This document shows, piece after piece, positions 1 to 64,000 of a stretch of DNA of 64,000 nt (position 1 is its first letter; every line of letters starts with the position of its first letter). A model generated the notes under the pieces. That model did not search any database. It had not been told where the DNA came from and saw only the letters and a list, made by a program, of their open reading frames with translations. The stretch lies in IMG/VR virus record IMGVR_UViG_3300029913_000001; one strand, written 5' to 3'. Source of the DNA: a virus (lineage: Duplodnaviria; Caudoviricetes). Both the position numbers and the translations under genes were made by a program.

Positions 1-66
1 TTGTCTTTCGTTTTTAACTTTTCCGGTATTGCGAAACATATTTTCCATGTAAAATAAATCGAACAT
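1..66 (-). CDS. 5' part of an ORF running off the window edge (MFDLFYMENMFRNTGKVKNERQ...)
   Basis: ATG at 66 preceded by AGGGA; frame open to position 1; too short to classify. Confidence 0.35.
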   Translation of the reverse strand, partial: MFDLFYMENMFRNTGKVKNERQ

Positions 67-97
67 TTAATAATCCCTATATAATGTTTTTATCATA

Positions 98-163
98 GTG
101 AACTACCGCGATTCAATGCGTTCTAACGCACGTGAAGTACACACGGGCTTGACTCGTAAAGCC
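98..163 (-). other. compact multi-hairpin element directly after the polymerase stop codon
   Basis: Minus strand GGCTT..AAGCC, CGTG..CACG, TGCGTT-AG-AACGCA, TGAA..TTCA in immediate succession; GC-richer than flanks. Confidence 0.45.
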
Positions 164-164
164 A

Positions 165-1820
165 CTAAGAGGAAAGAGCATCAATTAAATTATCTGGTAT
201 CGTTATACCAAATGATAAATCTACAAATTCTTCTTTTTTTGCTTGTAGTTCTTTTCTTTCTGCATACCATTTAGCTAATAATCCAGGAATAATCGCTTCT
301 TGATCATAACTAAAAATTGTTCCGTTACCACTTAGCATCCATTTCTGATCGCTATAAAAAATGATATCATAAATCTGAGAAGCTGAAAGAGTATCACTTG
401 TACCTGTTGATTCCCAATCAATAATAATATCTACGCCAGGTTTTCGATCAATAACCGCCTGATATTCTAGAGTTGAAAAAACACCCTCCCACGCATGAGA
501 ATAAGTCATGCCTTTTTGTGACATTTTTTCAGCAACAAATGCCTCTGTAAGTGTGGGGCGCAACTGTCCAATAATAGTTTCTATTCCCATGTTTAATGCA
601 CGAATTGTACTAGGATATAGTGAATTAATATCAATTACACCTAGCCATTCGTGAATTCCTACTTTTGGATCGGCTACATATGCGCCTACTGCGGCTGGCT
701 CGTCATCGTCTTTCTGAGAACTATATTTTGGTTTATTTGGAACAATCATACCCAAATCATGGGCTCTATTAATAATAGCCTGGTCTGTTTTGGCTACGGT
801 TCCCATACAAGTAGGTAAAAGAGTGGTTGTATCATGGGCGACAACATTAATAAGTTCAATAAACTTTAATTTATTGTCTAACTGCTCCAATAGATTAACA
901 TCTTGCCTATTATATCTAATAAATAATTCAAAATCATTATTATATAAATCATCTAATGAACCTTTATATTCAGTCTTACTACTTCCTAATTCATATTCAG
1001 CAATAGAATTTAATGAATATGAATGACGTTCTTCATATGTGAATTTTCGGTATAAATCCATCATATCGATATGAATCTTGCCAACTAATTCATACGTCTT
1101 AAATTCTTTACCATATTTTTCAACTACTTTAGCCTTTGGTTTTTCATTCCAGGATAATTCACATAATCTACGAGTATCATCTTTACTCATCACTCGTTGG
1201 ATTCGATTAACAAGATATGGAATATCGAATCCTTCGCTATTCCATCCTGATATAACATCGCTGTCTTCTAATATATCGAGAGCGGCATTAAGCATATCAA
1301 CTTCATTATCGAACACATATGTGTTCTCGAATTTATTTGCTATACTCTGCCCCTCGTCGAAAGTAATAGTTTTAGGTGGAATTGCTACAGTAATTAGTTT
1401 ATTACACCAAACTAGATCAATTGTAATTGCGGTTATTTTATTAAAGGGGTCCTCGATGGGCGAGTATCCCTTATCCTTATCGAAATCAACTTCGATATCG
1501 ATAAGAGCAACATGAAGATCAGGAGCGGGCTTACCTTTATAATTTTCCGATAAACATTTAAAAGTAAGATTTAAATCTGACTCCCAAATCTTTTTATCTG
1601 TACCTTTAAGGATCGCTAGTTCTTTGTAAAATTCACTAGAAGTTTTAGGGGTAATTTTTGTTAGAGGCGTATTATAAATTGATTTATAAGACCCATTCGG
1701 ATCATCGATATAGAAACTATAATCGACAGGATAATTATTGAACACTCTCTTGCCATTGACTCGTTCGATAACTTCAATACGATCATTCTTACGATCTATT
1801 CTAGCTGTAATATATGACAT
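165..1820 (-). CDS. family B DNA polymerase, N-terminal part (3'-5' exonuclease plus motif A), ends before motif B
   Basis: ExoI DIEVD, ExoII WNSEGFD, ExoIII YNRQD, motif A DINSLYPS; TAG after WYAERKELQAKK with no KxxxNSxYG or YGDTDS. Confidence 0.9.
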   Translation of the reverse strand: MSYITARIDRKNDRIEVIERVNGKRVFNNYPVDYSFYIDDPNGSYKSIYNTPLTKITPKTSSEFYKELAILKGTDKKIWESDLNLTFKCLSENYKGKPAPDLHVALIDIEVDFDKDKGYSPIEDPFNKITAITIDLVWCNKLITVAIPPKTITFDEGQSIANKFENTYVFDNEVDMLNAALDILEDSDVISGWNSEGFDIPYLVNRIQRVMSKDDTRRLCELSWNEKPKAKVVEKYGKEFKTYELVGKIHIDMMDLYRKFTYEERHSYSLNSIAEYELGSSKTEYKGSLDDLYNNDFELFIRYNRQDVNLLEQLDNKLKFIELINVVAHDTTTLLPTCMGTVAKTDQAIINRAHDLGMIVPNKPKYSSQKDDDEPAAVGAYVADPKVGIHEWLGVIDINSLYPSTIRALNMGIETIIGQLRPTLTEAFVAEKMSQKGMTYSHAWEGVFSTLEYQAVIDRKPGVDIIIDWESTGTSDTLSASQIYDIIFYSDQKWMLSGNGTIFSYDQEAIIPGLLAKWYAERKELQAKKEEFVDLSFGITIPDNLIDALSS

Positions 1821-1826
1821 ATAACT

Positions 1827-1855
1827 ATTATATAACCGCTATCTATAGTTGTCAA
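1827..1855 (-). promoter_or_regulatory. sigma70-type promoter of the polymerase gene
   Basis: TTGACA-17-TATAAT, ATG 6 nt downstream. Confidence 0.8.
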
Positions 1856-1859
1856 GAAA

Positions 1860-2120
1860 TTACTTTCTACCAACACTGTCTAGAATCTTTTCAAGATCAT
1901 CTAAATCATCTTTCTGGGAAGCAAAATCACCTTTTTGTGCACGAGTAATTGCACTTTTAAGTAACTTGGCAGGTATTTCCAACTCCTCTGCAATTGCTTT
2001 TACAGTGTCAGATAAACCTTCTTTTAGTGATTGAATCTCATCCTGTGTCCTAACACCGTCTGTGATCAAATCCTTTAATCTTTGAATTTCTGCTGGGCCA
2101 AAACTTGCGGGTAATGCCAT
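1860..2120 (-). CDS. small coiled-coil dsDNA-binding protein (T4 DsbA/GapR-like)
   Basis: 86 aa helical protein, EIQSLKEGLSDTVKAIAEELEIPAKLL pattern. Confidence 0.5.
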   Translation of the reverse strand: MALPASFGPAEIQRLKDLITDGVRTQDEIQSLKEGLSDTVKAIAEELEIPAKLLKSAITRAQKGDFASQKDDLDDLEKILDSVGRK

Positions 2121-2181
2121 TAGCGTTTCTCCTTATAAGTAATTATACAGCATATACGTATTATTGTGAAGATATTAATTA

Positions 2182-2772
2182 TTATATTGTATAGTGGAAT
2201 TTATTCGGCATATTTTTCTTAATATCAAAATCTAAAAAATTATCTAATTGATTTTTATATTCGTCGTATGATACGGCTATATAATTTCCATGTATACATA
2301 TTTCCATTGATTTTTTAAGAGCAATTTTAATATTTGTGTTATTGTATTTCAACGTCGATACAAACTCTTCGGGCGACAAATTTTCTAACTCCTGCTTCGA
2401 TAATTTAAGTTCTTCATGTAAATCAGCATACCGGCAAAAGGAAAAATCAAAACCATTAATGGGAAAAATAATATAAGGGTTTCCATAATACTCAGTTGAA
2501 AAATAGTCACTTGCGCAAAAAATACTATTTGATCGTAATGCCTTAAACCCGGCGGCACGCAACTTACTATCAATTAACTCTTGCAAATCAAGAGTAGTAT
2601 CCATCGGCTTTCTATTAATAGGTGATTGACCGTTAATTATAGATTTCTCCGATTTAATTCCTCGGAACAAAACCTTATTACATGAACGAAATATTTTTAA
2701 AATATTCGAGCAGTCTGATTCGATTATATAAGAAAATTTACTAAGAGACCCATCAAATTCTAGTAACTTCAT
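2182..2772 (-). CDS. ART-like paralog 1 (start MKLLEF)
   Basis: LFRG...GFKALRSNSIFCAS...YGNPYIIFPINGFDFSF...EICIHGNYIA. Confidence 0.7.
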   Translation of the reverse strand: MKLLEFDGSLSKFSYIIESDCSNILKIFRSCNKVLFRGIKSEKSIINGQSPINRKPMDTTLDLQELIDSKLRAAGFKALRSNSIFCASDYFSTEYYGNPYIIFPINGFDFSFCRYADLHEELKLSKQELENLSPEEFVSTLKYNNTNIKIALKKSMEICIHGNYIAVSYDEYKNQLDNFLDFDIKKNMPNKFHYTI

Positions 2773-2782
2773 TTTACCTTCC

Positions 2783-3640
2783 TTACTCGTCATCGTCTTG
2801 ATCTTCATCACCTTGAAAAATAGGAACTTGCCCTAATAATTCTAATTGATCTGATTTTAACCAGCAACTCGATTCACAGTCATATCCGTACGTAAATTGT
2901 GTTGCTCCATCATAACCAGCATAACTATATGACCCGAAATTATAATGATGAATGCAATCAAAATGCTTCTGTAATTCTTGCCAAGGAAAATCTTTTTTAA
3001 TCAAATCATCCGGAGACCCGTATGATTTTATTCGTTCCCATTCTGCAGGATCTAAATATGCTGAATTACCACGGCCCAATTTTTCAAAAATTTCATAAAT
3101 TATTTTTGCATCATCGGTTGAATCTAATTCATAAACTACAGTGTTCGGCTTAACCTTGTATACATAACCTATTTTACTTTGCCTAGATATTCCCAAATCT
3201 CCCATTCCATAGGCTTGTATAAATTTATTCCATCCGCTTGTCCACTTACCATTTGGTAATTTCTTAGCGGTACTTGTCCATAAAATTGCCCCAACTGGTT
3301 TATTATTTCCGGGTAATACCGGGGAGCCGCCGGCTATAACAGGAGCGCCCTCGTTTAAATTTCTAGACTCCATCGCAGTATCAATATAATTTTTCGCCCA
3401 ATCGGTAAGATTCCCCTCATCGTCGTATGAATATTTTGCCCTATCTTTAAGTAAATAATCTGATCTTTCTTTTTTCGTAGTATATGATACTGATTTTCTG
3501 GGTATAAAAAGCTGAAGTGTTCCGTTAGGAGCAACCGTAGTGCCATGTTTTTTGTAATATTCTAGGGATTCTCTAGCAGCTTCTATTGGATCATATATTG
3601 CTTCAATTTTTTTCTTTTTTGCAAATTCATCTATTCTCAT
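2783..3640 (-). CDS. putative packaged protein with KPxGxxLWTS...YDCES domain (possible second ART-fold family)
   Basis: MRIDEF start; KPVGAILWTSTA, GYVYKV, FDCIH, YGYDCESSCWL. Confidence 0.45.
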   Translation of the reverse strand: MRIDEFAKKKKIEAIYDPIEAARESLEYYKKHGTTVAPNGTLQLFIPRKSVSYTTKKERSDYLLKDRAKYSYDDEGNLTDWAKNYIDTAMESRNLNEGAPVIAGGSPVLPGNNKPVGAILWTSTAKKLPNGKWTSGWNKFIQAYGMGDLGISRQSKIGYVYKVKPNTVVYELDSTDDAKIIYEIFEKLGRGNSAYLDPAEWERIKSYGSPDDLIKKDFPWQELQKHFDCIHHYNFGSYSYAGYDGATQFTYGYDCESSCWLKSDQLELLGQVPIFQGDEDQDDDE

Positions 3641-3806
3641 TAAAATAGCTCCATATCAATGATATATCGCAGGTAAGGCAGCGACATTCTAATAATCTAT
3701 TACTCCATTAAGCGGCTACAACTCGATGATTACCATCAATTAAATAATCTTTTCTGTTCCATTATTTAACAATAATATTGTTCACGTTAAACTCATCAAA
3801 TCTCAT
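3627..3806 (-). pseudogene. decayed ParB/Srx-like gene
   Basis: MRFDEFNVNNIIVK*WNRKDYLIDGNHRVVAA*W...; LIDGNHR motif with two in-frame TAA. Confidence 0.6.
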
Positions 3807-3807
3807 T

Positions 3808-4274
3808 TCATACCTCGCCTGGAATAACTAAAATTTTCGGATATGGCTCAACCCCACATATTTTAGCTGCATTTAACCGAGTGTTCCCTGCCGTTAATAC
3901 TCGTTGACCATAATGTTCTATTACCATCGCCATAGGAATTGCATCGTTATTTTCAAATCCTCTTGCAATTCTAAATGGATCTCTAACATAATCAGAATAA
4001 TACAAACTTATATCTTGCATCATCTGCAAAGAACTACCATTTGTCAATCTAGAAATTGAATTAAAATTATCGTATGACAGACGTTCAATTTTGCCCCGTA
4101 AAACCGCTAGTTTAGCATTTTTCCAGGTAGACCAGCAATTAATATCTGGTAATCCAATTACATCAGGATAATCTCTGTCATTTAAATGTTTGAGATCAAA
4201 TTCTTTCCGCAACTCGGTATCATTAGGCAAACGCCAATTATCATAATGAATTTGTTTAATTTCAAAAGTCTCAT
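3808..4274 (-). CDS. ParB/Srx-like domain protein, apparent 1-nt frameshift at the 5' end
   Basis: LTAGNTRL motif; ATG AGA CTT TT(T) GAA ATT would give MRLFEIKQ, but one T is missing in the run at 4264-4267. Confidence 0.55.
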
Positions 4275-4846
4275 ATAATTACTCCAAGCCAGTCTTGAAA
4301 CCAATATGTTGAAAAAGAATTATAACGAACTGCTGCATATTTTCCATGAAGGTAAACTTCTACTCCGGTATGCATAGCAAATCCTAAATCAGTATCTTTA
4401 AACTCCAAATCTTTAATAAATTTATCTGTTGACATATTTTGAATTTGAGGAACATTATATTCCATTTCTTCTGTTAAATCTCGATATTTGCAATATGTAT
4501 AATCGAATCCGTTAACTGGAAAAATTACATATAAACTTCCGCCATCGGCGTATGCTATAGCATCATTCTCCCGACCCGTGCAAAAAATACTATTTGATCG
4601 TAATGCCTTAAACCCGGCCGCTTGTAACTTGTCGTCGATGGCAAATGATAAAAATCTAGGAGTATCTCTTGGCAAACGATTTACTGGTGACTCGTCAATT
4701 AAATACTTCTCGGAACTCGCTATTCCTCGGTATAAAACTTTTCTATTCTCGCGATACAGCACCAAAATATCAGAACACTTTTCTTTAATGAAAGAAATTA
4801 TTGCATCATTACCGCTTCCCGAGTTATTGATTTCTGTTAATCTCAT
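4271..4846 (-). CDS. ART-like paralog 2
   Basis: MRLTEI start; LYRG...GFKALRSNSIFCTG...YVIFPVNGFDYTY...EVYLHGKYAA. Confidence 0.7.
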   Translation of the reverse strand: MRLTEINNSGSGNDAIISFIKEKCSDILVLYRENRKVLYRGIASSEKYLIDESPVNRLPRDTPRFLSFAIDDKLQAAGFKALRSNSIFCTGRENDAIAYADGGSLYVIFPVNGFDYTYCKYRDLTEEMEYNVPQIQNMSTDKFIKDLEFKDTDLGFAMHTGVEVYLHGKYAAVRYNSFSTYWFQDWLGVII

Positions 4847-5850
4847 ATCTTACCATCGCAGGCCTTAACAATGTTACTTTGACTCTTACGTCCGATCCGA
4901 TAAAATTCATCGGCGGTTAACCATTTTGTTTCACTAACTTCAAAACCAGGTTTATCAAAATCTACGGGATCGGTTACTTCCCCAATAAAAATAGTCATCT
5001 CACTGGTTTCTGTATATCCTGTTATTTCACCTTTCCAACCAATCTTAACGGTGTTAGAAATCAAATTTGAAGGTCTCAACCCGCATTCTTCGTTTGCTTC
5101 TCTAAGCCCTGCTTGCATTTCGTTTTCACCAGCATCAACATGCCCCTTTGCAATCATGGGCTTGTCCCCACCATACGACGGATCGCTGCTAATAACAAAT
5201 AACATTCGAGCTACGCCGTTATTATCTCGGTAATACGGAATAAATCCGGCTTTTTTAATTTGGCTACGATCCCAAGCTTCTTCTAAGTTATTGGACATCG
5301 TACCTTTTAATTCACATTCAGCACAACAAAATTTCTGGTCAGTCGAATGAATATTTTTAAATGTTATTCCACAAACTGGACATTTTTTATCAACTGTTTT
5401 ATCCGCATTTGCAAATTCATTATACGTTAAACTTTCTTGTACAAGATCCCTCTTTTTCATTTTACGCATAAAACCATCTGGGCGATGAAGGAAAGACGAA
5501 ATGAGATCTTCCTTCTTACTTCCAATATTGCCACCCTCAGCAAATGTATTGGCGATTTCTGTAGCCGCATTAACTATATCATTCATTGTTAATTTACGAG
5601 GTTTTTTTCCTCGCAATTCTTCCCACATTAGATACATAAAATCCGAAGGATCATCATATATCTCAGCTAATACTTTTTTATTAGTCATATTAATTCTCGA
5701 ACATCCCATAAATTTTGTACTTAAAATTTTTGATTTCTTGGGCTCAGCACCTAAAATAGGGCCGAGCTCGTCAACTTTATCTTGTGGCCCGAGCCACTGA
5801 GAATTTCTATACGATTTATCAGATCCTAAAATTGTTTTTTTCTTTTTCAC
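4843..5850 (-). CDS. modular protein with zinc-ribbon and C-terminal Nudix hydrolase
   Basis: CPVC..CCAEC; Nudix box KGHVDAGENEMQAGLREANEECG. Confidence 0.8.
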   Translation of the reverse strand: MKKKKTILGSDKSYRNSQWLGPQDKVDELGPILGAEPKKSKILSTKFMGCSRINMTNKKVLAEIYDDPSDFMYLMWEELRGKKPRKLTMNDIVNAATEIANTFAEGGNIGSKKEDLISSFLHRPDGFMRKMKKRDLVQESLTYNEFANADKTVDKKCPVCGITFKNIHSTDQKFCCAECELKGTMSNNLEEAWDRSQIKKAGFIPYYRDNNGVARMLFVISSDPSYGGDKPMIAKGHVDAGENEMQAGLREANEECGLRPSNLISNTVKIGWKGEITGYTETSEMTIFIGEVTDPVDFDKPGFEVSETKWLTADEFYRIGRKSQSNIVKACDGKI

Positions 5851-6788
5851 TATTTCACCAAACTTAAAAAGTCAAATCGTCGTCTTGCGGCTTCGTAGCA
5901 ATCGTTATCTATTGCAATGTAAGCCCCATGCACCCAAACATCTTGCCCTTTACTCAACGCCCATGCTAAATCAGTATCATAAAATTCATTCACCCGCATA
6001 TATTCTTCTACTATATCTGGGTTAGTTGGTTCTAAATTAATCTTTTCGGATATTTTATCAGCCTCTTCTCTAAATTCTTCAAATATAGGATATTTTTGCA
6101 CCAAAATATAAAACTCTTTTAATATTTTATTTATTTTGCCGCGGATCTGATAAATCGTATGGTAATTCTGTATAATAGTACCTATAGTGTAGGCATCTTT
6201 TAAAAATTTTTTTACTTTTATATCTGAACTAGCTATCGTATTGAATTGTTTTTTATAAAATGCAGACTCTAGTATCTGGTCTATTATTAACCTATGCACA
6301 TGCGTTTTTAATTCAACTAAAGGACATATATACTCTCTGGCAGTAGTCCAGGTCCATCTTTTACTATACCCAAAAGTAAATCCGTTAATAGGTAATATTA
6401 GAAAAACTCGGCCCCAGGATCCGGCATCAGAAATGCTTGAAGTGCAAAAAATACTATTACTACGCAATGCAGTAAATCCAGAAGATGACATACAATAATC
6501 TGCATACTTAACGGCCTTCGCGATTTCATCGTTAGCCAAACGCTGTTCGATACTTTTTCGTTTTGCTGGAGGATATCCCATAAAAATGGTTGATCCACCC
6601 GAAACGCCTTTTATCCCTCGATATAGATAATTATCAGATTCTTTTGCATCTTTTAAAAATTCAGAGCAATTTTTAAAAATCCATTTTTCAATTTTGGCTA
6701 GCTCAGTCGCGGCCGAGGTATAGTTAATCGAAGAAAATGTATTCGGCTTCAGCATAGCGGGATCCGGCATTAACTCATTTATCAACAT
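5850..6788 (-). CDS. ART-like paralog 3 (long helical insert, D at the acidic position)
   Basis: MLINEL start; LYRG...GFTALRSNSIFCTS...DVWVHGAYIA. Confidence 0.7.
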   Translation of the reverse strand: MLINELMPDPAMLKPNTFSSINYTSAATELAKIEKWIFKNCSEFLKDAKESDNYLYRGIKGVSGGSTIFMGYPPAKRKSIEQRLANDEIAKAVKYADYCMSSSGFTALRSNSIFCTSSISDAGSWGRVFLILPINGFTFGYSKRWTWTTAREYICPLVELKTHVHRLIIDQILESAFYKKQFNTIASSDIKVKKFLKDAYTIGTIIQNYHTIYQIRGKINKILKEFYILVQKYPIFEEFREEADKISEKINLEPTNPDIVEEYMRVNEFYDTDLAWALSKGQDVWVHGAYIAIDNDCYEAARRRFDFLSLVK

Positions 6789-6816
6789 GTTTTACTCCTA
6801 TTCCCTATATCTTGAT

Positions 6817-7455
6817 TTAGTCGAATTCTTCATTTTCTGGGTTATACTTAACCGGTAGACCCTTAAAATCATCGGCATTAATTTTGGTTTCTTCATGCTT
6901 AATAGCAACATAAGCGCCGTGAATCCAAACATCATAATGATTAATTAATGGCCATTGCAAATTAGTATTGTATAATTCATTGTAATCTAAAAATTCTTCT
7001 ACATGTTCTGCATTCATCATTCTAGGACGAATATTATATGCGCACGCATTACAATTAGTAAAAGCCTTACTATATCCAAATGTAAATCCATTAATAGGAT
7101 ATATTTCATATACCTCTCCCCAAGATCTCGCCGCCCCGGTAAAAGAATTACAAAAAATACTATTACTTCGTCGAGCCGGCCATCCCGCTAACTTGAGAAG
7201 AAAATCAACCTTCTCCGCGGCCTCTGTTGAATAATATTCAACCGTAGGTCGATTTTCCCTAGAATAGCCAATAAAAGATTCTCGGGTTTCGTTCTTAATA
7301 CCGCGATATAATTTATAATCACCCGCAACAGATAAAAATTCGGAGCAATGCTCAACAATCCAGGATTGCAATTTATCCGATTTATATCTAGCAAGAGATA
7401 ATTGCTGTCCGGGTTTTAGCAAATCAACTCGATTTAAAATTTCATTTAACCGCAT
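6817..7455 (-). CDS. ART-like paralog 4 (start MRLNEIL)
   Basis: LYRG...GWPARRSNSIFCNS...YEIYPINGFTFGY...DVWIHGAYVA. Confidence 0.7.
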   Translation of the reverse strand: MRLNEILNRVDLLKPGQQLSLARYKSDKLQSWIVEHCSEFLSVAGDYKLYRGIKNETRESFIGYSRENRPTVEYYSTEAAEKVDFLLKLAGWPARRSNSIFCNSFTGAARSWGEVYEIYPINGFTFGYSKAFTNCNACAYNIRPRMMNAEHVEEFLDYNELYNTNLQWPLINHYDVWIHGAYVAIKHEETKINADDFKGLPVKYNPENEEFD

Positions 7456-7627
7456 TTTTTCTCTTCTTCCTATGTCGTTTAATCGGAGAATAAATTGATG
7501 AATTAGGGTCACCGCCAAAAAACTGTCCAGCCGGAGGTGTACCCATTGGGCTATTAACAGTTGATATAGATCCAGAGCTTGTTCCCCCGCTTGATCCATT
7601 TTCTCGAATTATGTCTTTTATCTTCAT
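7442..7627 (-). CDS. small Gly/Ser-rich putative virion protein
   Basis: MKIKDIIRENGSSGGTSSGSI; TAAATA motif 5 nt upstream of ATG. Confidence 0.6.
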   Translation of the reverse strand: MKIKDIIRENGSSGGTSSGSISTVNSPMGTPPAGQFFGGDPNSSIYSPIKRHRKKRKNAVK

Positions 7628-7635
7628 ATTAATAT

Positions 7636-8067
7636 TTATCGTTTTATTGTTGAACGAAGGAACCAAGCAAATTTTTCTTGGGAATCGATTAATCCTTGCA
7701 CGAAATTTTGTAACCCTAATTGATCGGGTGCCGATGCGTTAACTTCATTAAGAACTTCTATTAATTTTTCATTATCAATCAACAATTCTTGAATCATTTC
7801 TTGCGCAGGTAAAATACCAGCAAAATCAGATAACACCGATAATCCCATTATTTGTTGAAGACCGAGGGGAGTAAAAATATCAAGTGCTCGCATCTCTTCT
7901 CCAATCCCATCATAGGCAGTATCAACCGATTCATATATGAGTTGTAATAATTTATGCAATTCATAAAATCTCGGGCCAGTAATATTAAAGTGTGCAATAT
8001 GAACCTTAATTGTATAATGTAACACCGTAGCAGTCGCTACCGCCAGCACTTCCTCTAAATTTTTCAT
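7636..8067 (-). CDS. dps: Dps/ferritin-like protein
   Basis: HIAHFNITGPRFYELHKLLQLIYES...DGIGEEMRAL four-helix signature. Confidence 0.85.
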   Translation of the reverse strand: MKNLEEVLAVATATVLHYTIKVHIAHFNITGPRFYELHKLLQLIYESVDTAYDGIGEEMRALDIFTPLGLQQIMGLSVLSDFAGILPAQEMIQELLIDNEKLIEVLNEVNASAPDQLGLQNFVQGLIDSQEKFAWFLRSTIKR

Positions 8068-8152
8068 TTAATCTCCTATTTTGAAAATTGAATCTTCTGC
8101 TTTTCATTTAATTTAGAACTAATCTTCCAATGTTTTAATTGTATATTCGGCA

Positions 8153-8416
8153 TCATGCCAGTTGCCCATCCTTGGCATCCATAATTTTAATAACTCTGGA
8201 TAATATTTCAGTTTTTATGTCAGAGTTATTCCAATCTTTATCAACAAACAGATAAAATGGTTTCCACTTATTACCAATTATTTGCATGATTACCGTACCA
8301 ATTTCCCCAAAACCTTTACAATACCCAGATAATACATACACCGAAATTTTTGAACCGTTAGTTAATTTTCCAGTCCATTTAATTTTGTTCGAATTGTTAA
8401 TTTCATTTACTCGCAT
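8153..8416 (-). CDS. hypothetical protein (MRVNEI start)
   Basis: 87 aa ORF in operon context. Confidence 0.55.
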   Translation of the reverse strand: MRVNEINNSNKIKWTGKLTNGSKISVYVLSGYCKGFGEIGTVIMQIIGNKWKPFYLFVDKDWNNSDIKTEILSRVIKIMDAKDGQLA

Positions 8417-8442
8417 AGTTATACTGCTTTTAAAATTTCTGA

Positions 8443-9495
8443 TTATTTCTTTAGACCAAAATATTTACATAATAATTTGTCATAATTAATTTCTAGAATA
8501 TCCTGTCTAATTGCTACATAATGCCCACAAATACATACCTCATTCCTCGTTTTCATTGCTTGATCAAGATTATTAGTACGTATGTTATGATATTTTAAAA
8601 AATTATTTGATTGTTGCTTACGATCACTTGCCTGCATAATAAGTTTGTACGCGGTTTTTATGTTGGCGGATGAAATTGAATTCAACTTATATTTTTTAGC
8701 AATCTTGCAATAGGTATCTAACGTTGTTTTAATTTTTAATAATTCTTTATTCATGCTAGCTAAGACATCGGCTGTGTCGTAGGCATCAAAAAATCTAGCA
8801 TCTGACCAATATTCTTCAATACTTTCTATTATTCTACCGTCCGTTCTTGATAGTTCGGAAAAATCTGGAAAGGCTACGGAAAAACTCCTCAATAAAGTTA
8901 ATAATTTTTTAAATTCTATATTGCTATCAATTATATCATCCACAGATATTTCCCAATCTTCATGCTTACTCCAGGTATATGAAAATCCATCACAAGGAAA
9001 AATACAAAATATATGCCCATAACCATCTGCACCCAGACTGTTACTTATACAAAAAATACTATTTGATCGTATTGCCTTACAACCACCAAGCGATAATAAT
9101 TCATCCACATTTTTTTGAATTTTTTTCGGAGTATCCAATGGACGTCTATTCAATCGTGAAGCACCTATAAAATAAACCGTTTTGGGATCTATATCTCGTG
9201 ATCCGCGATATAATAATGAACTTGATTTTTTCATGTATCTTAAATATTCACTACAATTCTCCTCTATAAATCGGCAAACTTTTAAAAATCGAAGTTTATC
9301 TTTATCCCGCATTGATGCGGGATAAAGATTTAGCAATATTTTCTTGCTAGGCGTTAAATTTGCACTAAATAAGTCGCCTTCTACCGTTGATCCCGGTTTT
9401 AATTTCTTATAATTTTTCATAGGTAATTTACCCACTCTCTTAATCTTTTTCGTGATTTTAATCTCAGTTATCTTATTGTATGAATTAATAATCAT
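8443..9495 (-). CDS. ART-like paralog 5 (long insert); start uncertain (9495 or 9420)
   Basis: LYRG...GCKAIRSNSIFCIS...YGHIFCIFPCDGFSYTW...EVCICGHYVA. Confidence 0.7.
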   Translation of the reverse strand: MIINSYNKITEIKITKKIKRVGKLPMKNYKKLKPGSTVEGDLFSANLTPSKKILLNLYPASMRDKDKLRFLKVCRFIEENCSEYLRYMKKSSSLLYRGSRDIDPKTVYFIGASRLNRRPLDTPKKIQKNVDELLSLGGCKAIRSNSIFCISNSLGADGYGHIFCIFPCDGFSYTWSKHEDWEISVDDIIDSNIEFKKLLTLLRSFSVAFPDFSELSRTDGRIIESIEEYWSDARFFDAYDTADVLASMNKELLKIKTTLDTYCKIAKKYKLNSISSANIKTAYKLIMQASDRKQQSNNFLKYHNIRTNNLDQAMKTRNEVCICGHYVAIRQDILEINYDKLLCKYFGLKK

Positions 9496-11089
9496 TTTTA
9501 GCAATTCTCTCATTTTTATTAACAGATTCATTAAAATCATTTGCTGCTCTCTGCCGATAATCAGTTGGCACATTAATTGTCTTCTTACCATGACAATATA
9601 CGCATTTTTTCTTCTTGCCATTTATTAATGTAAATCCTTTTCCATCGCATCGAAGGCAAGTTAGCTGCGCTTCACTTATCTCTAAACCCGGAGTATCATT
9701 GGAGTTTATTACTTCATTCATCCCAATTTTAATTATTTTATCGAGTAAGGTTTTATTATTTAATGCCACAGCTATATATTTTCCATGAATATAAACCTCA
9801 AACATTTTATTCAATGCATCGGTTAAAAAAAGATTAGTAAAACCATATGTTTGTGTGAATTCCCTGGCCGGCATATTAATCGAATCATTAACAAATGAAT
9901 TATCACTATAAGTATTGTCTTCATTAAACAAAACGTAGTGTAATCCAAATTTTCCTGTTAAGTCAAGTGCTCTTCTACACCAGGTATATGAAAATCCATT
10001 TAAAGGAAAAATAACATATACTTTTCCGTGATTAGTCTTATCATGATCATTACTATAATTACTGGCAATCAACTTATCCGACGTACAAAAAATACTATTT
10101 GATCGTAATGCAGTAAATCCAACTTTGGATAATGCCGAATCCAATAATTCCGATGCTTTCTCATTTGAATCTACCGGCATACGATTTTTAACTTCTTTCC
10201 CAAATAAAATAGGTTCGACCGAATGAATACCACGATATAAAAAATCATGATCTTTATAAATTTGCAAAATATCTGTGCAATTAGTTTTAATAAATCTAAC
10301 TATTCTATCTTCTTGATTAGGCGTCATACTTTCTTTTAAACTTTTAAAATATTCGACCTCGCCTTCATGTTTTGCGTCAGCTCTATGACTATCAAAAGTT
10401 CCGAGATTCTTACCTTTATGGGAAAGCAATCGATATTTTCCATTCTTTAATTTAACAATATGTTCGTCTAATTTTGGCGGGGATAATAATACTCGATCGA
10501 GTATTACTTTTATTTTATTAACTTTCGTAGATTTAGGGTATAACTCTTGAATGATTTGATATCTGTCTGTTTCAGAGCCGTTTGCATACATTTCACGAAT
10601 CTTACTAGCAGAGCTAATATTCTGGCCAAGTATTTTATATTGTATTGCTGGAACAACTACATAATAGGCATGCTTATCAAATGTCTGCAATGGAGTAGTA
10701 GATGAAACTGGATATGGCTGCATATACGAAAGTTCCCCATTTTTCTTAATAGGAGAACCAAGGCGATCTCGATCTTTCGATGATAAACCAAAAATTAAAA
10801 CGGTATTTGCTGAATCATATTTTCCAGTTATTTCGGTAGATTTATACGGACTTACTACTTCAACAAATTTATCTTCAGGAACTCCTGCTTGCGCAGCTAA
10901 AAATCTCTTCTCTGCAAATGAAAATGGTCGCTCAGACATTTTATTTGAACTAGCCACATATAAATCTGCCTTTGGAAATTTATTTTTAAGATAATTATAT
11001 ACTGCGGTATGCCCAGCCGACCATGGGTGAAATCCACCGGGAAATATGCAGAGCTCGTGATATCTAGTTTCAAATTCAGAAAGAAGCAT
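9485..11089 (-). CDS. fusion: HxGH-class nucleotidyltransferase + small domain + ART-like paralog 6 + CxxCxGxG zinc module
   Basis: FPGGFHPWSAGH and ISSASKIRE; LYRG...GFTALRSNSIFCTS...EVYIHGKYIA; CLRCDGKG...CVYCHGK. Confidence 0.75.
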   Translation of the reverse strand: MLLSEFETRYHELCIFPGGFHPWSAGHTAVYNYLKNKFPKADLYVASSNKMSERPFSFAEKRFLAAQAGVPEDKFVEVVSPYKSTEITGKYDSANTVLIFGLSSKDRDRLGSPIKKNGELSYMQPYPVSSTTPLQTFDKHAYYVVVPAIQYKILGQNISSASKIREMYANGSETDRYQIIQELYPKSTKVNKIKVILDRVLLSPPKLDEHIVKLKNGKYRLLSHKGKNLGTFDSHRADAKHEGEVEYFKSLKESMTPNQEDRIVRFIKTNCTDILQIYKDHDFLYRGIHSVEPILFGKEVKNRMPVDSNEKASELLDSALSKVGFTALRSNSIFCTSDKLIASNYSNDHDKTNHGKVYVIFPLNGFSYTWCRRALDLTGKFGLHYVLFNEDNTYSDNSFVNDSINMPAREFTQTYGFTNLFLTDALNKMFEVYIHGKYIAVALNNKTLLDKIIKIGMNEVINSNDTPGLEISEAQLTCLRCDGKGFTLINGKKKKCVYCHGKKTINVPTDYRQRAANDFNESVNKNERIAKNDY

Positions 11090-11099
11090 TTATAAATCC

Positions 11100-12068
11100 T
11101 CAGTTATATTTATGAAAGAATGGCCCAAGAATAAGATCCCCTTCCTGTGAATACAATTCTTTATTAATTTGTAAAATCCATTCAGGCGCAATGTTCTTTC
11201 TTCTATAATTTTTTAAAAATAAATGTGTTTCTATCGGAATATCACCGTAAACCTGCAATACACCTAGCATTCGATGTCTACCTTCATGATCTATAACTTT
11301 AGCTGCACTTCTAAAATTTAAGTCTTCCCAGTTACTCGGAATTTGGATACTTAAAAATGGGCTTCCAATAGAATTACCATTTTTAATATATTCTCGCATA
11401 TTATCTACCGAATCAGAAAAATGTGAGAAAGACGGTGTCAATGACAAAAATGAGCTCGGCTTCATTGCTACCCGCAACCCAAAATAATCTATATCTTCAT
11501 TATTGGGAGTTGCACCGGCACCTCTCTTATTATCTATTTTAACTTCCTCAGATATATTCTTTGAAAATATTTTTGATAACTTTTTAAATGTATTTTTAAC
11601 GCCCGAATCTTCGTATAATATTCCGATTCCACCCGCAACATTCCAGGATTTAATATTATCATCCAAATCGTCGATTAATATATTACTATTCCCAACGTAT
11701 TCATCTTTATTAAAAGCAAAAATAGCGGGAATACCCCCTAAACCATTCTTTTTTAACCATAACTTTTTCCCTGCTATACATTCTTCTGTATTAGGAGGGC
11801 CCACGGGACGGCTTAAAAAAATATATGGAATTTTTCTATTGTCGAACCAAGCTAATAATTTTTTTCCATTTGGCATCCATTCTAAATTTGCAAAGAATTT
11901 CTTAATGTCGCCGTTATTAATAACATTGCTCCAATACTTATTGTTCCATCCATAGGATTCAAATTCCTCTAGCGTAAGATGATTAAAATCAGCCGCGCCC
12001 TTAGCACAATCTGCCAGACACCCATCTAGATCTATAAATACTTTGCGTTCGATTTCAGAAATTCTCAT
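11100..12068 (-). CDS. HAD-family 5'(3')-deoxyribonucleotidase fused to a ParB-like C-terminal domain
   Basis: DLDGCLAD, GKKLWL, ILIDD; C-terminal DHEGRHR. Confidence 0.8.
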   Translation of the reverse strand: MRISEIERKVFIDLDGCLADCAKGAADFNHLTLEEFESYGWNNKYWSNVINNGDIKKFFANLEWMPNGKKLLAWFDNRKIPYIFLSRPVGPPNTEECIAGKKLWLKKNGLGGIPAIFAFNKDEYVGNSNILIDDLDDNIKSWNVAGGIGILYEDSGVKNTFKKLSKIFSKNISEEVKIDNKRGAGATPNNEDIDYFGLRVAMKPSSFLSLTPSFSHFSDSVDNMREYIKNGNSIGSPFLSIQIPSNWEDLNFRSAAKVIDHEGRHRMLGVLQVYGDIPIETHLFLKNYRRKNIAPEWILQINKELYSQEGDLILGPFFHKYN

Positions 12069-12104
12069 ATTAATATTTATCCAATAACTCGATTAGCAAC
12101 AAAT

Positions 12105-12137
12105 AAAAAGCCTATCATGATTCATGATAGGCTTTTT
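12105..12137. terminator. bidirectional intrinsic terminator
   Basis: AAAAAGCCTATCATGA-T-TCATGATAGGCTTTTT. Confidence 0.8.
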
Positions 12138-12156
12138 ATACTGTTATTTTTACTTT

Positions 12157-12357
12157 TTATCGATCAAAAATTCGAGCTAATGTACAATCAATAGCTTGAA
12201 ACGCGGAAATTCGATTAATATCATTAGTGTCAGTCGAAGTTACTACATTAATTAAACTTAATGCCATCTTTTCAGCTCGAGTTAGTTCACTGTCATTTAA
12301 TGTCCCACTAGTCGGCAATACCTTAATTAACGCATCTTGTAACACGCTTTGTTCCAT
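12157..12357 (-). CDS. hypothetical protein
   Basis: 66 aa ORF with SD-like GGAG. Confidence 0.55.
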   Translation of the reverse strand: MEQSVLQDALIKVLPTSGTLNDSELTRAEKMALSLINVVTSTDTNDINRISAFQAIDCTLARIFDR

Positions 12358-12358
12358 A

Positions 12359-13246
12359 TTATTCTCCTATTTTAATTGGTGTAGCTTTAGTTTCAATGTA
12401 TTTGGCCAAGGCCACCAAATCTGGCTTAAGAGCAAGCATGGACTCTTCGTCCTTTGTTTCATCTTGGCGAGACGCGATTCTCGGCGTCAATTGTGGGTTT
12501 GCCTCTAGAGAAAGACCCATAGATTTATATAAATTAGTTGGATCTCCCGGGAAAACAAAAGTGCCGCAATGATTTAGTCGTATAGATGGGTCAGCAAAAA
12601 TTTCGCCGCCAATTGCTCTGTAACGACAACAGAAAAGCCAATCCTCGGAAAGATATTCTTTTGTATCAGGGCTAATAGAGCAATCAAATAACGCATAGCA
12701 GAATGGATTGAACTTTGGATCTAGTCCGATATTATTAGTAAACTTTGTGTGTGGATAAGATACCATCATCTTATTAAAAACTTCCCGTTTAATAAGCATG
12801 AACCCCGTACCCAAACGACTGACAGGAATTAATCCATCAACTGATTGTAATTTACCATCCGCGGCTACATTTTCAGGAGATACATTAACAACAAAATCGG
12901 TAGGGAGATTTTTCTTGCTATATAATCCGCCAACAATATCTTTATCGTACAGCAGAAGCTTAAAAATATATTCTGGCTCAAATCCAATATCTGAATCAAT
13001 AAAAAGCAGATGGGTTGCTACAGAATTCTCTAAAAACTTCGCAACGAGATGATTACGACCGCGCGGAATTAGGCTTTCGTTAATCATAGTGTCTAGTGAC
13101 AACGGTAATCCAATTTTTTGCGCATACATGAAAAATTTAATTAATGATGTCGCGGTTTCTGTGAACATCATGCCGGCATAGCATGGCAGTGCAATTTGCA
13201 AATGCATTTTTCTAAGAGCTTCAGCTTGTTCTTGCGTAATATTCAT
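12359..13246 (-). CDS. GT-A fold glycosyltransferase-like protein
   Basis: IALPCY, ESLIPRGRN, LLFIDSD (DxD), GTGFMLIKR, SEDWLFC. Confidence 0.8.
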   Translation of the reverse strand: MNITQEQAEALRKMHLQIALPCYAGMMFTETATSLIKFFMYAQKIGLPLSLDTMINESLIPRGRNHLVAKFLENSVATHLLFIDSDIGFEPEYIFKLLLYDKDIVGGLYSKKNLPTDFVVNVSPENVAADGKLQSVDGLIPVSRLGTGFMLIKREVFNKMMVSYPHTKFTNNIGLDPKFNPFCYALFDCSISPDTKEYLSEDWLFCCRYRAIGGEIFADPSIRLNHCGTFVFPGDPTNLYKSMGLSLEANPQLTPRIASRQDETKDEESMLALKPDLVALAKYIETKATPIKIGE

Positions 13247-13311
13247 TCTAATCCTTTGTAAATCTAGAATTTGTTCTTAATCGCGATTTAAACCCCAGTC
13301 ATATCTTTCAT

Positions 13312-13575
13312 TTAAAATTTTCTTAGCTTCGGCCCATTTTCTCTCTCAGCATCAGGAACTCCCGAAATAGAATGCCAGCTAGCGTTCCATCTAGTTGCTG
13401 TATCATACGCCGATAAACAATCCAATAGATAATTAGCCAGAATAAAATCAGGAGTGTTAGTTGAGTTATCAATTGAAAATGTATTAAGAAGATCGGTTAG
13501 AGATCGAATTAACGAGGTTTCATTCGATTTTTCGCAGAACCCACTTGCGCAGGTATCTTTATTACAATCACACAT
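13312..13575 (-). CDS. conserved phage hypothetical protein
   Basis: LLNTFSIDNSTNTPDFILANYL motif. Confidence 0.6.
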   Translation of the reverse strand: MCDCNKDTCASGFCEKSNETSLIRSLTDLLNTFSIDNSTNTPDFILANYLLDCLSAYDTATRWNASWHSISGVPDAERENGPKLRKF

Positions 13576-13584
13576 ATAATTTTC

Positions 13585-14010
13585 CTAATAAGATAATTTT
13601 ATTGACGATAGAATGCCGTCGGAAATATTTGAAACATTTGCGCGTAGCCAGGCATATTGGCCAGTAATTGTGTAAAAGGTATTTGTATTATTTGAAATAA
13701 AATTCGGTGTGCCAACAACTGATAAATTGTTATAAAATACTAGTTGCTCGTCTGAATCACCGGTAATTGTATTTGTCAAAGGAATACTTACCCAGGGACC
13801 GGAAGAAGAATCCCTGGATAAACTTGCTTCAATTACAATGTTCCCGGTAAAATTAGTAGTCTGAATTTGCATAGTTTGAAAACCACCGGCTTTTAGAGAA
13901 AGGCCAGCAGCTTTAACGGGTTCAGATATATGAGTTGGTTTTTTACTTTCATTACCAACGCCGCCGCGAAAATCTAATCCCGAAACCATTACAATTCCAA
14001 AATCTGTCAT
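13585..14010 (-). CDS. putative virion beta-sandwich protein
   Basis: FTGNIVIEASL...W...ITGQYAWLRANV. Confidence 0.55.
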   Translation of the reverse strand: MTDFGIVMVSGLDFRGGVGNESKKPTHISEPVKAAGLSLKAGGFQTMQIQTTNFTGNIVIEASLSRDSSSGPWVSIPLTNTITGDSDEQLVFYNNLSVVGTPNFISNNTNTFYTITGQYAWLRANVSNISDGILSSIKLSY

Positions 14011-14174
14011 CGACTAACTTCTACCAATATAGTTGCATCTTCTAATAGTCCCTCTACCGCGGCCTGCAATGTTTCGATCTGATCATCCGAAATCATTTCG
14101 TGAGGATCGTTATCATTATCACGAAGTATGGTCGATAAAGTAATTGTAATGTTTTCATCTAAAATTTTTGCCAT
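14007..14174 (-). CDS. small acidic conserved phage protein
   Basis: MAKILDENITITLS; SD AGGAG upstream. Confidence 0.6.
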   Translation of the reverse strand: MAKILDENITITLSTILRDNDNDPHEMISDDQIETLQAAVEGLLEDATILVEVSR

Positions 14175-14175
14175 G

Positions 14176-16437
14176 TTATTTCTCCTGTACCGGTTTCTTA
14201 ATGGAAATAGGAAAAGTATTAATTGCTGTTCCAATTACAAGATTATTACCCACCCAATCTAAATTAACAGTCGCTCCGTTTGGAATGATTCCGTTTAATA
14301 GTTTAACGCTAAGTGGATATCTAATTAAAGAATCAATAATACCAGAAATCTTTCTTGCCCCATATTCATTACTCTTATTTAGCTCGAGCACATGGCTGAT
14401 AAGATTTTCAGTCGCAATAATAGTTAAATTTTTATCGGTAAGCGCAGCGATTTCTGCAATTTTTGTTTGTGCGATTTTACGATAACTAAGATCGTCCAAA
14501 CTATTATATTCAATCATAGCTGTAATGCGTCCTCGGATTTCAGTGAGGAAAACATTATTAATAGCCTTTGTAACTGCACTCATGCCATTTGAGTCCGGAA
14601 TAAAACCTAAATTAATCTTACTCTTTTCTCGACTGCCTACATTACTACTCATAATAATAATTGTATTTTTGCAATCGGCTGTTTTTCCACTGGCACTTGA
14701 AATAGTACCTTCATCCATCATCTGAAGAAGCAAGGTGTATAAATTTGGATTTGCTTTTTCGATTTCGTCGAAAAGAATAACCGAATTTGGATGCTTCATT
14801 AAATCGTTGATAAGTTTGCCTTCTCCTGCATCCCCATCCCCATATCCTTTATATCCAGGGGGCGCACCGATTAATGTCGCCATTGCGTGATCTGCCTGAT
14901 ATTCACTCATATCGTAACGAAGTAAATGCATATTCATATACGATGCAAGTTGCTTTGCGGTGTAAGATTTACCTACGCCGCTAGGGCCGGTTAGTAAAAA
15001 ACTACCAATGGGTTTAGATGGATCTCGCAACCCGGCTTGTGAAATAATTAGGGACTCGGCAATTTTATCAATTGCATGTGTCTGATGGAAAATTTTTGAA
15101 TTTAGGGTCTCTCGAATATTAAGAATATCGGCCGCGTTATTCTGATCAGTCGTCTTAACCAAAATGCCGGTACTAGTTTCGATCTCTCGAATAATATCCA
15201 ATTTTGTAATACGCTTATTCTTATCTTTAGCAACCGTTTTACGGGCGCAAGCAGAATCGATCAGATCAATTGCTTTATCTGGAAGCTGCCGATCTGGCTG
15301 ATAACGAACGGATAATTCGACTGCGGCTTCGATTGCATCGTCCTGAATACGGCATTTATGGAATTTATTAAAACTGTTCTTAACTCCTTGAAGAATTAAA
15401 ATAGTTTCTGCTTTACTCGGTTCCTTTAGAGCAAGCAATCGAAACCTACGCATAAGAGCGGTATCTTTCTTAAATGTCTGGGTATATCCATCCCATGTAG
15501 TTGCTGCAATAACTTTAATATTACCGCGACTAAGTTCAGGTTTCAACATTGCTGAAAAGGCAACACCGGAATCATTTGAGCCGCCTCCGGAATTAATCTG
15601 TTGAGCCTCATCTATAAAAAGAATGGCATTTTTTTCATTAACTAATGCGGCTAAGACATTCTTAATCTTTTCCTCAAAATCTCCTCGGAAATGGCAACCG
15701 GCTAAAACCGATCCAACATCTAGACTATAAATAATCTTATCTTTTAAAGTACTGGGTACAATACCCGCATTAATATTACGAGCTAATCCTTCAATTAATT
15801 CCGATTTACCTACTCCAGGTTCCCCAACCACAAGTACATTATTCTTTTTCTTCTTCGACAGTGCATGTGCAATGTCAAACAATTCAATTTCCCGGCCAAT
15901 TAGCACATCGGTAGTACCTTTAACTTTTTCATTTAAATTCACACAAAATTCAGCTAATGCGGTAGTTGACTGTGTATCAGACGTTGTTAATTGATCTAGT
16001 CCGTCAATAATTTTGGAAGTAATGCCGTATTTCTCTAGAAAATAACTAGCATACGACTCCTTTTCGTTATATAACTTACGAAAAATATCACCAAAAGTTA
16101 CTTCTCTGCCATATTTTGTGGCTTCGGAGTAAGCCGAAACTAAAACTTTTTGCACCGAGGCTGTAATTTGCCCAGTCATAATATTCGGCTCGTTACTGGC
16201 AATTTTATTTTGAAGTCTAGGAGTTTGTGCTTCGATAAACTTTTTGATGGCCTCAGCCATCAAACTAACCGAAACTCCCTGATTTTCGAGATACTTCCGG
16301 ACAGATGAATACGACAAACTTGCATAAAGAATATGTTCGAGAGTAATAGTTGTTTGATCTAAATTAATAGCAAGCTGAAAACTAATATCAATAAGATTCT
16401 TAATTAACGGCGATCCGTTCGAAGTAGCAGTTGGCAT
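14176..16437 (-). CDS. clpA: ClpA-like double AAA+ unfoldase
   Basis: Clp N domain, GEPGVGKS, FIDE, GPSGVGKS, FDEIEK, LGF loop after IMSSNVG; no ClpB M domain. Confidence 0.85.
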   Translation of the reverse strand: MPTATSNGSPLIKNLIDISFQLAINLDQTTITLEHILYASLSYSSVRKYLENQGVSVSLMAEAIKKFIEAQTPRLQNKIASNEPNIMTGQITASVQKVLVSAYSEATKYGREVTFGDIFRKLYNEKESYASYFLEKYGITSKIIDGLDQLTTSDTQSTTALAEFCVNLNEKVKGTTDVLIGREIELFDIAHALSKKKKNNVLVVGEPGVGKSELIEGLARNINAGIVPSTLKDKIIYSLDVGSVLAGCHFRGDFEEKIKNVLAALVNEKNAILFIDEAQQINSGGGSNDSGVAFSAMLKPELSRGNIKVIAATTWDGYTQTFKKDTALMRRFRLLALKEPSKAETILILQGVKNSFNKFHKCRIQDDAIEAAVELSVRYQPDRQLPDKAIDLIDSACARKTVAKDKNKRITKLDIIREIETSTGILVKTTDQNNAADILNIRETLNSKIFHQTHAIDKIAESLIISQAGLRDPSKPIGSFLLTGPSGVGKSYTAKQLASYMNMHLLRYDMSEYQADHAMATLIGAPPGYKGYGDGDAGEGKLINDLMKHPNSVILFDEIEKANPNLYTLLLQMMDEGTISSASGKTADCKNTIIIMSSNVGSREKSKINLGFIPDSNGMSAVTKAINNVFLTEIRGRITAMIEYNSLDDLSYRKIAQTKIAEIAALTDKNLTIIATENLISHVLELNKSNEYGARKISGIIDSLIRYPLSVKLLNGIIPNGATVNLDWVGNNLVIGTAINTFPISIKKPVQEK

Positions 16438-16482
16438 AATGTCCCTTTCATTTATAAGTATAAAACATTATTCATACGTAAG

Positions 16483-17073
16483 TCAAGAGAAAAACGAAAC
16501 TAACTGAATAAAAAGATCTCCTCGCAGTTTTGTTTTTCGATTGAATAAACCAGCATCGGGTATTCGATAAATTGTTTTTGATTTACATCTTTTCGGTATC
16601 GAAATTCGGAATCGTACGCCATCGGGTCCAATTATTGTTATTTCCCCGCCTACTATACTCTTCCAAAAAGATACTCGAATTTTTTGAATTAATTTATCGG
16701 CTATTACAATAAAATCATTGGGCATTTCTACCTTAATTTTTGCTTGCAAAATAGAAAATCGATCTTCCTCTAGCTGAATATTTCGAAAACATAACGATTC
16801 TCCAGTTTTAATACCGGCAGGTATTGATAATCGAAAGGTTCGATTACCATCATTGGACATAAAATATCGTTCACATCCTAATATAGAATCTTGTAAAGAT
16901 ATCGCAATTTTAATCTGAAAAATTGTATTAAGACATTTGTTATATTCAAGATTCAGCAAATTAAATTTTTCTGCGGCTAGCGGATCAGTTGGATGTAAAT
17001 CTGGATGGCATTCTTTTGCCAATTTTCGATAATTAGAGTGAATTTGATTGAAAAAGATAGAAGAGTTAGGCAT
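16483..17073 (-). CDS. DnaJ/CbpA-like co-chaperone (J domain + C-terminal domain, no zinc finger)
   Basis: YRKLAKECHPD; IPAGIKTG, GDLFI. Confidence 0.85.
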   Translation of the reverse strand: MPNSSIFFNQIHSNYRKLAKECHPDLHPTDPLAAEKFNLLNLEYNKCLNTIFQIKIAISLQDSILGCERYFMSNDGNRTFRLSIPAGIKTGESLCFRNIQLEEDRFSILQAKIKVEMPNDFIVIADKLIQKIRVSFWKSIVGGEITIIGPDGVRFRISIPKRCKSKTIYRIPDAGLFNRKTKLRGDLFIQLVSFFS

Positions 17074-17096
17074 TATTCACCCCGTGCTAATTAGAT

Positions 17097-17549
17097 TTAA
17101 ATTCGATATTGTAATTCCTTCTCAGTTTCTTGCTTAACTATAAATTTAATAGGTGGGCATAATCCATTCCAAAATTCTGGTGTGCCATCTGGCATTTTTT
17201 TTCTTAGTGCATCATTTGTTACAATTAATTCTACTTCTCTCCAAGCCAAGCTCGATCTCGATTCATGCAGGGATAAAATTTCAAATCGAAATTTGTCTTT
17301 TCCTCTTAAGGTAATTTCTTCATTTAATGTCTTACAACTACCGGTATATTTTTTCCAATTCGATTCATTTATTACTTTTTTTCTATTTGTTCTGTTTTTA
17401 ATTTTTTTTCGGGTTGTCATAAAAAAGAATTTCTTGCCGATATATTTGCGATTGGTATCTATACATGTAATTTTATACACAAAGCCAATCCATTCAGTTG
17501 GATCAAAATTAAATGGAAATTCCCAATGTCCTATGTCTATTTTTTCCAT
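17097..17549 (-). CDS. GIY-YIG (Seg-like) endonuclease-like protein
   Basis: GFVYKIT...KYIGKK...WKKYTGS...FRFEIL. Confidence 0.7.
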   Translation of the reverse strand: MEKIDIGHWEFPFNFDPTEWIGFVYKITCIDTNRKYIGKKFFFMTTRKKIKNRTNRKKVINESNWKKYTGSCKTLNEEITLRGKDKFRFEILSLHESRSSLAWREVELIVTNDALRKKMPDGTPEFWNGLCPPIKFIVKQETEKELQYRI

Positions 17550-17604
17550 ATCAATATTTAGCTGAACATACCGAAATAAGAAAATAGTTAACTATTTTAT
17601 CGAA

Positions 17605-18120
17605 TTATTTACCGATTATTAAATTTTTCGCAGCTAATTTTTTATTGGAAAATATTTTCTTTTGTCTATTACGTGATTTGTAATAAGCGGCGTCTTTTAA
17701 AATTCGTTGTCGAAAAATCCATTCGTTGTCTTTTAAAAGAATAGCAATTGAAATCGTATTTGGATTTAACTGAAATAATAGATCAGTGTCATTAAAAAAA
17801 TCAATTATGTCATCTCGTAAAATTCCTATACGAAAATTTTCGGTTTTGCTATAAGAAATTATTCCCTTTTCTTTTAAACTATAATATTGTTCTATAATTG
17901 ACATAAAAATATAATTGGGAATATCTTGCCAATCGCAATACAGTTTAATTTCATTAATTGTATCAATCCAAAAATTTTTATCTATTTCATTAATTGAATT
18001 GTCGAAGTCAATTATCATATTCCAAAAATTCATTGATATATCAAAAAATATTAAAAATAATTGTTTTTGCAATTCATTTAATTTAATAATTTCATCTTGA
18101 TAATATGATACATATTTCAT
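17605..18120 (-). CDS. hypothetical protein (start MKYVSY)
   Basis: The ORF-track extension to 18210 lies within a palindrome and is probably non-coding. Confidence 0.55.
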   Translation of the reverse strand: MKYVSYYQDEIIKLNELQKQLFLIFFDISMNFWNMIIDFDNSINEIDKNFWIDTINEIKLYCDWQDIPNYIFMSIIEQYYSLKEKGIISYSKTENFRIGILRDDIIDFFNDTDLLFQLNPNTISIAILLKDNEWIFRQRILKDAAYYKSRNRQKKIFSNKKLAAKNLIIGK

Positions 18121-18135
18121 AAATATATTTCCTTG

Positions 18136-18305
18136 TTTTGCTTTTCCGAGTGGTGGATGACAACACCAAGCGAAAGCGATATGCGAAGCCAGTGAACGAC
18201 AGTGAAACATCTCATCAAATATTATTAAAATTTTTCACTGTCGTTCACTGGCTTCGCTTACTGGCGCTTTCGCTATGTGCTCTCCACAAGTCCGAAAAGC
18301 GAAAA
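18136..18305. repeat. ~170 bp imperfect palindrome with a perfect 25 bp core inverted repeat
   Basis: GCGAAGCCAGTGAACGACAGTGAAA (18183-18207) / exact reverse complement (18233-18257); outer arms GCGAAAGCG/CGCTTTCGC and GCTTTTC/GAAAAGC. Confidence 0.9.
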
Positions 18306-18329
18306 TTTTAAATATTTTTGATGAATTAA

Positions 18330-18795
18330 AAATAAAATTATGGTTATTTTAAAGACAAAGACGCTTGGGGCGCCTCCCGTCTCTTTGGAACAACTTCCAA
18401 ACTAAACTCCAATCCTTCCTATCCCGCTATATCATTAAGATCCGGCTCTTCATTTTGGGCTTCCGGGGCTTCATAGGAATTTCAGCGGTTATGCTGTACT
18501 GAAATAAGACCGTGCGGTCTATGATTGATCTGAAAAACACAACGCAATTATTTCAAATGAGTTTAGCAATTTGAAATAACTATATCAGGATTAGGAGCAT
18601 TACGCTCTCGCCTTTACCTGTCTGTCTTTGTCACTTTTCTCAAGCCATGATAGCTATATTGATGGGGGGACCCTCCAGGTAGTACTCTACCAACGACATT
18701 GGACACTAGGAGTTGCTGGGTGTTTAAGGCCAATAACCTTTGATCTAAATTGTAGGTATTGCTCCATATTTGCTACTCCATAAGTATTTTCCATG
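18330..18795 (-). ncRNA. candidate large structured ncRNA (family unknown; boundaries approximate)
   Basis: No ORF of 60 aa or more; raised GC; multiple hairpins; own promoter at 18806-18834. Confidence 0.45.
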
Positions 18796-18805
18796 ATTAA
18801 TATAC

Positions 18806-18834
18806 AATATAACATTGATACGTTAACTTGTCAA
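18806..18834 (-). promoter_or_regulatory. sigma70-type promoter facing the non-coding region
   Basis: TTGACA-17-TATATT. Confidence 0.65.
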
Positions 18835-18847
18835 GACATTTTTTATT

Positions 18848-20149
18848 TTATTTGAAAAAATAATTTGCTTCTTCTATCTGTTCAACTGTAGCATTGGGAA
18901 AAAATAAATTTCTCATATTTTGAGCCATAGCCTTAGTTGGTAGATATACAATATTGTTATTATATGCTCCGGTTCTTAAGGAACTACGTAAAAGACCTTG
19001 ATATGAGTGAGATAGCGTATGATGCATTAAAATTTCGTCAGCATCGAATCCGAGATCTACCATTTTTTTCTGGTACGCGGGTGGCCACCTATAAGCACCA
19101 GATTCTCCGTAATTATGTGTACCAACATAGGTGTTTAATCCCTTAACTTCAAACGGCATAAAAATAGGATTTTTAATATGGGTAAATTTATTACCTTTAT
19201 TATTCTGTAACAAAATTTCGTTATCACCAATTGAATTTCCAACTAATAGATCGAATAATTCGAAATTGGTAAGAGTTGGTTCTATAAGATTTTTTGAGTT
19301 GTAGTAATTTTTACTCCATAGACTAATTTTTTCGGTCATCCATTTGATAGTAATAGGTTGATCGTGCTTATCAAATCTTTTAGGAATTACAAACTCTTCA
19401 ATTGCAATGCCTTTTAACTTAAAATAGGCTATGATTTTACTACGTTGAATTTCTGCGCCCATTAAATAAATGTTTTCAAAACCTTCAAATATGTTGGTAT
19501 TTAATTCAGCCCACATTTCGGCTTCGTAATTACCAAATTTAAAAGCTGTCAATGATGCAGTATCCGCATATATTTTCATATTGGGATTCAATATCAATTG
19601 AATAAATTTTTGGAATGGCGGGTAAATAAAATCGTCGCGAAAGCAAAGAGTTTTTAAAAATCGCTGATCTTCTTTTGAGAGACGTTTTCGCTTAATAGAC
19701 GTGTACCCACCGGCATTTATTTTGCAGGTACTAATTTTTTCAATATCTGCCATTAGGTCATTACCGAATTCATAACTTGATGCATCGTCCGAATCAAAAG
19801 TAATGAAGTCAGTTGGTTCTATTTCTTCATCAACAAAAACAGTCCAATTTTTTTTATTCGGAAAATTCAAAATATTCTTAAATGCCGCATGTGTAATAAT
19901 AAGGACTTCGCATCGTAATGGTATTGTTAGATATGCATTGATTGCCTTAGTAACACCCATACTGTCATTTTCCATATAATTGATAATTTTATATGGGGTA
20001 TTTCCCAATCGTTTAGCAATTTCGTATTGCAAATCGGTTGAGGGGGTTACGAAAAGCACTCGTTTTTTGTTATTAACGAGTTCTTTAGATAAGTTAACAG
20101 CAAAATATGTTTTGCCGGCCCCGCACAACGAATTAATATATCTTATCAT
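18848..20149 (-). CDS. SF2-like helicase / origin-binding-like protein
   Basis: Walker A SLCGAGKT, VLFVTPS, LIITH, Walker B VFVDE, motif VI-like YQGLLRSSLR. Confidence 0.65.
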   Translation of the reverse strand: MIRYINSLCGAGKTYFAVNLSKELVNNKKRVLFVTPSTDLQYEIAKRLGNTPYKIINYMENDSMGVTKAINAYLTIPLRCEVLIITHAAFKNILNFPNKKNWTVFVDEEIEPTDFITFDSDDASSYEFGNDLMADIEKISTCKINAGGYTSIKRKRLSKEDQRFLKTLCFRDDFIYPPFQKFIQLILNPNMKIYADTASLTAFKFGNYEAEMWAELNTNIFEGFENIYLMGAEIQRSKIIAYFKLKGIAIEEFVIPKRFDKHDQPITIKWMTEKISLWSKNYYNSKNLIEPTLTNFELFDLLVGNSIGDNEILLQNNKGNKFTHIKNPIFMPFEVKGLNTYVGTHNYGESGAYRWPPAYQKKMVDLGFDADEILMHHTLSHSYQGLLRSSLRTGAYNNNIVYLPTKAMAQNMRNLFFPNATVEQIEEANYFFK

Positions 20150-20155
20150 CGTTTG

Positions 20156-20184
20156 ATTATAATTGATTTTATGCCGAATGTCAA
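20156..20184 (-). promoter_or_regulatory. sigma70-type promoter
   Basis: TTGACA-17-TATAAT, ATG 6 nt downstream. Confidence 0.8.
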
Positions 20185-20744
20185 GCTATTAATTCCTTGA
20201 TAAGTGCATTGAATTTTTCTTCCGCCAAGAACATACATTTTCCAGTAATTAGTATTTCATTACCTGATGTAGTTGCCTTTAACAAATTATCCTGCCTAAA
20301 TGAATATAACGAAGTAAACTCGTTGGGATCCATGTCTATAATTTTAGGTGCGTATTTTGAATATTTGCCCTGATCATAATTCGTATATAAATCTTGCATC
20401 GTTTCTGACCATGTGAACTCGAAGTTATTGAATGGGAAGGTTATGAAAATTTTTCCATATCTATTTGCCACAGATCTTTTATTTGTGCAGAAAATACTAT
20501 TCGATCGTAGAGCCTTAAATCCTGCTGCTGATAATTTTTCATCAAATATTTTTTGTTGTTTAATAGAAAATGACATTGGGTGCCTATCGGCAACCTTAGA
20601 AATAATAAACATATTTTCTAATCGGTGTGATCCGTGATAAAGAAATTCACCCGAAGATTTGTAGAAATCAACAATTTGAGAGCAAGATTTGCTGATAAAT
20701 TTTTTAATATTATTGAGGTCTGGAGTAATTTCAAATTCTCTCAT
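20181..20744 (-). CDS. ART-like paralog 7 (LYHG variant)
   Basis: MREFEI start; LYHG...GFKALRSNSIFCTN...YGKIFITFPFNNFEFTW...EILITGK. Confidence 0.7.
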   Translation of the reverse strand: MREFEITPDLNNIKKFISKSCSQIVDFYKSSGEFLYHGSHRLENMFIISKVADRHPMSFSIKQQKIFDEKLSAAGFKALRSNSIFCTNKRSVANRYGKIFITFPFNNFEFTWSETMQDLYTNYDQGKYSKYAPKIIDMDPNEFTSLYSFRQDNLLKATTSGNEILITGKCMFLAEEKFNALIKELIA

Positions 20745-22474
20745 TAATATCCTATTGCTATCCAGAACGCAGTTTCCCCACTACCACCGCAAATTATATT
20801 AAAATGATCGGAATCTGTTGGCGCTGCCGCCATTGGTTGGGGTACTCCTAGTGTTACACGCGGCCCGTTATCGGTAGCAACCATTCCAAAACAAGCATGG
20901 GTAAATGGGGTAGTAAAGGGAAAATTTTGTGTAGTATTATCCACAAGTGACGGAGTCGTACCCCATTGCAAGATTAGGCCACCCGGAAAATATTGATATC
21001 CATTGCCGCTAAGAGCATGAGTTAAAAATGAATTAAGATTGTAGTTACCCCATGCTGCTAATGCCGAGCCTGCATTTATAAGCGGAGATCCTACAGAAGG
21101 TGGCGCTGCCGTAGGTAATGATATTTGGCCCGCACCTCCTTGATTAATTACCGTAGTTCCTTGAATGTGTAAATCACTTTGCGCAGTAACTAGTGCGTCT
21201 AGAGTTGAAACACCATCTACTGAAAGTTGATTTTGTACCGTAAGAGTGCCATTAACAGTGGTGTCACCAACCGAATCAATTGTTAATAGATTAGTGCTGC
21301 CGCCAAAAGTTTGAACTACAAGAGCTTTTGGTGCGGTCGCGCCGGGCTGTATTGTTACATAACTTGCCGTTTCCGCTCCTGTAATCAGCCCGCCTAGTAT
21401 AGCAGTACCCAATACAGAAAGATTTTCTGAAATTAATAATGATTCACTAATAGCAGCCGAATTTGCTACCGTTAACGGACCAATTATATTTGCACCGGTT
21501 GAATTTACATTGCCTGCTATATCAACAGTATCGTAAACTTCAATATTTTCAACATTTAAAGTATTTGGAATTATTACATTCTCACCCGTGCTATCTAATG
21601 TTAGATTAGCAGTAGCGGATAAAATACCATTTTGATTAAACAATACTTGATTATTACTGCCAGGTACAGTACTATAAAGCGAATTAGCTACAACTAAATT
21701 ATTTATATACACGGTACCAGTTATATTTGCTAATTCTCCTGCAACCAACGTGTTTCCATTAGTAGCATAAAGAACATTGCCATTGTTAACCGATAGTACT
21801 GTATTGTCATTAACATCAATAGACATGCGAAGTTGGTCATTGTCGCCAATTGATATATCGTTGACGTTATAAATTCCGCTGCCGGTAATACCGTGCGTCG
21901 GTGAAGTGACAAAATTTATGCCGGGTCTAATATTTCCAAACCCTGCTATACCTGGACTAATGAGATTATCTGAAGAGACAATAGCAATAAGATTATCATT
22001 AGCATATAATTCTAGATAGATAATATTACTATTAGACGCTAATGCAGTTACCACAAATCCTTCTAGCCCGGTGCCTTCACTTCCCGGAGGCCCAATTAAA
22101 ATCCATTGATTAAGAGTTATATCCCATACAAAAAGTTGTTTATGTACGGTGTCAAACCATTCGTCACCTTCTAATGGATTTAATGGGGCTACCGCGCCGG
22201 TAGTAATAACACTTATTGGTTTGAAAATTGTTCCATTCCAGAACTTAATGATATTAGAAACGCTATCGAACCAAAATTGTCCTATGAATGGATTTGGGGG
22301 AGGGGTAGAGTTTGCAAAATTTTCAGTTATTCTAACTAAATCTTCATTTAAGACCGTACCGAAACCTGGATATTTTTTTCCGATAAGAGTAAGGCCGCCA
22401 TAAGCAGATACCATTTGAGAATCGGGGACGTTTGTTAAAATATTTCCATTAGTTAAATTTACTTTATATCCCAT
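20744..22474 (-). CDS. tail fibre / short fibre-like structural protein
   Basis: LTLIGKKYPGFG...ENFA, PxxGQFWFD repeats, C-terminal YQYFPGGLILQWG fibre-tip motif. Confidence 0.75.
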   Translation of the reverse strand: MGYKVNLTNGNILTNVPDSQMVSAYGGLTLIGKKYPGFGTVLNEDLVRITENFANSTPPPNPFIGQFWFDSVSNIIKFWNGTIFKPISVITTGAVAPLNPLEGDEWFDTVHKQLFVWDITLNQWILIGPPGSEGTGLEGFVVTALASNSNIIYLELYANDNLIAIVSSDNLISPGIAGFGNIRPGINFVTSPTHGITGSGIYNVNDISIGDNDQLRMSIDVNDNTVLSVNNGNVLYATNGNTLVAGELANITGTVYINNLVVANSLYSTVPGSNNQVLFNQNGILSATANLTLDSTGENVIIPNTLNVENIEVYDTVDIAGNVNSTGANIIGPLTVANSAAISESLLISENLSVLGTAILGGLITGAETASYVTIQPGATAPKALVVQTFGGSTNLLTIDSVGDTTVNGTLTVQNQLSVDGVSTLDALVTAQSDLHIQGTTVINQGGAGQISLPTAAPPSVGSPLINAGSALAAWGNYNLNSFLTHALSGNGYQYFPGGLILQWGTTPSLVDNTTQNFPFTTPFTHACFGMVATDNGPRVTLGVPQPMAAAPTDSDHFNIICGGSGETAFWIAIGY

Positions 22475-22483
22475 TAGTATTCC

Positions 22484-23092
22484 TTATGCCGCGAGTGAAG
22501 ATAGTGTTGATATACGAATCGTATAAGTTATGTTAAGCAGACGATTAGCGCTTTTTAAAACGGGGGTAAAGATTACATGTGTTAACAATTGCCCGGAACT
22601 ACTAACGATTCCCATTTCGTCAAATGCATATTGGCTATTAATATTATTTGAATTATCAAATGCTATTTGATTAGCCGGCTCACCGTAATTTAACATACAT
22701 GATATTACCATATCTGTATATGCTTTCCCGGGAACATGGTCGTACGTAATATTATTATCTGTTGAATCGGTATCGGCTGAAAAATTATTGTTTATTATTT
22801 TGCTATACGTTTGATTATATAATGCTGCGGCTGTGCCAATAGTGTTTGGAGGATTATAGGTTATAATACCCGAACTGCTAACCGTTGTTCCGCCATTGCC
22901 GAACGCTAATGAATACACAAATCCAGTTTGACTATAGGTAGAAGCATTAAGCGGCCCACTTATGAGACTTTGTACAATAGCGACAGACATTGTTTCAAAG
23001 TTAATAGAATTTGACTTGTCAACTAAAATTTCTTTGGTTATTGGGTCGATAATTTTAAGATGACCGCTTAAAATAATATTTTCGTTTTCCAT
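22484..23092 (-). CDS. baseplate/tail-associated structural protein
   Basis: GHLKIIDP, LAFGNGGT, FDEMG, FTPVLKSANR; structural context. Confidence 0.65.
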   Translation of the reverse strand: MENENIILSGHLKIIDPITKEILVDKSNSINFETMSVAIVQSLISGPLNASTYSQTGFVYSLAFGNGGTTVSSSGIITYNPPNTIGTAAALYNQTYSKIINNNFSADTDSTDNNITYDHVPGKAYTDMVISCMLNYGEPANQIAFDNSNNINSQYAFDEMGIVSSSGQLLTHVIFTPVLKSANRLLNITYTIRISTLSSLAA

Positions 23093-23221
23093 TTATACTC
23101 TCTGGTTAATGCATATTTTACTATTTGTTAGTATTATATTGCCGTTGTCTTTTTTTTCGATTATAATTATCTTAAGGTGTTCAACCGCAGTAATAATCGG
23201 AATTTCATTTGGCTTCATCAT
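23093..23221 (-). CDS. small structural-region protein (42 aa)
   Basis: MMKPNEIPIITAVEHLKII; resembles the N-terminus of the downstream gene; TAAATA upstream. Confidence 0.5.
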   Translation of the reverse strand: MMKPNEIPIITAVEHLKIIIIEKKDNGNIILTNSKICINQRV

Positions 23222-23225
23222 ATAT

Positions 23226-24842
23226 TTATGCCGGGATAAATGCACCTTGTGAAAGCAAAAATGTCGAAATTGCAGAATTTGAATTAGCTAATGGAACATT
23301 AGCCGAATCATACCACGAGGTTGAACCCGGATTCGCGGTAACTTGTTGGGTGAACGATGCCACCACGATTTGTGAATTAGCTAAATGAACATTTGGTATA
23401 CCTGTGCCGGAAGTGCCGCGCATTAATCCCGATAAAATATTACTTGTTCGATTAATATATAGATAAGTTATACATTCGCCATTTATAAAAACTTGCCCTC
23501 GAAGATTAGCCGCTAATACGGGAGTTATAAATTGATTGGTATTTTGAACAGATATAGTTGAATCAGTTGAATTAAGATTGGCAGTTAATGTGGATACCGC
23601 ATTTGCTCCTAGGCTATAATACGTAACGTCGCCAGTTAAAGTAATAACTACATTACTATTTGCCGGTATATCAGACGGCAAAACTAAATTATTATTTTTA
23701 ATGGACCAGCTAGCCGATGGAAGACTTATTCCATCGATTTGTATAGTAGCTGAGTCATTATCTAATGTACTCCATGGCACTTTATAGATAAAGGAATTTG
23801 CTGTAGTAAATTGATAAGAATCGAATGGGCCAATCGAAATGCTATCTTTGAAAATTCTATAGCCTAATAATAAGGCATTTGCGTTAAAATAAGGATTAGC
23901 TATATTAGAAATTGGAGCAGAGATATTTGATATATTTGAACTTAAATATGAACAGTTTGCATTTTGAAAAACATCGATCTCTAGAGTATCAAAAATTTGT
24001 CCCTCTATTCGTTCTTCGGGAGCATGACTAGTCATGCTATCTACAAATCCTCCACCGTAAATATTAATATCTTGCGCTCGGGTACCTAAAGTAGTATCCG
24101 TTGATAGACTATAAATAGAATTTTGCTCGTTTAAAGTTACTACATGCCGCGCAACCCCTTTTGTTACTCGAATATCACCGAATTTTCCTAATAATGGATT
24201 TTCCCCATTTTTGTTGGCGCCAATAGTTAATAGCGCCGGACCATTGGTCCGATTAAGTACCTGATACGGGGGTATCGAATTTGTTATTAATTGATCGGGA
24301 ATACTAATTAATGCGGTAGCAGCGTTACCTTGTAATACTCCGTCTAAGAATAAATAACATTTGCTGTCTTTACGTTCAACACTAACAAAATGGGTAGTAG
24401 TTTCAGAAACTTGATTCCCTAGTATTGAAAATAATATCTCGCAGGCCTCTACTAGAACAGTTCCAGATACGATTACATCGCTAGACAATGTTACATTTCC
24501 ATTAATAAAAGTATATTGATCGGTAGCTAATAATGTGCCGTTATAAAATATTTTAATATTACTGGCTTCGGCTCCTGGTAATTGGAAAAAATTGTTGCCG
24601 CTCGAAAGAATTATTGGCCAGCTACTTTGAAGGGCATATGTATTAATATTTCCATTTTCCAATAATGTAACGAATCTAGTTTTTTTGTATAAATCGGTAG
24701 CCGAGGATTCATTATTAGTAATTTCGAATAATGTTTGCGCCCCAATGTGGCTAAAGGTCTCGACGAAAAATTCTATCGTGAAATCTTGATAACCAAAATT
24801 ATAATCGCTATCGCCTATCGCTCTTGCGTATCCGTTGCCCAC
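23226..24842 (-). CDS. structural protein with LamG/concanavalin-like domain
   Basis: DFTIEFF, HFVSVER, LFLDG, LTIGA, GKFGDIRVTKG; GTG start. Confidence 0.7.
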   Translation of the reverse strand: MGNGYARAIGDSDYNFGYQDFTIEFFVETFSHIGAQTLFEITNNESSATDLYKKTRFVTLLENGNINTYALQSSWPIILSSGNNFFQLPGAEASNIKIFYNGTLLATDQYTFINGNVTLSSDVIVSGTVLVEACEILFSILGNQVSETTTHFVSVERKDSKCYLFLDGVLQGNAATALISIPDQLITNSIPPYQVLNRTNGPALLTIGANKNGENPLLGKFGDIRVTKGVARHVVTLNEQNSIYSLSTDTTLGTRAQDINIYGGGFVDSMTSHAPEERIEGQIFDTLEIDVFQNANCSYLSSNISNISAPISNIANPYFNANALLLGYRIFKDSISIGPFDSYQFTTANSFIYKVPWSTLDNDSATIQIDGISLPSASWSIKNNNLVLPSDIPANSNVVITLTGDVTYYSLGANAVSTLTANLNSTDSTISVQNTNQFITPVLAANLRGQVFINGECITYLYINRTSNILSGLMRGTSGTGIPNVHLANSQIVVASFTQQVTANPGSTSWYDSANVPLANSNSAISTFLLSQGAFIPA

Positions 24843-24850
24843 TGTTCCTC

Positions 24851-27800
24851 TTATTGATTCAAAGTTAATGCCATTATTAAGCTGTTTTGTGGTTGTATAT
24901 TAGTATTTAATAGAGAAGAATCTATTTTAAGATTCGACCCATAATTGACTAACTCTAATTGTTTTTGATTCCAGGATAAATCGTTAATATATGTTACTGA
25001 ATTAACCGCTTCGAAAGTAATAGTTGGACTAGCCTCGTTATTTAACGATTCAAATCCATAAATTATTGGAGTGTATGGTAAATTAAAATATGGATCTCCT
25101 GCTAAATTTCTAGGGAATGGCTGATTTGGAATAGGAATTATTATTGTTCCCGGCGTATATCTAGTAATGCCTGTCGTCCATCGTAATTCATCGAGGTATC
25201 CAGAAAAAATATTTGCACCTGAAATTTCAGCTCCTATAGTTAGACTTGAATCCGAAAAAATTGGTAACCCAATATTTGCGACAGATTCGTTTAACATTCC
25301 ATTAAAATATATATAAAGATTATTGCCGTTGCCCTGTACAGTAATATAAGTCCAGTCATTGATAGTTACTGGGAGAAGACTAGATATGAATGCATTACTT
25401 GTGTTTTCACCAAAGCAAATATAATTTGCACTATTTTTATAAATAACCATCCCATTATTACTAGAATTATTTAACCGGGTATCAATCAACGTCATAATAT
25501 TTGAATTGATATTTGAAAAGTTACAGAAAAATTCAATAGTAAAAATATTGGAAGTATTTCCTAAATCATTTATATCAGGACTTGCTTGATTTGCCGTTAT
25601 ATACTGGGATGATGCGCCCCCAAAATACCCGGACGAATTTCCAAACCTAGCATTGACCATAGATAATCCTGTATTAGTTATAAGATTTGGATGCCATGCA
25701 ACATTAAGAGATGTAAACTCAGAATCGTCATCTATATCATATAGAGATCCGGTTGGAATTGAGTACGTTTGAACCATGTCTCCGCCATTAACAAAAACAC
25801 CTGGATACTCCACGTTATTCATTAATAGTCGCGCCTGATTTGCAAACATATTATTTGTTGGTTCATATAATGCTGTAATTCTATTCATTGCCGTTGATTC
25901 AGCAATAGAATTATTATTTGCTATATTTCTTTGGAAATTAACACTAAATGTCGCGCCGTAACCAATAGAATTCACGGTAATATCAGTCGTTAACACATTT
26001 GCGATGTTGGACGGAAAAGAAGTATAATATTCGTCTTCTGCGGGTACTAATGAAAAAGTTGATATAGAATTATTATGTGAACTATCAATCGATGTAACTA
26101 ATATAGTTGCACTATTTGAATATGTTCCTCCTTCCAAGTTTAATAGGTCAAATACTTTATAATGCTGTCCGGAGTTAACTAGCTCAACATTAGCAACTGA
26201 AAAAATTGCACCTTCAACGAAAGCGCTATTGGCGGTATCATATAAGACCGAGCTAACAGGATAAGAAACATTCGCATCTAGATATTCGATGGAAGAACTT
26301 ACACGATCAAAGCGCAATGTCGTATCTATTGACCTAATAAGACTACTATTGTTAATGTAATTATTGTTCCATGCTGAATAAACTGGTAATTGTAAGGTTA
26401 CTGGATCCGAACTAACAGATCCGTCTGGGGTTCTAATAAACCCGTTAACGGTATCTATTACAGGAAGGAAGGGAATAGTTATATTTCCGTTGGAATATAC
26501 AGGAATATTATTACCATTTATATAGGTATACGCGGTATTAAACGGTATTCCGTTATAATTTGGTCCCAGTACGTATGGATAAGTTGGTACATTATTGTTA
26601 TCAACTGTAATAAAATATGCATAAATTCCGTTTGGATATTCCGGGGTAACACATTGACGACCATTATTTTCGTCTAATGTACCTAAATTAGCAACATAAT
26701 TAAAATCTTGAATATATTTGCCGGAAGGCGCCGAATAAATTGCTAACTGCAAGCCGTTAACAATAGGTTGCCCACTCGCATCTAATCTAGGGATTAATGA
26801 CAACTCATAACTACTAGTATTTTTAATTATTCCCCCGGTGCCATTGGCATTTGCAAATCCGTATGGGCCATAAATTGGACTACCGTCCCATGCATATCCT
26901 ATTATTGGGCTATGAGAAGAAGAATTTTTAGTGTATAACAAATACGGATCCGAAAAATATTGAAAAACACCATTTTCATTTGGATAACCGGCACCGGGGT
27001 CTAGACCATCTTGTATTGCTTCCCATACCGAATTTATTGTTAATGTTTGTTGATTTGCTATATTTCCTAGTTGATAGAGTGTTTCGTTTTCACCACTGTT
27101 GGAGCTATAAAATGGAATTCCATTTGTAGCTAATGCCTCTGGCCCGTTAACATTAATAATAGTGGTAAATGTAGTATTGGCGGTTTGAATACTTTGTGGA
27201 AAGCCAAAGGACCAATTTTGCGGTTCTACCGCGGTTTCATCATCTACCTGAGGAAAGTTAGTTGCATAATTTGGTAACCCATTACTTGTAACATAAAAAG
27301 AGGTTGCGTCTGCGAAGACGCCGGTTATATTTGAAAACTGGCTTAGTTGTAACAGACCATTTGGTCGTACGTTATTAGTATATTCTAGAACAATATTTGC
27401 ATAATTATTATCGTATTGTGCAGGTAAATCAAAATCTGATATTCCTATATTTGCATAATCGTCAGATGTGTATGTATCATTGAATTGACGTATTCGAGTA
27501 TGGAATGGAGTAGTCTCTTGAATAAAATTTTCTATTGTTGATTGATTGTCTGGCTCATAATTTCCTTGAATATTAAGACTACGATTTGTATAATTCACAG
27601 ATACGAAACTAGTTTTAAATAACCAATCAAGATTTTTATTTTCAGACATAATATATTGGATAACCGCATAAAATGCCCGATCGGCAGCCTTAGTAAGATC
27701 ATCGTTTCCAACTAAAATCATGTCGTTAAGAATGCTGGTTATCATTCTAATTTCGAGATATGGATCATTATCAAATGGTTCCGCGTCAAAGGAAGACACA

Positions 27801-29830
27801 TCAAACCCAATGCCAGAAGAAATAAAATCATAAAGATTTGGTAAAAATTGAATAGAGCCATTGTGAATTAAAATAGGTTCTAGTTCAAGTATATTTGAAT
27901 CTAAAGAATTTGCGGTTGCTAGATATATGCTACTATTACCGTTTTCCCCATTAATTTGAACAACGTCATTAAGTTTATAGGTAATTTGAGGAAGATCACC
28001 GATTGAATTTAGGCTGTAAGTTGGCTGAGTCGAAATATAATCTGGGGAATACCAATCAATATATTTCCAGTTCTTACTAAGATCATATAATTGCGTTTGT
28101 ACGATTTGCCACTCACCATTTGATACGGCTACTATTGACCAATAATTATTAAGAGTAGAATCTTCGGTTAATAAAATTCGGTAATTTTCAGGAAAAAGAG
28201 TAATGTCTAGTTGATTAAGAATAGTTCTATTCGACAGTTGTTGAGAAAAACCCGAAATAGGTAATGGATCGCTCGCGCTTAATGCAGATATAATTGCGCT
28301 AGATGTCACTGCTAAATTTGCTAATTGTGAATTAATAACAGAATAATAAATGTCTAGTGCTGTTACTCGATTAACAAAAATTGATTGAACCGGGTTTTCT
28401 AAGATTCCGGTTTGCTGACTACTAGGTAATGTAATGTCGGGTACTAGAAGGTCGAATGAGGTAACTCCAGTTAAACTATCGATAAATTTTTGATAGATTG
28501 GAGTGTGATACCATGACTTTGTACCATCGTTACTAATTAACGCAAATTCATTGTGGGGTTGATTATCGGCAGATTCTAGAACATAATCTATATGTAAAAT
28601 AACGGTGTTTGCAGATATAAATTGGTTAATATTCCACACAGCGACGGCATTAGTATCGATAGCCGTTAACATAGGAATTCCAGAATTTGGAATATTTGCC
28701 AAGGCAGATATTAATTGATCAGTAGACATATCATGTCTTGTACCGGGCAGAGTTTTATCATATACCCAGAATCCATAGGGAGCATTAGATGCTGCGTCAA
28801 ATGTATATGGACAATTGGGGTCGGTTATATATCCGTTTGCATCCGAACTTGAATATGCTGCGGGTGGAACAGCGCTAGATACCCACTCATATACTTCGAT
28901 TTGGGAGTTTGGGAACCATTGATTCCAATCAGATGCCCGTTGTGAAATCGTGCCTAATTGTGCATTTACTGTCTTAAGATTTTGTGTCTTGAACCAGGTT
29001 TTTCCTAGTTGAGCGTTTCCCCATTTTTCATTACCCGGGCTAGTAAAGGTGTTTTTAGATTCAATTAATGTCCATAACTTACTGTTAAAAACGCTTCCAC
29101 TTTTTCCAGCGTGCAGGGCTTGATAAAGTAATCCACCGTAAAGCACACGATCGCTAATGTTATACAATGCTCCAGGCATCCAATTTGGAATATTATAAAT
29201 TGCTGGATCATTGTCACATATATAATCTAAATTTTCATCAAGTGTACCTGGTAATATGCCAGATGATAGGTCGACTACTTCTAGATCAACTAATTTAATT
29301 TTGGTAACAGAGTCATAAATCCAAGCTCTGCTTATGCTAGCCGGGTCAATAGGCAGCTCTTGTGAAGTTTCGACAGTCCAACCATGCGATAAATTTGTAT
29401 TATTAAAAATTTTTATTGTTTCTTCGGGATTTGCCGAATCGGTAATAAAAATGTTTTCGATATTTCCAGCATATATTAGATTCGGCTGAACACTTTTTTC
29501 TAGAATAATATTGTTAACAGGGGTAAGCTGAATTATATCCTGTGTAGAATCTACCCAGGTTCTTTTCGTTGTTAATACCTGATAAATTGTAATATTTTGA
29601 GCGGATTCAGTTGTTAATTCTATAAACTTATTTTGTAACCCATCAAAGTATGTACCGTCCAAAAAAGAATCTTCGGGGTTTGGCACGGATTGATTGTTTA
29701 TAGTTTTAACGGTGCCAATAAGATCGGGTCCTAACCATTTGGTGTTTTGTCCCACTTGCTGAAATACAGAGTCCGACGGAACAATAGAATCAACCAATAC
29801 GAATTTACTGAATACGCTTTGACTTATCAC
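24851..29830 (-). CDS. large baseplate wedge-like protein with YHYH-like and LamG domains
   Basis: 1659 aa; KPYH-like TPFHTRIR, HSPIIGYAWDGSPIYGPYG...LDENNGR..TPEYPNG, FTIEF...FSGYLDELR. Confidence 0.7.
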   Translation of the reverse strand: MISQSVFSKFVLVDSIVPSDSVFQQVGQNTKWLGPDLIGTVKTINNQSVPNPEDSFLDGTYFDGLQNKFIELTTESAQNITIYQVLTTKRTWVDSTQDIIQLTPVNNIILEKSVQPNLIYAGNIENIFITDSANPEETIKIFNNTNLSHGWTVETSQELPIDPASISRAWIYDSVTKIKLVDLEVVDLSSGILPGTLDENLDYICDNDPAIYNIPNWMPGALYNISDRVLYGGLLYQALHAGKSGSVFNSKLWTLIESKNTFTSPGNEKWGNAQLGKTWFKTQNLKTVNAQLGTISQRASDWNQWFPNSQIEVYEWVSSAVPPAAYSSSDANGYITDPNCPYTFDAASNAPYGFWVYDKTLPGTRHDMSTDQLISALANIPNSGIPMLTAIDTNAVAVWNINQFISANTVILHIDYVLESADNQPHNEFALISNDGTKSWYHTPIYQKFIDSLTGVTSFDLLVPDITLPSSQQTGILENPVQSIFVNRVTALDIYYSVINSQLANLAVTSSAIISALSASDPLPISGFSQQLSNRTILNQLDITLFPENYRILLTEDSTLNNYWSIVAVSNGEWQIVQTQLYDLSKNWKYIDWYSPDYISTQPTYSLNSIGDLPQITYKLNDVVQINGENGNSSIYLATANSLDSNILELEPILIHNGSIQFLPNLYDFISSGIGFDVSSFDAEPFDNDPYLEIRMITSILNDMILVGNDDLTKAADRAFYAVIQYIMSENKNLDWLFKTSFVSVNYTNRSLNIQGNYEPDNQSTIENFIQETTPFHTRIRQFNDTYTSDDYANIGISDFDLPAQYDNNYANIVLEYTNNVRPNGLLQLSQFSNITGVFADATSFYVTSNGLPNYATNFPQVDDETAVEPQNWSFGFPQSIQTANTTFTTIINVNGPEALATNGIPFYSSNSGENETLYQLGNIANQQTLTINSVWEAIQDGLDPGAGYPNENGVFQYFSDPYLLYTKNSSSHSPIIGYAWDGSPIYGPYGFANANGTGGIIKNTSSYELSLIPRLDASGQPIVNGLQLAIYSAPSGKYIQDFNYVANLGTLDENNGRQCVTPEYPNGIYAYFITVDNNNVPTYPYVLGPNYNGIPFNTAYTYINGNNIPVYSNGNITIPFLPVIDTVNGFIRTPDGSVSSDPVTLQLPVYSAWNNNYINNSSLIRSIDTTLRFDRVSSSIEYLDANVSYPVSSVLYDTANSAFVEGAIFSVANVELVNSGQHYKVFDLLNLEGGTYSNSATILVTSIDSSHNNSISTFSLVPAEDEYYTSFPSNIANVLTTDITVNSIGYGATFSVNFQRNIANNNSIAESTAMNRITALYEPTNNMFANQARLLMNNVEYPGVFVNGGDMVQTYSIPTGSLYDIDDDSEFTSLNVAWHPNLITNTGLSMVNARFGNSSGYFGGASSQYITANQASPDINDLGNTSNIFTIEFFCNFSNINSNIMTLIDTRLNNSSNNGMVIYKNSANYICFGENTSNAFISSLLPVTINDWTYITVQGNGNNLYIYFNGMLNESVANIGLPIFSDSSLTIGAEISGANIFSGYLDELRWTTGITRYTPGTIIIPIPNQPFPRNLAGDPYFNLPYTPIIYGFESLNNEASPTITFEAVNSVTYINDLSWNQKQLELVNYGSNLKIDSSLLNTNIQPQNSLIMALTLNQ

Positions 29831-29909
29831 AGATTACTCCCTCTTCTTATTTATCCCCAATTATTGAGCTTGAATTGCCATATCTCTAACGGACATGGCA
29901 GTTCACGAT

Positions 29910-32900
29910 TTAAATAATGCCTCTTAACGGTGCAGTCGTTGTCATCGGAGAGAAGTGATGAATACCAGGGGGGATAATTGGCGAAATATTCCCAAGGTCG
30001 CCGCCGGAGTTCTTAAGACTCCACAATGCTTGAAAAATTGATGTTGGCGGGCGATCTCGAAAAATATTTCCGGTAATTGCAGGCGGAGTAAAAGTAATTT
30101 CGGTATTTGTCCAGGTATATGGAAAATTAGTTATACCGGTGGATTGTAATGTTTGATCTATAAATAAAATCAAATTATTATTAGCTATAGATGCTGTAAT
30201 CCCCGAATAATTAGATAAAGAATTAATATCATTAACCAAAGTTAATGCATCAGTTCCAGATCGAGTGATAACCCAATCATTTACATTAAATGACGGTGTA
30301 TTCAATACTAAATCTGACAGAGGAATACTTTTTGTAGATGCTAGTTGAGTATCAAGTGAGTACAAATAAATTGCTCCTGTATTATTGTTACTACCAGGGC
30401 TGCCTACTATTAACTGATTATTCTGTACGTCTAATGACATCCCAAAATAGTAATCTGTACCATTTGGCGGCTGTATAAATTGTGAAAGTGCGAAGCAAAA
30501 TCCTTCGATTTGAATGACACTCCCCGCTAATAAATTAGGAGAAAAACTAATATTAGTAGGATTATCACTCGGATATGAGTATTTCGAAGGTGATAATAAT
30601 TGTCCATTAACAGTTATTGAAGAAATAGATGAAAATGGATTTATTGTTGTTATGTTGGCCGTAGCTGCGGCTTTATAAGTTTTTTCAATAACTCTATTAA
30701 AAATTATAATTCCACCAAAATTACTATTAAATTGTGGTACGCCGACAGCTATTATTTCTCCTGCTGCGTCGCACGCCATCGATGTCCCAAACCCAGAATT
30801 TTGTCCCGTCGGATCAATTAAACTGCCTTGAAATTTATAATATTTGGTTAAGCCAGATACTGAAACAATATCCGAATCAGAAATTATTATATTTGGATTA
30901 ATTATATTAATCACATTACCCGAAGATATACTATAATCAATTCCGGGTACTAGAATATTTGGAATAGCATTAGGATAATTTAAAACAATTTTTATGCTAT
31001 ATTCATCTAGAATGCTGTTATTAACTGTAATTGAATTACTTGTCGTTGAAAGAACTGAATATGAAAGTAACGGAACCGTTTGCAGTGAATATACTGCTAT
31101 ACCGGCAAATCCCGCAGCGGTCATAGATTGAATTGAGACATATAACCAATTATTATCACTCATTGCAAAATTATAACCAAAATTTGAATTATTTAAAGTT
31201 GGCATGGTAACACCATCGCCGCTTAAAATTTGAGTGACAATTGGTACATTTAAGTCGTTTAATTGAGTAATATATACCTGTCCAATATTAGTAAGAATAT
31301 TATTGTATCTTGTTGTTGCTGAGATTGCTCCTATTCCTTGATGGCATATAACTTTTCGGCCCAAATTAAAGGTTGTCGGATTTAACGGCTCAATTGCATA
31401 TATTTTAGAATCTAACGCAGGTAGAGCAATATTATTTGAAGTAATTGTTTGTGATAACACTCGTATTTCTACTTCTCCAAAACCATCAGCCGATGATGGT
31501 TTTCCGGACCATATCATTTGTGAAGCAGAATCATAGAATAAAGAGGCAACTAAATCTTGATTAATTACATCCTCATATGCTATTTCGGTGGCATATGGGG
31601 TAATTAGTGTATATGCTGCTTCACCAAAAGAATCGGTTGTAACATATATATGATCGTCAACCGCTGATATATTACTTTCGGCTATAGATTTTCCTCTTAG
31701 ACTTCGGTTAGTCCATATTGACAATTCATCCCACGCCGGAACGTAACTAATATTTGAGATATTTGAATTTGCAAAATTACCTACAATCGTTAGATTTGCA
31801 TAGCTATTTGCAGTAGGTGCAATATAGTAATCTAAAATTTTAAAAGTTCCTCTGATGGAAATATTTGAATTAGTATCAGAATGATCAATAATAATAACAT
31901 CATTTTTAACTACTCCGATATCCGTCGAAATTCCAAAACTAATAGAATTAGATGTTAGTTGGGTTATAGAGTTTATTTTTGTGTTTGCTCCGGTAAAAGT
32001 TATAACATCCCATTGATTTGGTCCATCGGCAAGTGTATTAGACTCGATCCAAAATGAACCCTGATTTTCAGCGATTTTTAATATATTATCTTGTGAGGTG
32101 CTTTGCATCATTGTCGAAATATTTGCAAAGAATAATGATGCTTCATCTGATTCGATAAATTCTGGAATTTTTTGATAGGCCTGAGAAATAATATTTTCTG
32201 GTAATATTGGCCCGCCGTCAATGAATTTAGGATTGGTTAATTTAAGATTACCATAATTTTGAATAAAATCATTCTGCCAGTTAGTAGATTTTTCATATAG
32301 ATTAAATGGAGTAACTTGAATTGTTGAGGTATCGTTGATATCTGGAGTAGAGACAAACGATATAACCAATGGATTTTGTGTATTGGTTGAGGGTGGAAGA
32401 CTCACGTCACCATATCCGGTTCTAGCTGTGGCACCGTATTCACCGACTTTCATTGCGTATTCTTCATTTAATGAAACCTGGGTGTTAAACTTCGAGGTAG
32501 ACCCGCGTCCGTAACTGTTCAGCGCATTTACCGTGCCTTTTTCTTTAATCCATCCTCGATAAAAATTTGTTTGCCCGGCTGGATCGATGCCCAATGAAGA
32601 TAGCCAGTCTCGCTCGACGTACCCAATAGTGTTATTTCTTAGTGTCACTAAGTCTGTTAAATATGGTCGATAATTAATATTGTATGCATTACTTAAATCA
32701 ACAGCTTTAAGTGATAGGTTTGGTAGTAATTGATTTGTAAAAGTTGTAGAAATACGCTTAAATTGACTATATTGGAAAGAAGCAGCTCCTATAATGTCAG
32801 AGTTCGCGATGTAATTAAAATTTTTCCATTTAACCACTGCACCCAATAGATAATCTTTATTTGGAATCCAGGAATCAACTTGATTTGTTGTTAAAATAAA

Positions 32901-35900
32901 GCCAGGAATATCTAGAGAGCCAGTCCAGTTGGCTGTTTTCTGCCCAGATATTAAGAGTCTATTTTGTCGCGATCCAGTGACGGGGTCGTAAATTATATCA
33001 TTAAATTCTGAAACATTATTAATAACAAATCGGTGTTCATAGTTAACAATATTTGCAGCGATGCACGCAAATACGCTGCCGTCTTGATTTGTTATAGATA
33101 CTGTATTCCCAGTTCTATATACATCGAAATATTTAGGATCAACAGAATTACCATTTACATCGAGAACTAGACTAGACAGTGGATCCGATAAATCATATAA
33201 AGTTCCGGACGTTGCTGTGTATTCAATTATTGCAGAACTAGGATTAAGAACTAATGATAGATCATTGCTTCCCCAATTAACTAGACTCCATTTAACAAAT
33301 TGCAGAGCCGCATTTGACCAGTCGATTTTATCTTGATCGATGTTTACATTAAATGAAATTCCATTTGTTAATAAAAATTGACCATATCCTGCAAGAAAAT
33401 TAATAACCGATTGCTGATCCGGCAATGTTGTATTATAAGGTATAATTGTTGTTTTACTACTGAAAATAGCAGGATATGTAAAGTTATTATTTCCAACTCC
33501 CAACGGAATCGACGCCGCGGTGGTGGCAGCGGCATAAATGGTAAAGTATGGATTATTACGATTGTATCCAGTTATTTTATACCCCGTATTATTGCCGGCA
33601 ATTGAGATAATTACCCCACTATAATTGATTGTACCTACCGGGGTGCTAGTATTAAGGAACAAGGAGTAATCGGCATCCGGGATCATTTCCTCGGCCCCGA
33701 CATCTGCTGGGTTGTTCGGCGAAGCAAATACCGATAAATTTTGAACATCGGTAAATCCTGCCATACTGTAAGCTAATTCTACAAATGTAGAATTTAATGT
33801 TGTTCTTAATATAGAAGGATCCTGCCCATTGCGTCGAATATATTCTACTGAATAATTAACGATGCTATTAACAGGGGTTGCATCGACGCTATTAATTATT
33901 ATCTGATTATTTGAAGCGAAAAAATTATTTTGAAATTTAAATTGATATGCCCCGTTCGTTGGGGTATAATTATTCATATCCCACGTGGTACCTAGCATGA
34001 ATAAAGGATTTTGAAGAATTAATGCGCGTAATCTTGAAAACGGATATATGCTACTTCGTTTCCAAGCAGTTTCTACTGGGCCGCAGTCTCCATAAATAAA
34101 TCCATCGGGTGAGGAGCTATTATTAAATGTTCCTACTACTGCCTCATTAGGATTCAATAAAATACCATTTTCGTTCACGGGAATAACATCCAGCATTCCC
34201 ACTCTGGTTCCATAACTACTAAGGGAAATGCCATTTGGATTACGAATAATACCATTTGCAATATCATTCCACATTACATTATTTTCGCCGGTATATGGTG
34301 CTGGACCATATGTTGCATCCCACCATGACGGCTTAATCGACAGATTAAGCATTTCCCATGGACGAGTATTTACATTCTCGGAATTATAGAACCAATCATA
34401 AATTCCCCTCCAGTATCCTAATAATGGTTGCCCAAATTTATCAAGACTTGAATTCCAGTTCCAGGTAAATAGATTATTCTCGTCGTAGAAATTATTATCT
34501 GAACTGATATTATATTGTGCCGTCCATTCATAAAACATTCTTTGCGAAATATTTAATTGTTCGGCTTCAGAATAAACGCCGGTTGCAAATTTACTTGTTT
34601 GATGAACCCGGGTTTCTATAATATCAACCCACTGTTGATTGTTAACCTTAAGATTATTATATACACGTAATTCATAATCCAAAAGTAAATTATCACGATA
34701 ATCATTGAAGCATTCTGTTATGCTTCCGTCATGACCTTGAATAACTTTTCTAGGAGTTTGATATGTATAATCGATATACATTTGCGGAATGAATGCCGCA
34801 GCAAGACCTAACTTAGTTGGAGTTGCCGGTATGAAAGATCCACTAGTGTTGGAAATCTCATATATATTAATTAAATCTTTTAGGTTTAATGTTCGTAATA
34901 TAGTTAGTATATTATCTGTAGTTTTATAATCAATTCCATACGTAAGTTGGGTTCCATTTATGTAAACCTGTAACGATTGATAATTTGAAGCATTCCAATT
35001 ATAAACTTGTGTTAAATTAAATGTAACAGCTCTAACATTAGAAACTGTTATCGACGTTTGCTTCCCGCCCCAGTAACACATATCGCTTGAAGCCCAGGGT
35101 TGGCCAGATGTGTAAATCGAGGCAATAGTCTGTAATGCGGTATCAACCACCTGTTTCGATGATAAATTTTGCGCATTTGAAATCTGGGAAAACGTATTAA
35201 TTAATTTTTGTTTAAAGGAAATATAGTCTTCACCCGCTGATCTAATAGCCTGATCTATATCAAACTGGGGGTTTGTTAATAATAGGGCTGGCAAAATTGG
35301 TAATGATTCTTGATATAGCATACTTCCAGCAACGCCCTGATAAGAATTAAGCTGTAAGTCTATTATGCGGCTAGAATCATTTGCGTTAACCTGGCTTGTA
35401 GTAGCATGATCTCTAATATTACTCATTGTTAATACAGGCAAACTTTGGCCTAGAGGATTATTGCTAAATGCCGAAGGAACGTCGTACCAAGCATTTGTTA
35501 TTGGTGTTGCACTTTGAATTTTAAGAAAAACAACACTATTTACAGAGATTAGATCAAATTTAATGGTAACAACAATTTTTTCACCGAGTTGGACAACGGT
35601 AAATTGATCGGCTGATAGTTTGGTGCCATCTACAAAAATCTGTGGTGACAATCCATTTAATAATGTTCCAACCATTCGAATAATATTCGATCCAAAAGCG
35701 ACAGTATTTTGATATAATTGCCTATCACCGTTAACATATTGCCACGCATCATATATTGATTCATCATGGGAAATCGAATCAATTTGGTGCGCTCTTCCTA
35801 TAATAATGCTTTGCGGATTGGTTCCTGTAGTTAGATAGGAAAAAGTATCAGATACATAATTATTTGTAAAAATAACATCGTTTAGATTGCCAATTGGACC

Positions 35901-37232
35901 ATATGACAGCGGAAATCCCAATACAGAATCATTTAATCCTACTCCAATTTCATATGAAAAAAGACTGCTGCCGGCAAAATCTGAATCTGGATAAAATGAA
36001 ACATTAGCAAGACTATTACCATTCAGATCAAACACATCAAATAACGGCGCCTGATTAATACCGGTTTTATTCTGCGAGGATACAGCCCAATTTGATCCGT
36101 CAAATATTATTGTCTCATTGCTGCTTGTAACCAATGTACAATTATTCTCGACCGCGACTTGCGATGGGGAAAGATGAATTACAAAGTTATTTGTATTATT
36201 TGGATCAATAAAATTAACGGTATAAAGTGTTGCTCGTACGTTGCTGTTTTTGTCGCCGGCAAAAATTACACTATCACCAGATTTTAGTGATGTACCATTA
36301 TATGAAAAACTAGCTGCACCTTGTACAATTGAAAAAGCATTAGGTGTGTAAAAATCGACGTATGTAACTGGTGATAGACCAATTCTTCCCTGATCAAATA
36401 AAACTAAAGGTATAAATTCAATTATTGGCCGATTTGCTGCTATGAAACTCTGGGGAGTATTTTCCAAGGACAGCGCTGATATTATAGCATTGACTGTATC
36501 TTTATGTACCCATAAGTTTGAGCGACTCCATAAATTAAGATCTGGAGCAGAACGGTTTATTGTCAAATAATCAGGAGGATTATTTTGATCGGCGGCAAAC
36601 GAAGGAGTTAGAATGTTTGTTAACGGAATTAAAACAATTTCTTTTCCAACACCTTCAACAATATAACTTACGTTAGCAATTGATACAATCATGCCGTCTA
36701 ATAATGTTATATTATCTGATGTTATATAAGAAATATGGCCCTGCACATTATTAATAGAATCATTAATTTCTATGCTATTATTCCAGTACCATGCATTAAC
36801 GGATTGAATATTATCTACCGGTTGATACAGCCAATAATAATTTTGATAATTTATTAATTTGTCGATGTCGACAAATCCCTTCCAACTATACATTCCGGAA
36901 GTTAATATTCGAGCCCAGTCAGATACGATGCCATCTTTGTTTGAGGTAGCATTAAGTACATCAATAAAATTAGAAATATTGGTTATGTTATTTTGGTCGT
37001 CTGTCGTAACAAACGCTGATTCTAATTGATAATTCTGCCTAGGCGCGGTTGACTCTAATAGGTAAGAGCCGTCTAGCAATGTGCCATTTTTCCATTGTCT
37101 TCCGATATAACCATTAAATCTAGATAGTTGTGGTGGGGAAGTTAGCACATCTAACGTGCTATCTAGAAATCTTTTATTCGGACGCGTTCGTAAATATGGC
37201 GGTAAAAAATCTATTGTTTTTGATATTGGCAT
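29910..37232 (-). CDS. very large baseplate/tail structural protein
   Basis: 2440 aa; MPISKTIDFLP start, FG-GAP-like FGTSMA/FGMSLD...GSPG repeats; TAAATA 5 nt upstream. Confidence 0.75.
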   Translation of the reverse strand: MPISKTIDFLPPYLRTRPNKRFLDSTLDVLTSPPQLSRFNGYIGRQWKNGTLLDGSYLLESTAPRQNYQLESAFVTTDDQNNITNISNFIDVLNATSNKDGIVSDWARILTSGMYSWKGFVDIDKLINYQNYYWLYQPVDNIQSVNAWYWNNSIEINDSINNVQGHISYITSDNITLLDGMIVSIANVSYIVEGVGKEIVLIPLTNILTPSFAADQNNPPDYLTINRSAPDLNLWSRSNLWVHKDTVNAIISALSLENTPQSFIAANRPIIEFIPLVLFDQGRIGLSPVTYVDFYTPNAFSIVQGAASFSYNGTSLKSGDSVIFAGDKNSNVRATLYTVNFIDPNNTNNFVIHLSPSQVAVENNCTLVTSSNETIIFDGSNWAVSSQNKTGINQAPLFDVFDLNGNSLANVSFYPDSDFAGSSLFSYEIGVGLNDSVLGFPLSYGPIGNLNDVIFTNNYVSDTFSYLTTGTNPQSIIIGRAHQIDSISHDESIYDAWQYVNGDRQLYQNTVAFGSNIIRMVGTLLNGLSPQIFVDGTKLSADQFTVVQLGEKIVVTIKFDLISVNSVVFLKIQSATPITNAWYDVPSAFSNNPLGQSLPVLTMSNIRDHATTSQVNANDSSRIIDLQLNSYQGVAGSMLYQESLPILPALLLTNPQFDIDQAIRSAGEDYISFKQKLINTFSQISNAQNLSSKQVVDTALQTIASIYTSGQPWASSDMCYWGGKQTSITVSNVRAVTFNLTQVYNWNASNYQSLQVYINGTQLTYGIDYKTTDNILTILRTLNLKDLINIYEISNTSGSFIPATPTKLGLAAAFIPQMYIDYTYQTPRKVIQGHDGSITECFNDYRDNLLLDYELRVYNNLKVNNQQWVDIIETRVHQTSKFATGVYSEAEQLNISQRMFYEWTAQYNISSDNNFYDENNLFTWNWNSSLDKFGQPLLGYWRGIYDWFYNSENVNTRPWEMLNLSIKPSWWDATYGPAPYTGENNVMWNDIANGIIRNPNGISLSSYGTRVGMLDVIPVNENGILLNPNEAVVGTFNNSSSPDGFIYGDCGPVETAWKRSSIYPFSRLRALILQNPLFMLGTTWDMNNYTPTNGAYQFKFQNNFFASNNQIIINSVDATPVNSIVNYSVEYIRRNGQDPSILRTTLNSTFVELAYSMAGFTDVQNLSVFASPNNPADVGAEEMIPDADYSLFLNTSTPVGTINYSGVIISIAGNNTGYKITGYNRNNPYFTIYAAATTAASIPLGVGNNNFTYPAIFSSKTTIIPYNTTLPDQQSVINFLAGYGQFLLTNGISFNVNIDQDKIDWSNAALQFVKWSLVNWGSNDLSLVLNPSSAIIEYTATSGTLYDLSDPLSSLVLDVNGNSVDPKYFDVYRTGNTVSITNQDGSVFACIAANIVNYEHRFVINNVSEFNDIIYDPVTGSRQNRLLISGQKTANWTGSLDIPGFILTTNQVDSWIPNKDYLLGAVVKWKNFNYIANSDIIGAASFQYSQFKRISTTFTNQLLPNLSLKAVDLSNAYNINYRPYLTDLVTLRNNTIGYVERDWLSSLGIDPAGQTNFYRGWIKEKGTVNALNSYGRGSTSKFNTQVSLNEEYAMKVGEYGATARTGYGDVSLPPSTNTQNPLVISFVSTPDINDTSTIQVTPFNLYEKSTNWQNDFIQNYGNLKLTNPKFIDGGPILPENIISQAYQKIPEFIESDEASLFFANISTMMQSTSQDNILKIAENQGSFWIESNTLADGPNQWDVITFTGANTKINSITQLTSNSISFGISTDIGVVKNDVIIIDHSDTNSNISIRGTFKILDYYIAPTANSYANLTIVGNFANSNISNISYVPAWDELSIWTNRSLRGKSIAESNISAVDDHIYVTTDSFGEAAYTLITPYATEIAYEDVINQDLVASLFYDSASQMIWSGKPSSADGFGEVEIRVLSQTITSNNIALPALDSKIYAIEPLNPTTFNLGRKVICHQGIGAISATTRYNNILTNIGQVYITQLNDLNVPIVTQILSGDGVTMPTLNNSNFGYNFAMSDNNWLYVSIQSMTAAGFAGIAVYSLQTVPLLSYSVLSTTSNSITVNNSILDEYSIKIVLNYPNAIPNILVPGIDYSISSGNVINIINPNIIISDSDIVSVSGLTKYYKFQGSLIDPTGQNSGFGTSMACDAAGEIIAVGVPQFNSNFGGIIIFNRVIEKTYKAAATANITTINPFSSISSITVNGQLLSPSKYSYPSDNPTNISFSPNLLAGSVIQIEGFCFALSQFIQPPNGTDYYFGMSLDVQNNQLIVGSPGSNNNTGAIYLYSLDTQLASTKSIPLSDLVLNTPSFNVNDWVITRSGTDALTLVNDINSLSNYSGITASIANNNLILFIDQTLQSTGITNFPYTWTNTEITFTPPAITGNIFRDRPPTSIFQALWSLKNSGGDLGNISPIIPPGIHHFSPMTTTAPLRGII

Positions 37233-37263
37233 AAGTATATTTATGCTTTGAAAAATAGTAGAT

Positions 37264-37635
37264 TTAGAGCCTGTTAATGTAGTTACCTATTTGGTCTAAA
37301 AACAAGGATGGGGGAGGAAGTTTCATTATGGACCTACCTGTGCTCCAGATGTAGCTGATCTCCACGTTCTTGATCCAGATATGATGACTGCTTGACTGGA
37401 CCTCAGCCCCCGACACCATGCTTGCCCAGTAATTGGATGGGTGAGAACCGCTCTCCGCAGGGACAGCCGCCGTCAGGATCGTAATTCCGTCGCTGGCGTA
37501 GACCGCTGGGGTGCCGATTGGAGCGAGAACATTAACATCCGTCTCCCCGGTGATTCCCGCGCCGTTATCAAACAGGAAGCCGAAGTCGTAGCTCCCATCC
37601 GAGTTGCTCTGCATAGTTGTGATTCTGTCTGCCAT
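37264..37635 (-). CDS. hypothetical protein in the GC-rich island (start MADRITT)
   Basis: SD AAGGAG upstream; GC-rich codon usage. Confidence 0.55.
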   Translation of the reverse strand: MADRITTMQSNSDGSYDFGFLFDNGAGITGETDVNVLAPIGTPAVYASDGITILTAAVPAESGSHPSNYWASMVSGAEVQSSSHHIWIKNVEISYIWSTGRSIMKLPPPSLFLDQIGNYINRL

Positions 37636-37643
37636 GATGCTCC

Positions 37644-40600
37644 TTAGTTTCCTTCGCAGTGATAGAAGAGGTTGCCGGTCAGTGATGGGAAGGTGAACGT
37701 CACCGCCGTGTTGCTTTGTGCGCTGTTGTAGACGTTGGTTGCCAGCGTTGTACTCGCGTTCGCCGTGCAAAACGCCGCATTTGTCCATCCAGAATTGGCA
37801 AAGGTGATAGTCACGGATGTTGCCGCGCTCAGGCCGGTGATCTCGCCACCCGCATTGGTGGAGTAGGCCGCGATAGTTCCCGCTGAGGTTATGGGCGCTG
37901 TTGCTGTGATGTGCTGAGTGCCGTTCAACCAGGTTCCCACCGTTGCAGTGTTGCCCACCGTTGAGGTGTTGCTGCCGTTCCCAACTGCTCCGTTGCCAAT
38001 CACATTTTCATTCGTGTCGCCGCTGGCCTTTGCCTCCGTGTTAGCGCCTAGGTAGACGCTGTTTGAAGAGGTTGCGTTGGCTGTCGAACCGTCGCTGATA
38101 AATTGACCAGCCTGGTAACCCTGCGCGGAGTTGTAGTTGCCGGTCGTGTTGGAGTAGAGGACATTGTACCCCTGCGCGGAGTTGTAGTTGCCGGTCGTGT
38201 TGGAGTAGAGGGCATTGTACCCCTGCGCGGAGTTGTAGCTGCCGGTCGTGTTATATGTTCCGCCCCCGCCCTCGAAAATGTTGTGCAAAGAAGCCAAGCC
38301 TTGATACAGCATGGTAGTCGATACTGCGCCAGTCGAGTCTTTCCCCGTGTACGAAAAGGTTGTGATGGGGTTGATCTTCTTTGCGCTGATCGCTATCGTC
38401 CCGTTAAAAGCCGCAGTCGGCGTGTAGGTAAGCGAAGTTCCATTCGCCTTCGGACTGAATGTGAGTGTGCTGCTTGCCGCCGTGCTGCTGGTATACGTCT
38501 GTGCTGTCCCGATTGCGACTGTTACCGTCCCACTGCCCGTGTTGCCTGTTATTCCTGCCGAAATCTGGTAAAAACTTCCACTCGTAAATCCTGTGCAAGT
38601 CAGCGGTGCGGTCGTTCCAGGTGCAACGTAGTTGGGATAAGTCCCTGTCCAGCCGGTGCCGCTGCATGTTCCGCTGGTGGTCAGTTCTGGTCCAAGCGAG
38701 GCGGAATCTGTGGCTGATGTGGCTGCCGGAGATGTAATCGAGCCTACAGTTAGGATCGGAGTGCTCAAACCTCCGATTGGAGTCAGGGTCCCCGAATCGT
38801 TCAGCGTCATAAGCGACTGCCATGCAGTTCCGCTGCTATTCGGAGCCCACCACTGATGGGCATAAGAAGACGCCCCGGTATAGAGTCCCGTGTACCAGTC
38901 TGCCTCTCCGTTTCCCGTGGAGGCGTTGAAGCCCGCCATTGCCTCAGATTGAGACGCGAACGGAAGCACGCCACCTGCATAGAGATTAGCGCCCCCGACG
39001 CTACCAAACGAGCGGATAGAGCTTGCTTCCAGCGTGATTGTATTTCCATATTTGCAAACTCCATTGTATTGATTGCAAAAGGTGTTAGTACCTGTTGGGT
39101 CGGTTACAGCATACCCATCAAATGATCCGAAAAAGAAGTTTCCTGCATTAGTCGTCGTGTTGTTGATGACGATCCCGTTGTTCGTGTCCCAGATAGAGAG
39201 GTTGGTCCAATAATTCTGCTGCCAGGTGCCCGCTCCATCGATTTGGATTCCAATATCGCCGGGGATCAGGGCCTGAAAATTGTCCGCGATAAAGTTATTT
39301 CGTGCTATCAGTCCCGTCGATGTCGGATTGATTTCCGTGCCGATGATCGAATATGAATCCTGCACCCCATTAAAGCTTACCGAGTTGATGAAACCTGTCG
39401 TTGTGGCTGTGAGGTATCGACCGTATTGAAAGCCCTCAATCGTCACATCGTTGAACGCGACCGTGTAAATCGACTGCGTAGCCGCGTTCGTTGCAGATAT
39501 ATAGATCGCAGTGCCCGTTCTGACGGGATAGGCGGTGAGTTTCGAGTGCTCTAAGGTTGTCTGACTTCCATCGCGGTAATTGTCAGTATAGCTTATGACT
39601 TCGCCAGAGAATGCCGCTTGATTTGAGGCGTCAAACCAACATCCGGTGATGATAGAATTGTTGTTCTGAATCACCATCGTTTCAGCGGCGGTCGTCGGCT
39701 GAAATTCCTGCCCAAAGTCGCATTGTAACTTCTGGCCGTTCCCTATAGTAATCTGCGCCATTGGGAAGACGCCTGTGCCAAGTCCGCGTGTATCGCATGT
39801 TCCTTTTCCAGACGGCAGCGCGGCAAGGCAGGCATTGATCTTTGCACCCACATCTGCGCCGGGAAACTGTGCCACAGAATAAACTCCATTCACAGCGCCA
39901 GCCGCGACGTTGCCTGAGAACGATGCGCTGGTGCCGCTGAGTGCGCCGGTCAGCGTGCCGCCAGTGAGGGGAAGATAGCTGCCGCTACCGCCTGCGCACC
40001 CCGTCGTTGTAAGCGCCCCGCCTGTGCCGTTGGCGCAGACCGGAGACGTGCTGGGAGTGATGTTAGTAGGAATAATCGCCGGAGAAGACATCGATCCTGG
40101 AACTAGAAAATTTCCGCTTGGATCAAGCGTCGCACAGAGAGATGGATTATTGGACCCGTACATGCAGTACCACTTGAAACCTGCTGTGTTGAAGGTTTTG
40201 AGATAAGCACCGAATGCTGCGCCCTGCTGGTAATAGTTTCCACCAGCACCGTTTACCCCGAAACCGTAGCCAGTTAGATTCTCTCCAGCGGAAGTAACCC
40301 CATTATTGAGCAGAGAAGAGTTAGTCTGAAAAGAAGTCGTCGCCGTTCCATTCGTGGCTGTACCAGAAGCGAAACTATTATTACTGACGTTTCCCCATAT
40401 CGGGCTGAAGTAACTTAAGCTTCCAATCGAAGCTGCAAAGGTGTTTGTGTTTTGAAATACAGCGCCGGTGCCGTCTATAGAAGCGCCTCCGCCGATGAAG
40501 CTATTTTGTATAAAACTTGTGCCTGAGTACAGAATTCCGACACCACCAATTCCGCTCGGATTTTCATAGGTATAGCCAAAAAACGTATTATTAATCGCAT

Positions 40601-41594
40601 TGCCTAGAGTAGGATTGCCCGTGGCATTTAGTTCGATTCCAGCCCCGCTTCCGGTAGCCTGCACATCTTCGAATATATTATCGTTCACCCACCCGTTAGA
40701 AGAAGCCGATATATAAATGCAGCGATAACCTCCGTAGCAGCGGATGTGCTTGAATGGAATGAAGGCAATGCCATAATACGAGGCGGTTGAAGATACATAA
40801 ATGCCATAACCGCCCGGCTGCCCTTCGGCAGACTCCGCACTCACATTGAAGTTGAAGTCCTCAACTCCCCCCGTGGCACCATCAATAGAGTTTTCGTTGA
40901 TTGTGATTTCCTTCCCGGTATAAGCTGCTGTGCTAGGAAAAGTAGTATGAAGGCCCTTGATCGTTCCGTTCGGTCCCTTTAGGAACATGTTCGTGGAGTT
41001 TGTCGAAGGAAGTACATTGGTGGCAGGATCAAAGAGCAACGTTTGGGAAGGCCCTGACATGCTACCCGGAGCAACATGCACCTGCGCCGCAATATAGATT
41101 GTTAATGCTCCGTAGCATCGCGCATCCACTGTGCCGCCGCTAGAGATGTCCGCGAGAGCCGCCGTAATCTGCACATCGGCGGTCGCCCCAGCATAAGAGC
41201 AGGAAGAGACAATACTGTTCACAGCGCCAGCCGCGACGTTGCCTGAGAATGTGCCATTACCAGTGGACCCGTCCAGGGTAATCGACGGTGCGATCGGAGT
41301 GCCTACCGCGAAGGTACCAGGAGCTGTTACAACCTGCGAACTACCACTGCCTGTTGCGGTCCATCCAGACGGCAATCCTGTAAAACTAGAGCAAGTAATT
41401 GCTCCATTAGATGCGGTTGCTAATACAGGACAGTTAGCCGCAATGCCGGCGCCAGTAAAAAGATTTGCCCAAGCTCCTGCGGCGGTATTTGCTCCGGTTC
41501 CCCCATTATGGATGTTAACGGTTGTTATATTTTGGGCAATTAAATTAATGGGCAATAAACATAAAAATAAGAATAATAATTTTTTAGCTAACAT
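37644..41594 (-). CDS. mosaic fibre/spike-like protein with two beta-helix-like modules, YadA-like repeats and an N-terminal signal-peptide-like segment
   Basis: 1316 aa, Gly/Thr/Ser/Asn rich; MLAKKLLFLFLCLLPINLIAQ; duplicated FSGNVAAGAVN junction; NTTGNYNSAQGYNALYS repeats. Confidence 0.7.
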   Translation of the reverse strand: MLAKKLLFLFLCLLPINLIAQNITTVNIHNGGTGANTAAGAWANLFTGAGIAANCPVLATASNGAITCSSFTGLPSGWTATGSGSSQVVTAPGTFAVGTPIAPSITLDGSTGNGTFSGNVAAGAVNSIVSSCSYAGATADVQITAALADISSGGTVDARCYGALTIYIAAQVHVAPGSMSGPSQTLLFDPATNVLPSTNSTNMFLKGPNGTIKGLHTTFPSTAAYTGKEITINENSIDGATGGVEDFNFNVSAESAEGQPGGYGIYVSSTASYYGIAFIPFKHIRCYGGYRCIYISASSNGWVNDNIFEDVQATGSGAGIELNATGNPTLGNAINNTFFGYTYENPSGIGGVGILYSGTSFIQNSFIGGGASIDGTGAVFQNTNTFAASIGSLSYFSPIWGNVSNNSFASGTATNGTATTSFQTNSSLLNNGVTSAGENLTGYGFGVNGAGGNYYQQGAAFGAYLKTFNTAGFKWYCMYGSNNPSLCATLDPSGNFLVPGSMSSPAIIPTNITPSTSPVCANGTGGALTTTGCAGGSGSYLPLTGGTLTGALSGTSASFSGNVAAGAVNGVYSVAQFPGADVGAKINACLAALPSGKGTCDTRGLGTGVFPMAQITIGNGQKLQCDFGQEFQPTTAAETMVIQNNNSIITGCWFDASNQAAFSGEVISYTDNYRDGSQTTLEHSKLTAYPVRTGTAIYISATNAATQSIYTVAFNDVTIEGFQYGRYLTATTTGFINSVSFNGVQDSYSIIGTEINPTSTGLIARNNFIADNFQALIPGDIGIQIDGAGTWQQNYWTNLSIWDTNNGIVINNTTTNAGNFFFGSFDGYAVTDPTGTNTFCNQYNGVCKYGNTITLEASSIRSFGSVGGANLYAGGVLPFASQSEAMAGFNASTGNGEADWYTGLYTGASSYAHQWWAPNSSGTAWQSLMTLNDSGTLTPIGGLSTPILTVGSITSPAATSATDSASLGPELTTSGTCSGTGWTGTYPNYVAPGTTAPLTCTGFTSGSFYQISAGITGNTGSGTVTVAIGTAQTYTSSTAASSTLTFSPKANGTSLTYTPTAAFNGTIAISAKKINPITTFSYTGKDSTGAVSTTMLYQGLASLHNIFEGGGGTYNTTGSYNSAQGYNALYSNTTGNYNSAQGYNVLYSNTTGNYNSAQGYQAGQFISDGSTANATSSNSVYLGANTEAKASGDTNENVIGNGAVGNGSNTSTVGNTATVGTWLNGTQHITATAPITSAGTIAAYSTNAGGEITGLSAATSVTITFANSGWTNAAFCTANASTTLATNVYNSAQSNTAVTFTFPSLTGNLFYHCEGN
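38119..38252. repeat. 51 bp tandem coding repeat, about 2.6 copies
   Basis: CCCTGCGCGGAGTTGTAG... starts at 38119, 38170 and 38221. Confidence 0.9.
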
Positions 41595-42234
41595 AATAAG
41601 CCTTCAATATAGAATTTGTTTGCGGTGCTGTAAACATAGTAATAGTAGTTCCCGATAACGTGTAATCGTCATTTTGTGATAAGACTACCCCGCCTAACGT
41701 CAAAATAAGTGAATCCGGCGTTGACGGTAAAGATGCCAAATTAAAAATTAAGTTGACACCATTTATAATGCCGGATACCGTAGTATTTCCATATACGGTT
41801 GAACTTCCAGTAGATATTAAATACTGCCAATAAAAAAAATATAAATTATCGTCCGGCTGCGGAGCTTCTGTAAAAGTAATTGTGCTTCCGGCGATAGAAT
41901 ATCCTACCCCAGGTATTAATGGAAAATTTTTCCATACAATTAATGTATTTCCCATCGGCGTGGATGGAAGATGAAAAACATTATTGCTTCCATCAACTGA
42001 GCCGGACGGAACTCCGGCAATCGGAAGACCTGAGCCGGAACTAGTTTCCGTTGAATTAGGAACAGTAACAATTTCGGTGTTGCCAGAATATGGGGCGCCG
42101 TCGACGATGGTTCCATTTCCAACAAATAATCGTTGAGTATCTACAGCCCAGCAAAGTTCACCTTTCGCCAATTGCGGCAAATTCTGCTGAAGGCCCGAAC
42201 GAATTTGAATTCTAGAATTTTGCTTGATAGCCAT
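41584..42234 (-). CDS. tail fibre-base protein (Mtd/hyaluronidase-type N-terminal motif)
   Basis: RIQIRSG...LAKGELCWAVDTQRLFVGNG; two GxxDGxNxxFxL repeats. Confidence 0.7.
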   Translation of the reverse strand: MAIKQNSRIQIRSGLQQNLPQLAKGELCWAVDTQRLFVGNGTIVDGAPYSGNTEIVTVPNSTETSSGSGLPIAGVPSGSVDGSNNVFHLPSTPMGNTLIVWKNFPLIPGVGYSIAGSTITFTEAPQPDDNLYFFYWQYLISTGSSTVYGNTTVSGIINGVNLIFNLASLPSTPDSLILTLGGVVLSQNDDYTLSGTTITMFTAPQTNSILKAYYVS

Positions 42235-42366
42235 TAAGATTCCTCTCTTATATTTATATCCAACTCGCAAATGTAAAACCAATAACTAGAGTTAGTAGAT
42301 ATAAGCGAGTTGTGTGGCCTGCCGCATAAATGTGGCGGCTCACGTTAATGAATATTTTTTACAAAG

Positions 42367-42399
42367 AGAAACGACCAATCACTAAGATTGGCCGTTTCT
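42367..42399 (-). terminator. intrinsic terminator after queD
   Basis: AGAAACGGCCAATC-TTAGT-GATTGGTCGTTTCT followed by CTTT. Confidence 0.7.
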
Positions 42400-42426
42400 A
42401 ACTACCCGCGTTTAAAAGATTAATTT

Positions 42427-42975
42427 CTATGGACGATAAATTGCAACAGAAGTTGGCGTTTCCTTAAAAGTAACACCGGTAAGGTATGCCTGTTTATTTG
42501 TGGCTTCTAAAATTTGCGGCGCTAGTATATAGAAAAAATGTTCTGCCAAAGATTCCGCCGTAGGAAACTCATTAATAATATATGTTTTACCAAATGCAGT
42601 TTTTCCTGACCAAAACGAATGTTGTCGAACAGTTTCCGTAATTTTATTTACCCAATCAGAAAAGATAATGCCCTTAGCTGAGGGCAAGGACTCTTCATAT
42701 GCCAGACCAACATACTTCGCATCTTGTAAGGAAATAATCATGGCATGATCGCACATTGCATCAATATGGGTCATCATTAAATTTTTAAGAATTCCATAAT
42801 CAAGAACCATTTCAGTTTGCGGGCCGCTACCGAATAACTCACCCACCATTTCTGCAATAATCACACCCGAATGCCCGTGACAGGATGAACATTTCCCTGG
42901 TCCGCCTTCTGCATTTTGGTGTCTTGCCACTCGGTGGCCGTAATCTATTCGAATTTCTTTTGAAATAATATTCAT
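42427..42975 (-). CDS. queD: 6-carboxytetrahydropterin synthase
   Basis: IDYGHRV, CHGHSG, LDYGILK, DH, PTAESLA, ETPTS. Confidence 0.9.
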   Translation of the reverse strand: MNIISKEIRIDYGHRVARHQNAEGGPGKCSSCHGHSGVIIAEMVGELFGSGPQTEMVLDYGILKNLMMTHIDAMCDHAMIISLQDAKYVGLAYEESLPSAKGIIFSDWVNKITETVRQHSFWSGKTAFGKTYIINEFPTAESLAEHFFYILAPQILEATNKQAYLTGVTFKETPTSVAIYRP

Positions 42976-43006
42976 ATATCTCCTAGTAATTTATTATAGC
43001 ATACAG

Positions 43007-43441
43007 TTACAAAAATATCACATCAAAATTGTACCCACGCAATTCTTTTTCTGGATCAGCAAAAATAACGGTATTCCCATTTGAAAATGTCATACGGTCA
43101 TTCCTATTACTTTCCAAAAAATTCGCCGAAATAAAGACCGCCCACACCTTTAAATTCTCTTGAATTATACTGGGTAAAATACCGCGGTTCTCGCAAAATA
43201 TAAAAATAGGTTTATCCGAATTACTTAAAATATACTGCTGTAGTAATTCAATCGACCATTCACCAGGAAAGAATATCTTTGATGAATATCTCATTGAAAA
43301 TGCAAACAACCTCGACAATTGGTGTTTAATTCGATTTTCAAGATGAGTTAACTTTTCATCATCCCAACTATCCGGATTAGAGAACGGCGATAATAAATTT
43401 AGAAGAGTTTCAATTTCTTCCCTATCTAATTCTATTTTCAT
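43007..43441 (-). CDS. hypothetical protein
   Basis: 144 aa ORF in operon. Confidence 0.5.
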   Translation of the reverse strand: MKIELDREEIETLLNLLSPFSNPDSWDDEKLTHLENRIKHQLSRLFAFSMRYSSKIFFPGEWSIELLQQYILSNSDKPIFIFCENRGILPSIIQENLKVWAVFISANFLESNRNDRMTFSNGNTVIFADPEKELRGYNFDVIFL

Positions 43442-43442
43442 A

Positions 43443-44015
43443 TTATCCTCGAATCTTTCGAATCATTTCAATATGCAGCCTTCCTAAATTAATAGCATCC
43501 GTTACTGCGCTATGCGGTTTTCCTTCGAATGTTAAATGAAGATATTTTAACGCATTTGCTAACGTCAATTTTTTCTTGATCGAATAGTTACTTCGAAAAA
43601 TAACACCCAAATCCCAAATACCGGTATTACCCCAAGGATTTTCAATATTATCTTTTAAACATTGCTCAATGATAGCATCATTGTCCGATCCCCATGCGTA
43701 AGAAACTTTTCCTCGCGGAGAAAATTCATTTCGAATGGTATTCATAACATCCGAAAATCGTCTCCCTTCTTTTAATAATAATTCTTTTGTTATTCCGGTG
43801 AGGTTAGTACAATACTCAGATACTTCAAAATCTTTATAATTCGGACGAATATAATAATTAGCTGTTCGAGTAATTTTCAAATCGTATGAGTCAATTTCAC
43901 ATATACCGACTTGAATGATATGCTTCGATTGGCCCAATGGGCATTTTCCATCCGGCCAGCATAACATTTCTAAATCCATAAAACTAATTTTTTGTGATGA
44001 TAAATTCTTTGTCAT
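43443..44015 (-). CDS. DEDDh 3'-5' exonuclease (ERI-1/KapD-like)
   Basis: MDLEM, IIQVG, LTGIT, WGSD, HSAVTDA. Confidence 0.85.
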   Translation of the reverse strand: MTKNLSSQKISFMDLEMLCWPDGKCPLGQSKHIIQVGICEIDSYDLKITRTANYYIRPNYKDFEVSEYCTNLTGITKELLLKEGRRFSDVMNTIRNEFSPRGKVSYAWGSDNDAIIEQCLKDNIENPWGNTGIWDLGVIFRSNYSIKKKLTLANALKYLHLTFEGKPHSAVTDAINLGRLHIEMIRKIRG

Positions 44016-44025
44016 TACATCTTTC

Positions 44026-44220
44026 TTATTCAGATAATTTCATAATCAATAATGCAGACTTGGCTTCGTGAGCAGTAATATATCGATCCTTCAACCAAAA
44101 CCAATCTTCAAGCATGTTAACTTGAATACCAAATGTATTGCCTTCGGCTGGATATATTCTAGTAGGATATGCGTTAACAACGGCATCTGATAGATACCAG
44201 GTTGATTGAAGTTTTGGCAT
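44026..44220 (-). CDS. KLSE-family small protein
   Basis: ends EAKSALLIMKLSE. Confidence 0.65.
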   Translation of the reverse strand: MPKLQSTWYLSDAVVNAYPTRIYPAEGNTFGIQVNMLEDWFWLKDRYITAHEAKSALLIMKLSE

Positions 44221-44222
44221 AA

Positions 44223-44378
44223 TTACTCGGATAATTTCATAATCAATAATGCAGAATTGGCTTCTGCTTCAGATGCAAACGGGCCAGATCGTACATACCA
44301 TTGTCCATTAAAATAAGGACGTATACACCATCTAATTAGCCCGGTTATAGTTTTATAACTTTCTATCTTATATTTCAT
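44223..44378 (-). CDS. KLSE-family small protein (51 aa, not in ORF track)
   Basis: MKYKIESY...GPFASEAEANSALLIMKLSE. Confidence 0.65.
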   Translation of the reverse strand: MKYKIESYKTITGLIRWCIRPYFNGQWYVRSGPFASEAEANSALLIMKLSE

Positions 44379-44638
44379 TCTGATAGTCGATCATCTAGTT
44401 GATCGCTCACCGTGGCAATTCGGCCATAAATATCTACCGTGTCTATCCATCGTTCTAACGGGAAAAAGAATACTCTATGCATACGGCAACTTCGTATTTT
44501 ATAACAACGGTTGGTATTAGTACACGCCATTACTATGCACTCTTCTCGCGTGCGAGCGGAAAACCTATCAAAAATATTGCCGTATACTACAACCCGATCT
44601 CCAATTTGATATTTTGTTTCATTCATTTGTGAATCCAA
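44375..44638 (-). CDS. small hypothetical protein, degenerate RLSE ending
   Basis: ends DQLDDRLSE. Confidence 0.55.
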   Translation of the reverse strand: MDSQMNETKYQIGDRVVVYGNIFDRFSARTREECIVMACTNTNRCYKIRSCRMHRVFFFPLERWIDTVDIYGRIATVSDQLDDRLSE

Positions 44639-44647
44639 TCTGTTTTA

Positions 44648-44884
44648 TTATTCGGACAATTTTAAAATTAGTAATGCAGCTTCCGCTTCTTCCTTCGTTG
44701 TATATAACTCTGGGCTAAGATAATACCAGCCGCCCCGCAATATTGAATGAAATCGAGTTTGAATTCCATACCAATTACCCAGCTCTTCTATTCGATATTC
44801 TCTAATTAATTTCGGCAATGGCTGTATCTCGGAAAACGTAAAATTTTTGCACATCTCAATTATTAATTTGGTATCAAGATTCAT
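44648..44884 (-). CDS. KLSE-family small protein
   Basis: ends TTKEEAEAALLILKLSE. Confidence 0.65.
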   Translation of the reverse strand: MNLDTKLIIEMCKNFTFSEIQPLPKLIREYRIEELGNWYGIQTRFHSILRGGWYYLSPELYTTKEEAEAALLILKLSE

Positions 44885-45042
44885 TCGGATAATTTTTCTA
44901 TCAAAATATAATTTTTAGCTTCGATTTCAGTATCAAATACTCGTAAAAATTGGGCGAGCCCTCGATAATCTAAGCGATAAACTAGCCATCTATCGCATAT
45001 TAATATAGGTGGCAAAATTTCATATGTATATTCAGTATTCAT
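44881..45042 (-). CDS. KLSE-family small protein (53 aa, not in ORF track)
   Basis: MNTEYTYE...FDTEIEAKNYILIEKLSE. Confidence 0.65.
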   Translation of the reverse strand: MNTEYTYEILPPILICDRWLVYRLDYRGLAQFLRVFDTEIEAKNYILIEKLSE

Positions 45043-45053
45043 ACAATTTGTAT

Positions 45054-45408
45054 ACCCCGTTTCTTTTACATAGGCGGGGTCACCCTACGGCGCACAGTTT
45101 TTAGGCTAGTGCGAGCTCGCGATTGCTAATTTTTACAGGGTACGTAAAAATCTTGGTCGCGCCATTGACGATTGAATCGGCAATTATACATATCATTTTT
45201 CAATTATGGGCGAAAATAACAAAGACCCAAGCCGTCCACATGACTTTCATTTATCCGTCGAAACCGTGACGCGCCCTAGTAGAATACTGGGGTGTAACAC
45301 CACATCCATCTAATACGAAACTATCTAACTAGTTCAGTATTCTTTTGGACGCGCGGAGAGTTGAACTCCGGTCCGCATAAAGAAATTCATGCTTCGTACG
45401 ACTCTAAC
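45054..45408 (-). ncRNA. ssrA: circularly permuted (two-piece) tmRNA: acceptor piece ~45408-45346, intervening segment 45345-45277, coding piece from 45276
   Basis: T arm CGGAG-TTCAACT-CTCCG, 3' CGCGTCC-A pairs with downstream GGGCGCG (G3.U70); TTTCGAC D-loop analogue; AGAATACTG/CAGTATTCT intervening stem; tag frame 45181-45101. Confidence 0.9.
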
Positions 45409-46068
45409 TTATGCAAATTTTTTTTCGTTGATCATAATTGGTTTCGAATACAATTCTTTCATTACTTTTGCATAACCGACTGAATTAGTACACAATGTCT
45501 TAAGATGATCCCGATATAATCTTTTTCTGAGTATTGCATGATGCCCTTCATCCAAATTAGTTAATAAACCACCATTAGTTAAAAGTCCAAAAATATCGAT
45601 TAATTTAGATTCAGCTTGAAATGCTTCTGCTTCAGTTAAACTTCCTTTAACTCGAAATACTATATGCTTTTCATTTAACGAATTTATAGATTGCAAAATT
45701 TTTCGATGTGTTTCATTTCGCCGCGAATTTTTATCACGATCATTTACTCCTTTTCCTATATAAAAAGGAACATACTCCATACCCAGGCTAGCGGCAAACG
45801 CGTCTTTTGCTTTTTCTAAATCAAGATCAAACAATGGATTCAAGTGAGCATACACAAAATATTTCTTTTCGTTTGATAATTCTAAATCTTCATAAATCGA
45901 GCTAATATCGGAATTCCATATAGAATTATATGCTTCGAATTTTGGACCCTGCCTAACGATATTCTCCGCTCCTAGACCATTCTTTTCTAACGCTCGAATT
46001 CTAGATTTTAAATATCGAACTTTACCTTTCAGCGAATCAATCGAATTCCAATTAACCTTAATATTCAC
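45409..46068 (-). CDS. GIY-YIG family putative homing endonuclease (probable GTG start at 46068)
   Basis: YFVYAH...PFYIGKG..R...H...EAEAFQAESKLI...GGLLTN. Confidence 0.75.
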   Translation of the reverse strand: MNIKVNWNSIDSLKGKVRYLKSRIRALEKNGLGAENIVRQGPKFEAYNSIWNSDISSIYEDLELSNEKKYFVYAHLNPLFDLDLEKAKDAFAASLGMEYVPFYIGKGVNDRDKNSRRNETHRKILQSINSLNEKHIVFRVKGSLTEAEAFQAESKLIDIFGLLTNGGLLTNLDEGHHAILRKRLYRDHLKTLCTNSVGYAKVMKELYSKPIMINEKKFA

Positions 46069-46122
46069 TTTTATTTCCTCAATATTTATAGTATACAACA
46101 ATAATAAAAATATAGCAACAAC

Positions 46123-46404
46123 TTATTTTACATATTGCCCAATACTAACACCTAATTGGCCGGTGTCTGATGAATTCAAACTCTCTTTAATTTCGATTAT
46201 TAATTTAGGTATATCTAACAAGTCGGAATCCTCTAGGAAAAAGCACTTAAAATCTCCGGCATCATTAATTTGAAGAGCGAGCTTATCTTCCCAACCGGTG
46301 TCATTACTACCATATCTAGCGTAGGTCAATACATGATGGCAACGCGCCGGCGGCGGAATATCGGCTTCTACTGCTTTCAGAAAATCGATTAAAAATTGTC
46401 GCAT
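46123..46404 (-). CDS. hypothetical protein
   Basis: 93 aa ORF with SD GGAG. Confidence 0.6.
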   Translation of the reverse strand: MRQFLIDFLKAVEADIPPPARCHHVLTYARYGSNDTGWEDKLALQINDAGDFKCFFLEDSDLLDIPKLIIEIKESLNSSDTGQLGVSIGQYVK

Positions 46405-46605
46405 ATCACTCCTAATATTAAGAAGATATCGAACGTTGGTATTTGCGCCTTACAAATATGATACACCTTAAATAAGTCTAATTTAAGAATATTTGCAATC
46501 GGTGATACTCCATTCAGGATATCGATTTCTATCCTCGAGCTCGATACCATCTTAATTCTTTTAAATCAACTGCATAAAATCATATTATTTTTCATATTTA
46601 AAATT

Positions 46606-46667
46606 GGGGGCGCACGAAGCGATAATCAACATGCGCCGCCTCCACCACCGAATCAGAAAGGATTCGG
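46606..46667. other. tRNA-Ala/tmRNA-like mini-helix plus adjacent hairpin
   Basis: Plus strand GGGGGCG-N24-CGCCTCC-ACCA (46606-46647), then CCGAATC-AGAAAG-GATTCGG. Confidence 0.45.
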
Positions 46668-46675
46668 ACTTATTA

Positions 46676-46903
46676 CTACATACTTAATCTTTCGAGCAAT
46701 AACCAATCTTCTGCTTCCTTTTTTGTAGAGCACGAATGAATAACCGTAGGAGGAATACACTCGTCGCATGGATTTCGACTATTTGAAAAATCGTAGGTTT
46801 TAATAACGTTCCATTTATTATCTACCCGATCATCTTTAACGATCTTCAAGGAAGTTTTCACAATGAAGTGGTAATTCACCTCGGATTTATCACACCTATT
46901 CAA
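46676..46903 (-). CDS. KLSE-family small protein
   Basis: ends STKKEAEDWLLLERLSM. Confidence 0.6.
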   Translation of the reverse strand: MNRCDKSEVNYHFIVKTSLKIVKDDRVDNKWNVIKTYDFSNSRNPCDECIPPTVIHSCSTKKEAEDWLLLERLSM

Positions 46904-47074
46904 ATTTCATACCTTTCTTGGGAGTGTACGTCACCAACCAGGCATAACTGCCATCTTTATTTTTTGACAAATTTAGATATCCGGCAACTTTTTCTTTTCT
47001 GAGAGAATCAATAAAATCAAGGGCGGCCTTGGTCGTTTCAAATTCAGATGTCTTCTGCTTCATAATATCCTTTC

Positions 47075-47315
47075 TTATTCTGATAAGCTTTCGATTAAAA
47101 TCGCTGATTCGGCTTCTTTCAATGAATCATATATTGCATATGTCACCGGGGGCAATAAGCATACCGGTTTTTATATCATAATGTTTAATTTCCACAGGAT
47201 ATTTTTCATTTTCCTTCGGCAACAATTTAAATGCGGCGCGATACCCATCCCAGATAGGCGGCCTACAAATCTTACCAAATGCAAAGTTTAAAGAAATTTT
47301 CTTCTTACCTTGCAT
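47075..47315 (-). pseudogene. KLSE-family gene with a +1 frameshift in a C5 run
   Basis: Removing one C at 47148-47152 joins ...GMLIAP to VTYAIYDSLKEAESAILIESLSE*; span 241 nt. Confidence 0.6.
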
Positions 47316-47595
47316 ATCGCTTTCCCGCAGGAACACCAGTTAACCACGCAAGATTAATTTTTCGAATATTGGAAACTTGCTCGCCATTATCTAATAGACC
47401 ATTCCAGATTGCGGAAAGCTCGCGGGCTGTTTGCTCGGGTACATCAATTGCGATAAATTCATTTGCTGCGCCATTATAAACATCGAAGGTATCAATGGGC
47501 GCAGAACTGTTTTGCGCAGGTACAACAATTACATGATTACCTGCTTCACGAATTTTAATAGCGATTTCAGAATCAATTTCGTTCATCCAGTTCAT
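47305..47595 (-). CDS. hypothetical early protein
   Basis: 96 aa, own promoter and SD AGGA. Confidence 0.6.
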   Translation of the reverse strand: MNWMNEIDSEIAIKIREAGNHVIVVPAQNSSAPIDTFDVYNGAANEFIAIDVPEQTARELSAIWNGLLDNGEQVSNIRKINLAWLTGVPAGKRYAR

Positions 47596-47630
47596 AATGT
47601 CCTGCTTCCTGTGATTTTACTCACATTACC

Positions 47631-47659
47631 AGTGTAAACTATTTAGCATGAAAAGTCAA
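47631..47659 (-). promoter_or_regulatory. sigma70-type early promoter
   Basis: TTGACT-17-TACACT. Confidence 0.7.
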
Positions 47660-47673
47660 GCAACATCCCAAAA

Positions 47674-47880
47674 TTATAGAGAAAATCGTTCAATCAAATT
47701 ACGATCTCGAATAAACTCTTCGGCTTCCTTAAGAGAATTCTTCCCATAAAATCGATAATACTGAACTACTATCCTCCTACCGAAGGCCGAAGATTCGTCG
47801 TCCGAATATCTAGACTGAACTACAATTCGATATAGTGGGTTTTTATTCTTCGTTCCTGTTAGTTCGTAAAAATCAGGCAT
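47674..47880 (-). CDS. small protein with divergent KLSE-type ending
   Basis: ends SLKEAEEFIRDRNLIERFSL. Confidence 0.55.
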   Translation of the reverse strand: MPDFYELTGTKNKNPLYRIVVQSRYSDDESSAFGRRIVVQYYRFYGKNSLKEAEEFIRDRNLIERFSL

Positions 47881-48165
47881 TTATTCCTCTTCAAACAATT
47901 TCTTCAAAATAGGTAATGCACGACGATAAAACTTGGCGCGAACACGCGCATGATTCTTTCTCCAAAGAGCTAAAAAGTTTTCGTGGCGGTTCGAGTAATT
48001 CGGCGTTCCATATAGTTGCACGTTAAATCGAATCCGCTCAAGAACTCGGGAGGCCGCCTGGTCCGCTAATACTGATCCCAGGCCTTTCGATGTTACGTAA
48101 TTTTTTCCGAAACACGAAACAACAACGGTCTTTTTAACCTTCATATTTTTACCGTAATGACTCAT
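47881..48165 (-). CDS. hypothetical basic protein
   Basis: 94 aa ORF abutting neighbours. Confidence 0.5.
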   Translation of the reverse strand: MSHYGKNMKVKKTVVVSCFGKNYVTSKGLGSVLADQAASRVLERIRFNVQLYGTPNYSNRHENFLALWRKNHARVRAKFYRRALPILKKLFEEE

Positions 48166-48201
48166 TCAAACACATCCATTTCTGCCTCAGTAATGAGGCA
48201 T

Positions 48202-48402
48202 TTATTCCTTTTCATATCCTTCAAACCACGGACCCATTCGGCGAGTTGCCTCCTTACCAGACGGGGTTTGCGTGGTCGCCGAACTAGTATCTTCACGCTT
48301 GCACCATTCTTGTGCTTGCTCCAAAGTATATCCTCGATACATGGTTCGTTTCCGCTTATTGGAATCAGCATAATACCGAACGATTTTGTAGGTTTCAGCC
48401 AC
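48202..48402 (-). CDS. conserved small phage protein
   Basis: YKIVRYY...GYTLEQAQEWC...WFEGY. Confidence 0.6.
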   Translation of the reverse strand: MAETYKIVRYYADSNKRKRTMYRGYTLEQAQEWCKREDTSSATTQTPSGKEATRRMGPWFEGYEKE

Positions 48403-48405
48403 AGA

Positions 48406-49725
48406 TTATACCTTTCCGGAAGAAGCGGTAACCAACGCTACCGCTTCTTCCCTTGTAGTAACTACGCCTTCGAGTTGAGCAGTTTCGACCGCTTCTAGCA
48501 AAGTCTTGAATACCGGGCCTGCCTTAAATCCCATAGCAAGCAAATCGTTTCCGGTGAGCAAACGAACGGGATGAAGTTCATCCTTCATGTTGTCGCGAAA
48601 CCCACGGCAAAAATTGTTTGCGGTGAGATCGCCATTACTACCAAGGCTGTCAACCCGGTTAAGTTCAAGCAGTTCAGAAAAATTTTCCATACGAACAAAC
48701 CGCTTCATCTTTGACAACGACATCTTTTCCGTGTTAAAAAACCGCATATGATTTTCAACCAAAGACGACACCGTGCCGACAACTTCATTTGAAAACCGAA
48801 AATCACGAAGCAGCCGTTCAGCCATACGAGCCCCAACGTGCTCATGCCCGTGAAACTGATTATGTCCGGTCTTTTCATTTGTCTTTGCTGTGACCGGCTT
48901 CCCTACATCGTGAAGCAAGGTTGCAAGCGCCAACGTAAGAGAGCAGCCGGATTCGAGCATAGAAAGCATCTTCATTGTATGCTGCCACACATCGCCTTCC
49001 GGATGCCACATTGAATTCTGCGTAACCCCATGCATATTGCACAGTTCCGGCATAAAATGAACTAGCAAACCGGTGGTGTCCATTGTCTGAAAAGCTACCT
49101 GTACATTACCGCCAGTAAGAATCTTTGCCAGTTCACCAGCAACACGATCAGCGGGCAAAGTCGTAACATCCTTCGAACGCAATGTCATTGCGGACACGGT
49201 AAGCGGATCAAGCATGAACCCCAAACGAGCTGCAAATCGAACGGCTCGCAGCAGGCGCAAAGCATCTTCTTGAAACCGATCGCTAGGATTGCCGACCGTG
49301 CGCAAAACCTTATTTTCGAGGTCGGCAAGGCCATTAACAAAGTCAAATACCTTGCCCGATTCGTCCATCAGAAGTGCATTGACTGTAAAATCACGGCGCT
49401 TAACATCTTCCCTAGGATCCGTTGTAAACTTAACAGAATCCGGGCGGCGATTGTCAGAATACGCACCATCCTCGCGGAAGGTTGCAACTTCGAACTGCTC
49501 ACCATTCACATTAACAACCGAAACGCCAAAATTCTTACCAACCAATTTCGAGGTAGAAAACAATTCGGTGACCTGATCAGGAGTTGCACTCGTGGCCAGA
49601 TCCCAATCATGAACCGGAAGATTCAACAGTGAATCTCGCACGCAACCACCCGCGAAGTAGGATTCAAATCCCGCATTCTTAAGGGTGACTAGTGCTACCA
49701 TCGCATTGTGATTCATCTCAACCAT
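48406..49725 (-). CDS. cca: class II tRNA nucleotidyltransferase (CCA-adding) with HD domain
   Basis: GGCVRDSLL, DWDLAT, EVATFR, RRDFTVNA, EDALRLLRAVRFA, HPEGDVWQH, LLHDVGK. Confidence 0.9.
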   Translation of the reverse strand: MVEMNHNAMVALVTLKNAGFESYFAGGCVRDSLLNLPVHDWDLATSATPDQVTELFSTSKLVGKNFGVSVVNVNGEQFEVATFREDGAYSDNRRPDSVKFTTDPREDVKRRDFTVNALLMDESGKVFDFVNGLADLENKVLRTVGNPSDRFQEDALRLLRAVRFAARLGFMLDPLTVSAMTLRSKDVTTLPADRVAGELAKILTGGNVQVAFQTMDTTGLLVHFMPELCNMHGVTQNSMWHPEGDVWQHTMKMLSMLESGCSLTLALATLLHDVGKPVTAKTNEKTGHNQFHGHEHVGARMAERLLRDFRFSNEVVGTVSSLVENHMRFFNTEKMSLSKMKRFVRMENFSELLELNRVDSLGSNGDLTANNFCRGFRDNMKDELHPVRLLTGNDLLAMGFKAGPVFKTLLEAVETAQLEGVVTTREEAVALVTASSGKV

Positions 49726-49731
49726 GCTTAA

Positions 49732-49760
49732 AGTATATCAACTTTCGGTTAGTTTGTCAA
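49732..49760 (-). promoter_or_regulatory. sigma70-type promoter of cca
   Basis: TTGACA-17-TATACT, ATG 6 nt downstream. Confidence 0.8.
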
Positions 49761-49773
49761 GAGAAAATTACTG

Positions 49774-49904
49774 GTTGAAAACAAAGGACTTAAATCACCC
49801 CAGTATGCCCTGATTCAATTCCGCCATACCAGACCACAACGGGCCCATATTGGGGCCCTGGTGGGGGAATTATAATATATCGACCCTTTTAAATCAATGA
49901 CTTA
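49774..49904 (-). repeat. 131 bp conserved intergenic element, copy A
   Basis: Aligns end to end with 53953-54082 (inverted); shared boxes AAGT..TTGATTT.AAAGG, CAGGGCCCCAAT, TAAGTCCTTT.TTTTCAAC. Confidence 0.75.
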
Positions 49905-50087
49905 ATCGGTATCGTGGTCCTCATCGTTGGCCTTGGCAATAAGATCTCGCATAGAAGTCTTATAACGAGCGGGTTTTTCATGCTTTGGTGTGATTGCAAA
50001 CGAAGCCTTAGGTGTACCAATACGATCTCGGGCATTCGATTTCACTTGAGCAACAGCACTGAAAACATCCTTTTTACGCTTCGACAT
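49902..50087 (-). CDS. small basic protein
   Basis: 61 aa, AVKSNARDRIGTP-type basic motif. Confidence 0.55.
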   Translation of the reverse strand: MSKRKKDVFSAVAQVKSNARDRIGTPKASFAITPKHEKPARYKTSMRDLIAKANDEDHDTD

Positions 50088-50281
50088 TATTTTCTCCGAT
50101 TTCTTAAGGTTTTATAAAGAACAAATCCAGCAACAATGCCAGCAAAATTAGCTGCTCGTTGTTCGGGAGTCCAATGAAAACATCCGGCCAATTGGCTAAT
50201 CAAAAACATCAAAAAACCAAAGGACACAAGCGCAATTCCTCCGAATACAATCCAAACAATTGCACCTAAAATTAAATTCAT
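50087..50281 (-). CDS. small membrane protein
   Basis: Two hydrophobic segments; SD AAGGAG; promoter TTGACA-17-TATACT at 50302-50330. Confidence 0.65.
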   Translation of the reverse strand: MNLILGAIVWIVFGGIALVSFGFLMFLISQLAGCFHWTPEQRAANFAGIVAGFVLYKTLRNRRK

Positions 50282-50359
50282 TTGATCTCCTTACTTAAAT
50301 AAGTATAACAAATATCAGTCTAAATGTCAACCGAATATAAAGTCTTTGCTATAAACTGT

Positions 50360-50971
50360 TTACAGTTCTGAAATCGAAAGTTCATTTAGACATTGAAACT
50401 CTGTGCCTTCAATTGTCTTTTCCCAGTCGGCATGGTAATGCCCAAAATTCCAATATTTCGGCTGATATGCCGAAAACATTGCGGACAGTGCTTGCCCTGT
50501 TCGAGTCGGATAAACTTCCGGATTGCCATACAATGAATGCCGAAGTAAAATGTGCGCTGCTACTTTCGTGGGGCAATCATGTGAGAGCACAATTTCTGGT
50601 CGTTCATTGATATAAAGTTCAAATGCATCTTCGAGTTCCTTAATCGAAAGCTCTTCATCGTACCACCAGGTTAATCCCGATCGGCGAAATCTTTGATCGA
50701 TACTCCAAGCGCCAGACAAGTAAAATACTTTTCGATCATCGATAATTTTAACACCATAATCACCCAGATAATTGGGGTGTGCTCTTGCTACTGCGGGGTT
50801 ATCATGATTTCCGCGAATAAAATAAAAATTTTCAGGGAAAGTTGGAAGCGTAGATTGCCCTGGAAAACCGACACCAAAATCCCCCACCTGAATAATTGTC
50901 TTGCCGGGATTTTCCGTTACAATCTTTTTGCATTCCTTAAATTTTCCATGTACGTCACCAATTAGCAGCAT
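50360..50971 (-). CDS. calcineurin-like metallophosphoesterase
   Basis: GDVHG, VGDFG, RGNHD, SHDCP, FGHYH. Confidence 0.9.
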   Translation of the reverse strand: MLLIGDVHGKFKECKKIVTENPGKTIIQVGDFGVGFPGQSTLPTFPENFYFIRGNHDNPAVARAHPNYLGDYGVKIIDDRKVFYLSGAWSIDQRFRRSGLTWWYDEELSIKELEDAFELYINERPEIVLSHDCPTKVAAHILLRHSLYGNPEVYPTRTGQALSAMFSAYQPKYWNFGHYHADWEKTIEGTEFQCLNELSISEL

Positions 50972-51019
50972 ACTTTTTCCTCTCGGTATAAATGTTAACG
51001 GAAATATTTCCGATAGTTT

Positions 51020-51310
51020 CTACTCGTGAAATACCGGTGATTCGATCTCGGGCGGAGCCCCGTTTTCATTTGAAACATGCTTCCACGTTAATTTACCGGT
51101 TCGAATTTCTTCCAATGCAATCTTTGGTAGCCGGCAAAAAGGTATTTCTTCTCGGCCCGGATTAAATTCTTTTGAAAGTCCATGCTTAATCGACGCTCCG
51201 TTGATAAGCTGATTTGTTCGGGCCATTACCATTGTTGCCAGCAGATATCTACTACCAACCTTTTCTAAATGTGATTGGATTGTTTTGATTTTTTCTTTTT
51301 CGTTTAACAT
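51020..51310 (-). CDS. rpoZ: RNA polymerase omega subunit-like protein
   Basis: LEKVGSRYLLATMVMARTNQL..GA...KIALEEIRTGKL matches the omega core pattern. Confidence 0.7.
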   Translation of the reverse strand: MLNEKEKIKTIQSHLEKVGSRYLLATMVMARTNQLINGASIKHGLSKEFNPGREEIPFCRLPKIALEEIRTGKLTWKHVSNENGAPPEIESPVFHE

Positions 51311-51322
51311 TTTTTCCTTTTG

Positions 51323-52135
51323 TTATTCTGAATATACTTCTTCGAATTCAACCTGGTCGTAATACGGATTAACAACTAATTTCGCCATCGGATACCATTG
51401 TCCCTTGTGCAAAAATCTATCGTCGACTACTACATAATTCGTTAACTTTTCAAAAAATTGCGGAAGATGTTTTACAAAATATTGATGCAATGGAATTGCA
51501 ACCTGCCGCATTGAAGGATGTGCAGTTTCCGGTGTTCGTTTATAGAAAAAATTCCACCAGCTACCTAAATTTAGACTTGCAGCATATTCTGTCTTCACGC
51601 CTTGAGGAAGCCAATACCGAGCCTTTTCTGGGGTCCACCCACGAGTCCGCCATTTTGCGTATCGGGAATCATCGGCTCGTGTATCACTAACAAATTCTGC
51701 CCAATCATCATTGTTATCTGAGGAATATTCATTAACCCACGGTGGCAAAATATATGATGCACCTTTATTTAACTCGCCTTCTTTTGCATAATCAACGTAC
51801 CTTGTACTTTCCTGCAGGTAGGCCGCCATTCTGTGACGCACGCCTTCGTGGGAGACTCCTCGATCTGTAATGAATGTCGACGAAATCATTCGATGCTCGG
51901 CAATTCCGGTATGCCGATTTGTATTGAAAAGTCTACCGGGAAATGTGAGATAGGAATCATCGGTCATTCGACCTTCTGATTTATAACACTTTCTGGAAAA
52001 CATTTCAATTTTCTTTAACATGTGTTGCGCCAATGTCATTCCATTAGGCAACAGCATTTCGAGGTCGTCTTCGACGATAACAACGGGTTTAATGATTCTC
52101 ATATATAATGTCCTTAGTTCACAATTGGTACCCAT
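51323..52135 (-). CDS. thyX: flavin-dependent thymidylate synthase
   Basis: RGVSHEGVRHRMAAYLQESTRYV, ARYWLPQ, AHPSMR. Confidence 0.9.
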   Translation of the reverse strand: MGTNCELRTLYMRIIKPVVIVEDDLEMLLPNGMTLAQHMLKKIEMFSRKCYKSEGRMTDDSYLTFPGRLFNTNRHTGIAEHRMISSTFITDRGVSHEGVRHRMAAYLQESTRYVDYAKEGELNKGASYILPPWVNEYSSDNNDDWAEFVSDTRADDSRYAKWRTRGWTPEKARYWLPQGVKTEYAASLNLGSWWNFFYKRTPETAHPSMRQVAIPLHQYFVKHLPQFFEKLTNYVVVDDRFLHKGQWYPMAKLVVNPYYDQVEFEEVYSE

Positions 52136-52338
52136 TTACCAGAAAACCATGTGCCTGGATTATACCATACCGATGTAGATACGTATTGCTCAGTACGCAC
52201 AAGAGATAACGAACGACTTCCGGTATTCAAAAATTTGCTGCAAGCCGGACAACGGTCGTACGGATCATACCCACTGCAACAGTTCCGATAAAGATGTGCG
52301 CCACAGGCGCCGCATTGCATAACAAATCGTCTATCCAT
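52114..52338 (-). CDS. zinc-ribbon protein
   Basis: CGAC...CPAC. Confidence 0.55.
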   Translation of the reverse strand: MDRRFVMQCGACGAHLYRNCCSGYDPYDRCPACSKFLNTGSRSLSLVRTEQYVSTSVWYNPGTWFSGKWVPIVN

Positions 52339-52350
52339 TTAAATGGCCTT

Positions 52351-52566
52351 CTATTCCGGTATTTGAACTAATTGCTTTTCTAGAAAATCCCCACAGGTAA
52401 GACAGGTATTCGTGTAGAGCAATACATGCCCATCTGACCGTTCGTTATACAGTGAATCGCGATATATTCTTACAGATTTAAATTCCGAAACAAGTTTCCA
52501 TTTATCTTTATCAAACGTATGACGATGCGGCGATGCGGTTTCAATCAATCCCCAAAATAGCTTCAT
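52351..52566 (-). CDS. small hypothetical protein
   Basis: 71 aa, H..H...CLTCG. Confidence 0.55.
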   Translation of the reverse strand: MKLFWGLIETASPHRHTFDKDKWKLVSEFKSVRIYRDSLYNERSDGHVLLYTNTCLTCGDFLEKQLVQIPE

Positions 52567-52590
52567 ATGATTTTTCCTTGAATTACCATA

Positions 52591-52625
52591 AAAATAACGG
52601 GCTGAATCTGTCAGCCCGTTATTTT
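52591..52625. terminator. intrinsic terminator
   Basis: AAAATAACGGGCTGA-ATCTG-TCAGCCCGTTATTTT. Confidence 0.85.
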
Positions 52626-52639
52626 AATTGATTTTCGAA

Positions 52640-53284
52640 TTAGGCTACGTCGTTGACGGTTGCAACCTGGGGAGTGGAGGTTAGTGCAGATTGCGCCTTG
52701 GCGCGGATCGAATGACCCTTGCGAGCGGAATTGACAATGGTAGTAACCAGCGAGTCGGCGGCAACCGGACGCTTCTCAATGGGCTCAGGACCTACCGGCT
52801 TGACCGGCGTCGGAAGTACGGGAGCAACCGGCTTCGCAGCAGCCTTTGCGGCCGCCTTCGTTGCCTTCTCGGCATCCTTCACAATCTTTGCATTAGCACG
52901 GGCGAGCTCCTTCGCTGCCTTTGCCGCGGCACGCTCAAATACCTTCGCGGCCTTTGCCGTTTCCTTGGCGAGCTTCGCAGCAGCCTTCTCTTCATCGGTC
53001 TTCGTTGCCTTGGTAGCGCGAGGAGTGCTACGCACAACCAATGAAGTTTCCTTGGAGGCAAGTGCTTCGAGATTAACGCCCACGGGCTTCGCTTCCTGCA
53101 GGAATGCAATGGCATCAGTCTTGGTCATAGGATTGGGCAGCTCGACCAGTACAACATCGGTGTCGCCATAACGCTCCAGCATCTTAACACGTCCAGCAAC
53201 GTCCTGCGCGAAACGCGCCTTGTAGGAACCGTTAGAAAGTGAAGTACCGGCAACAGTGAACAGCTTTGTGTCTACATTACTCAT
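52640..53284 (-). CDS. conserved phage protein with Ala/Lys/Pro-rich histone-like tail
   Basis: FTVAGTS..NG..KARFA.D..RVK.L...G.TDV.LVELP..MTK N-domain; AAKA repeats. Confidence 0.75.
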   Translation of the reverse strand: MSNVDTKLFTVAGTSLSNGSYKARFAQDVAGRVKMLERYGDTDVVLVELPNPMTKTDAIAFLQEAKPVGVNLEALASKETSLVVRSTPRATKATKTDEEKAAAKLAKETAKAAKVFERAAAKAAKELARANAKIVKDAEKATKAAAKAAAKPVAPVLPTPVKPVGPEPIEKRPVAADSLVTTIVNSARKGHSIRAKAQSALTSTPQVATVNDVA

Positions 53285-53394
53285 AATTGAATTTGTCCTT
53301 TTCGGTTGGGGCGCTGCTTTGCAGTCACCGGGTTAACTTTTATAACGGAATGATCAGTCGTCATTTCCGTTACGTTTATCTCATCAACATAATC

Positions 53395-53423
53395 AGTATA
53401 GCAAACTTGGATTTACTTGTCAA
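53395..53423 (-). promoter_or_regulatory. sigma70-type early promoter
   Basis: TTGACA-17-TATACT. Confidence 0.8.
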
Positions 53424-53426
53424 CCG

Positions 53427-53570
53427 TTACCTACCAAAAATTACAGAAAAAAATCCAATTACGGCAGATGTAATTACGCAACACATCGCGGTAATGGGAA
53501 AGTGTGTTAATAGTGCGCACGCTGAGGTAAGCACCAACACCTGCGAACACCAGAGCAATCGATTTCTCAT
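53427..53570 (-). CDS. 47 aa hydrophobic peptide
   Basis: MRNRLLWCSQVLVL...; SD GAGG; promoter TTGACA-17-TATAAT at 53598-53626. Confidence 0.5.
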   Translation of the reverse strand: MRNRLLWCSQVLVLTSACALLTHFPITAMCCVITSAVIGFFSVIFGR

Positions 53571-53633
53571 GAAACCTCTTTCTCATTCACTAAACCAATT
53601 ATAGCAAAATTCGAATACATTGTCAACCAAAAT

Positions 53634-53882
53634 TTATTCGGGAACCACTTCCCCGATAAGCCTAAACTGCGAGAGCCGGTCTTGCGCAGTGATTTTCCCC
53701 ATCGAAATAGCTCTAGAACGATCCGCGCCATACTGAATTTTGTTGGGTTCTGCGTCGGACATATTGCGCCATGAGAAGCCAGTCACATACCAGTTGCAAA
53801 CAAAGGACTTATTTCGCCCTTTCCCACGATACATGGGAATCTGAATGATGAACTTTTTCGGGGCAACTGATTGATCCGGCAT
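53634..53882 (-). CDS. hypothetical early protein (start MPDQ)
   Basis: SD GAGGAG; promoter TTGACA-17-TATAAT at 53905-53933. Confidence 0.6.
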   Translation of the reverse strand: MPDQSVAPKKFIIQIPMYRGKGRNKSFVCNWYVTGFSWRNMSDAEPNKIQYGADRSRAISMGKITAQDRLSQFRLIGEVVPE

Positions 53883-53952
53883 AGTTGTTCTCCTCACTGA
53901 AATAATTATAGCAAATGACGATCACGATGTCAACTGCAATTTTTACATCGGT

Positions 53953-54082
53953 AAAGTGTTGATTTTAAAGGACCGATTTCCTGATTTTACCCCAGCAGGG
54001 CCCCAATTAGCCTCTGGAGTAGCATTATATTGTCGAAAAAATTGGTGGCATTTTGGGGCAATATAAGTCCTTTATTTTCAAC
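53953..54082 (+). repeat. 130 bp conserved intergenic element, copy B
   Basis: Homologous to 49774-49904; sits between divergent promoters. Confidence 0.75.
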
Positions 54083-54116
54083 AGATCATTTTTTGTGTTT
54101 TCCGATCATTTTTCGC

Positions 54117-54145
54117 TTGCATTCGGTACCGAACTTTGCTATACT
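54117..54145 (+). promoter_or_regulatory. sigma70-type early promoter
   Basis: TTGCAT-17-TATACT followed by TATTTCAGTGAGG leader (leader shared with the 54475 and 53905 promoters). Confidence 0.7.
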
Positions 54146-54167
54146 TATTTCAGTGAGGAAATAAGAT

Positions 54168-54467
54168 ATGAGCGTAGGAAAATACAGTCCGACCGTAAGC
54201 CGTTGGTATGCCAAGGATCAAAATTGGTGGGCAAAAAATGGCGGAGGACGCGGTAACGGTATTAATCCTGAATGCTACGATGACGACGAAGGATTTGATT
54301 CGTACGGCTATAGCGAAAACGGCGAGGGGCCGGATCGTGCGGGCAATACCGAAAGCGAATATTTGTGCGGCGGCGAATGGGATGAGGATGATTATCGTCA
54401 TCCGTTGTATGACTCCGTTTCCGACGAATGGTGGATGGGAAAGCAGAAATATAAAAATCAATTGTAA
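54168..54467 (+). CDS. acidic hypothetical early protein
   Basis: YDDDEGFDSYGYSENGEGPDRAG-type repeat motif. Confidence 0.65.
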   Translation: MSVGKYSPTVSRWYAKDQNWWAKNGGGRGNGINPECYDDDEGFDSYGYSENGEGPDRAGNTESEYLCGGEWDEDDYRHPLYDSVSDEWWMGKQKYKNQL

Positions 54468-54474
54468 TTTTCGG

Positions 54475-54503
54475 TTGACAAGTGATCTGATTTTTGATAC
54501 ACT
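54475..54503 (+). promoter_or_regulatory. sigma70-type early promoter
   Basis: TTGACA-17-TACACT then TATTTCAGTGAGG. Confidence 0.75.
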
Positions 54504-54522
54504 TATTTCAGTGAGGGAATGG

Positions 54523-54846
54523 ATGAAAGCTAACGAAAAGGTTGCTGCTCAGGTGGTTGGTTTTGTTGCCAAGATTCAAGACGAAACGAACAAATATTAT
54601 GCCGAAAACTTCAAGAATCTCACGCCGTCCATTATCGAAATTTCTAATGGCGGGAAGTTTTTTAAGGTCATTAAAAGTGACCAAGGCAGCAGAAGCGTTT
54701 ATTGCTTCATTGACAAGCAAGCCGGCGACATCTACAGGGCCGCTAGCTGGGCCGCTGCGGCAAAGCATGTGCGCGGAAATATTTTTGATGCCAATTTCGG
54801 CTGGGGAACCGCAGTTAATTTGTACGGTGCGAATTACCTTTGCTAA
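54523..54846 (+). CDS. conserved phage protein (GDIYRAASW..AK..RGNI family)
   Basis: Start MKANEK after GAGG; widely seen phage motif. Confidence 0.7.
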   Translation: MKANEKVAAQVVGFVAKIQDETNKYYAENFKNLTPSIIEISNGGKFFKVIKSDQGSRSVYCFIDKQAGDIYRAASWAAAAKHVRGNIFDANFGWGTAVNLYGANYLC

Positions 54847-54861
54847 CTCAGAAAGGAACAT

Positions 54862-55083
54862 ATGACAGATCCGATTATTGCAGAAGGACCACATTCAATC
54901 ACCACATTTATTACCTCGAACGTTAGGCACCTGGAAATTGTTCGATCGGGAGATTGTGAAAATGTTATTGTATTCACGGACAATAAGTGGCTGAAAATCA
55001 CTGCGTTCGTTAATAGTGCAAACGAACCGCAAATTCGAATCGCAGAAATCCAGTTTGATTCGACGCCGAAAAAGAAGGGGTAA
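54862..55083 (+). CDS. hypothetical protein
   Basis: 73 aa, SD AAGGA. Confidence 0.55.
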   Translation: MTDPIIAEGPHSITTFITSNVRHLEIVRSGDCENVIVFTDNKWLKITAFVNSANEPQIRIAEIQFDSTPKKKG

Positions 55084-55084
55084 T

Positions 55085-55516
55085 ATGAGAGCACACATTG
55101 GTATTCTGGCACTTTCGCTAGCGGCTATGTCACTTGCAGCGCAAGAACTGCCATCGGTCCCCACACCAAATCTTGATCGATCTGAAAAGATTTTACTTGG
55201 GGCTGACATTACTGCTCGAGGGCTAGATACATTTTCTACTCGATACATGCTAACGGGAAACGATCACGACCGTGAAGATTTTTTGCCCAGCAAGATTACA
55301 AATCATACTGCGGCACTGATAGGATTTGAAGGCGGAATGGTCGGCGTTGATTATTTTGCCGCACGATATCTAAATCGGCATGGGCATCGTAGGCTCGCTA
55401 GAGTGTGGTTAGCTACGGATGCCTCAATTGTTACACCGTTTGCTACTCATAATTTATTTTTGCAACGTAATCGTCCGAAGCAGCCGATTATCCCACATTT
55501 ATTTCCTATTGGATAA
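55085..55516 (+). CDS. signal-peptide-bearing envelope protein
   Basis: MRAHIGILALSLAAMSLAAQELPSVPTP...LDTFSTR...REDFLP. Confidence 0.7.
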   Translation: MRAHIGILALSLAAMSLAAQELPSVPTPNLDRSEKILLGADITARGLDTFSTRYMLTGNDHDREDFLPSKITNHTAALIGFEGGMVGVDYFAARYLNRHGHRRLARVWLATDASIVTPFATHNLFLQRNRPKQPIIPHLFPIG

Positions 55517-55600
55517 AAAAGTTTTAATTTTGGAATGAGGAAAATATGACCTGACGATTTGAAAATTAAAATAGAAAATTGATAATATTGAACAACCAGT

Positions 55601-55638
55601 TAACGAAAAGCCCACCTAGATAGGTGGGCTTTTCGTTA
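55601..55638. terminator. bidirectional terminator between convergent genes
   Basis: TAACGAAAAGCCCACCTA-GA-TAGGTGGGCTTTTCGTTA. Confidence 0.9.
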
Positions 55639-57138
55639 GTGAATTTTAAAACATATTCGTCCGTTTGGCCTTGCACTCGCTGAATACGCTTTTTGGGACT
55701 GAAATTGGACCTTTCCCTGAAATACTGGTGGCCAGATAACATTGAAATCTGTGAATGCTGCCCCGGTTCCGGTCTTACTTATTTTGGTCATTACCTGAAT
55801 CATATTTGACCTAGCTAAGATAGCTTTGAAAAATTCGGTAACTAAATCTTCTTGCTCATTAAGGTGAGCAGTTACTAAATGAGCAACTACCGTAAGAAGA
55901 TGCAACCCGACAGTATAATTAGGACTTGTGGTAACTGGGTTATAAATTTTATTGGCCAACAATTTTTGCAGCTTTTTAGTTACGTCGGTTTTAACAAGAT
56001 TGGGATCATCAATGGCCGCCTTAATTTTAATCAAATCAGCGGCGTCAATAATTCCATACATAACACCTAATTCAAGTGGACCATCAATTGCGGATTTATT
56101 CTTTAAAAGATTAATTACATTAAATAGATATTTGTATTTTTTCTTTTTAACAAGATCTTTAAATCTTTCAGGATTTTTTTCAATTACCGAGGATAAACTT
56201 GTAATGCTAGCAGCGGCGCCGCCTTTAGAATTTTTTGAACTAATACCTAATTTTGTATCAGCGTCAATGTTTAAATAACTATCTACCAACTGTTCGTTGC
56301 CTGCCATCGGAAAAGAGCAGGTTTTAATCTTTGCCCAGCTTGATCCCATTGGCTTCAATAATTGTTCCTCAACTTGTTGGTATGCGCCGGATATAAAATG
56401 ACCGGTCATTAATGCAATCGGAGCCCCGGTTTCACCTAAATCAACTTCATATGAACTAATATACTGGGCTGCATTTGCAATAGGACTTGAAAACCCGACT
56501 TGAATATTCTTAAGAAGTTTGGGCACCTGCTCAATTACTTCTAAAGGAAGTTCGGTATGGGTTATAATATTTTCGTCAATTTGTTCCAATAGATCGTCAA
56601 TTGTAAATCTCGCATCGACCCCAACAACGGTTAATGGTTTAAGATTTAATTCAGATTTTTGTTGAGCATCATTTGATAATGCAAACCCGGTATCTCGAGC
56701 GAAATTGCTATTGCTCCAATAAAATGGGATTGCACTCGGACTCTTGGATACAAATAGTTTTACAAACGCAACTTTTTGATTACGGCTATTTGTCCAGAGA
56801 GTAATCATTGCCGCTCTTCCCGCAGTATTCGTAATATGCCAATTGGCGGGTAAAATTTTTGCGGTGATTTTATATTGTTCCAATGCATCCATTACTTTTT
56901 GCTGCCCGGTCTTTAATAATTTTTTCTGCTCGCCTAAAGGCAGCAATCTTGCTTTAGCCGGAAGGCTGGAAACATCATCATTTGCATAAAACAATCCAGT
57001 CTCGGGAAGAAGATAATTTCCGATTGCCGTTAAAACTTCTCCTTCCTTATTTGAAACCGTAATAGTTTTGCCCGCTGCGGCTTCCTGGGTTCTTACAAAA
57101 ATTCCTCGACTCGATTCAAACAATTCAAAGTATCGCAT
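55636..57138 (-). CDS. putative packaged protein with PD-(D/E)XK-like nuclease motif
   Basis: MRYFELFE start; E(T)GAP...LVDSYL...GISSK; TAAATA 5 nt upstream. Confidence 0.55.
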   Translation of the reverse strand: MRYFELFESSRGIFVRTQEAAAGKTITVSNKEGEVLTAIGNYLLPETGLFYANDDVSSLPAKARLLPLGEQKKLLKTGQQKVMDALEQYKITAKILPANWHITNTAGRAAMITLWTNSRNQKVAFVKLFVSKSPSAIPFYWSNSNFARDTGFALSNDAQQKSELNLKPLTVVGVDARFTIDDLLEQIDENIITHTELPLEVIEQVPKLLKNIQVGFSSPIANAAQYISSYEVDLGETGAPIALMTGHFISGAYQQVEEQLLKPMGSSWAKIKTCSFPMAGNEQLVDSYLNIDADTKLGISSKNSKGGAAASITSLSSVIEKNPERFKDLVKKKKYKYLFNVINLLKNKSAIDGPLELGVMYGIIDAADLIKIKAAIDDPNLVKTDVTKKLQKLLANKIYNPVTTSPNYTVGLHLLTVVAHLVTAHLNEQEDLVTEFFKAILARSNMIQVMTKISKTGTGAAFTDFNVIWPPVFQGKVQFQSQKAYSASARPNGRICFKIH

Positions 57139-57150
57139 ATTAGTATTTAC

Positions 57151-57738
57151 CTAGAATATACCTAATTTTTTCAAAACCCGTGCGGCGCCATCTGTATATA
57201 CTTTCAACGCATAATAGTCACCATGTATTAATATTTCATTCCCCGAGTTAACCGCATTGACAAAATTTTTATTCTTTAATCCAAAAATAGAAATTGTTGC
57301 CGACGCATCAGCTCTGCTAGCAAGTAAAGGACCATGCGGGGTATTAATCCAGGACATATATTTTCGTTTCTTACTCCATGTAAACGAGAATCCATCACAA
57401 GGAAAAATTATATACAATTCTCCAAAATTTTTAGCTTGCATATAATCGGCAATGCAAAACATACTATTACTTCGTAATGCAGTAAACCCCATTATTCTTA
57501 GGCATGAATCAAGATAGAGTTGTTGCTCTTTTGACATACCTCTGGGCGTTCTATGTTCCGGCGAGTGGCTGGTAAATGAAAATTCGGTGTGGTTATAAAT
57601 TCCGGAAAACAAAAGATTCTGACATACATTAAATGACTTGATAGCCGTAGAACAATTGTCTTGAATATTATTTGCTACCATTTCTGCCATCTCCAATCGT
57701 TCCAGAGGAGTTGAGTTCTCAATTTCGCATATTTTCAT
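57151..57738 (-). CDS. ART-like paralog 8 (LFSG variant)
   Basis: MKICEI start; GFTALRSNSMFC...FGELYIIFPCDGFSFTW...EILIHGDYYA. Confidence 0.7.
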   Translation of the reverse strand: MKICEIENSTPLERLEMAEMVANNIQDNCSTAIKSFNVCQNLLFSGIYNHTEFSFTSHSPEHRTPRGMSKEQQLYLDSCLRIMGFTALRSNSMFCIADYMQAKNFGELYIIFPCDGFSFTWSKKRKYMSWINTPHGPLLASRADASATISIFGLKNKNFVNAVNSGNEILIHGDYYALKVYTDGAARVLKKLGIF

Positions 57739-58445
57739 ATCGATCTCAAATCAACTCCGACTTCTGCCAATACCGCAGGATAAGCAAATCGAAGTTTTTC
57801 CTCTTTTTTAGGATCATTTTTCAATGCAGCCATTATACTTTCAACTGACTCAATATCTTTTCTCGTTGCTTTAGCATTCAATAATTTTTTCGCAATGAAA
57901 TCTGGATTATTGCCATTTTTAAGAAGTTTCTTTGTGTCAAGAGTAGTTAATCCTTCCTGCTCTTGATATCGTAAATTCATCGACTTTGCAAGATTATATA
58001 ATAGCTTATTCTTTACTAGATTTTTATATTTACTATCAGGATTCGCACGAATTGCCCATCTCGCAAATTCAATGTCGGATACAAACATTAAATCTACCTG
58101 AACGAAACCATTTTTCGGGTTGCCAGAGATCGGGCAACGCATCGTTACACTACTGCCTAATTTTTTTGCAGGCATAACGGCCGTCATATTATGAGCATCT
58201 GTCCATTGTCTGATAGTAACTAATAATTCATCTTTAGTTATTTCCGACCTATCAACTGCTAGATCGATATCTCCACTCGTTTCTTTAATACCCGTTGATC
58301 CGAGCATGTTATTCAAAAGCGAGAGACCGGTAATACCCTCTAGAAAAGCGACCGTAGGTTTTACTTGGGCTCTAGCAATACGAATTACAGCTAAGTCGCC
58401 AACAAAGGCATTACCACCCTCAAATAATAATTCTGCAATTTTCAT
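57735..58445 (-). CDS. Pol-beta superfamily nucleotidyltransferase
   Basis: MKIAELLFEGG start; LGSTG...SGDIDLAVD...VQVDLMF. Confidence 0.75.
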   Translation of the reverse strand: MKIAELLFEGGNAFVGDLAVIRIARAQVKPTVAFLEGITGLSLLNNMLGSTGIKETSGDIDLAVDRSEITKDELLVTIRQWTDAHNMTAVMPAKKLGSSVTMRCPISGNPKNGFVQVDLMFVSDIEFARWAIRANPDSKYKNLVKNKLLYNLAKSMNLRYQEQEGLTTLDTKKLLKNGNNPDFIAKKLLNAKATRKDIESVESIMAALKNDPKKEEKLRFAYPAVLAEVGVDLRSI

Positions 58446-58478
58446 ATAAGTATTTATTTCAATGTGCTATAATATTAC

Positions 58479-59318
58479 ATGAGCAAAATACAAGTATATC
58501 AAATATGTTATCTAAAGGAACAACTGGAAAAAGTTAAATTGCCGTTTGTTCCCTATAATAATTTAGAAAATTTGCATCCCGAATTATGTGAATACCAATC
58601 TTTTGAACCAGGACAGACATATGCATTACAGCACGGATTAGATCTATGGGGATTTGTTAGTCCAAAGTTTGAAGCAAAGACTAATATTACTGGCCAGCAA
58701 TTTATCGATTTTATCGAAATAGATCCGAATCGAGCCGATGTCTATTTTATTAATCCAACTCCGATTAATGAAAGTCTATCTCCTAGTGTAATTACTCAAG
58801 GCGAGAATTGTCATCCCGGACTAAAAGATTTGATTCAACGAAATCTTAATAAGATGCACATATCTGTAGATTTAAATAAACTTTGGATGGATTCAGAGAC
58901 ATTCGCGCTTTGTAATTATTTTGTTGGAAATAAAATATTTTGGAAACAGTATATTGATTTTTTAAAGTTTTTTATCGATATGGTAAAAACGGATTCAGCC
59001 GATTACGATATGATGTTTAAAACCGCCGCTCATTATGGACCTAACGCCGCACTCCCTTATTTTACCTTTGTCGTAGAACGGCTGTTTAGTGTCTTTATTA
59101 ATACAAATCATAATATAAAGGTAGAACATTACCGTTATACACGGGATGAATTACTAAATAAAACAAAATTGCCGCCTCATATCTTAGATGAACTGCGCTC
59201 GTTGTCCGACATAAAAACCGCGGCAATCTCCGGTGGGCGCCATGAATTATTAGAACATTATATTTTTTATAGAAATCGATTGGCGCAGGCTAATCCATAT
59301 CTTTTCAATTTGGAGTAA
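58479..59318 (+). CDS. glycosyltransferase-like protein
   Basis: YQICY, DNLE-like NNLENLHPELCEY, WGFVSPK, CNYFVG, FVVERL. Confidence 0.55.
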   Translation: MSKIQVYQICYLKEQLEKVKLPFVPYNNLENLHPELCEYQSFEPGQTYALQHGLDLWGFVSPKFEAKTNITGQQFIDFIEIDPNRADVYFINPTPINESLSPSVITQGENCHPGLKDLIQRNLNKMHISVDLNKLWMDSETFALCNYFVGNKIFWKQYIDFLKFFIDMVKTDSADYDMMFKTAAHYGPNAALPYFTFVVERLFSVFINTNHNIKVEHYRYTRDELLNKTKLPPHILDELRSLSDIKTAAISGGRHELLEHYIFYRNRLAQANPYLFNLE

Positions 59319-59319
59319 T

Positions 59320-60042
59320 ATGATCAAAACTTTATTTTTAATCGGTAGCGCATTGCATACCAAGCATGGTGTCTATTCTGCCGAACAACGATTAGAGCAA
59401 ACTATTAATACATTAAAAAGTGTGAAAGATAAAATTCCCGATGCGCAAATTATTCTTTCCGAAAGCAGTGGGGAAAGCAGTATTACAGAAGAAGAATCTG
59501 CAATTCTTAAACCGTATCTATTAGGACTTATTAATTATAATACCGATATCCAGGTTCAACAAATTTATAAATCAACCGATAATTGGGATGTTGTAAAATC
59601 GTATACAGAATTACTTGTAACTGGTAAGACCTTAGATTTTGTAGTTAGCCGGCCGAAATTATTAGAAAATATTGATCGAGTATTTAAATTGAGTGGAAGG
59701 TATTTTTTATCCGACGGGTTCTCAGTGGAAACGTTTGAACATAGGAACAAATATATGTTTGCCGCCCGAAGAAATAGCCAATTTCCAGCACAGGTTACCG
59801 GTGGGTTAAATTTTCAGTTTATGTCGAGATTGTGGAGTTGGCCGGCTGATCGAACAGCGTTGGTCTTTTATCGGTATAATCTAATGTTAGAAGAATTTAG
59901 TAGTGCATTAGAAATTGGACAATATAAAGATATTGAGCACCTATTGTTCAGATATTTCGGCAATCATCCTAATACCTTAGAGTTATCAAAAATAGGCGTT
60001 AGCGGAAATCTAGGGCCAAACGGAATTAAAGTCACAGACTAA
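59320..60042 (+). CDS. glycosyltransferase-like hypothetical protein
   Basis: LEQTINTLKSV..IP, RVFKLSGRY, DIEH. Confidence 0.5.
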   Translation: MIKTLFLIGSALHTKHGVYSAEQRLEQTINTLKSVKDKIPDAQIILSESSGESSITEEESAILKPYLLGLINYNTDIQVQQIYKSTDNWDVVKSYTELLVTGKTLDFVVSRPKLLENIDRVFKLSGRYFLSDGFSVETFEHRNKYMFAARRNSQFPAQVTGGLNFQFMSRLWSWPADRTALVFYRYNLMLEEFSSALEIGQYKDIEHLLFRYFGNHPNTLELSKIGVSGNLGPNGIKVTD

Positions 60043-60043
60043 G

Positions 60044-60065
60044 GAAGGAGCCAATTGGCTCCTTC
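60044..60065. terminator. hairpin between convergent genes
   Basis: GAAGGAGCC-AATT-GGCTCCTTC. Confidence 0.65.
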
Positions 60066-60084
60066 ACTTGTCTTATATAGCAAA

Positions 60085-60630
60085 TTACTTGCGGGAAAAT
60101 TCTTCAACACCCAATTTATGCAATGCTTCTGTGACTGCTCTAATTTGCTGACGGCAATCGTCGAGCGAGTCATGACTAGCCGGATATTCTTGTGTAGTCG
60201 TCAATGCACGTAATGTTCTGCTATCTGTTACACGCCAATACTGCCAAGGAATATTCTTGCTGTGTTCTCGATATAAATTATCAAGCATTGGAAAATCAAC
60301 TGCGATTCCTTGTGCCCAAAGTCGGTCCTTATTCCATACAAATTTGGTTAACTGGGCTAGTGCATGTTCAACTGATACCCGTCCGGTATCGCTGAAAATC
60401 TTTTCAATAACCGATGGATCTTGCTTGGCCCACCACTCTAGAGTTGCGGGATCTTCATAACGATTCTCCTGATCGTCTAAAGACAGCAATAAATCTAAGG
60501 TTGGATTATCTGATAAATCTGCTGTATAATCAAACGGATCAAATGCTACCGCAGAAATTGATAATACTTTCGCATTTGGAATAGTTCCACAGGTCTCGAG
60601 ATCGAGCATAATATTTGTATAATTCTTCAT
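60085..60630 (-). CDS. DEDDh 3'-5' exoribonuclease-like protein (start MKNYTN)
   Basis: IMLDLET, WAQGIAVDFP, HDSLDDC; promoter TTGACT-18-TATAAT at 60637-60666. Confidence 0.85.
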   Translation of the reverse strand: MKNYTNIMLDLETCGTIPNAKVLSISAVAFDPFDYTADLSDNPTLDLLLSLDDQENRYEDPATLEWWAKQDPSVIEKIFSDTGRVSVEHALAQLTKFVWNKDRLWAQGIAVDFPMLDNLYREHSKNIPWQYWRVTDSRTLRALTTTQEYPASHDSLDDCRQQIRAVTEALHKLGVEEFSRK

Positions 60631-60676
60631 GTTTTTATTATACATTATATTTCTAATAAAAGTCAATAAATATAAT

Positions 60677-61324
60677 ATGCGACTAAATAAATTAATGAAA
60701 CCATTTAAAGATTTTGAAAAAGAGAATCCGGATGACTTATGGGATGAAACGCATGGCGGGCAAAAAGTATACAACTCTCCTACTAGAGAAATAATGAATT
60801 TTATTGATAAGCACTGTAAAAAAGCTGTTACAGCCATGCAAGATACGCAAACATTTTTATATCGTCGAATAGGGTATGATGTTGGCGTACCCAATGTATT
60901 TCATGGTATAACGCCGACAGCGCGTGAATCATACAGCGCGGAATATGATCAACCGCTGTTAGATAAAATATTACAACAGTGTGGATTTTCTTCATTACGC
61001 TCAAATAGCATCTGTTGCACGGGCAGCAATACAGATTTATACGGATTCGGTAAATTATATCATATTTTTCCCGTTAAGGGTTTTGATTTTACATGGAGTC
61101 CAAAAATTGAAGATATTGGAGCAAATAACGAATTGGCAAGTTCGTTGGCACGCGAAAAGCTAGTTAGTTCTCCAAAAAAATTTGTTAAATACTGGCAATT
61201 CTCAAAAAATAATTTTGCAATGGCTCTGCACAGTAAAAATGAAATTACTATTCATGGTCAATATATCGCATTGGCCGATAAGTATCATACCGAACTAGTA
61301 AAACGATTTGGTATAGGAATATAA
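60677..61324 (+). CDS. ART-like paralog 9 (start MRLNKL)
   Basis: LYRR...GFSSLRSNSICCTG...FGKLYHIFPVKGFDFTW...EITIHGQYIA. Confidence 0.7.
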   Translation: MRLNKLMKPFKDFEKENPDDLWDETHGGQKVYNSPTREIMNFIDKHCKKAVTAMQDTQTFLYRRIGYDVGVPNVFHGITPTARESYSAEYDQPLLDKILQQCGFSSLRSNSICCTGSNTDLYGFGKLYHIFPVKGFDFTWSPKIEDIGANNELASSLAREKLVSSPKKFVKYWQFSKNNFAMALHSKNEITIHGQYIALADKYHTELVKRFGIGI

Positions 61325-61998
61325 TGAAAATATTCGAATTATTGAAACCAATTGAAGACGAGGATAACCTCGATGTTTGGACCAACGGGTTTGGTGGTTT
61401 TAAAAATTACGAGCAAGAAAAATTGGAACATGTTTTCGAATTTATATCTAAACATTGTAGTCAGGCCGTAAAAGATATGCAATCAAAGAATAAATTTTTA
61501 TATCGCGGAATTAACGCGCCCTCGCCGACTATTTTTCTGGGGGCGACCCCGGTTACGCGGGAACCGTATGGTATGGGAAAAGATCAACAATGGATATTAG
61601 ATAAAATATTTAAGCTAACAGGATTTATTTCATTAAGAAGAAATTCAATATGTGCAACTACCAAACCCGATGAATATGTAAATTTTGGAAAAATATATTA
61701 TATTTTTCCGGTGAATGGATTTAATTTTACCTGGAGCAAAATTATAAAAGATGTAGGTGGTAATAATGAAATTTATAATGAGCTGAAAAAATTATATAAT
61801 TCCTATATAGGAATTAATCGATTAGACCAGGATGCCGCAAATAAATTTATTAAAAAGTGGGACTTTCGAAATAATAATTTCGATCAAGCTCTTTGGGTAG
61901 GTAATGAAATTACAATTAATGGGCAATATGTTGCTATTAAATCATCAGATTATCCATATATCTATGCAGTTAAAGAATATTTTGGGATAACAGGCTAG
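61324..61998 (+). CDS. ART-like paralog 10
   Basis: MKIFEL start; LYRG...SLRRNSICAT...FGKIYYIFPVNGFNFTW...EITINGQYVA. Confidence 0.7.
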   Translation: MKIFELLKPIEDEDNLDVWTNGFGGFKNYEQEKLEHVFEFISKHCSQAVKDMQSKNKFLYRGINAPSPTIFLGATPVTREPYGMGKDQQWILDKIFKLTGFISLRRNSICATTKPDEYVNFGKIYYIFPVNGFNFTWSKIIKDVGGNNEIYNELKKLYNSYIGINRLDQDAANKFIKKWDFRNNNFDQALWVGNEITINGQYVAIKSSDYPYIYAVKEYFGITG

Positions 61999-62003
61999 GT
62001 ACA

Positions 62004-62672
62004 ATGAAAATATACGAAATAATAAATCCGAGTGACATTAATACCAGTACAGTAGATGACTGGGCCGATAACTACGGTGGCATTAAAAATTACAACTCAG
62101 AAAAATTAGAAAAAGTTCTCGATTTTATAACAACACATTGTGATGTACTACCTATTATGCAGAAGAATAATACCTTTTTATATCGGGGTATTGGAGGTAT
62201 CAGTAACCGGCCTGTTATTTTCCACGGGCTTACACCCATAAGTAGGTTGTCCATATGGGCTAGCCCATATGGACAACAACTCTTGGATCATATATTTGAA
62301 TTGAATAACTTTCCCGCCCTACGAAAAAATTCTATTTGTACCACGTCGAAAGTGGAAATGTCATTTGGAGCAACTTATTTAATTTTTCCGTTGACAGGTT
62401 TTAATTTTACCTGGAGTGCAAGAATTAAGGATATCGGAAGTAATTCCAATCTATATTGGGAACTAAAAGATTTTAATGATTCGAGAAGAATAGATGCTAT
62501 CACCCGTGATGAAGCTAAAAAATTTGTTGATAAATGGGAATTTTTCGGCAATAAGCATTTTGATATGGCTCTTAGAATTGGAAACGAAATAATAATCAAT
62601 GGCCAATACATCGCTATTAGTGGGTCGTTGTATGGCGAGGCAGCTAGAAAATATTTTGGCATAACAGACTAG
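62004..62672 (+). CDS. ART-like paralog 11
   Basis: MKIYEI start; LYRG...ALRKNSICTTS...FGATYLIFPLTGFNFTW...EIIINGQYIA. Confidence 0.7.
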   Translation: MKIYEIINPSDINTSTVDDWADNYGGIKNYNSEKLEKVLDFITTHCDVLPIMQKNNTFLYRGIGGISNRPVIFHGLTPISRLSIWASPYGQQLLDHIFELNNFPALRKNSICTTSKVEMSFGATYLIFPLTGFNFTWSARIKDIGSNSNLYWELKDFNDSRRIDAITRDEAKKFVDKWEFFGNKHFDMALRIGNEIIINGQYIAISGSLYGEAARKYFGITD

Positions 62673-62685
62673 ACTAAATATTAAT

Positions 62686-63375
62686 ATGAAAATATCTGAA
62701 GCGATTTTAAATGAGGGCGTCCACGATAATTTTAACTTTAAGGCTATATTTTTAGTCGGGTCGCCCGGTAGTGGAAAAACTACCATTGAAAAAGAATTTG
62801 GTCTCGAGACCCGAGGATTCAAACAATTAGATATAGATCGAACCAAACTACATTTAAAAACATTATCAGATTATGAGACAGCCGGTAAAACTACCGAAAA
62901 ACGTTTTAATCTATGGGCCAATGATTATTTAGGATTAATTATTAATACTACCGGAAGAAATGCAGACGTAATAATTCGATTGAACAAAAAATTAAAAGAA
63001 TGTTATTATCAAACATTCATGATATTTGTAGACGTTGACGAATCTATTGCAAGAGCGAGAATAGAATCAAGATATCAAACGGCACTAGATCGTGCAGATA
63101 AACGCAAAGTAGACCTTGATTATTTCCAGGAAGCATATTCTTCTGTTAAACAGAATATAGCATTATATGAATTATTATTTGGGCGATATTTTTCGTTAGT
63201 ACAGAATAATGAAAATATGATTGATCAAGATCTAGATATTGCCCGCAGAAAATTAAATAATTTCCTGCTGTCTCCAAATAGTCCAGAAGCGCAATCTATT
63301 ATGAAGGGTGTTAAAACAAAAGCTATTGCGGGAATAGGTAGAAAATATCCAAAACTTTCTGGTAGGCGGCCCTAA
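62686..63375 (+). CDS. P-loop kinase (zeta-toxin/AAA_33-like)
   Basis: MKISEAILNEG start; GSPGSGKT, LIINTTG, MIFVDV...ARAR. Confidence 0.75.
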   Translation: MKISEAILNEGVHDNFNFKAIFLVGSPGSGKTTIEKEFGLETRGFKQLDIDRTKLHLKTLSDYETAGKTTEKRFNLWANDYLGLIINTTGRNADVIIRLNKKLKECYYQTFMIFVDVDESIARARIESRYQTALDRADKRKVDLDYFQEAYSSVKQNIALYELLFGRYFSLVQNNENMIDQDLDIARRKLNNFLLSPNSPEAQSIMKGVKTKAIAGIGRKYPKLSGRRP

Positions 63376-64000
63376 TTAATATTAAGAAAATATTGACCCA
63401 ATGCTTCATTAAATTTATTTGACTCTACTGCTACGTACGAACCGTGAATCATAACTTCGTGATCTAATTTAATCGCGGTATCTAGCCGAGTTTTCAATAA
63501 TTTATTCAGTTTGACAAATTGTTGGGATGCAATTTTTGGATTAAGTGAATTTGATATTAGTCTATTAATTTTTGCTCTTAATTCGGGTGTAAAATAATGA
63601 CGAACTTCTTCAACAGTTGCCGATAATTTTGCAGCAATTTGCATAAACTTTCTTAACTGGGCAAGATCATAAAAATAGCCATCTCCGCTACCGCCCCACG
63701 TAAAAGGCTTAACATATATTTCCACAGCATTTTTTATAGCAATATTTGCAAGGGTTGCCTTGTGTGTATCGTCTCGGGTACTATAATAGATGTCGTTAAA
63801 AATATTTCGCAGGGCACTATAATTCGGGGATAAGAAGCGCGGTTGAATAACCCAATCAAGATGCTCTAGGCTCCAGGTATACTCAAATCCATTAATAGGA
63901 AAAATAATATATGGATCGCCATATGTCAACGCATTCTGCTCTTCTCCAGTGCAAAAAATACTATTTGATCGTAGTGCTTTAAATCCTTGCAATGTTAAAT
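63372..64000 (-). CDS. ART-like paralog 12, 5' end beyond the window
   Basis: GFKALRSNSIFCTG...YGDPYIIFPINGFEYTW...long insert...EVMIHGSYVA. Confidence 0.7.
   Translation of the reverse strand, partial: LTLQGFKALRSNSIFCTGEEQNALTYGDPYIIFPINGFEYTWSLEHLDWVIQPRFLSPNYSALRNIFNDIYYSTRDDTHKATLANIAIKNAVEIYVKPFTWGGSGDGYFYDLAQLRKFMQIAAKLSATVEEVRHYFTPELRAKINRLISNSLNPKIASQQFVKLNKLLKTRLDTAIKLDHEVMIHGSYVAVESNKFNEALGQYFLNIN

What the first reader, a model, noticed from the sequence alone, without database searches (positions are those of the whole stretch)
18330..18834. Promoter-driven ~0.5 kb structured non-coding region: candidate novel large phage RNA
Seen: the largest ORF-free gap in an otherwise tightly packed genome, visibly GC-richer, preceded by TTGACA-17-TATATT. 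Hairpins include TTATTTCAAAT/ATTTGAAATAA (18548-18579), ATTTCAG/CTGAAAT, AGACCG/CGGTCT, TTGGAA/TTCCAA and GGTAG/CTACC, plus a GAAGCCC direct repeat. Only a 35-codon ORF (18794-18687) is present. I do not recognise RNase P, group I/II intron, 6S or SRP signatures. It sits between a helicase-like gene and an unknown ORF + GIY-YIG gene, so an RNA-protein system is possible.
Basis: partly seen in the sequence, partly recalled or inferred. Interest (0 to 1): 0.7.

Follow-up and report, generated by a model that had tools for sequence, protein, structure and literature searches.

The report
New large structured RNA in giant phages
The gene-free stretch is a real gene for a roughly 450-base, intricately folded non-coding RNA that is conserved in a small group of giant T4-like phages from peat and fresh water, matches no known RNA family, and has no known function.

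Summary
Window 18347-18799 (minus strand) is a stand-alone gene for a structured non-coding RNA.

- **Setting:** it lies in the window's largest ORF-free gap. It sits behind a near-consensus extended -10 promoter of the class used at several other sites on this phage's gene strand. It ends in a hairpin plus U tract.
- **Relatives:** homologues occur in five further full-length phage lineages and one partial one, always upstream of a SegE-like/DnaJ/ClpB block.
- **Structure:** across these lineages, 12 helices and one pseudoknot are kept by compensatory changes. 359 of 370 pair cells are canonical and 50 of 60 pairs change on both sides.
- **Not coding, not known:** no frame is conserved. No Rfam 15 family matches any homologue.
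- **Expression:** contigs from three peat RNA libraries hold parts of it, which is weak evidence.
- **Partners:** the proposed partnership with the helicase or the 171-aa ORF is not supported. The helicase is not always adjacent and the 171-aa ORF is an orphan.
- **Function:** unknown. The most likely role is a trans-acting folded RNA made early in infection. Rivals are a leader for the downstream operon and a replication-origin transcript.
- **Earlier notes:** the scan had noted this stretch only in overlapping windows of the same genome.

The parts
18806..18834 (-). Sigma-70-type promoter. The -35 TTGACA is at 18834-18829, the spacer is 17 nt and ends in TGT, and the -10 TATATT is at 18811-18806. 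The expected start is near 18799.
   Evidence: scores it 11 of 12 with TG. Several other near-consensus TTGACA-17-TATAnT sites lie on the gene strand of the window, five of them also preceded by TG. One RNA-library contig ends exactly at 18799, which is a weak hint.
18347..18799 (-). The RNA gene as a whole, about 450 nt. The conserved core from P2 to the terminator is about 375 nt.
   Evidence: nhmmer matches to five other lineages have E values of 1e-67 to 1e-98. No frame is open. No Rfam match.
18745..18799 (-). Lineage-variable 5' extension carrying three AUGG-containing repeats, and the non-conserved 35-codon ORF start.
   Evidence: Read. Similar ATGGnGAAGTAAA-like repeats lie around the promoter in L017, L022 and L024, with a 36-nt tandem of 3.2 copies in L017. 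They are absent in L019, L034 and L043. The motif is not enriched elsewhere in the window.
18703..18740 (-). Hairpins P1 (18740-18737 with 18729-18726) and P2 (18723-18720 with 18706-18703).
   Evidence: P2 is kept in all seven lineages by different sequences: 28 of 28 cells pair and 4 of 4 pairs change on both sides. P1 is present only in some lineages.
18643..18700 (-). Most conserved block. It comprises the joiner AAUnUCGUU, P3 (18691-18687 with 18682-18678), P4 (18677-18675 with 18669-18667), and P5 with its invariant AUCAU loop (18655-18652 with 18646-18643).
   Evidence: Covariance model R1 finds it in seven lineages at 77-94 bits. 96.4% of cells pair against 79.7% in shuffles and at most 64% when the partners are slid. 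Seven of 12 pairs change on both sides.
18548..18620 (-). P6 (18620-18617 with 18589-18586, with an inner hairpin) and P7 (18579-18569 with 18558-18548).
   Evidence: I10, shows 11-nt perfect arms. P6 pairs in 24 of 24 cells and P7 in 34 of 36, and all 6 counted pairs of P7 change on both sides.
18480..18547 (-). Invariant UUGCG, the 5' strand of the pseudoknot (18543-18539), P8 (18520-18516 with 18511-18507), and P9 (18504-18499 with 18485-18480). The P9 loop UACAGCAUAACCG holds the 3' strand of the pseudoknot (18492-18488).
   Evidence: On a plain MAFFT alignment, P9 changes on both sides at 6 of 6 pairs. The pseudoknot pairs in 90% of cells with 2 such pairs. Overall 89.4% of cells pair against 69.2% shuffled and at most 55% slid. 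P8 pairs in 30 of 30 cells.
18385..18478 (-). 3' domain. P10 (18478-18473 with 18422-18417) closes a variable insert that begins with the conserved GAAG. P12 is the hairpin 18400-18395 with 18390-18385.
   Evidence: P10 pairs in 36 of 36 cells with 6 of 6 pairs changed on both sides. P12 pairs in 24 of 24 cells. The insert has two architectures, one in win/L019/L034/L043 and one in L017/L022.
18347..18374 (-). Terminator-like hairpin (18374-18370 with 18364-18360) and the conserved U-rich tail UUUGUCUUUAAA.
   Evidence: It folds at -15.7 kcal/mol with its extension. The homologous hairpins in L017 and L034 are called terminators by the scan, but those in the window, L019 and L022 are not. 29 of 30 cells pair.
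18121..18346 (.). Not part of the RNA core. It holds an AT-rich tract (about 18301-18346) and a 160-nt imperfect palindrome (18140-18300, inner arms 18180-18210 and 18230-18260).
   Evidence: I1-I4. It dominates the z-scores of about -7.5 obtained when either strand is folded. Every lineage has a long palindrome of unrelated sequence just after the RNA terminator.

Best explanation
Window 18347-18799 (minus strand) is a stand-alone gene for a highly structured non-coding RNA of about 450 nt, with a conserved core of about 375 nt. It belongs to a previously undescribed family confined to a small clade of giant T4-like phages.

Shown:
- It sits behind a strong host-type (sigma-70, extended -10) promoter of the class found at other sites in this phage, and ends in a hairpin plus U tract.
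- It has no conserved reading frame.
- It folds into at least 12 helices plus a pseudoknot between the joiner after UUGCG and the loop of P9. All of these are kept across 6-7 lineages by compensatory substitutions.
- G-U pairs are fixed on this strand.

Inferred:
- It is made early in infection by the unmodified host polymerase and released as a discrete RNA.
- It acts in trans through its three-dimensional fold. The likeliest role is a protein-binding scaffold or decoy for a host or phage factor. Less likely, it is a catalyst.
- It is therefore not an mRNA leader and not a DNA element.

Its partner or target is unknown. None of the neighbouring genes is a convincing partner.
For: - **Largest ORF-free gap:**
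- **All frames closed:** in this copy. In six homologues no frame or strand is shared.
- **Promoter:** 11 of 12 with TG, in the same class as several other sites on the gene strand.
- **Homologues in the syntenic gap:** L019, L017, L022, L034, L043 and partial L024.
- **Covariation:** 60 pairs, 359 of 370 cells canonical against 245 +/- 7 in shuffles, and 50 pairs with changes on both sides. Formal counts on a model-fitted alignment and on a plain MAFFT alignment agree, and slid controls collapse.
- **Strand:** pairs fixed as G-U or U-G (pairs 10:25 and 53:59) would be A-C on the other strand.
- **Terminator:** the hairpin and UGUCUUUAAA tail are conserved.
- **Varying downstream neighbour:** it is a 171-aa orphan here, an HNH-type gene in L022, and none in L017, L019, L034 and L043. 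The SegE-like gene has its own conserved TAAATA-type motif just before its start.
- **RNA libraries:** contigs from three studies hold 18376-18526, 18442-18645, 18402-18567 and 18649-18799.
- **Natural variants:** the four seen in those runs all fall at unpaired positions (mapped by hand).
Against: - Only 6-7 lineages are known, and the helices were partly chosen by eye. The counts therefore lean towards pairing.
- The promoter is clear only here and in L024. In the relatives it is 9 of 12 (L022, L034), fails the scan (L019), or was not found (L017).
- The terminator scan does not call the hairpin in the window, L019 or L022.
- RNA-library contigs cannot show strand, ends or level, and DNA carry-over is possible.
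- A close relative (L011 type) lacks the RNA, and so does a complete 328-kb genome of the wider group. It is therefore dispensable or replaceable.
- Nothing identifies a partner, target or activity.
Confidence: 0.6

Rival explanations
1. The RNA is a cis-acting leader. It would be a large sensor or attenuator whose terminator controls read-through from the early promoter into the downstream SegE-like/DnaJ/ClpB genes, as riboswitch, T-box or antitermination leaders do.
For: The RNA is always upstream of the SegE-like/DnaJ/ClpB block and in the same orientation. It ends in a terminator of modest strength, -7 to -16 kcal/mol. In the window the terminator region can form two exclusive hairpins (read). 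One RNA library also holds contigs from the downstream genes.
Against: Between 300 and 750 nt lie between the terminator and the SegE-like gene. This spacer holds palindromes, arrays of UUCG hairpins, and in two lineages extra genes. The SegE-like gene carries its own conserved TAAATA-type motif near its start. No conserved antiterminator pairing was seen. About 70 other loci have the same operon without the RNA. The size and number of helices far exceed known leaders (established knowledge of riboswitch and T-box sizes).
Confidence: 0.15
2. The locus is a replication origin of the T4 type, and the RNA is the origin transcript that primes or opens the DNA. It would resemble T4 oriE (early promoter plus iterons), oriF/oriG (promoter plus AT-rich unwinding element), or ColE1 RNA II.
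For: An early-type promoter drives an untranslated RNA. Iteron-like ATGG repeats lie around the promoter in four lineages, with a 36-nt tandem in L017. An AT-rich tract and a long palindrome follow the RNA in every lineage. In this phage and three relatives the locus adjoins an SF2 helicase-like gene. In the L011-type relative the RNA's place is taken by a D5-like primase/helicase gene plus an AT-rich gap with 49-nt inverted repeats. The T4 review PMC3016281 describes oriE as having evenly spaced direct repeats and depending on an early promoter, and oriF/oriG as a promoter plus an AT-rich unwinding element.
Against: The same review states that R-loop formation at oriF does not depend on specific sequences, whereas here 12 helices and a pseudoknot are under selection. 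A terminator stands between the RNA and the AT-rich tract. The repeats are absent in L019, L034 and L043 and are unevenly spaced elsewhere. No helicase is nearby in L034 and L043. Cumulative GC skew shows no turning point here.
Confidence: 0.12
3. There is no function at the RNA level. The stretch would be a decayed gene or mobile-element remnant, or its hairpins would act as DNA structures.
For: The region is a hotspot for mobile genes, with HNH, GIY-YIG and D5-like genes varying between lineages. The RNA is missing from the L011-type relative.
Against: Decay does not produce compensatory double substitutions in 50 of 60 pairs, nor fixed G-U pairs on one strand. Sequence identity to L019 (about 72% over 174 nt by blastn, with a 425-nt nhmmer alignment at E 3e-35) is high for a neighbourhood where the helicase protein is only 55% identical. 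No frame is shared.
Confidence: 0.04

Closest known systems
ROOL and GOLLD RNAs (large ornate RNAs often carried by phages and prophages; both in Rfam)
   Same: They are stand-alone genes for large, multi-helix, pseudoknotted RNAs without a conserved ORF, carried on phage DNA. Like this RNA, they were discovered by covariation alone and have no known function.
   Different: No covariance-model match to either was found, for this copy or for five homologues. This RNA is smaller (375-490 nt) and has a different helix layout. It lies next to homing-endonuclease-type and chaperone genes rather than tRNAs. It is known from only one narrow phage clade. The self-assembly into cages reported for ROOL and GOLLD (bioRxiv 10.1101/2024.12.08.627333, listed) is untested here.
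T4 replication-origin transcripts (oriE, oriF, oriG) and ColE1 RNA II
   Same: An untranslated RNA from an early or host-type promoter, with direct repeats, an AT-rich tract and a helicase gene nearby (PMC3016281).
   Different: T4 R-loops need no specific RNA sequence. This RNA has many covarying helices and a terminator ahead of the AT-rich tract. The repeats are not family-wide.
T4 stable RNAs 'species 1 and 2' (rnaC, rnaD) in the tRNA cluster beside segB (from my own knowledge, not tested)
   Same: Early, stable non-coding RNAs of a T4-type phage whose function is still unknown, encoded beside a Seg-type GIY-YIG gene.
   Different: Those RNAs are about 120-140 nt. This one is three times larger and has a pseudoknot. 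No sequence comparison could be made with the tools.
Phage-borne permuted tmRNA (Rfam RF04321), present in the same window at 45101-45403
   Same: A structured RNA gene carried by this giant phage, lying in the window's second largest ORF-free gap.
   Different: It is a different locus with no sequence or model similarity. The RNA studied here has no tRNA-like domain and no tag reading frame.
Riboswitch, T-box and antitermination leaders
   Same: A structured RNA followed by an intrinsic terminator, upstream of genes in the same orientation.
   Different: This RNA is much larger. The downstream gene varies and lies far away. No conserved antiterminator was seen, and no Rfam leader family matches.

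Membership tests
Any Rfam 15 family (including RNase P, group I and II introns, 6S, SRP, tmRNA, GOLLD, ROOL, OLE, HEARO, raiA) | The covariance-model score reaches the family's gathering threshold, or at least gives a consistent weak match across homologues. | tested here: not met
   There is no match at gathering score in the window except the tmRNA at 45101-45403. At E up to 10, only scattered unrelated hits appear, such as miRNA models on the palindrome. These differ between the window, L034, L017 and L019.
Independent structured ncRNA gene (generic criteria) | Base pairs are kept by compensatory substitutions across lineages. | tested here: met
   97% of 370 cells pair and 50 of 60 pairs change on both sides. 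Shuffled and slid controls score far lower.
Independent structured ncRNA gene (generic criteria) | No conserved open reading frame. | tested here: met
   The longest stop-free stretches are 48-73 aa and lie in different frames and strands in the six homologues.
Independent structured ncRNA gene (generic criteria) | Its own promoter and terminator. | tested here: inconclusive
   The promoter is strong in the window, and I read a full TTGACA-17-TATTAT site in L024. It scores only 9 of 12 in L022 and L034, and none is called in L019 or L017. The terminator is called in L017 and L034 and is weaker elsewhere.
Independent structured ncRNA gene (generic criteria) | A discrete transcript of the expected strand and ends. 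| tested here: inconclusive
   Contigs from three RNA libraries hold parts of it, and one ends at 18799. Contigs cannot show strand, ends or level.
T4-type R-loop origin (oriF/oriG) | The promoter transcribes directly into an AT-rich unwinding element. | tested here: inconclusive
   A promoter and an AT-rich tract of about 45 nt at 18301-18346 are both present. They are separated by about 450 nt of structured RNA and a terminator hairpin.
Iteron origin (T4 oriE or plasmid type) | A cluster of evenly spaced direct repeats conserved at the locus. | tested here: not met
   ATGG-type repeats occur in the window, L017, L022 and L024, but with uneven spacing except for the L017 tandem. They are absent in L019, L034 and L043.
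Replication origin (any type) | Initiation of DNA synthesis at the site. | not testable with these tools
   This needs nascent-strand or marker-frequency mapping in infected cells.
Cis-regulatory leader (riboswitch, T-box or attenuator) | A fixed regulated gene immediately downstream, and a conserved antiterminator alternative. | tested here: not met
   The next gene differs between lineages and lies 300-750 nt beyond the terminator. No conserved alternative pairing was seen in the alignments.
Group I or group II intron | The element interrupts a host gene, whose exons flank it. | tested here: not met
   The helicase-like gene is full length (433-436 aa) whether or not the RNA follows it. The SegE-like gene is also complete. 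No intron model matches.

The most novel reading that the evidence does not exclude
This is a new class of large functional RNA that is specific to giant T4-like phages. It could be a ribozyme, or the RNA core of a ribonucleoprotein or self-assembling RNA particle. It would be made in the first minutes of infection to take over or disarm a host process. Homing-endonuclease genes would gather around its gene because its sequence is so constrained.
Probability: 0.25. Interest if true: 0.9.

Novelty: new variant of a known kind. Interest (0 to 1): 0.72.

Why it matters
Large RNAs with many covarying helices and pseudoknots are rare. Nearly all whose function is known are ribozymes or cores of essential ribonucleoproteins, so each new class is a candidate for new RNA biochemistry.

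This one lies on giant phages that also carry a tmRNA, DnaJ and ClpB. That suggests such phages bring more RNA-based machinery than is currently annotated.

At 375-450 nt it is small enough for chemical probing and cryo-EM, and six natural sequence variants are already in hand.

The locus also shows homing-endonuclease genes clustering around a conserved RNA gene. It may also bear on how T4-type origins and early untranslated transcripts are organised.

Tried and rejected
**Searches for further members**
- blastn of the stretch against 50,697 deposited phage genomes found no match.
- Exact 22-mer, strict and medium pattern scans of IMG/VR returned only copies of the L017 type.
- A relaxed pattern gave 29 IMG/VR stretches. 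Five are real (L043 and L034 types) and the rest are chance.
- In the bacterial and archaeal genome collection, the strict pattern found nothing. Because the scan was cut short, this does not show absence from cellular genomes.
- The helicase-based search of metagenome contigs returned only the L011-type relative.
- The 171-aa ORF has no relatives in IMG/VR or in the 5.8-billion-protein set other than itself, and its look-up by identity failed.
- CM R1 and nhmmer found nothing in about 70 other SegE-bearing loci, in a complete 328-kb relative, or as a second copy in this record.

**Coding and recoding**
- Alternative genetic codes were rejected: all three stop codons occur in every frame.

**Structure prediction**
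- MAFFT plus RNAalifold on full-length sequences recovered only a few helices because of length variation. I therefore curated the helices by hand and checked sub-blocks formally.

**RNA runs**
- No RNA-library contig lay upstream of 18800, in the helicase and tail-fibre genes, whereas a DNA run covers that region.

**Ideas considered by eye and dropped**
- RNase P-like motifs (GAGnAAAGU, ACAGAAU): they are not conserved across lineages and no model matches.
- The 11-nt GAAA-tetraloop receptor (UAUGG/CCUAAG): the second strand is not present.
- A CsrA-type GGA sponge: GGA is not conserved in the repeats.
- A ToxI-like antitoxin array: only L017 has a regular 36-nt tandem.

**Literature**
- Full-text searches found no description of this RNA. 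The IMG/VR structured-RNA survey PMC10690425 reports only motifs of 29-151 nt.

Full report
**Setting.** The window is part of a 105-kb IMG/VR virus record estimated to be 29% complete. Near-identical DNA is found mostly in peat metagenomes, with a few freshwater ones.

Genes around the finding run on the minus strand in this order:
- a Gp53-like tail-fibre gene (20744-22474);
- a 187-aa ORF;
- a ResIII/DEAD helicase-like gene (18848-20149);
- the ORF-free stretch;
- a 171-aa ORF with no family (17605-18120);
- a SegE-type GIY-YIG gene (17097-17549);
- DnaJ (16483-17073);
- ClpB (14176-16437).

A permuted tmRNA lies at 45101-45403.

**The observation.**
- The gap 18211-18847 is the largest ORF-free interval in the window. 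The tmRNA region is second.
- Every frame on both strands is interrupted by a mix of TAA, TAG and TGA, so recoding does not rescue a gene.
- The minus-strand promoter TTGACA-17-TATATT with an upstream TG scores 11 of 12.
- My own count finds eleven such near-consensus sites in the window, ten of them on the gene strand. Six have the form TTGACA-17-TATAnT preceded by TG, including this one. This is therefore one of the phage's own strong host-type promoters.
- Both strands fold far better than shuffles (z about -7.5). That figure is dominated by a 160-nt palindrome at 18140-18300, which lies outside the element.

**Relatives.**
- DNA searches with the stretch itself found nothing.
- I collected relatives through the flanking proteins. 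The helicase has seven relatives at 52-62% identity. The SegE-like protein has 44 in the protein collection and 467 loci in IMG/VR.
- nhmmer and a covariance model of the most conserved block then found the element in five further full-length lineages and one partial lineage:
  - L019:4690-5100;
  - L017:6470-6960, also in four other contigs;
  - L022:7600-8085;
  - L034:4160-4536, also on a 360-kb IMG/VR contig;
  - L043:2680-3067, also in five other contigs;
  - L024:2143-2319, cut by the contig end.
- In every case it lies upstream of the SegE-like/DnaJ/ClpB block and in the same orientation.
- The upstream neighbour varies. It is the helicase in the window, L019 and L017. It is an HNH endonuclease gene inserted after the helicase in L022. 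It is a GIY-YIG gene with no helicase nearby in L034 and L043.
- One close relative (L011 type) has a D5-like primase/helicase gene and an AT-rich gap instead, and no match.
- About 70 more distant SegE-bearing loci, and one complete 328-kb genome, also lack it.

**Structure.** Full-length automatic alignment recovers few helices because inserts vary in length. I therefore defined helices by hand and checked them in three ways.
1. **Hand-curated set.** Over 60 proposed pairs in P2-P10, P12, the terminator and a pseudoknot, 359 of 370 cells are canonical and 50 pairs show changes on both sides. Column shuffles give 245 +/- 7 paired cells and never reach the observed values.
2. **Model-fitted alignment of P3-P5 in seven lineages.** 96.4% of cells pair, against 79.7% shuffled and at most 64% when partners are slid. 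Seven of 12 pairs change on both sides.
3. **Plain MAFFT alignment of the UUGCG-to-P10 block.** All 6 pairs of P9 change on both sides. The pseudoknot, which joins the five bases after the invariant UUGCG to five bases in the P9 loop, pairs in 90% of cells with two doubly changed pairs. Slid controls fall to 23-55%.

Several pairs are fixed as G-U, which would be A-C on the other strand. The RNA is therefore read from the minus strand. Conserved unpaired segments include AAUnUCGUU, the AUCAU loop of P5, UUGCG, the UACAGnAUARCC loop of P9, and GAAG after P10.

The 3' domain comes in two layouts (win/L019/L034/L043 and L017/L022). Each is supported by covariation within its own group.

The 5' extension with AUGG repeats occurs only in the window, L017, L022 and L024, and is therefore accessory.

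**Ends and expression.**
- The -10 hexamer predicts a start near 18799.
- The 3' end is a hairpin followed by a conserved U-rich tail. The scan calls it a terminator in L017 and L034 but not in the window, L019 or L022. Fold energies are -7 to -16 kcal/mol.
- Promoters in the relatives are weaker or unclear.
- Three peat metatranscriptome libraries from three studies contain contigs covering 18376-18526, 18402-18567, 18442-18645 and 18649-18799, and the last ends at the predicted start. Contigs cannot show strand, level or true ends, so this counts only as presence in RNA libraries.
- The four variant positions seen in those runs (18458, 18479, 18530, 18533) all map to unpaired positions of the model.

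**What it is not.**
- No Rfam 15 family matches this copy or the homologues at any useful threshold.
- It does not interrupt a gene.
- It has no conserved ORF.
- No tRNA-like element is found.
- Literature searches found no description of it.

**How it most likely works.**
- **Shown:** a conserved, complex fold encoded behind a strong host-type promoter.
- **Inferred:** an early, discrete, trans-acting RNA whose fold is the functional entity, most plausibly a protein-binding scaffold or decoy, or less likely a catalyst.
- **The leader reading is weaker.** The spacer to the next conserved gene is long, variable and sometimes holds extra genes. The SegE-like gene also has its own conserved TAAATA-type motif.
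- **The origin reading has real points in its favour.** These are the iteron-like repeats, the AT-rich tract, a palindrome after the RNA in every lineage, the nearby helicase, and replacement by a primase/helicase gene in one relative. T4 oriE and oriF offer parallels (PMC3016281).
- **It still does not explain the fold.** It does not account for selection on a dozen helices and a pseudoknot, nor for the terminator ahead of the AT-rich tract. The repeats are missing in three lineages.

**Partners.** Homing-endonuclease-type genes (HNH, GIY-YIG) cluster on both sides of the RNA gene in several lineages. This fits such genes settling beside a highly constrained sequence rather than a functional partnership.

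**Verdict.** This is a real, previously undescribed family of large structured phage RNA with narrow distribution and unknown function. The scan's earlier notes cover this stretch only in overlapping windows of the same genome.

Noticed in passing
window 18140-18300; L019:5162-5211 and 5478-5526; L022:8144-8221; L011:8904-9061: Every lineage has a long palindrome shortly after the RNA terminator, or in the same place where the RNA is missing. Arms are 17-49 nt and often perfect. The sequences are unrelated between lineages. The function is unknown; it could be a cruciform, an RNase III site, a strong terminator or an origin element.
   Followed up: partly
L019:5380-5700; L017:7055-7400; L022:8380-8620; L034:4590-4990; L043:3100-3460: Between the RNA and the SegE-like gene lie arrays of hairpins with GC-UUCG-GC tops, the T4-style cUUCGg type. 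Two conserved blocks also occur there (GAGGTGTGTGAACCAAGCGA and GAACCAGAGGTTT). This looks like a second conserved non-coding element or a long structured 5' leader of the SegE/DnaJ/ClpB genes.
   Followed up: partly
L040:2840-3320 and L064:2700-3270: Two more distant phages have a different, shared, ORF-free element of about 500-700 nt upstream of their SegE-like gene. Shared motifs include GGCGGGCACCATCATCC and CCAGAGCATAATCTTT. It has no Rfam match and no similarity to the RNA studied here, so it may be another unknown RNA.
   Followed up: partly
window 18745-18834; L017:6368-6483; L022:7540-7620; L024:2080-2170: ATGG-containing direct repeats of roughly ATGGnGAAGTAAAyA lie around and just downstream of the RNA promoter. 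In L017 they form a 36-nt tandem of 3.2 copies. They are absent in three lineages and are not enriched elsewhere in the window.
   Followed up: partly
window 45010-45435 (minus strand): A permuted (two-piece type) tmRNA gene is carried by the phage. ARAGORN predicts a 26-residue tag ending in ALA. It lies in the window's second largest ORF-free gap.
   Followed up: no
L011:7444-8877 (also L009, L010, L016): In the closest relative without the RNA, the same position holds a 477-aa D5-like primase/helicase ORF followed by a 700-nt gap of about 24% GC with 49-nt inverted repeats.
   Followed up: partly
window 17605-18120 (minus strand): The 171-aa ORF between the RNA and the SegE-like gene is an orphan. 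It has no Pfam or PHROG family and no relative outside this genome in any collection searched.
   Followed up: yes
window 17097-17549 and 80 IMG/VR loci (L035-L114): The SegE-type GIY-YIG protein is unusually well conserved, at 45-84% identity in 44 protein clusters and 467 IMG/VR loci. In the loci inspected it sits beside DnaJ and ClpB, which suggests a fixed core gene rather than a roaming homing endonuclease.
   Followed up: partly
window 49760-53933 (minus strand): Five near-perfect TTGACA-17-TATAnT promoters with an upstream TG cluster within 4 kb. This looks like an early-gene region with many small ORFs.
   Followed up: no

What the first reader, a model, noticed from the sequence alone, without database searches (positions are those of the whole stretch)
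45054..45408. Circularly permuted two-piece tmRNA in a jumbo phage
Seen: on the minus strand the 3' tRNA-like half (T arm, CGCGTCC-A, no encoded CCA) comes first, then a 69 nt spacer closed by a 9 bp stem, then the 5' half GGGCGCG-TCACGG-TTTCGAC. The acceptor stem has G3.U70, and the inter-piece helix GGATAAA..TCATG pairs with CATGA..TTTATGC. Known: permuted tmRNAs occur in Alphaproteobacteria, some Betaproteobacteria and cyanobacteria, and standard tmRNA finders often miss them. Inference: if the host is an acidobacterium with a one-piece gene, this is an independent permutation or a cross-phylum acquisition.
Basis: partly seen in the sequence, partly recalled or inferred. Interest (0 to 1): 0.85.

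Follow-up and report, generated by a model that had tools for sequence, protein, structure and literature searches.

The report
Two-piece tmRNA gene in jumbo phage
This peat jumbo phage carries a real, rearranged ("two-piece") copy of tmRNA, the RNA that rescues stalled ribosomes. Such genes are already known in phages, but this one has no built-in CCA end, sits near a phage CCA-adding enzyme gene, and encodes an unusually long tag shared with a group of soil phages for which I found no description in the papers searched.

Summary
ARAGORN calls a permuted tmRNA at 45010-45435 (-). Rfam's tmRNA_permuted model scores 60.3 bits against a cut-off of 47. The acceptor stem with G3.U70, the T arm, the missing CCA, the 69-nt spacer with its 9-bp stem and the inter-piece helices are all as described.

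Two-piece tmRNAs in phages are already published (Melnitz and pelagimyophages: 53 unique ones). This scan has noted them in at least 289 other genomes.

The gene is not a lone invention. It belongs to a loose group of phage-borne permuted tmRNAs: 24 IMG/VR records, one metagenome contig, and the cultured acidobacterial jumbo phage Tunturi_5, where the gene is not annotated in the record or mentioned in its paper.

Three features stand out:
- A 26-residue tag whose core, TKIFTYPV, matches the group's AKVLxFP motif (p about 0.003).
- No encoded CCA, unlike every relative examined, with a phage CCA-adding enzyme gene 3 kb upstream.
- No SmpB gene in this record or in any of the 22 tmRNA-bearing phage records searched.

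The origin is unresolved. The alpha model gives no match, the beta and cyano models stay below their cut-offs, and the tRNA-like domain most resembles one-piece acidobacterial tmRNAs. An acidobacterial host is plausible but unproven.

The parts
45050..45407 (-). Whole permuted tmRNA (ssrA) gene. It fills the 366-nt gap between the stop codon of the upstream ORF (45409-45411) and the start of the next ORF (45042).
   Evidence: ARAGORN tmRNA*. Rfam RF04321 scores 60.3 bits against a gathering score of 47 at 45101-45403. No ORF of 50 aa or more lies here. The 5' limit is suggested by RNA-library contigs from two runs that end at 45406/45407. The 3' limit is not mapped.
45346..45407 (-). Acceptor piece (3' half of the tRNA-like domain). 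Its elements are the P2 strands GAGUCGU (45404-45398), GCAUGA (45392-45387) and CUUUAUGCG (45382-45374); the T arm (45370-45354); the acceptor 3' strand CGCGUCC (45353-45347); and discriminator A45346. No CCA follows (AAAG).
   Evidence: Sequence, Rfam structural alignment with a single non-canonical pair, and helix search. Across 16 relatives the acceptor stem, T stem and P2a covary and the G.U pair is invariant.
45277..45345 (-). Intervening segment of 69 nt, expected to be removed on maturation. It is closed by the 9-bp stem 45343-45335 / 45289-45281, which extends the acceptor stem in the precursor.
   Evidence: Fold z = -3.0. The spacer-closing pairs next to the acceptor stem covary in the family alignment: 6, 3 and 8 sequences carry double changes.
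45182..45276 (-). 5' part of the coding piece. Its elements are the acceptor 5' strand GGGCGCG (45276-45270); UCACGGUUUCGAC; the P2 strands CGGAUAAA (45257-45250), UCAUGU (45243-45238) and ACGGCUU (45235-45229); candidate pseudoknot PK1 (stem UGGG 45229-45226 / CCCA 45210-45207, with loop UUUUC 45216-45212 pairing GAAAA 45201-45197); and the resume context UAUAAUU.
   Evidence: Rfam alignment and ARAGORN resume consensus. PK1 was read by eye and was not tested by covariation.
45101..45181 (-). Tag reading frame: resume codon GCC, 26 codons and UAA, giving ADSIVNGATKIFTYPVKISNRELALA*.
   Evidence: The core ATKIFTYPV matches the AKVLxFP motif of eight other phage tags: profile score 16.25, reached by 68 of 20,000 shuffles.
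45054..45089 (-). 3' pseudoknot of the coding piece. CGUAGG (45089-45084) pairs with CCUAUG (45074-45069), which lies in the loop of the hairpin ACCCCG (45080-45075) / CGGGGU (45059-45054). The loop ends GUAAAAGAAA.
   Evidence: Read; the hairpin appears in the MFE and centroid folds. This stretch alone aligns to positions 243-304 of the beta_tmRNA model (11.6 bits, E 0.058). The relative L238 has the same hairpin, with GGGUU/AACCU in place of GUAGG/CCUAU.
48406..49725 (-). Phage CCA-adding enzyme (tRNA nucleotidyltransferase, 439 aa), 3 kb upstream on the same strand. It is the likely supplier of the CCA end that the gene does not encode.
   Evidence: Pfam PolyA_pol 125 bits plus PolyA_pol_RNAbd, HD and tRNA_NucTran2_2. 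PHROG 2244 scores 256 bits. It is 46.6% identical to Tunturi_5 gp279. The functional link to the tmRNA is inferred.
14176..16437 (-). ClpA-family double AAA+ unfoldase (753 aa) with an LGF tripeptide at 610-612, where ClpA carries its ClpP-docking loop. It is a possible handler of tagged proteins and is listed as context only.
   Evidence: Pfam AAA, AAA_lid_9, AAA_2 and ClpB_D2-small. PHROG 4871 'ATP-dependent protease' scores 637 bits. Sequence. Any link to the tag is speculation.

Best explanation
This is a working phage-encoded ssrA gene of the circularly permuted kind. The steps below are inferred unless marked as shown.

1. The region is transcribed on the minus strand, probably together with its neighbours.
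2. The precursor folds so that the two halves of the tRNA-like domain pair across a 69-nt hairpin spacer.
3. RNase P cuts before G45276, and a 3' nuclease trims the acceptor piece back to discriminator A45346.
4. The gene encodes no CCA, so a CCA-adding enzyme must build that end. The phage's own enzyme, encoded 3 kb upstream, or the host's could do this.
5. The two RNAs stay together through three helices.
6. Host AlaRS charges the molecule through G3.U70 and A73.
7. Host SmpB delivers it to ribosomes stalled on broken mRNAs. No phage SmpB gene was found.
8. Translation resumes at GCC 45181 and adds a 26-residue tag ending in LALA, then terminates.

The result would be freed ribosomes during infection and truncated proteins marked for proteolysis.

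The gene belongs to a diverse group of phage-borne two-piece tmRNAs. Many of them carry long tags with a conserved K-(V/I/L)-(L/I/V/F)-x-(F/Y)-P core.
For: Shown:
- Two independent detectors find it: ARAGORN and Rfam RF04321, which is above gathering over the full model length.
- The domain has 27 modelled pairs with one mismatch.
- G3.U70 is invariant in 16 of 16 relatives. The acceptor stem, T stem, P2a and the spacer-closing helix all covary.
- The inter-piece helices are kept through different sequences in different relatives.
- The tag frame opens with Ala and ends with a hydrophobic Ala-rich tail, in the consensus resume context.
- The tag core is conserved at the peptide level while the codons differ: AAG AUU UUU ACG UAC CCU here, AAG GUC CUG GCC UUC CCG in L168. 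The profile test gives p about 0.003.
- The 3' pseudoknot is conserved, with compensating changes, in L238.
- RNA-library contigs from two peat runs cover 45103-45407 at 99% identity or more.
- No SmpB gene occurs in this record. None occurs in 22 tmRNA-bearing phage records either, including 6 that are at least 90% complete and the complete Tunturi_5 genome.
- All 17 relatives examined encode ACC(A/T) after the acceptor stem; this gene does not.
- Among the 22 relatives searched, a CCA-adding enzyme gene occurs only in Tunturi_5.
Against: - No processing, charging or SmpB binding has been shown.
- The RNA-library contigs run straight through the spacer and also cover neighbouring genes. They could therefore be precursor RNA or carried-over DNA, and they say nothing about the two pieces.
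- No promoter or terminator stands out above chance.
- The coding piece alone folds no better than shuffles (z = 0.21).
- The lack of an encoded CCA could instead mean decay or a non-chargeable decoy.
- The tag ends in LALA rather than the usual (L/M)AA.
- This gene is the most divergent member of the set, at 43-53% identity in the conserved blocks.
- PK1 was read by eye only.
Confidence: 0.82

Rival explanations
1. Origin A. The phage group, this gene included, descends from the betaproteobacterial two-piece lineage and has spread among phages into hosts of other phyla. This is the 'cross-phylum acquisition' reading.
For: - Of the three lineage models only beta_tmRNA aligns over its full length (34.6 bits, E 5e-9). 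The alpha model finds nothing, and the cyano model matches only the tRNA-like domain (28.4 bits).
- The 3' domain alone picks the beta model.
- The group grades into clear beta-type genes: L178 scores 116.9 bits, L179 104.6 and L165 77.9, with tags such as ANDEVFALAA. Dechloromonas has ANDEHFAIAA and Accumulibacter ANDERFALAA.
- L165 and L178 are the nearest in the acceptor piece (64% and 59%).
- The AU test does not reject a clade of this gene plus the native beta genes plus L165/L178/L179 (p 0.16).
Against: - 34.6 bits is far below the gathering score of 84.
- The native beta genes form a tight clade (98-100% support) that excludes every phage copy, even L165 and L178.
- In pairwise comparisons of the tRNA-like domain the native beta genes rank 20 and 23 of 37 for this gene.
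- 'Beta' may simply be the least bad of three models.
Confidence: 0.35
2. Origin B. The phage group arose by one or more separate permutations of a one-piece tmRNA of the acidobacterial type. That would be a fourth, phage-borne lineage: the reader's 'independent permutation', but at the level of the family rather than of this one phage.
For: - The tRNA-like domain of this gene scores best against the one-piece tmRNA of a Bryobacterales genome (Acidobacteriota). Acidobacteriota take ranks 1, 4, 5, 12 and 17 of 37.
- For the contig L060, from an Acidobacteriaceae MAG, the top three are all Acidobacteriota.
- GUCACGGUUUCGACGG(G)AU and UUUCGGACGCGGGUUCGACUCCCGC are shared with acidobacterial one-piece genes.
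- PK1 of Tunturi_5 and L060 resembles that of acidobacterial genome G040 (by eye).
- Earlier scan reports describe phage families derived from one-piece Bacteroidota tmRNAs. These are leads only.
Against: - The likeness could reflect adaptation to host SmpB, AlaRS or EF-Tu rather than descent.
- The panel is small (37 references, 5 of them acidobacterial) and was not chosen at random.
- The trees are unresolved stars.
- This gene shares UGCGGAC with L165, L178, L238 and one-piece Burkholderiales tmRNAs rather than the acidobacterial UUCGGAC.
Confidence: 0.3
3. The permutation happened in this phage's own recent ancestry. This is the strict reading of 'an independent permutation'.
For: It is the most divergent gene of the set and the only one without an encoded CCA.
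Against: Other phage records share the gene order, the inter-piece helices, the 3' pseudoknot and the tag motif. They include L238, a 37% G+C contig with the same UUAUGCGGAC and CCCCG...CGGGG hairpin.
Confidence: 0.04
4. It is a decoy or a decaying gene. Without an encoded CCA the RNA would not be charged, and would either titrate host SmpB to block host trans-translation, as proposed for the tRNA-like-domain-only RNA of mycobacteriophage DS6A, or do nothing.
For: - It has no CCA, unlike all 17 relatives.
- A tRNA-like-domain-only molecule is reported to inhibit tmRNA (PMC4131195, PMC11915505).
- Divergence is high.
Against: - A decoy needs no tag frame, yet the frame is intact, in the consensus resume context, with a conserved peptide motif.
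- The G3.U70 pair and discriminator A are kept.
- A CCA-adding enzyme is encoded 3 kb away.
- From general knowledge, many bacteria add CCA to all of their tRNAs after transcription.
Confidence: 0.08

Closest known systems
Two-piece (circularly permuted) tmRNA, Rfam RF04321 tmRNA_permuted (Keiler, Shapiro and Williams 2000; Sharkady and Williams 2004, both as cited in PMC9004378; PMC11915505)
   Same: It has the same gene order (acceptor piece, spacer, coding piece), a tRNA-like domain with G3.U70, inter-piece P2 helices, an Ala resume codon and an Ala-rich tag end. It scores above the family's gathering score.
   Different: It encodes no CCA, its tag is 26 residues long (PMC11915505 gives 10 as the most frequent length), it sits in a phage, and it fits none of the three lineage-specific models.
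Phage-encoded two-piece tmRNAs of marine myophages (Melnitz and pelagimyophages, PMC9004378)
   Same: These are also permuted ssrA genes carried by lytic myoviruses without SmpB, and they have been proposed to act early in infection.
   Different: Those are of the alphaproteobacterial type, mostly marine or aquatic, and Melnitz's is reported to be controlled by a glutamine riboswitch. This one is from peat, matches no alpha model, and no riboswitch was found.
Permuted tmRNA of Tunturiibacter phage Tunturi_5 (PP885688.1 157899-158195, minus strand), found here
   Same: Both are jumbo myoviruses carrying a permuted tmRNA with a long tag. Tunturi_5's tag is 34 aa, AKNSPVVRGTAKVLSFARKFVPAVSSTRAFAMAA, and has the same core motif. 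Both phages have a CCA-adding enzyme of the same type (46.6% identity) and no SmpB.
   Different: Tunturi_5 has 58% G+C, encodes CCA and carries 43 tRNA genes. It did not appear among the 15 best DNA-polymerase or ClpA-like matches listed. The two tRNA-like domains are 47% identical.
Betaproteobacterial two-piece tmRNA (Rfam RF01850; Dechloromonas, Accumulibacter)
   Same: This is the best of the three lineage models. It aligns over its full length, and its 3' hairpin/pseudoknot with a CCUUGUUACCAAAG-like loop is alike.
   Different: The score of 34.6 bits is far below the 84-bit cut-off. The native genes have 10-residue tags, UCGACAGGG/UUCUGGAC in place of UCGACGGAU/AUGCGGAC, and spacers of about 25 nt.
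One-piece tmRNA of Acidobacteriota (Rfam RF00023)
   Same: These are the best pairwise matches to the tRNA-like domain. The GUCACGGUUUCGACGG and CGGAC...GGUUCGACUCC strings are shared.
   Different: They are one-piece genes with four-pseudoknot bodies of 350-370 nt and short tags: ANNNLALAA, ANNNTQFAYAA, ANQQMAYAA and ANTQFAYAA.

Membership tests
tmRNA, permuted form (Rfam RF04321) | Score at or above the curated gathering score over the full model | tested here: met
   60.3 bits against 47, model positions 1-213 of 213, E 3.5e-9 for the 64-kb window.
tmRNA, permuted form (Rfam RF04321) | The 3' half of the tRNA-like domain lies upstream of the 5' half on the same strand, separated by a spacer | tested here: met
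   Acceptor piece 45407-45346, spacer 45345-45277, coding piece from 45276.
tmRNA, permuted form (Rfam RF04321) | A 7-bp acceptor stem with G3.U70 and discriminator A (the AlaRS identity elements) | tested here: met
   GGGCGCG/CGCGUCC plus A45346. The G.U pair is invariant in 16 of 16 relatives while its neighbours covary.
tmRNA, permuted form (Rfam RF04321) | Helices that hold the two pieces together (P2) | tested here: met
   Three helices of 8 (one mismatch), 6 and 7 pairs. P2a covaries, and the outer helices are kept through different sequences in the relatives.
tmRNA, permuted form (Rfam RF04321) | A tag reading frame with an Ala resume codon in the consensus context, ending in a hydrophobic Ala-rich tail and a stop codon | tested here: met
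   UAUAAUU-GCC...CUA GCC UAA, 26 codons.
tmRNA, permuted form (Rfam RF04321) | An encoded 3' CCA (usual in database entries, and required by their curators) | tested here: not met
   AAAG follows the discriminator. All 17 relatives have ACCA or ACCT. No sequence variant was seen in the RNA-library contigs. This feature is not needed for function if CCA is added enzymatically.
tmRNA, permuted form (Rfam RF04321) | Cleavage into two RNAs, alanylation, SmpB binding and tagging activity | not testable with these tools
   Only assembled contigs of RNA libraries were available, and they cannot show RNA ends.
Betaproteobacterial two-piece tmRNA (RF01850) | Score at or above the gathering score of 84 bits | tested here: not met
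   34.6 bits. Native genes form a separate clade with 98-100% support.
Alphaproteobacterial two-piece tmRNA (RF01849) | Score at or above the gathering score of 50 bits | tested here: not met
   No match even at E of 10 or less. The alpha clade is separated with 98-99% support. A related jumbo phage record (G033) does carry a clear alpha-type gene at 115.8 bits.
Cyanobacterial two-piece tmRNA (RF01851) | Score at or above the gathering score of 70 bits | tested here: not met
   28.4 bits, model positions 45-130 only, which is the tRNA-like domain.
Phage-borne long-tag two-piece tmRNAs (a group defined here, not a curated family) | A tag of 26-34 residues with the core K-(V/I/L)-(L/I/V/F)-x-(F/Y)-P in the same register | tested here: met
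   ATKIFTYPV scores 16.25 against a profile built from eight other tags, reached by 68 of 20,000 shuffles. The test is post hoc.

The most novel reading that the evidence does not exclude
This gene would be one member of a so far undescribed, phage-borne lineage of two-piece tmRNAs carried by soil and peat phages of Acidobacteriota and their neighbours, including the cultured phage Tunturi_5. On this reading:
- the lineage arose by its own permutation of a one-piece tmRNA;
- its long tags carry a conserved internal K-hydrophobic-hydrophobic-x-aromatic-P degron;
- that degron routes tagged host or phage proteins to a particular protease or adaptor, for instance the phage's own ClpA-type unfoldase or Lon, rather than serving as a plain ClpXP tag.

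From memory, the core resembles hydrophobic Lon degrons such as beta20.
Probability: 0.2. Interest if true: 0.7.

Novelty: new variant of a known kind. Interest (0 to 1): 0.45.

Why it matters
Phage tmRNAs are usually listed in annotations and seldom studied further. Four things here give a concrete handle on what they do.

- **A shared tag motif.** A group of soil and peat phages carries two-piece tmRNAs whose long tags share a peptide motif. That implies the tag does more than end in Ala-Ala.
- **A culturable system.** One member sits in a phage-host pair that can be grown in the laboratory (Tunturi_5 and Tunturiibacter), where it has gone unannotated. Processing, charging and tagging could be tested there directly.
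- **A mismatch with the host.** Phages whose likely hosts have one-piece tmRNA nonetheless carry the permuted form. This bears on how often the permutation arose and on why phages favour it.
- **A dependency inside the phage.** The pairing of a gene without CCA with a phage CCA-adding enzyme is a small, testable example of a phage supplying its own RNA maturation step.

Tried and rejected
**Searches that found no close relatives**
- blastn of the gene against 50,697 phage records: no match.
- An exact 20-mer of the 5' tRNA-like domain in IMG/VR: none.
- Relatives of the CCA-adding enzyme in IMG/VR by peptide patterns: none.
- The T-arm/acceptor pattern in metagenome contigs: none. A second pattern gave one true relative (L238) and one chance hit.

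**Searches that gave little**
- DNA-polymerase relatives in IMG/VR (35 records, mostly small fragments): only one had a permuted tmRNA, and it was of the alpha type.
Most of its 120 hits were chance matches in G+C-rich genomes; only 14 were tmRNAs.
- blastn of a long-tag relative against cultured phages hit only T-arm/attP fragments.

**Origin**
- Trees of the tRNA-like domain with 33 and 53 rows resolve only the alpha and native beta clades. AU tests reject nothing.

**Host**
- The 1316-aa tail-fibre-like protein has no phage match and no useful Atlas lead.
- PHROGs found nothing for the ORFs of contig L060, and the tblastn hits for its large ORF do not tie it to Tunturi_5.
- Low G+C (35%) was considered as evidence against an acidobacterial host. 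It was set aside because Atu_ph07, a relative in this phage group, has 37.1% G+C on a host that I recall as high in G+C, and I recall the same pattern for PA5oct.

**Transcription signals**
- Promoter and terminator scans gave nothing above chance.

**Readings rejected**
- A riboswitch as in Melnitz: no Rfam match.
- An attP-type fragment of host ssrA: the gene is complete.
- A protein-coding reading: there is no ORF.
Full report
**1. What is there**

On the minus strand, the 366 bases between the stop codon of one ORF (45409-45411) and the start of the next (45042) hold no ORF of 50 aa or more.

- T arm: 45370-45354.
- Acceptor 3' strand: CGCGUCC, 45353-45347.
- Discriminator: A45346, followed by AAAG rather than CCA.
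- Spacer: 69 nt, 45345-45277.
- Acceptor 5' strand: GGGCGCG, 45276-45270, then UCACGGUUUCGACGG.

The acceptor stem has seven pairs with G3.U70.

ARAGORN calls a permuted tmRNA with the tag ADSIVNGATKIFTYPVKISNRELALA*. Rfam's tmRNA_permuted model (RF04321) matches over its whole length at 60.3 bits. Its gathering score is 47, and E is 3.5e-9 for the window. Only one modelled pair is non-canonical. The spacer plus acceptor stem folds with z = -3.0 and contains the 9-bp stem.

**2. The carrier**

The window is part of a 105-kb IMG/VR virus record that CheckV rates as 29% complete. Its DNA polymerase (43-45% identity) and its ClpA-like ATPase (35-36%) are closest to the T4-related jumbo phages Phosso, the PA5oct group and Atu_ph07, which are 287-490 kb. 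'Jumbo phage' is therefore reasonable.

The 3-kb stretch around the gene (44000-47000) recurs in peat metagenomes. Sixteen runs hold at least half of its sampled words, and the 24 runs listed come from 22 studies.

ARAGORN finds no tRNA gene in the 105 kb, and a search for SmpB finds no match.

**3. Anatomy beyond the tRNA-like domain**

Three helices join the pieces:

- CUUUAUGCG/CGGAUAAA, with one G.G mismatch;
- GCAUGA/UCAUGU;
- GAGUCGU/ACGGCUU.

A candidate PK1 lies at 45229-45197, eleven bases before the resume context UAUAAUU-GCC. I read it by eye.

After the stop codon there is a pseudoknot at 45089-45054. It is made of the hairpin ACCCCG/CGGGGU, whose loop CCUAUG pairs with the upstream CGUAGG. 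The relative L238, a 37% G+C metagenome contig, has the same hairpin with GGGUU/AACCU in place of GUAGG/CCUAU. That is a compensating change.

**4. Relatives**

A 22-base pattern from the 5' tRNA-like domain, with three free positions, found 29 IMG/VR records.

- 24 of them carry a permuted tmRNA above Rfam's cut-off. They include complete genomes of 61-139 kb, so the trait is not limited to jumbo phages.
- The best phage match of the window's CCA-adding enzyme is Tunturiibacter phage Tunturi_5 (46.6% identity). This is a cultured 309-kb myovirus of an acidobacterium.
- Its genome holds a permuted tmRNA at 157899-158195 (86.4 bits). ARAGORN misses it, the record does not annotate it, and the paper never mentions tmRNA (PMC11924767).
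- A homologous gene lies on a 59.6-kb contig binned into an Acidobacteriaceae MAG (L060). No one-piece tmRNA was found in that MAG.

In an alignment of 16 of these genes:

- the G.U pair is invariant;
- the other acceptor pairs, the T stem, P2a and the pairs that close the spacer all covary;
- the outer inter-piece helices are maintained through different sequences.

This is good comparative support for the two-piece fold.

**5. The tag**

Many of these phage genes encode tags of 26-34 residues with a shared core:

| Source | Tag |
|---|---|
| L169 | ...SAKVLAFPAMPEALPMAA |
| L182 | ...FAKLLTFPVSEPVALPMAA |
| L188 | ...LAKVLTFPVATEALQMAA |
| Tunturi_5 | ...TAKVLSFARKF... |
| L060 | ...KANVVSFPT... 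|
| This window | ...ATKIFTYPV... |

The window's core sits in the same register as the others. Against a profile built from eight other tags it scores 16.25, a value reached by 68 of 20,000 shuffles of its own residues (a post-hoc test).

The codons differ while the residues are conserved: AAG AUU UUU ACG UAC CCU here, AAG GUC CUG GCC UUC CCG in L168. Selection therefore seems to act on the peptide.

The five acidobacterial one-piece tmRNAs examined have short tags such as ANNNLALAA and ANTQFAYAA. I found no paper describing the long-tag motif.

**6. The missing CCA**

All 17 relatives examined encode ACCA (one has ACCT) after the acceptor stem. This gene has AAAA, and the RNA-library contigs show no variant there.

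Three kilobases upstream, on the same strand, lies a 439-aa CCA-adding enzyme with the domains PolyA_pol, RNA-binding, HD and tRNA_NucTran2_2. Among the 22 tmRNA-bearing phage records searched, only Tunturi_5 has such an enzyme.

The simplest reading is that the acceptor piece is trimmed to the discriminator and receives CCA from the phage or host enzyme. This is inferred, not shown.

None of the 22 records encodes SmpB, so these RNAs must rely on host SmpB.

**7. Expression**

Contigs assembled from two peat RNA libraries cover 45103-45407 at 99% identity or more, and both sets end at 45406/45407. They also run through the spacer, and neighbouring genes are covered as well. These are contigs, so they show presence in RNA libraries and nothing about processing or level.

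**8. Which lineage**

Rfam lineage models:

- The alpha model gives no match.
- The cyano model matches only the tRNA-like domain (28.4 bits against a cut-off of 70).
- The beta model aligns over its full length but scores only 34.6 bits against 84. The 3' domain alone again picks the beta model, weakly (E 0.058).

The phage group grades into clear beta-type genes: L178 at 116.9 bits and L179 at 104.6. Native Dechloromonas and Accumulibacter genes were fetched for comparison.

Trees of 108 alignable bases of the tRNA-like domain separate the alpha clade (98-99% support) and the native beta clade (98-100%). They leave the phage genes in an unresolved mix with one-piece tmRNAs. AU tests reject none of the groupings tried (p = 0.16-0.27).

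In pairwise scores the window's tRNA-like domain is closest to a one-piece acidobacterial tmRNA. Acidobacteriota take ranks 1, 4, 5, 12 and 17 of 37, native beta genes rank 20 and 23, and the best alpha gene ranks 29.

That likeness could mean descent or adaptation to host factors. I leave the origin open between a beta-derived, phage-spread lineage and a separate permutation of a one-piece gene. A permutation private to this phage is unlikely.

**9. Host**

The evidence is indirect:

- the habitat is peat;
- the CCA-adding enzyme matches Acidobacteriota (5 of 6 genomes), Verrucomicrobiota and a Nitrospiraceae genome over its full length at 43-48% identity, but Proteobacteria, Bacteroidota and Firmicutes only weakly;
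- the tRNA-like domain and the tag motif tie the gene to Tunturi_5 and L060.

Acidobacteriota and Verrucomicrobiota overwhelmingly use one-piece tmRNA. PMC11915505 Suppl. Table 2 lists 1589 standard against 5 'beta-permuted' for Acidobacteriota, and I confirmed the one-piece form in genomes here. An acidobacterial host is plausible, about even odds, but unproven.

**10. Novelty**

A two-piece tmRNA in a phage is known (PMC9004378, PMC11915505), and tmRNAs in huge phages are known (PMC7162821). The scan has hundreds of notes on them.

I did not find the following described:

- the long-tag group with its conserved core;
- its presence in the cultured phage Tunturi_5;
- the combination of no encoded CCA with a phage CCA-adding enzyme.

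I therefore rate it a new variant of a known kind, of moderate interest.

Noticed in passing
L005 1501-1797 (PP885688.1 157899-158195, minus strand): The cultured acidobacterial jumbo phage Tunturi_5 carries a permuted tmRNA: RF04321 86.4 bits, CCA encoded, and the 34-aa tag AKNSPVVRGTAKVLSFARKFVPAVSSTRAFAMAA. It lies in an unannotated gap between gp218 and gp219. ARAGORN misses it, and the paper describing the phage never mentions tmRNA.
   Followed up: yes
L060 3094-3492 (CAXTMY010000016.1, a 59.6-kb contig of an 'uncultured Acidobacteriaceae' MAG): This contig has a permuted tmRNA homologous to Tunturi_5's, with the tag ANKGVLASKANVVSFPTRSAAPALALAA. No one-piece tmRNA was found in the same 3.4-Mb MAG. 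It may be a phage contig binned with its host. That could also explain the five 'beta-permuted' tmRNAs filed under Acidobacteriota in the 2025 tmRNA database.
   Followed up: partly
L043 1462-1765 (IMGVR_UViG_3300006916_000041, 172 kb): A jumbo-phage record related to this one (DNA polymerase about 50% identical) carries a clear alpha-type two-piece tmRNA: RF01849 115.8 bits, tag ANDNRAPEMALAA. Related phages therefore carry tmRNAs of different lineages.
   Followed up: partly
window 14176-16437 (-): This is a ClpA-family double AAA+ unfoldase (753 aa) with an LGF tripeptide at residues 610-612, where ClpA has its ClpP-docking loop. No ClpP gene was looked for.
   Followed up: partly
window 45409-46101 (-): The 230-aa ORF that ends two bases before the tmRNA gene has a weak, sub-threshold match to a GIY-YIG nuclease domain (PF22945, 19.7 bits against a cut-off of 27). 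It may be a homing endonuclease next to the RNA gene.
   Followed up: no
window 43443-44015 (-): This is a DEDD-type exonuclease (Pfam RNase_T, 44 bits) 1 kb downstream of the tmRNA gene. Whether it trims RNA 3' ends or is a DNA exonuclease was not examined.
   Followed up: no
window 38001-42000 and 48001-54000: These are islands of 46-54% G+C in a phage of about 35% G+C. They cover a 1316-aa ORF with no phage match (37644-41594, next to an Mtd_N-domain protein at 41584-42282) and, in the 48-54 kb island, the CCA-adding enzyme and ThyX (51323-52135).
   Followed up: partly
window 45406-45407: Contigs from two independent peat RNA libraries (X20, X21) both stop at 45406/45407, one or two bases after the upstream stop codon. 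This may mark the 5' end of the tmRNA precursor, but contigs cannot prove an RNA end.
   Followed up: partly
L238 839-1216 (Ga0316221_1028923, 2.5 kb, 37% G+C): In sequence features this is the closest relative found. It shares UUAUGCGGAC and the same 3' hairpin. It encodes CCA, has a spacer of about 25 nt, a U-run after the 3' hairpin, and a 26-aa tag (ATKRVNTRVARSYAESMGFENSVIAA) that lacks the AKVLxFP core.
   Followed up: partly
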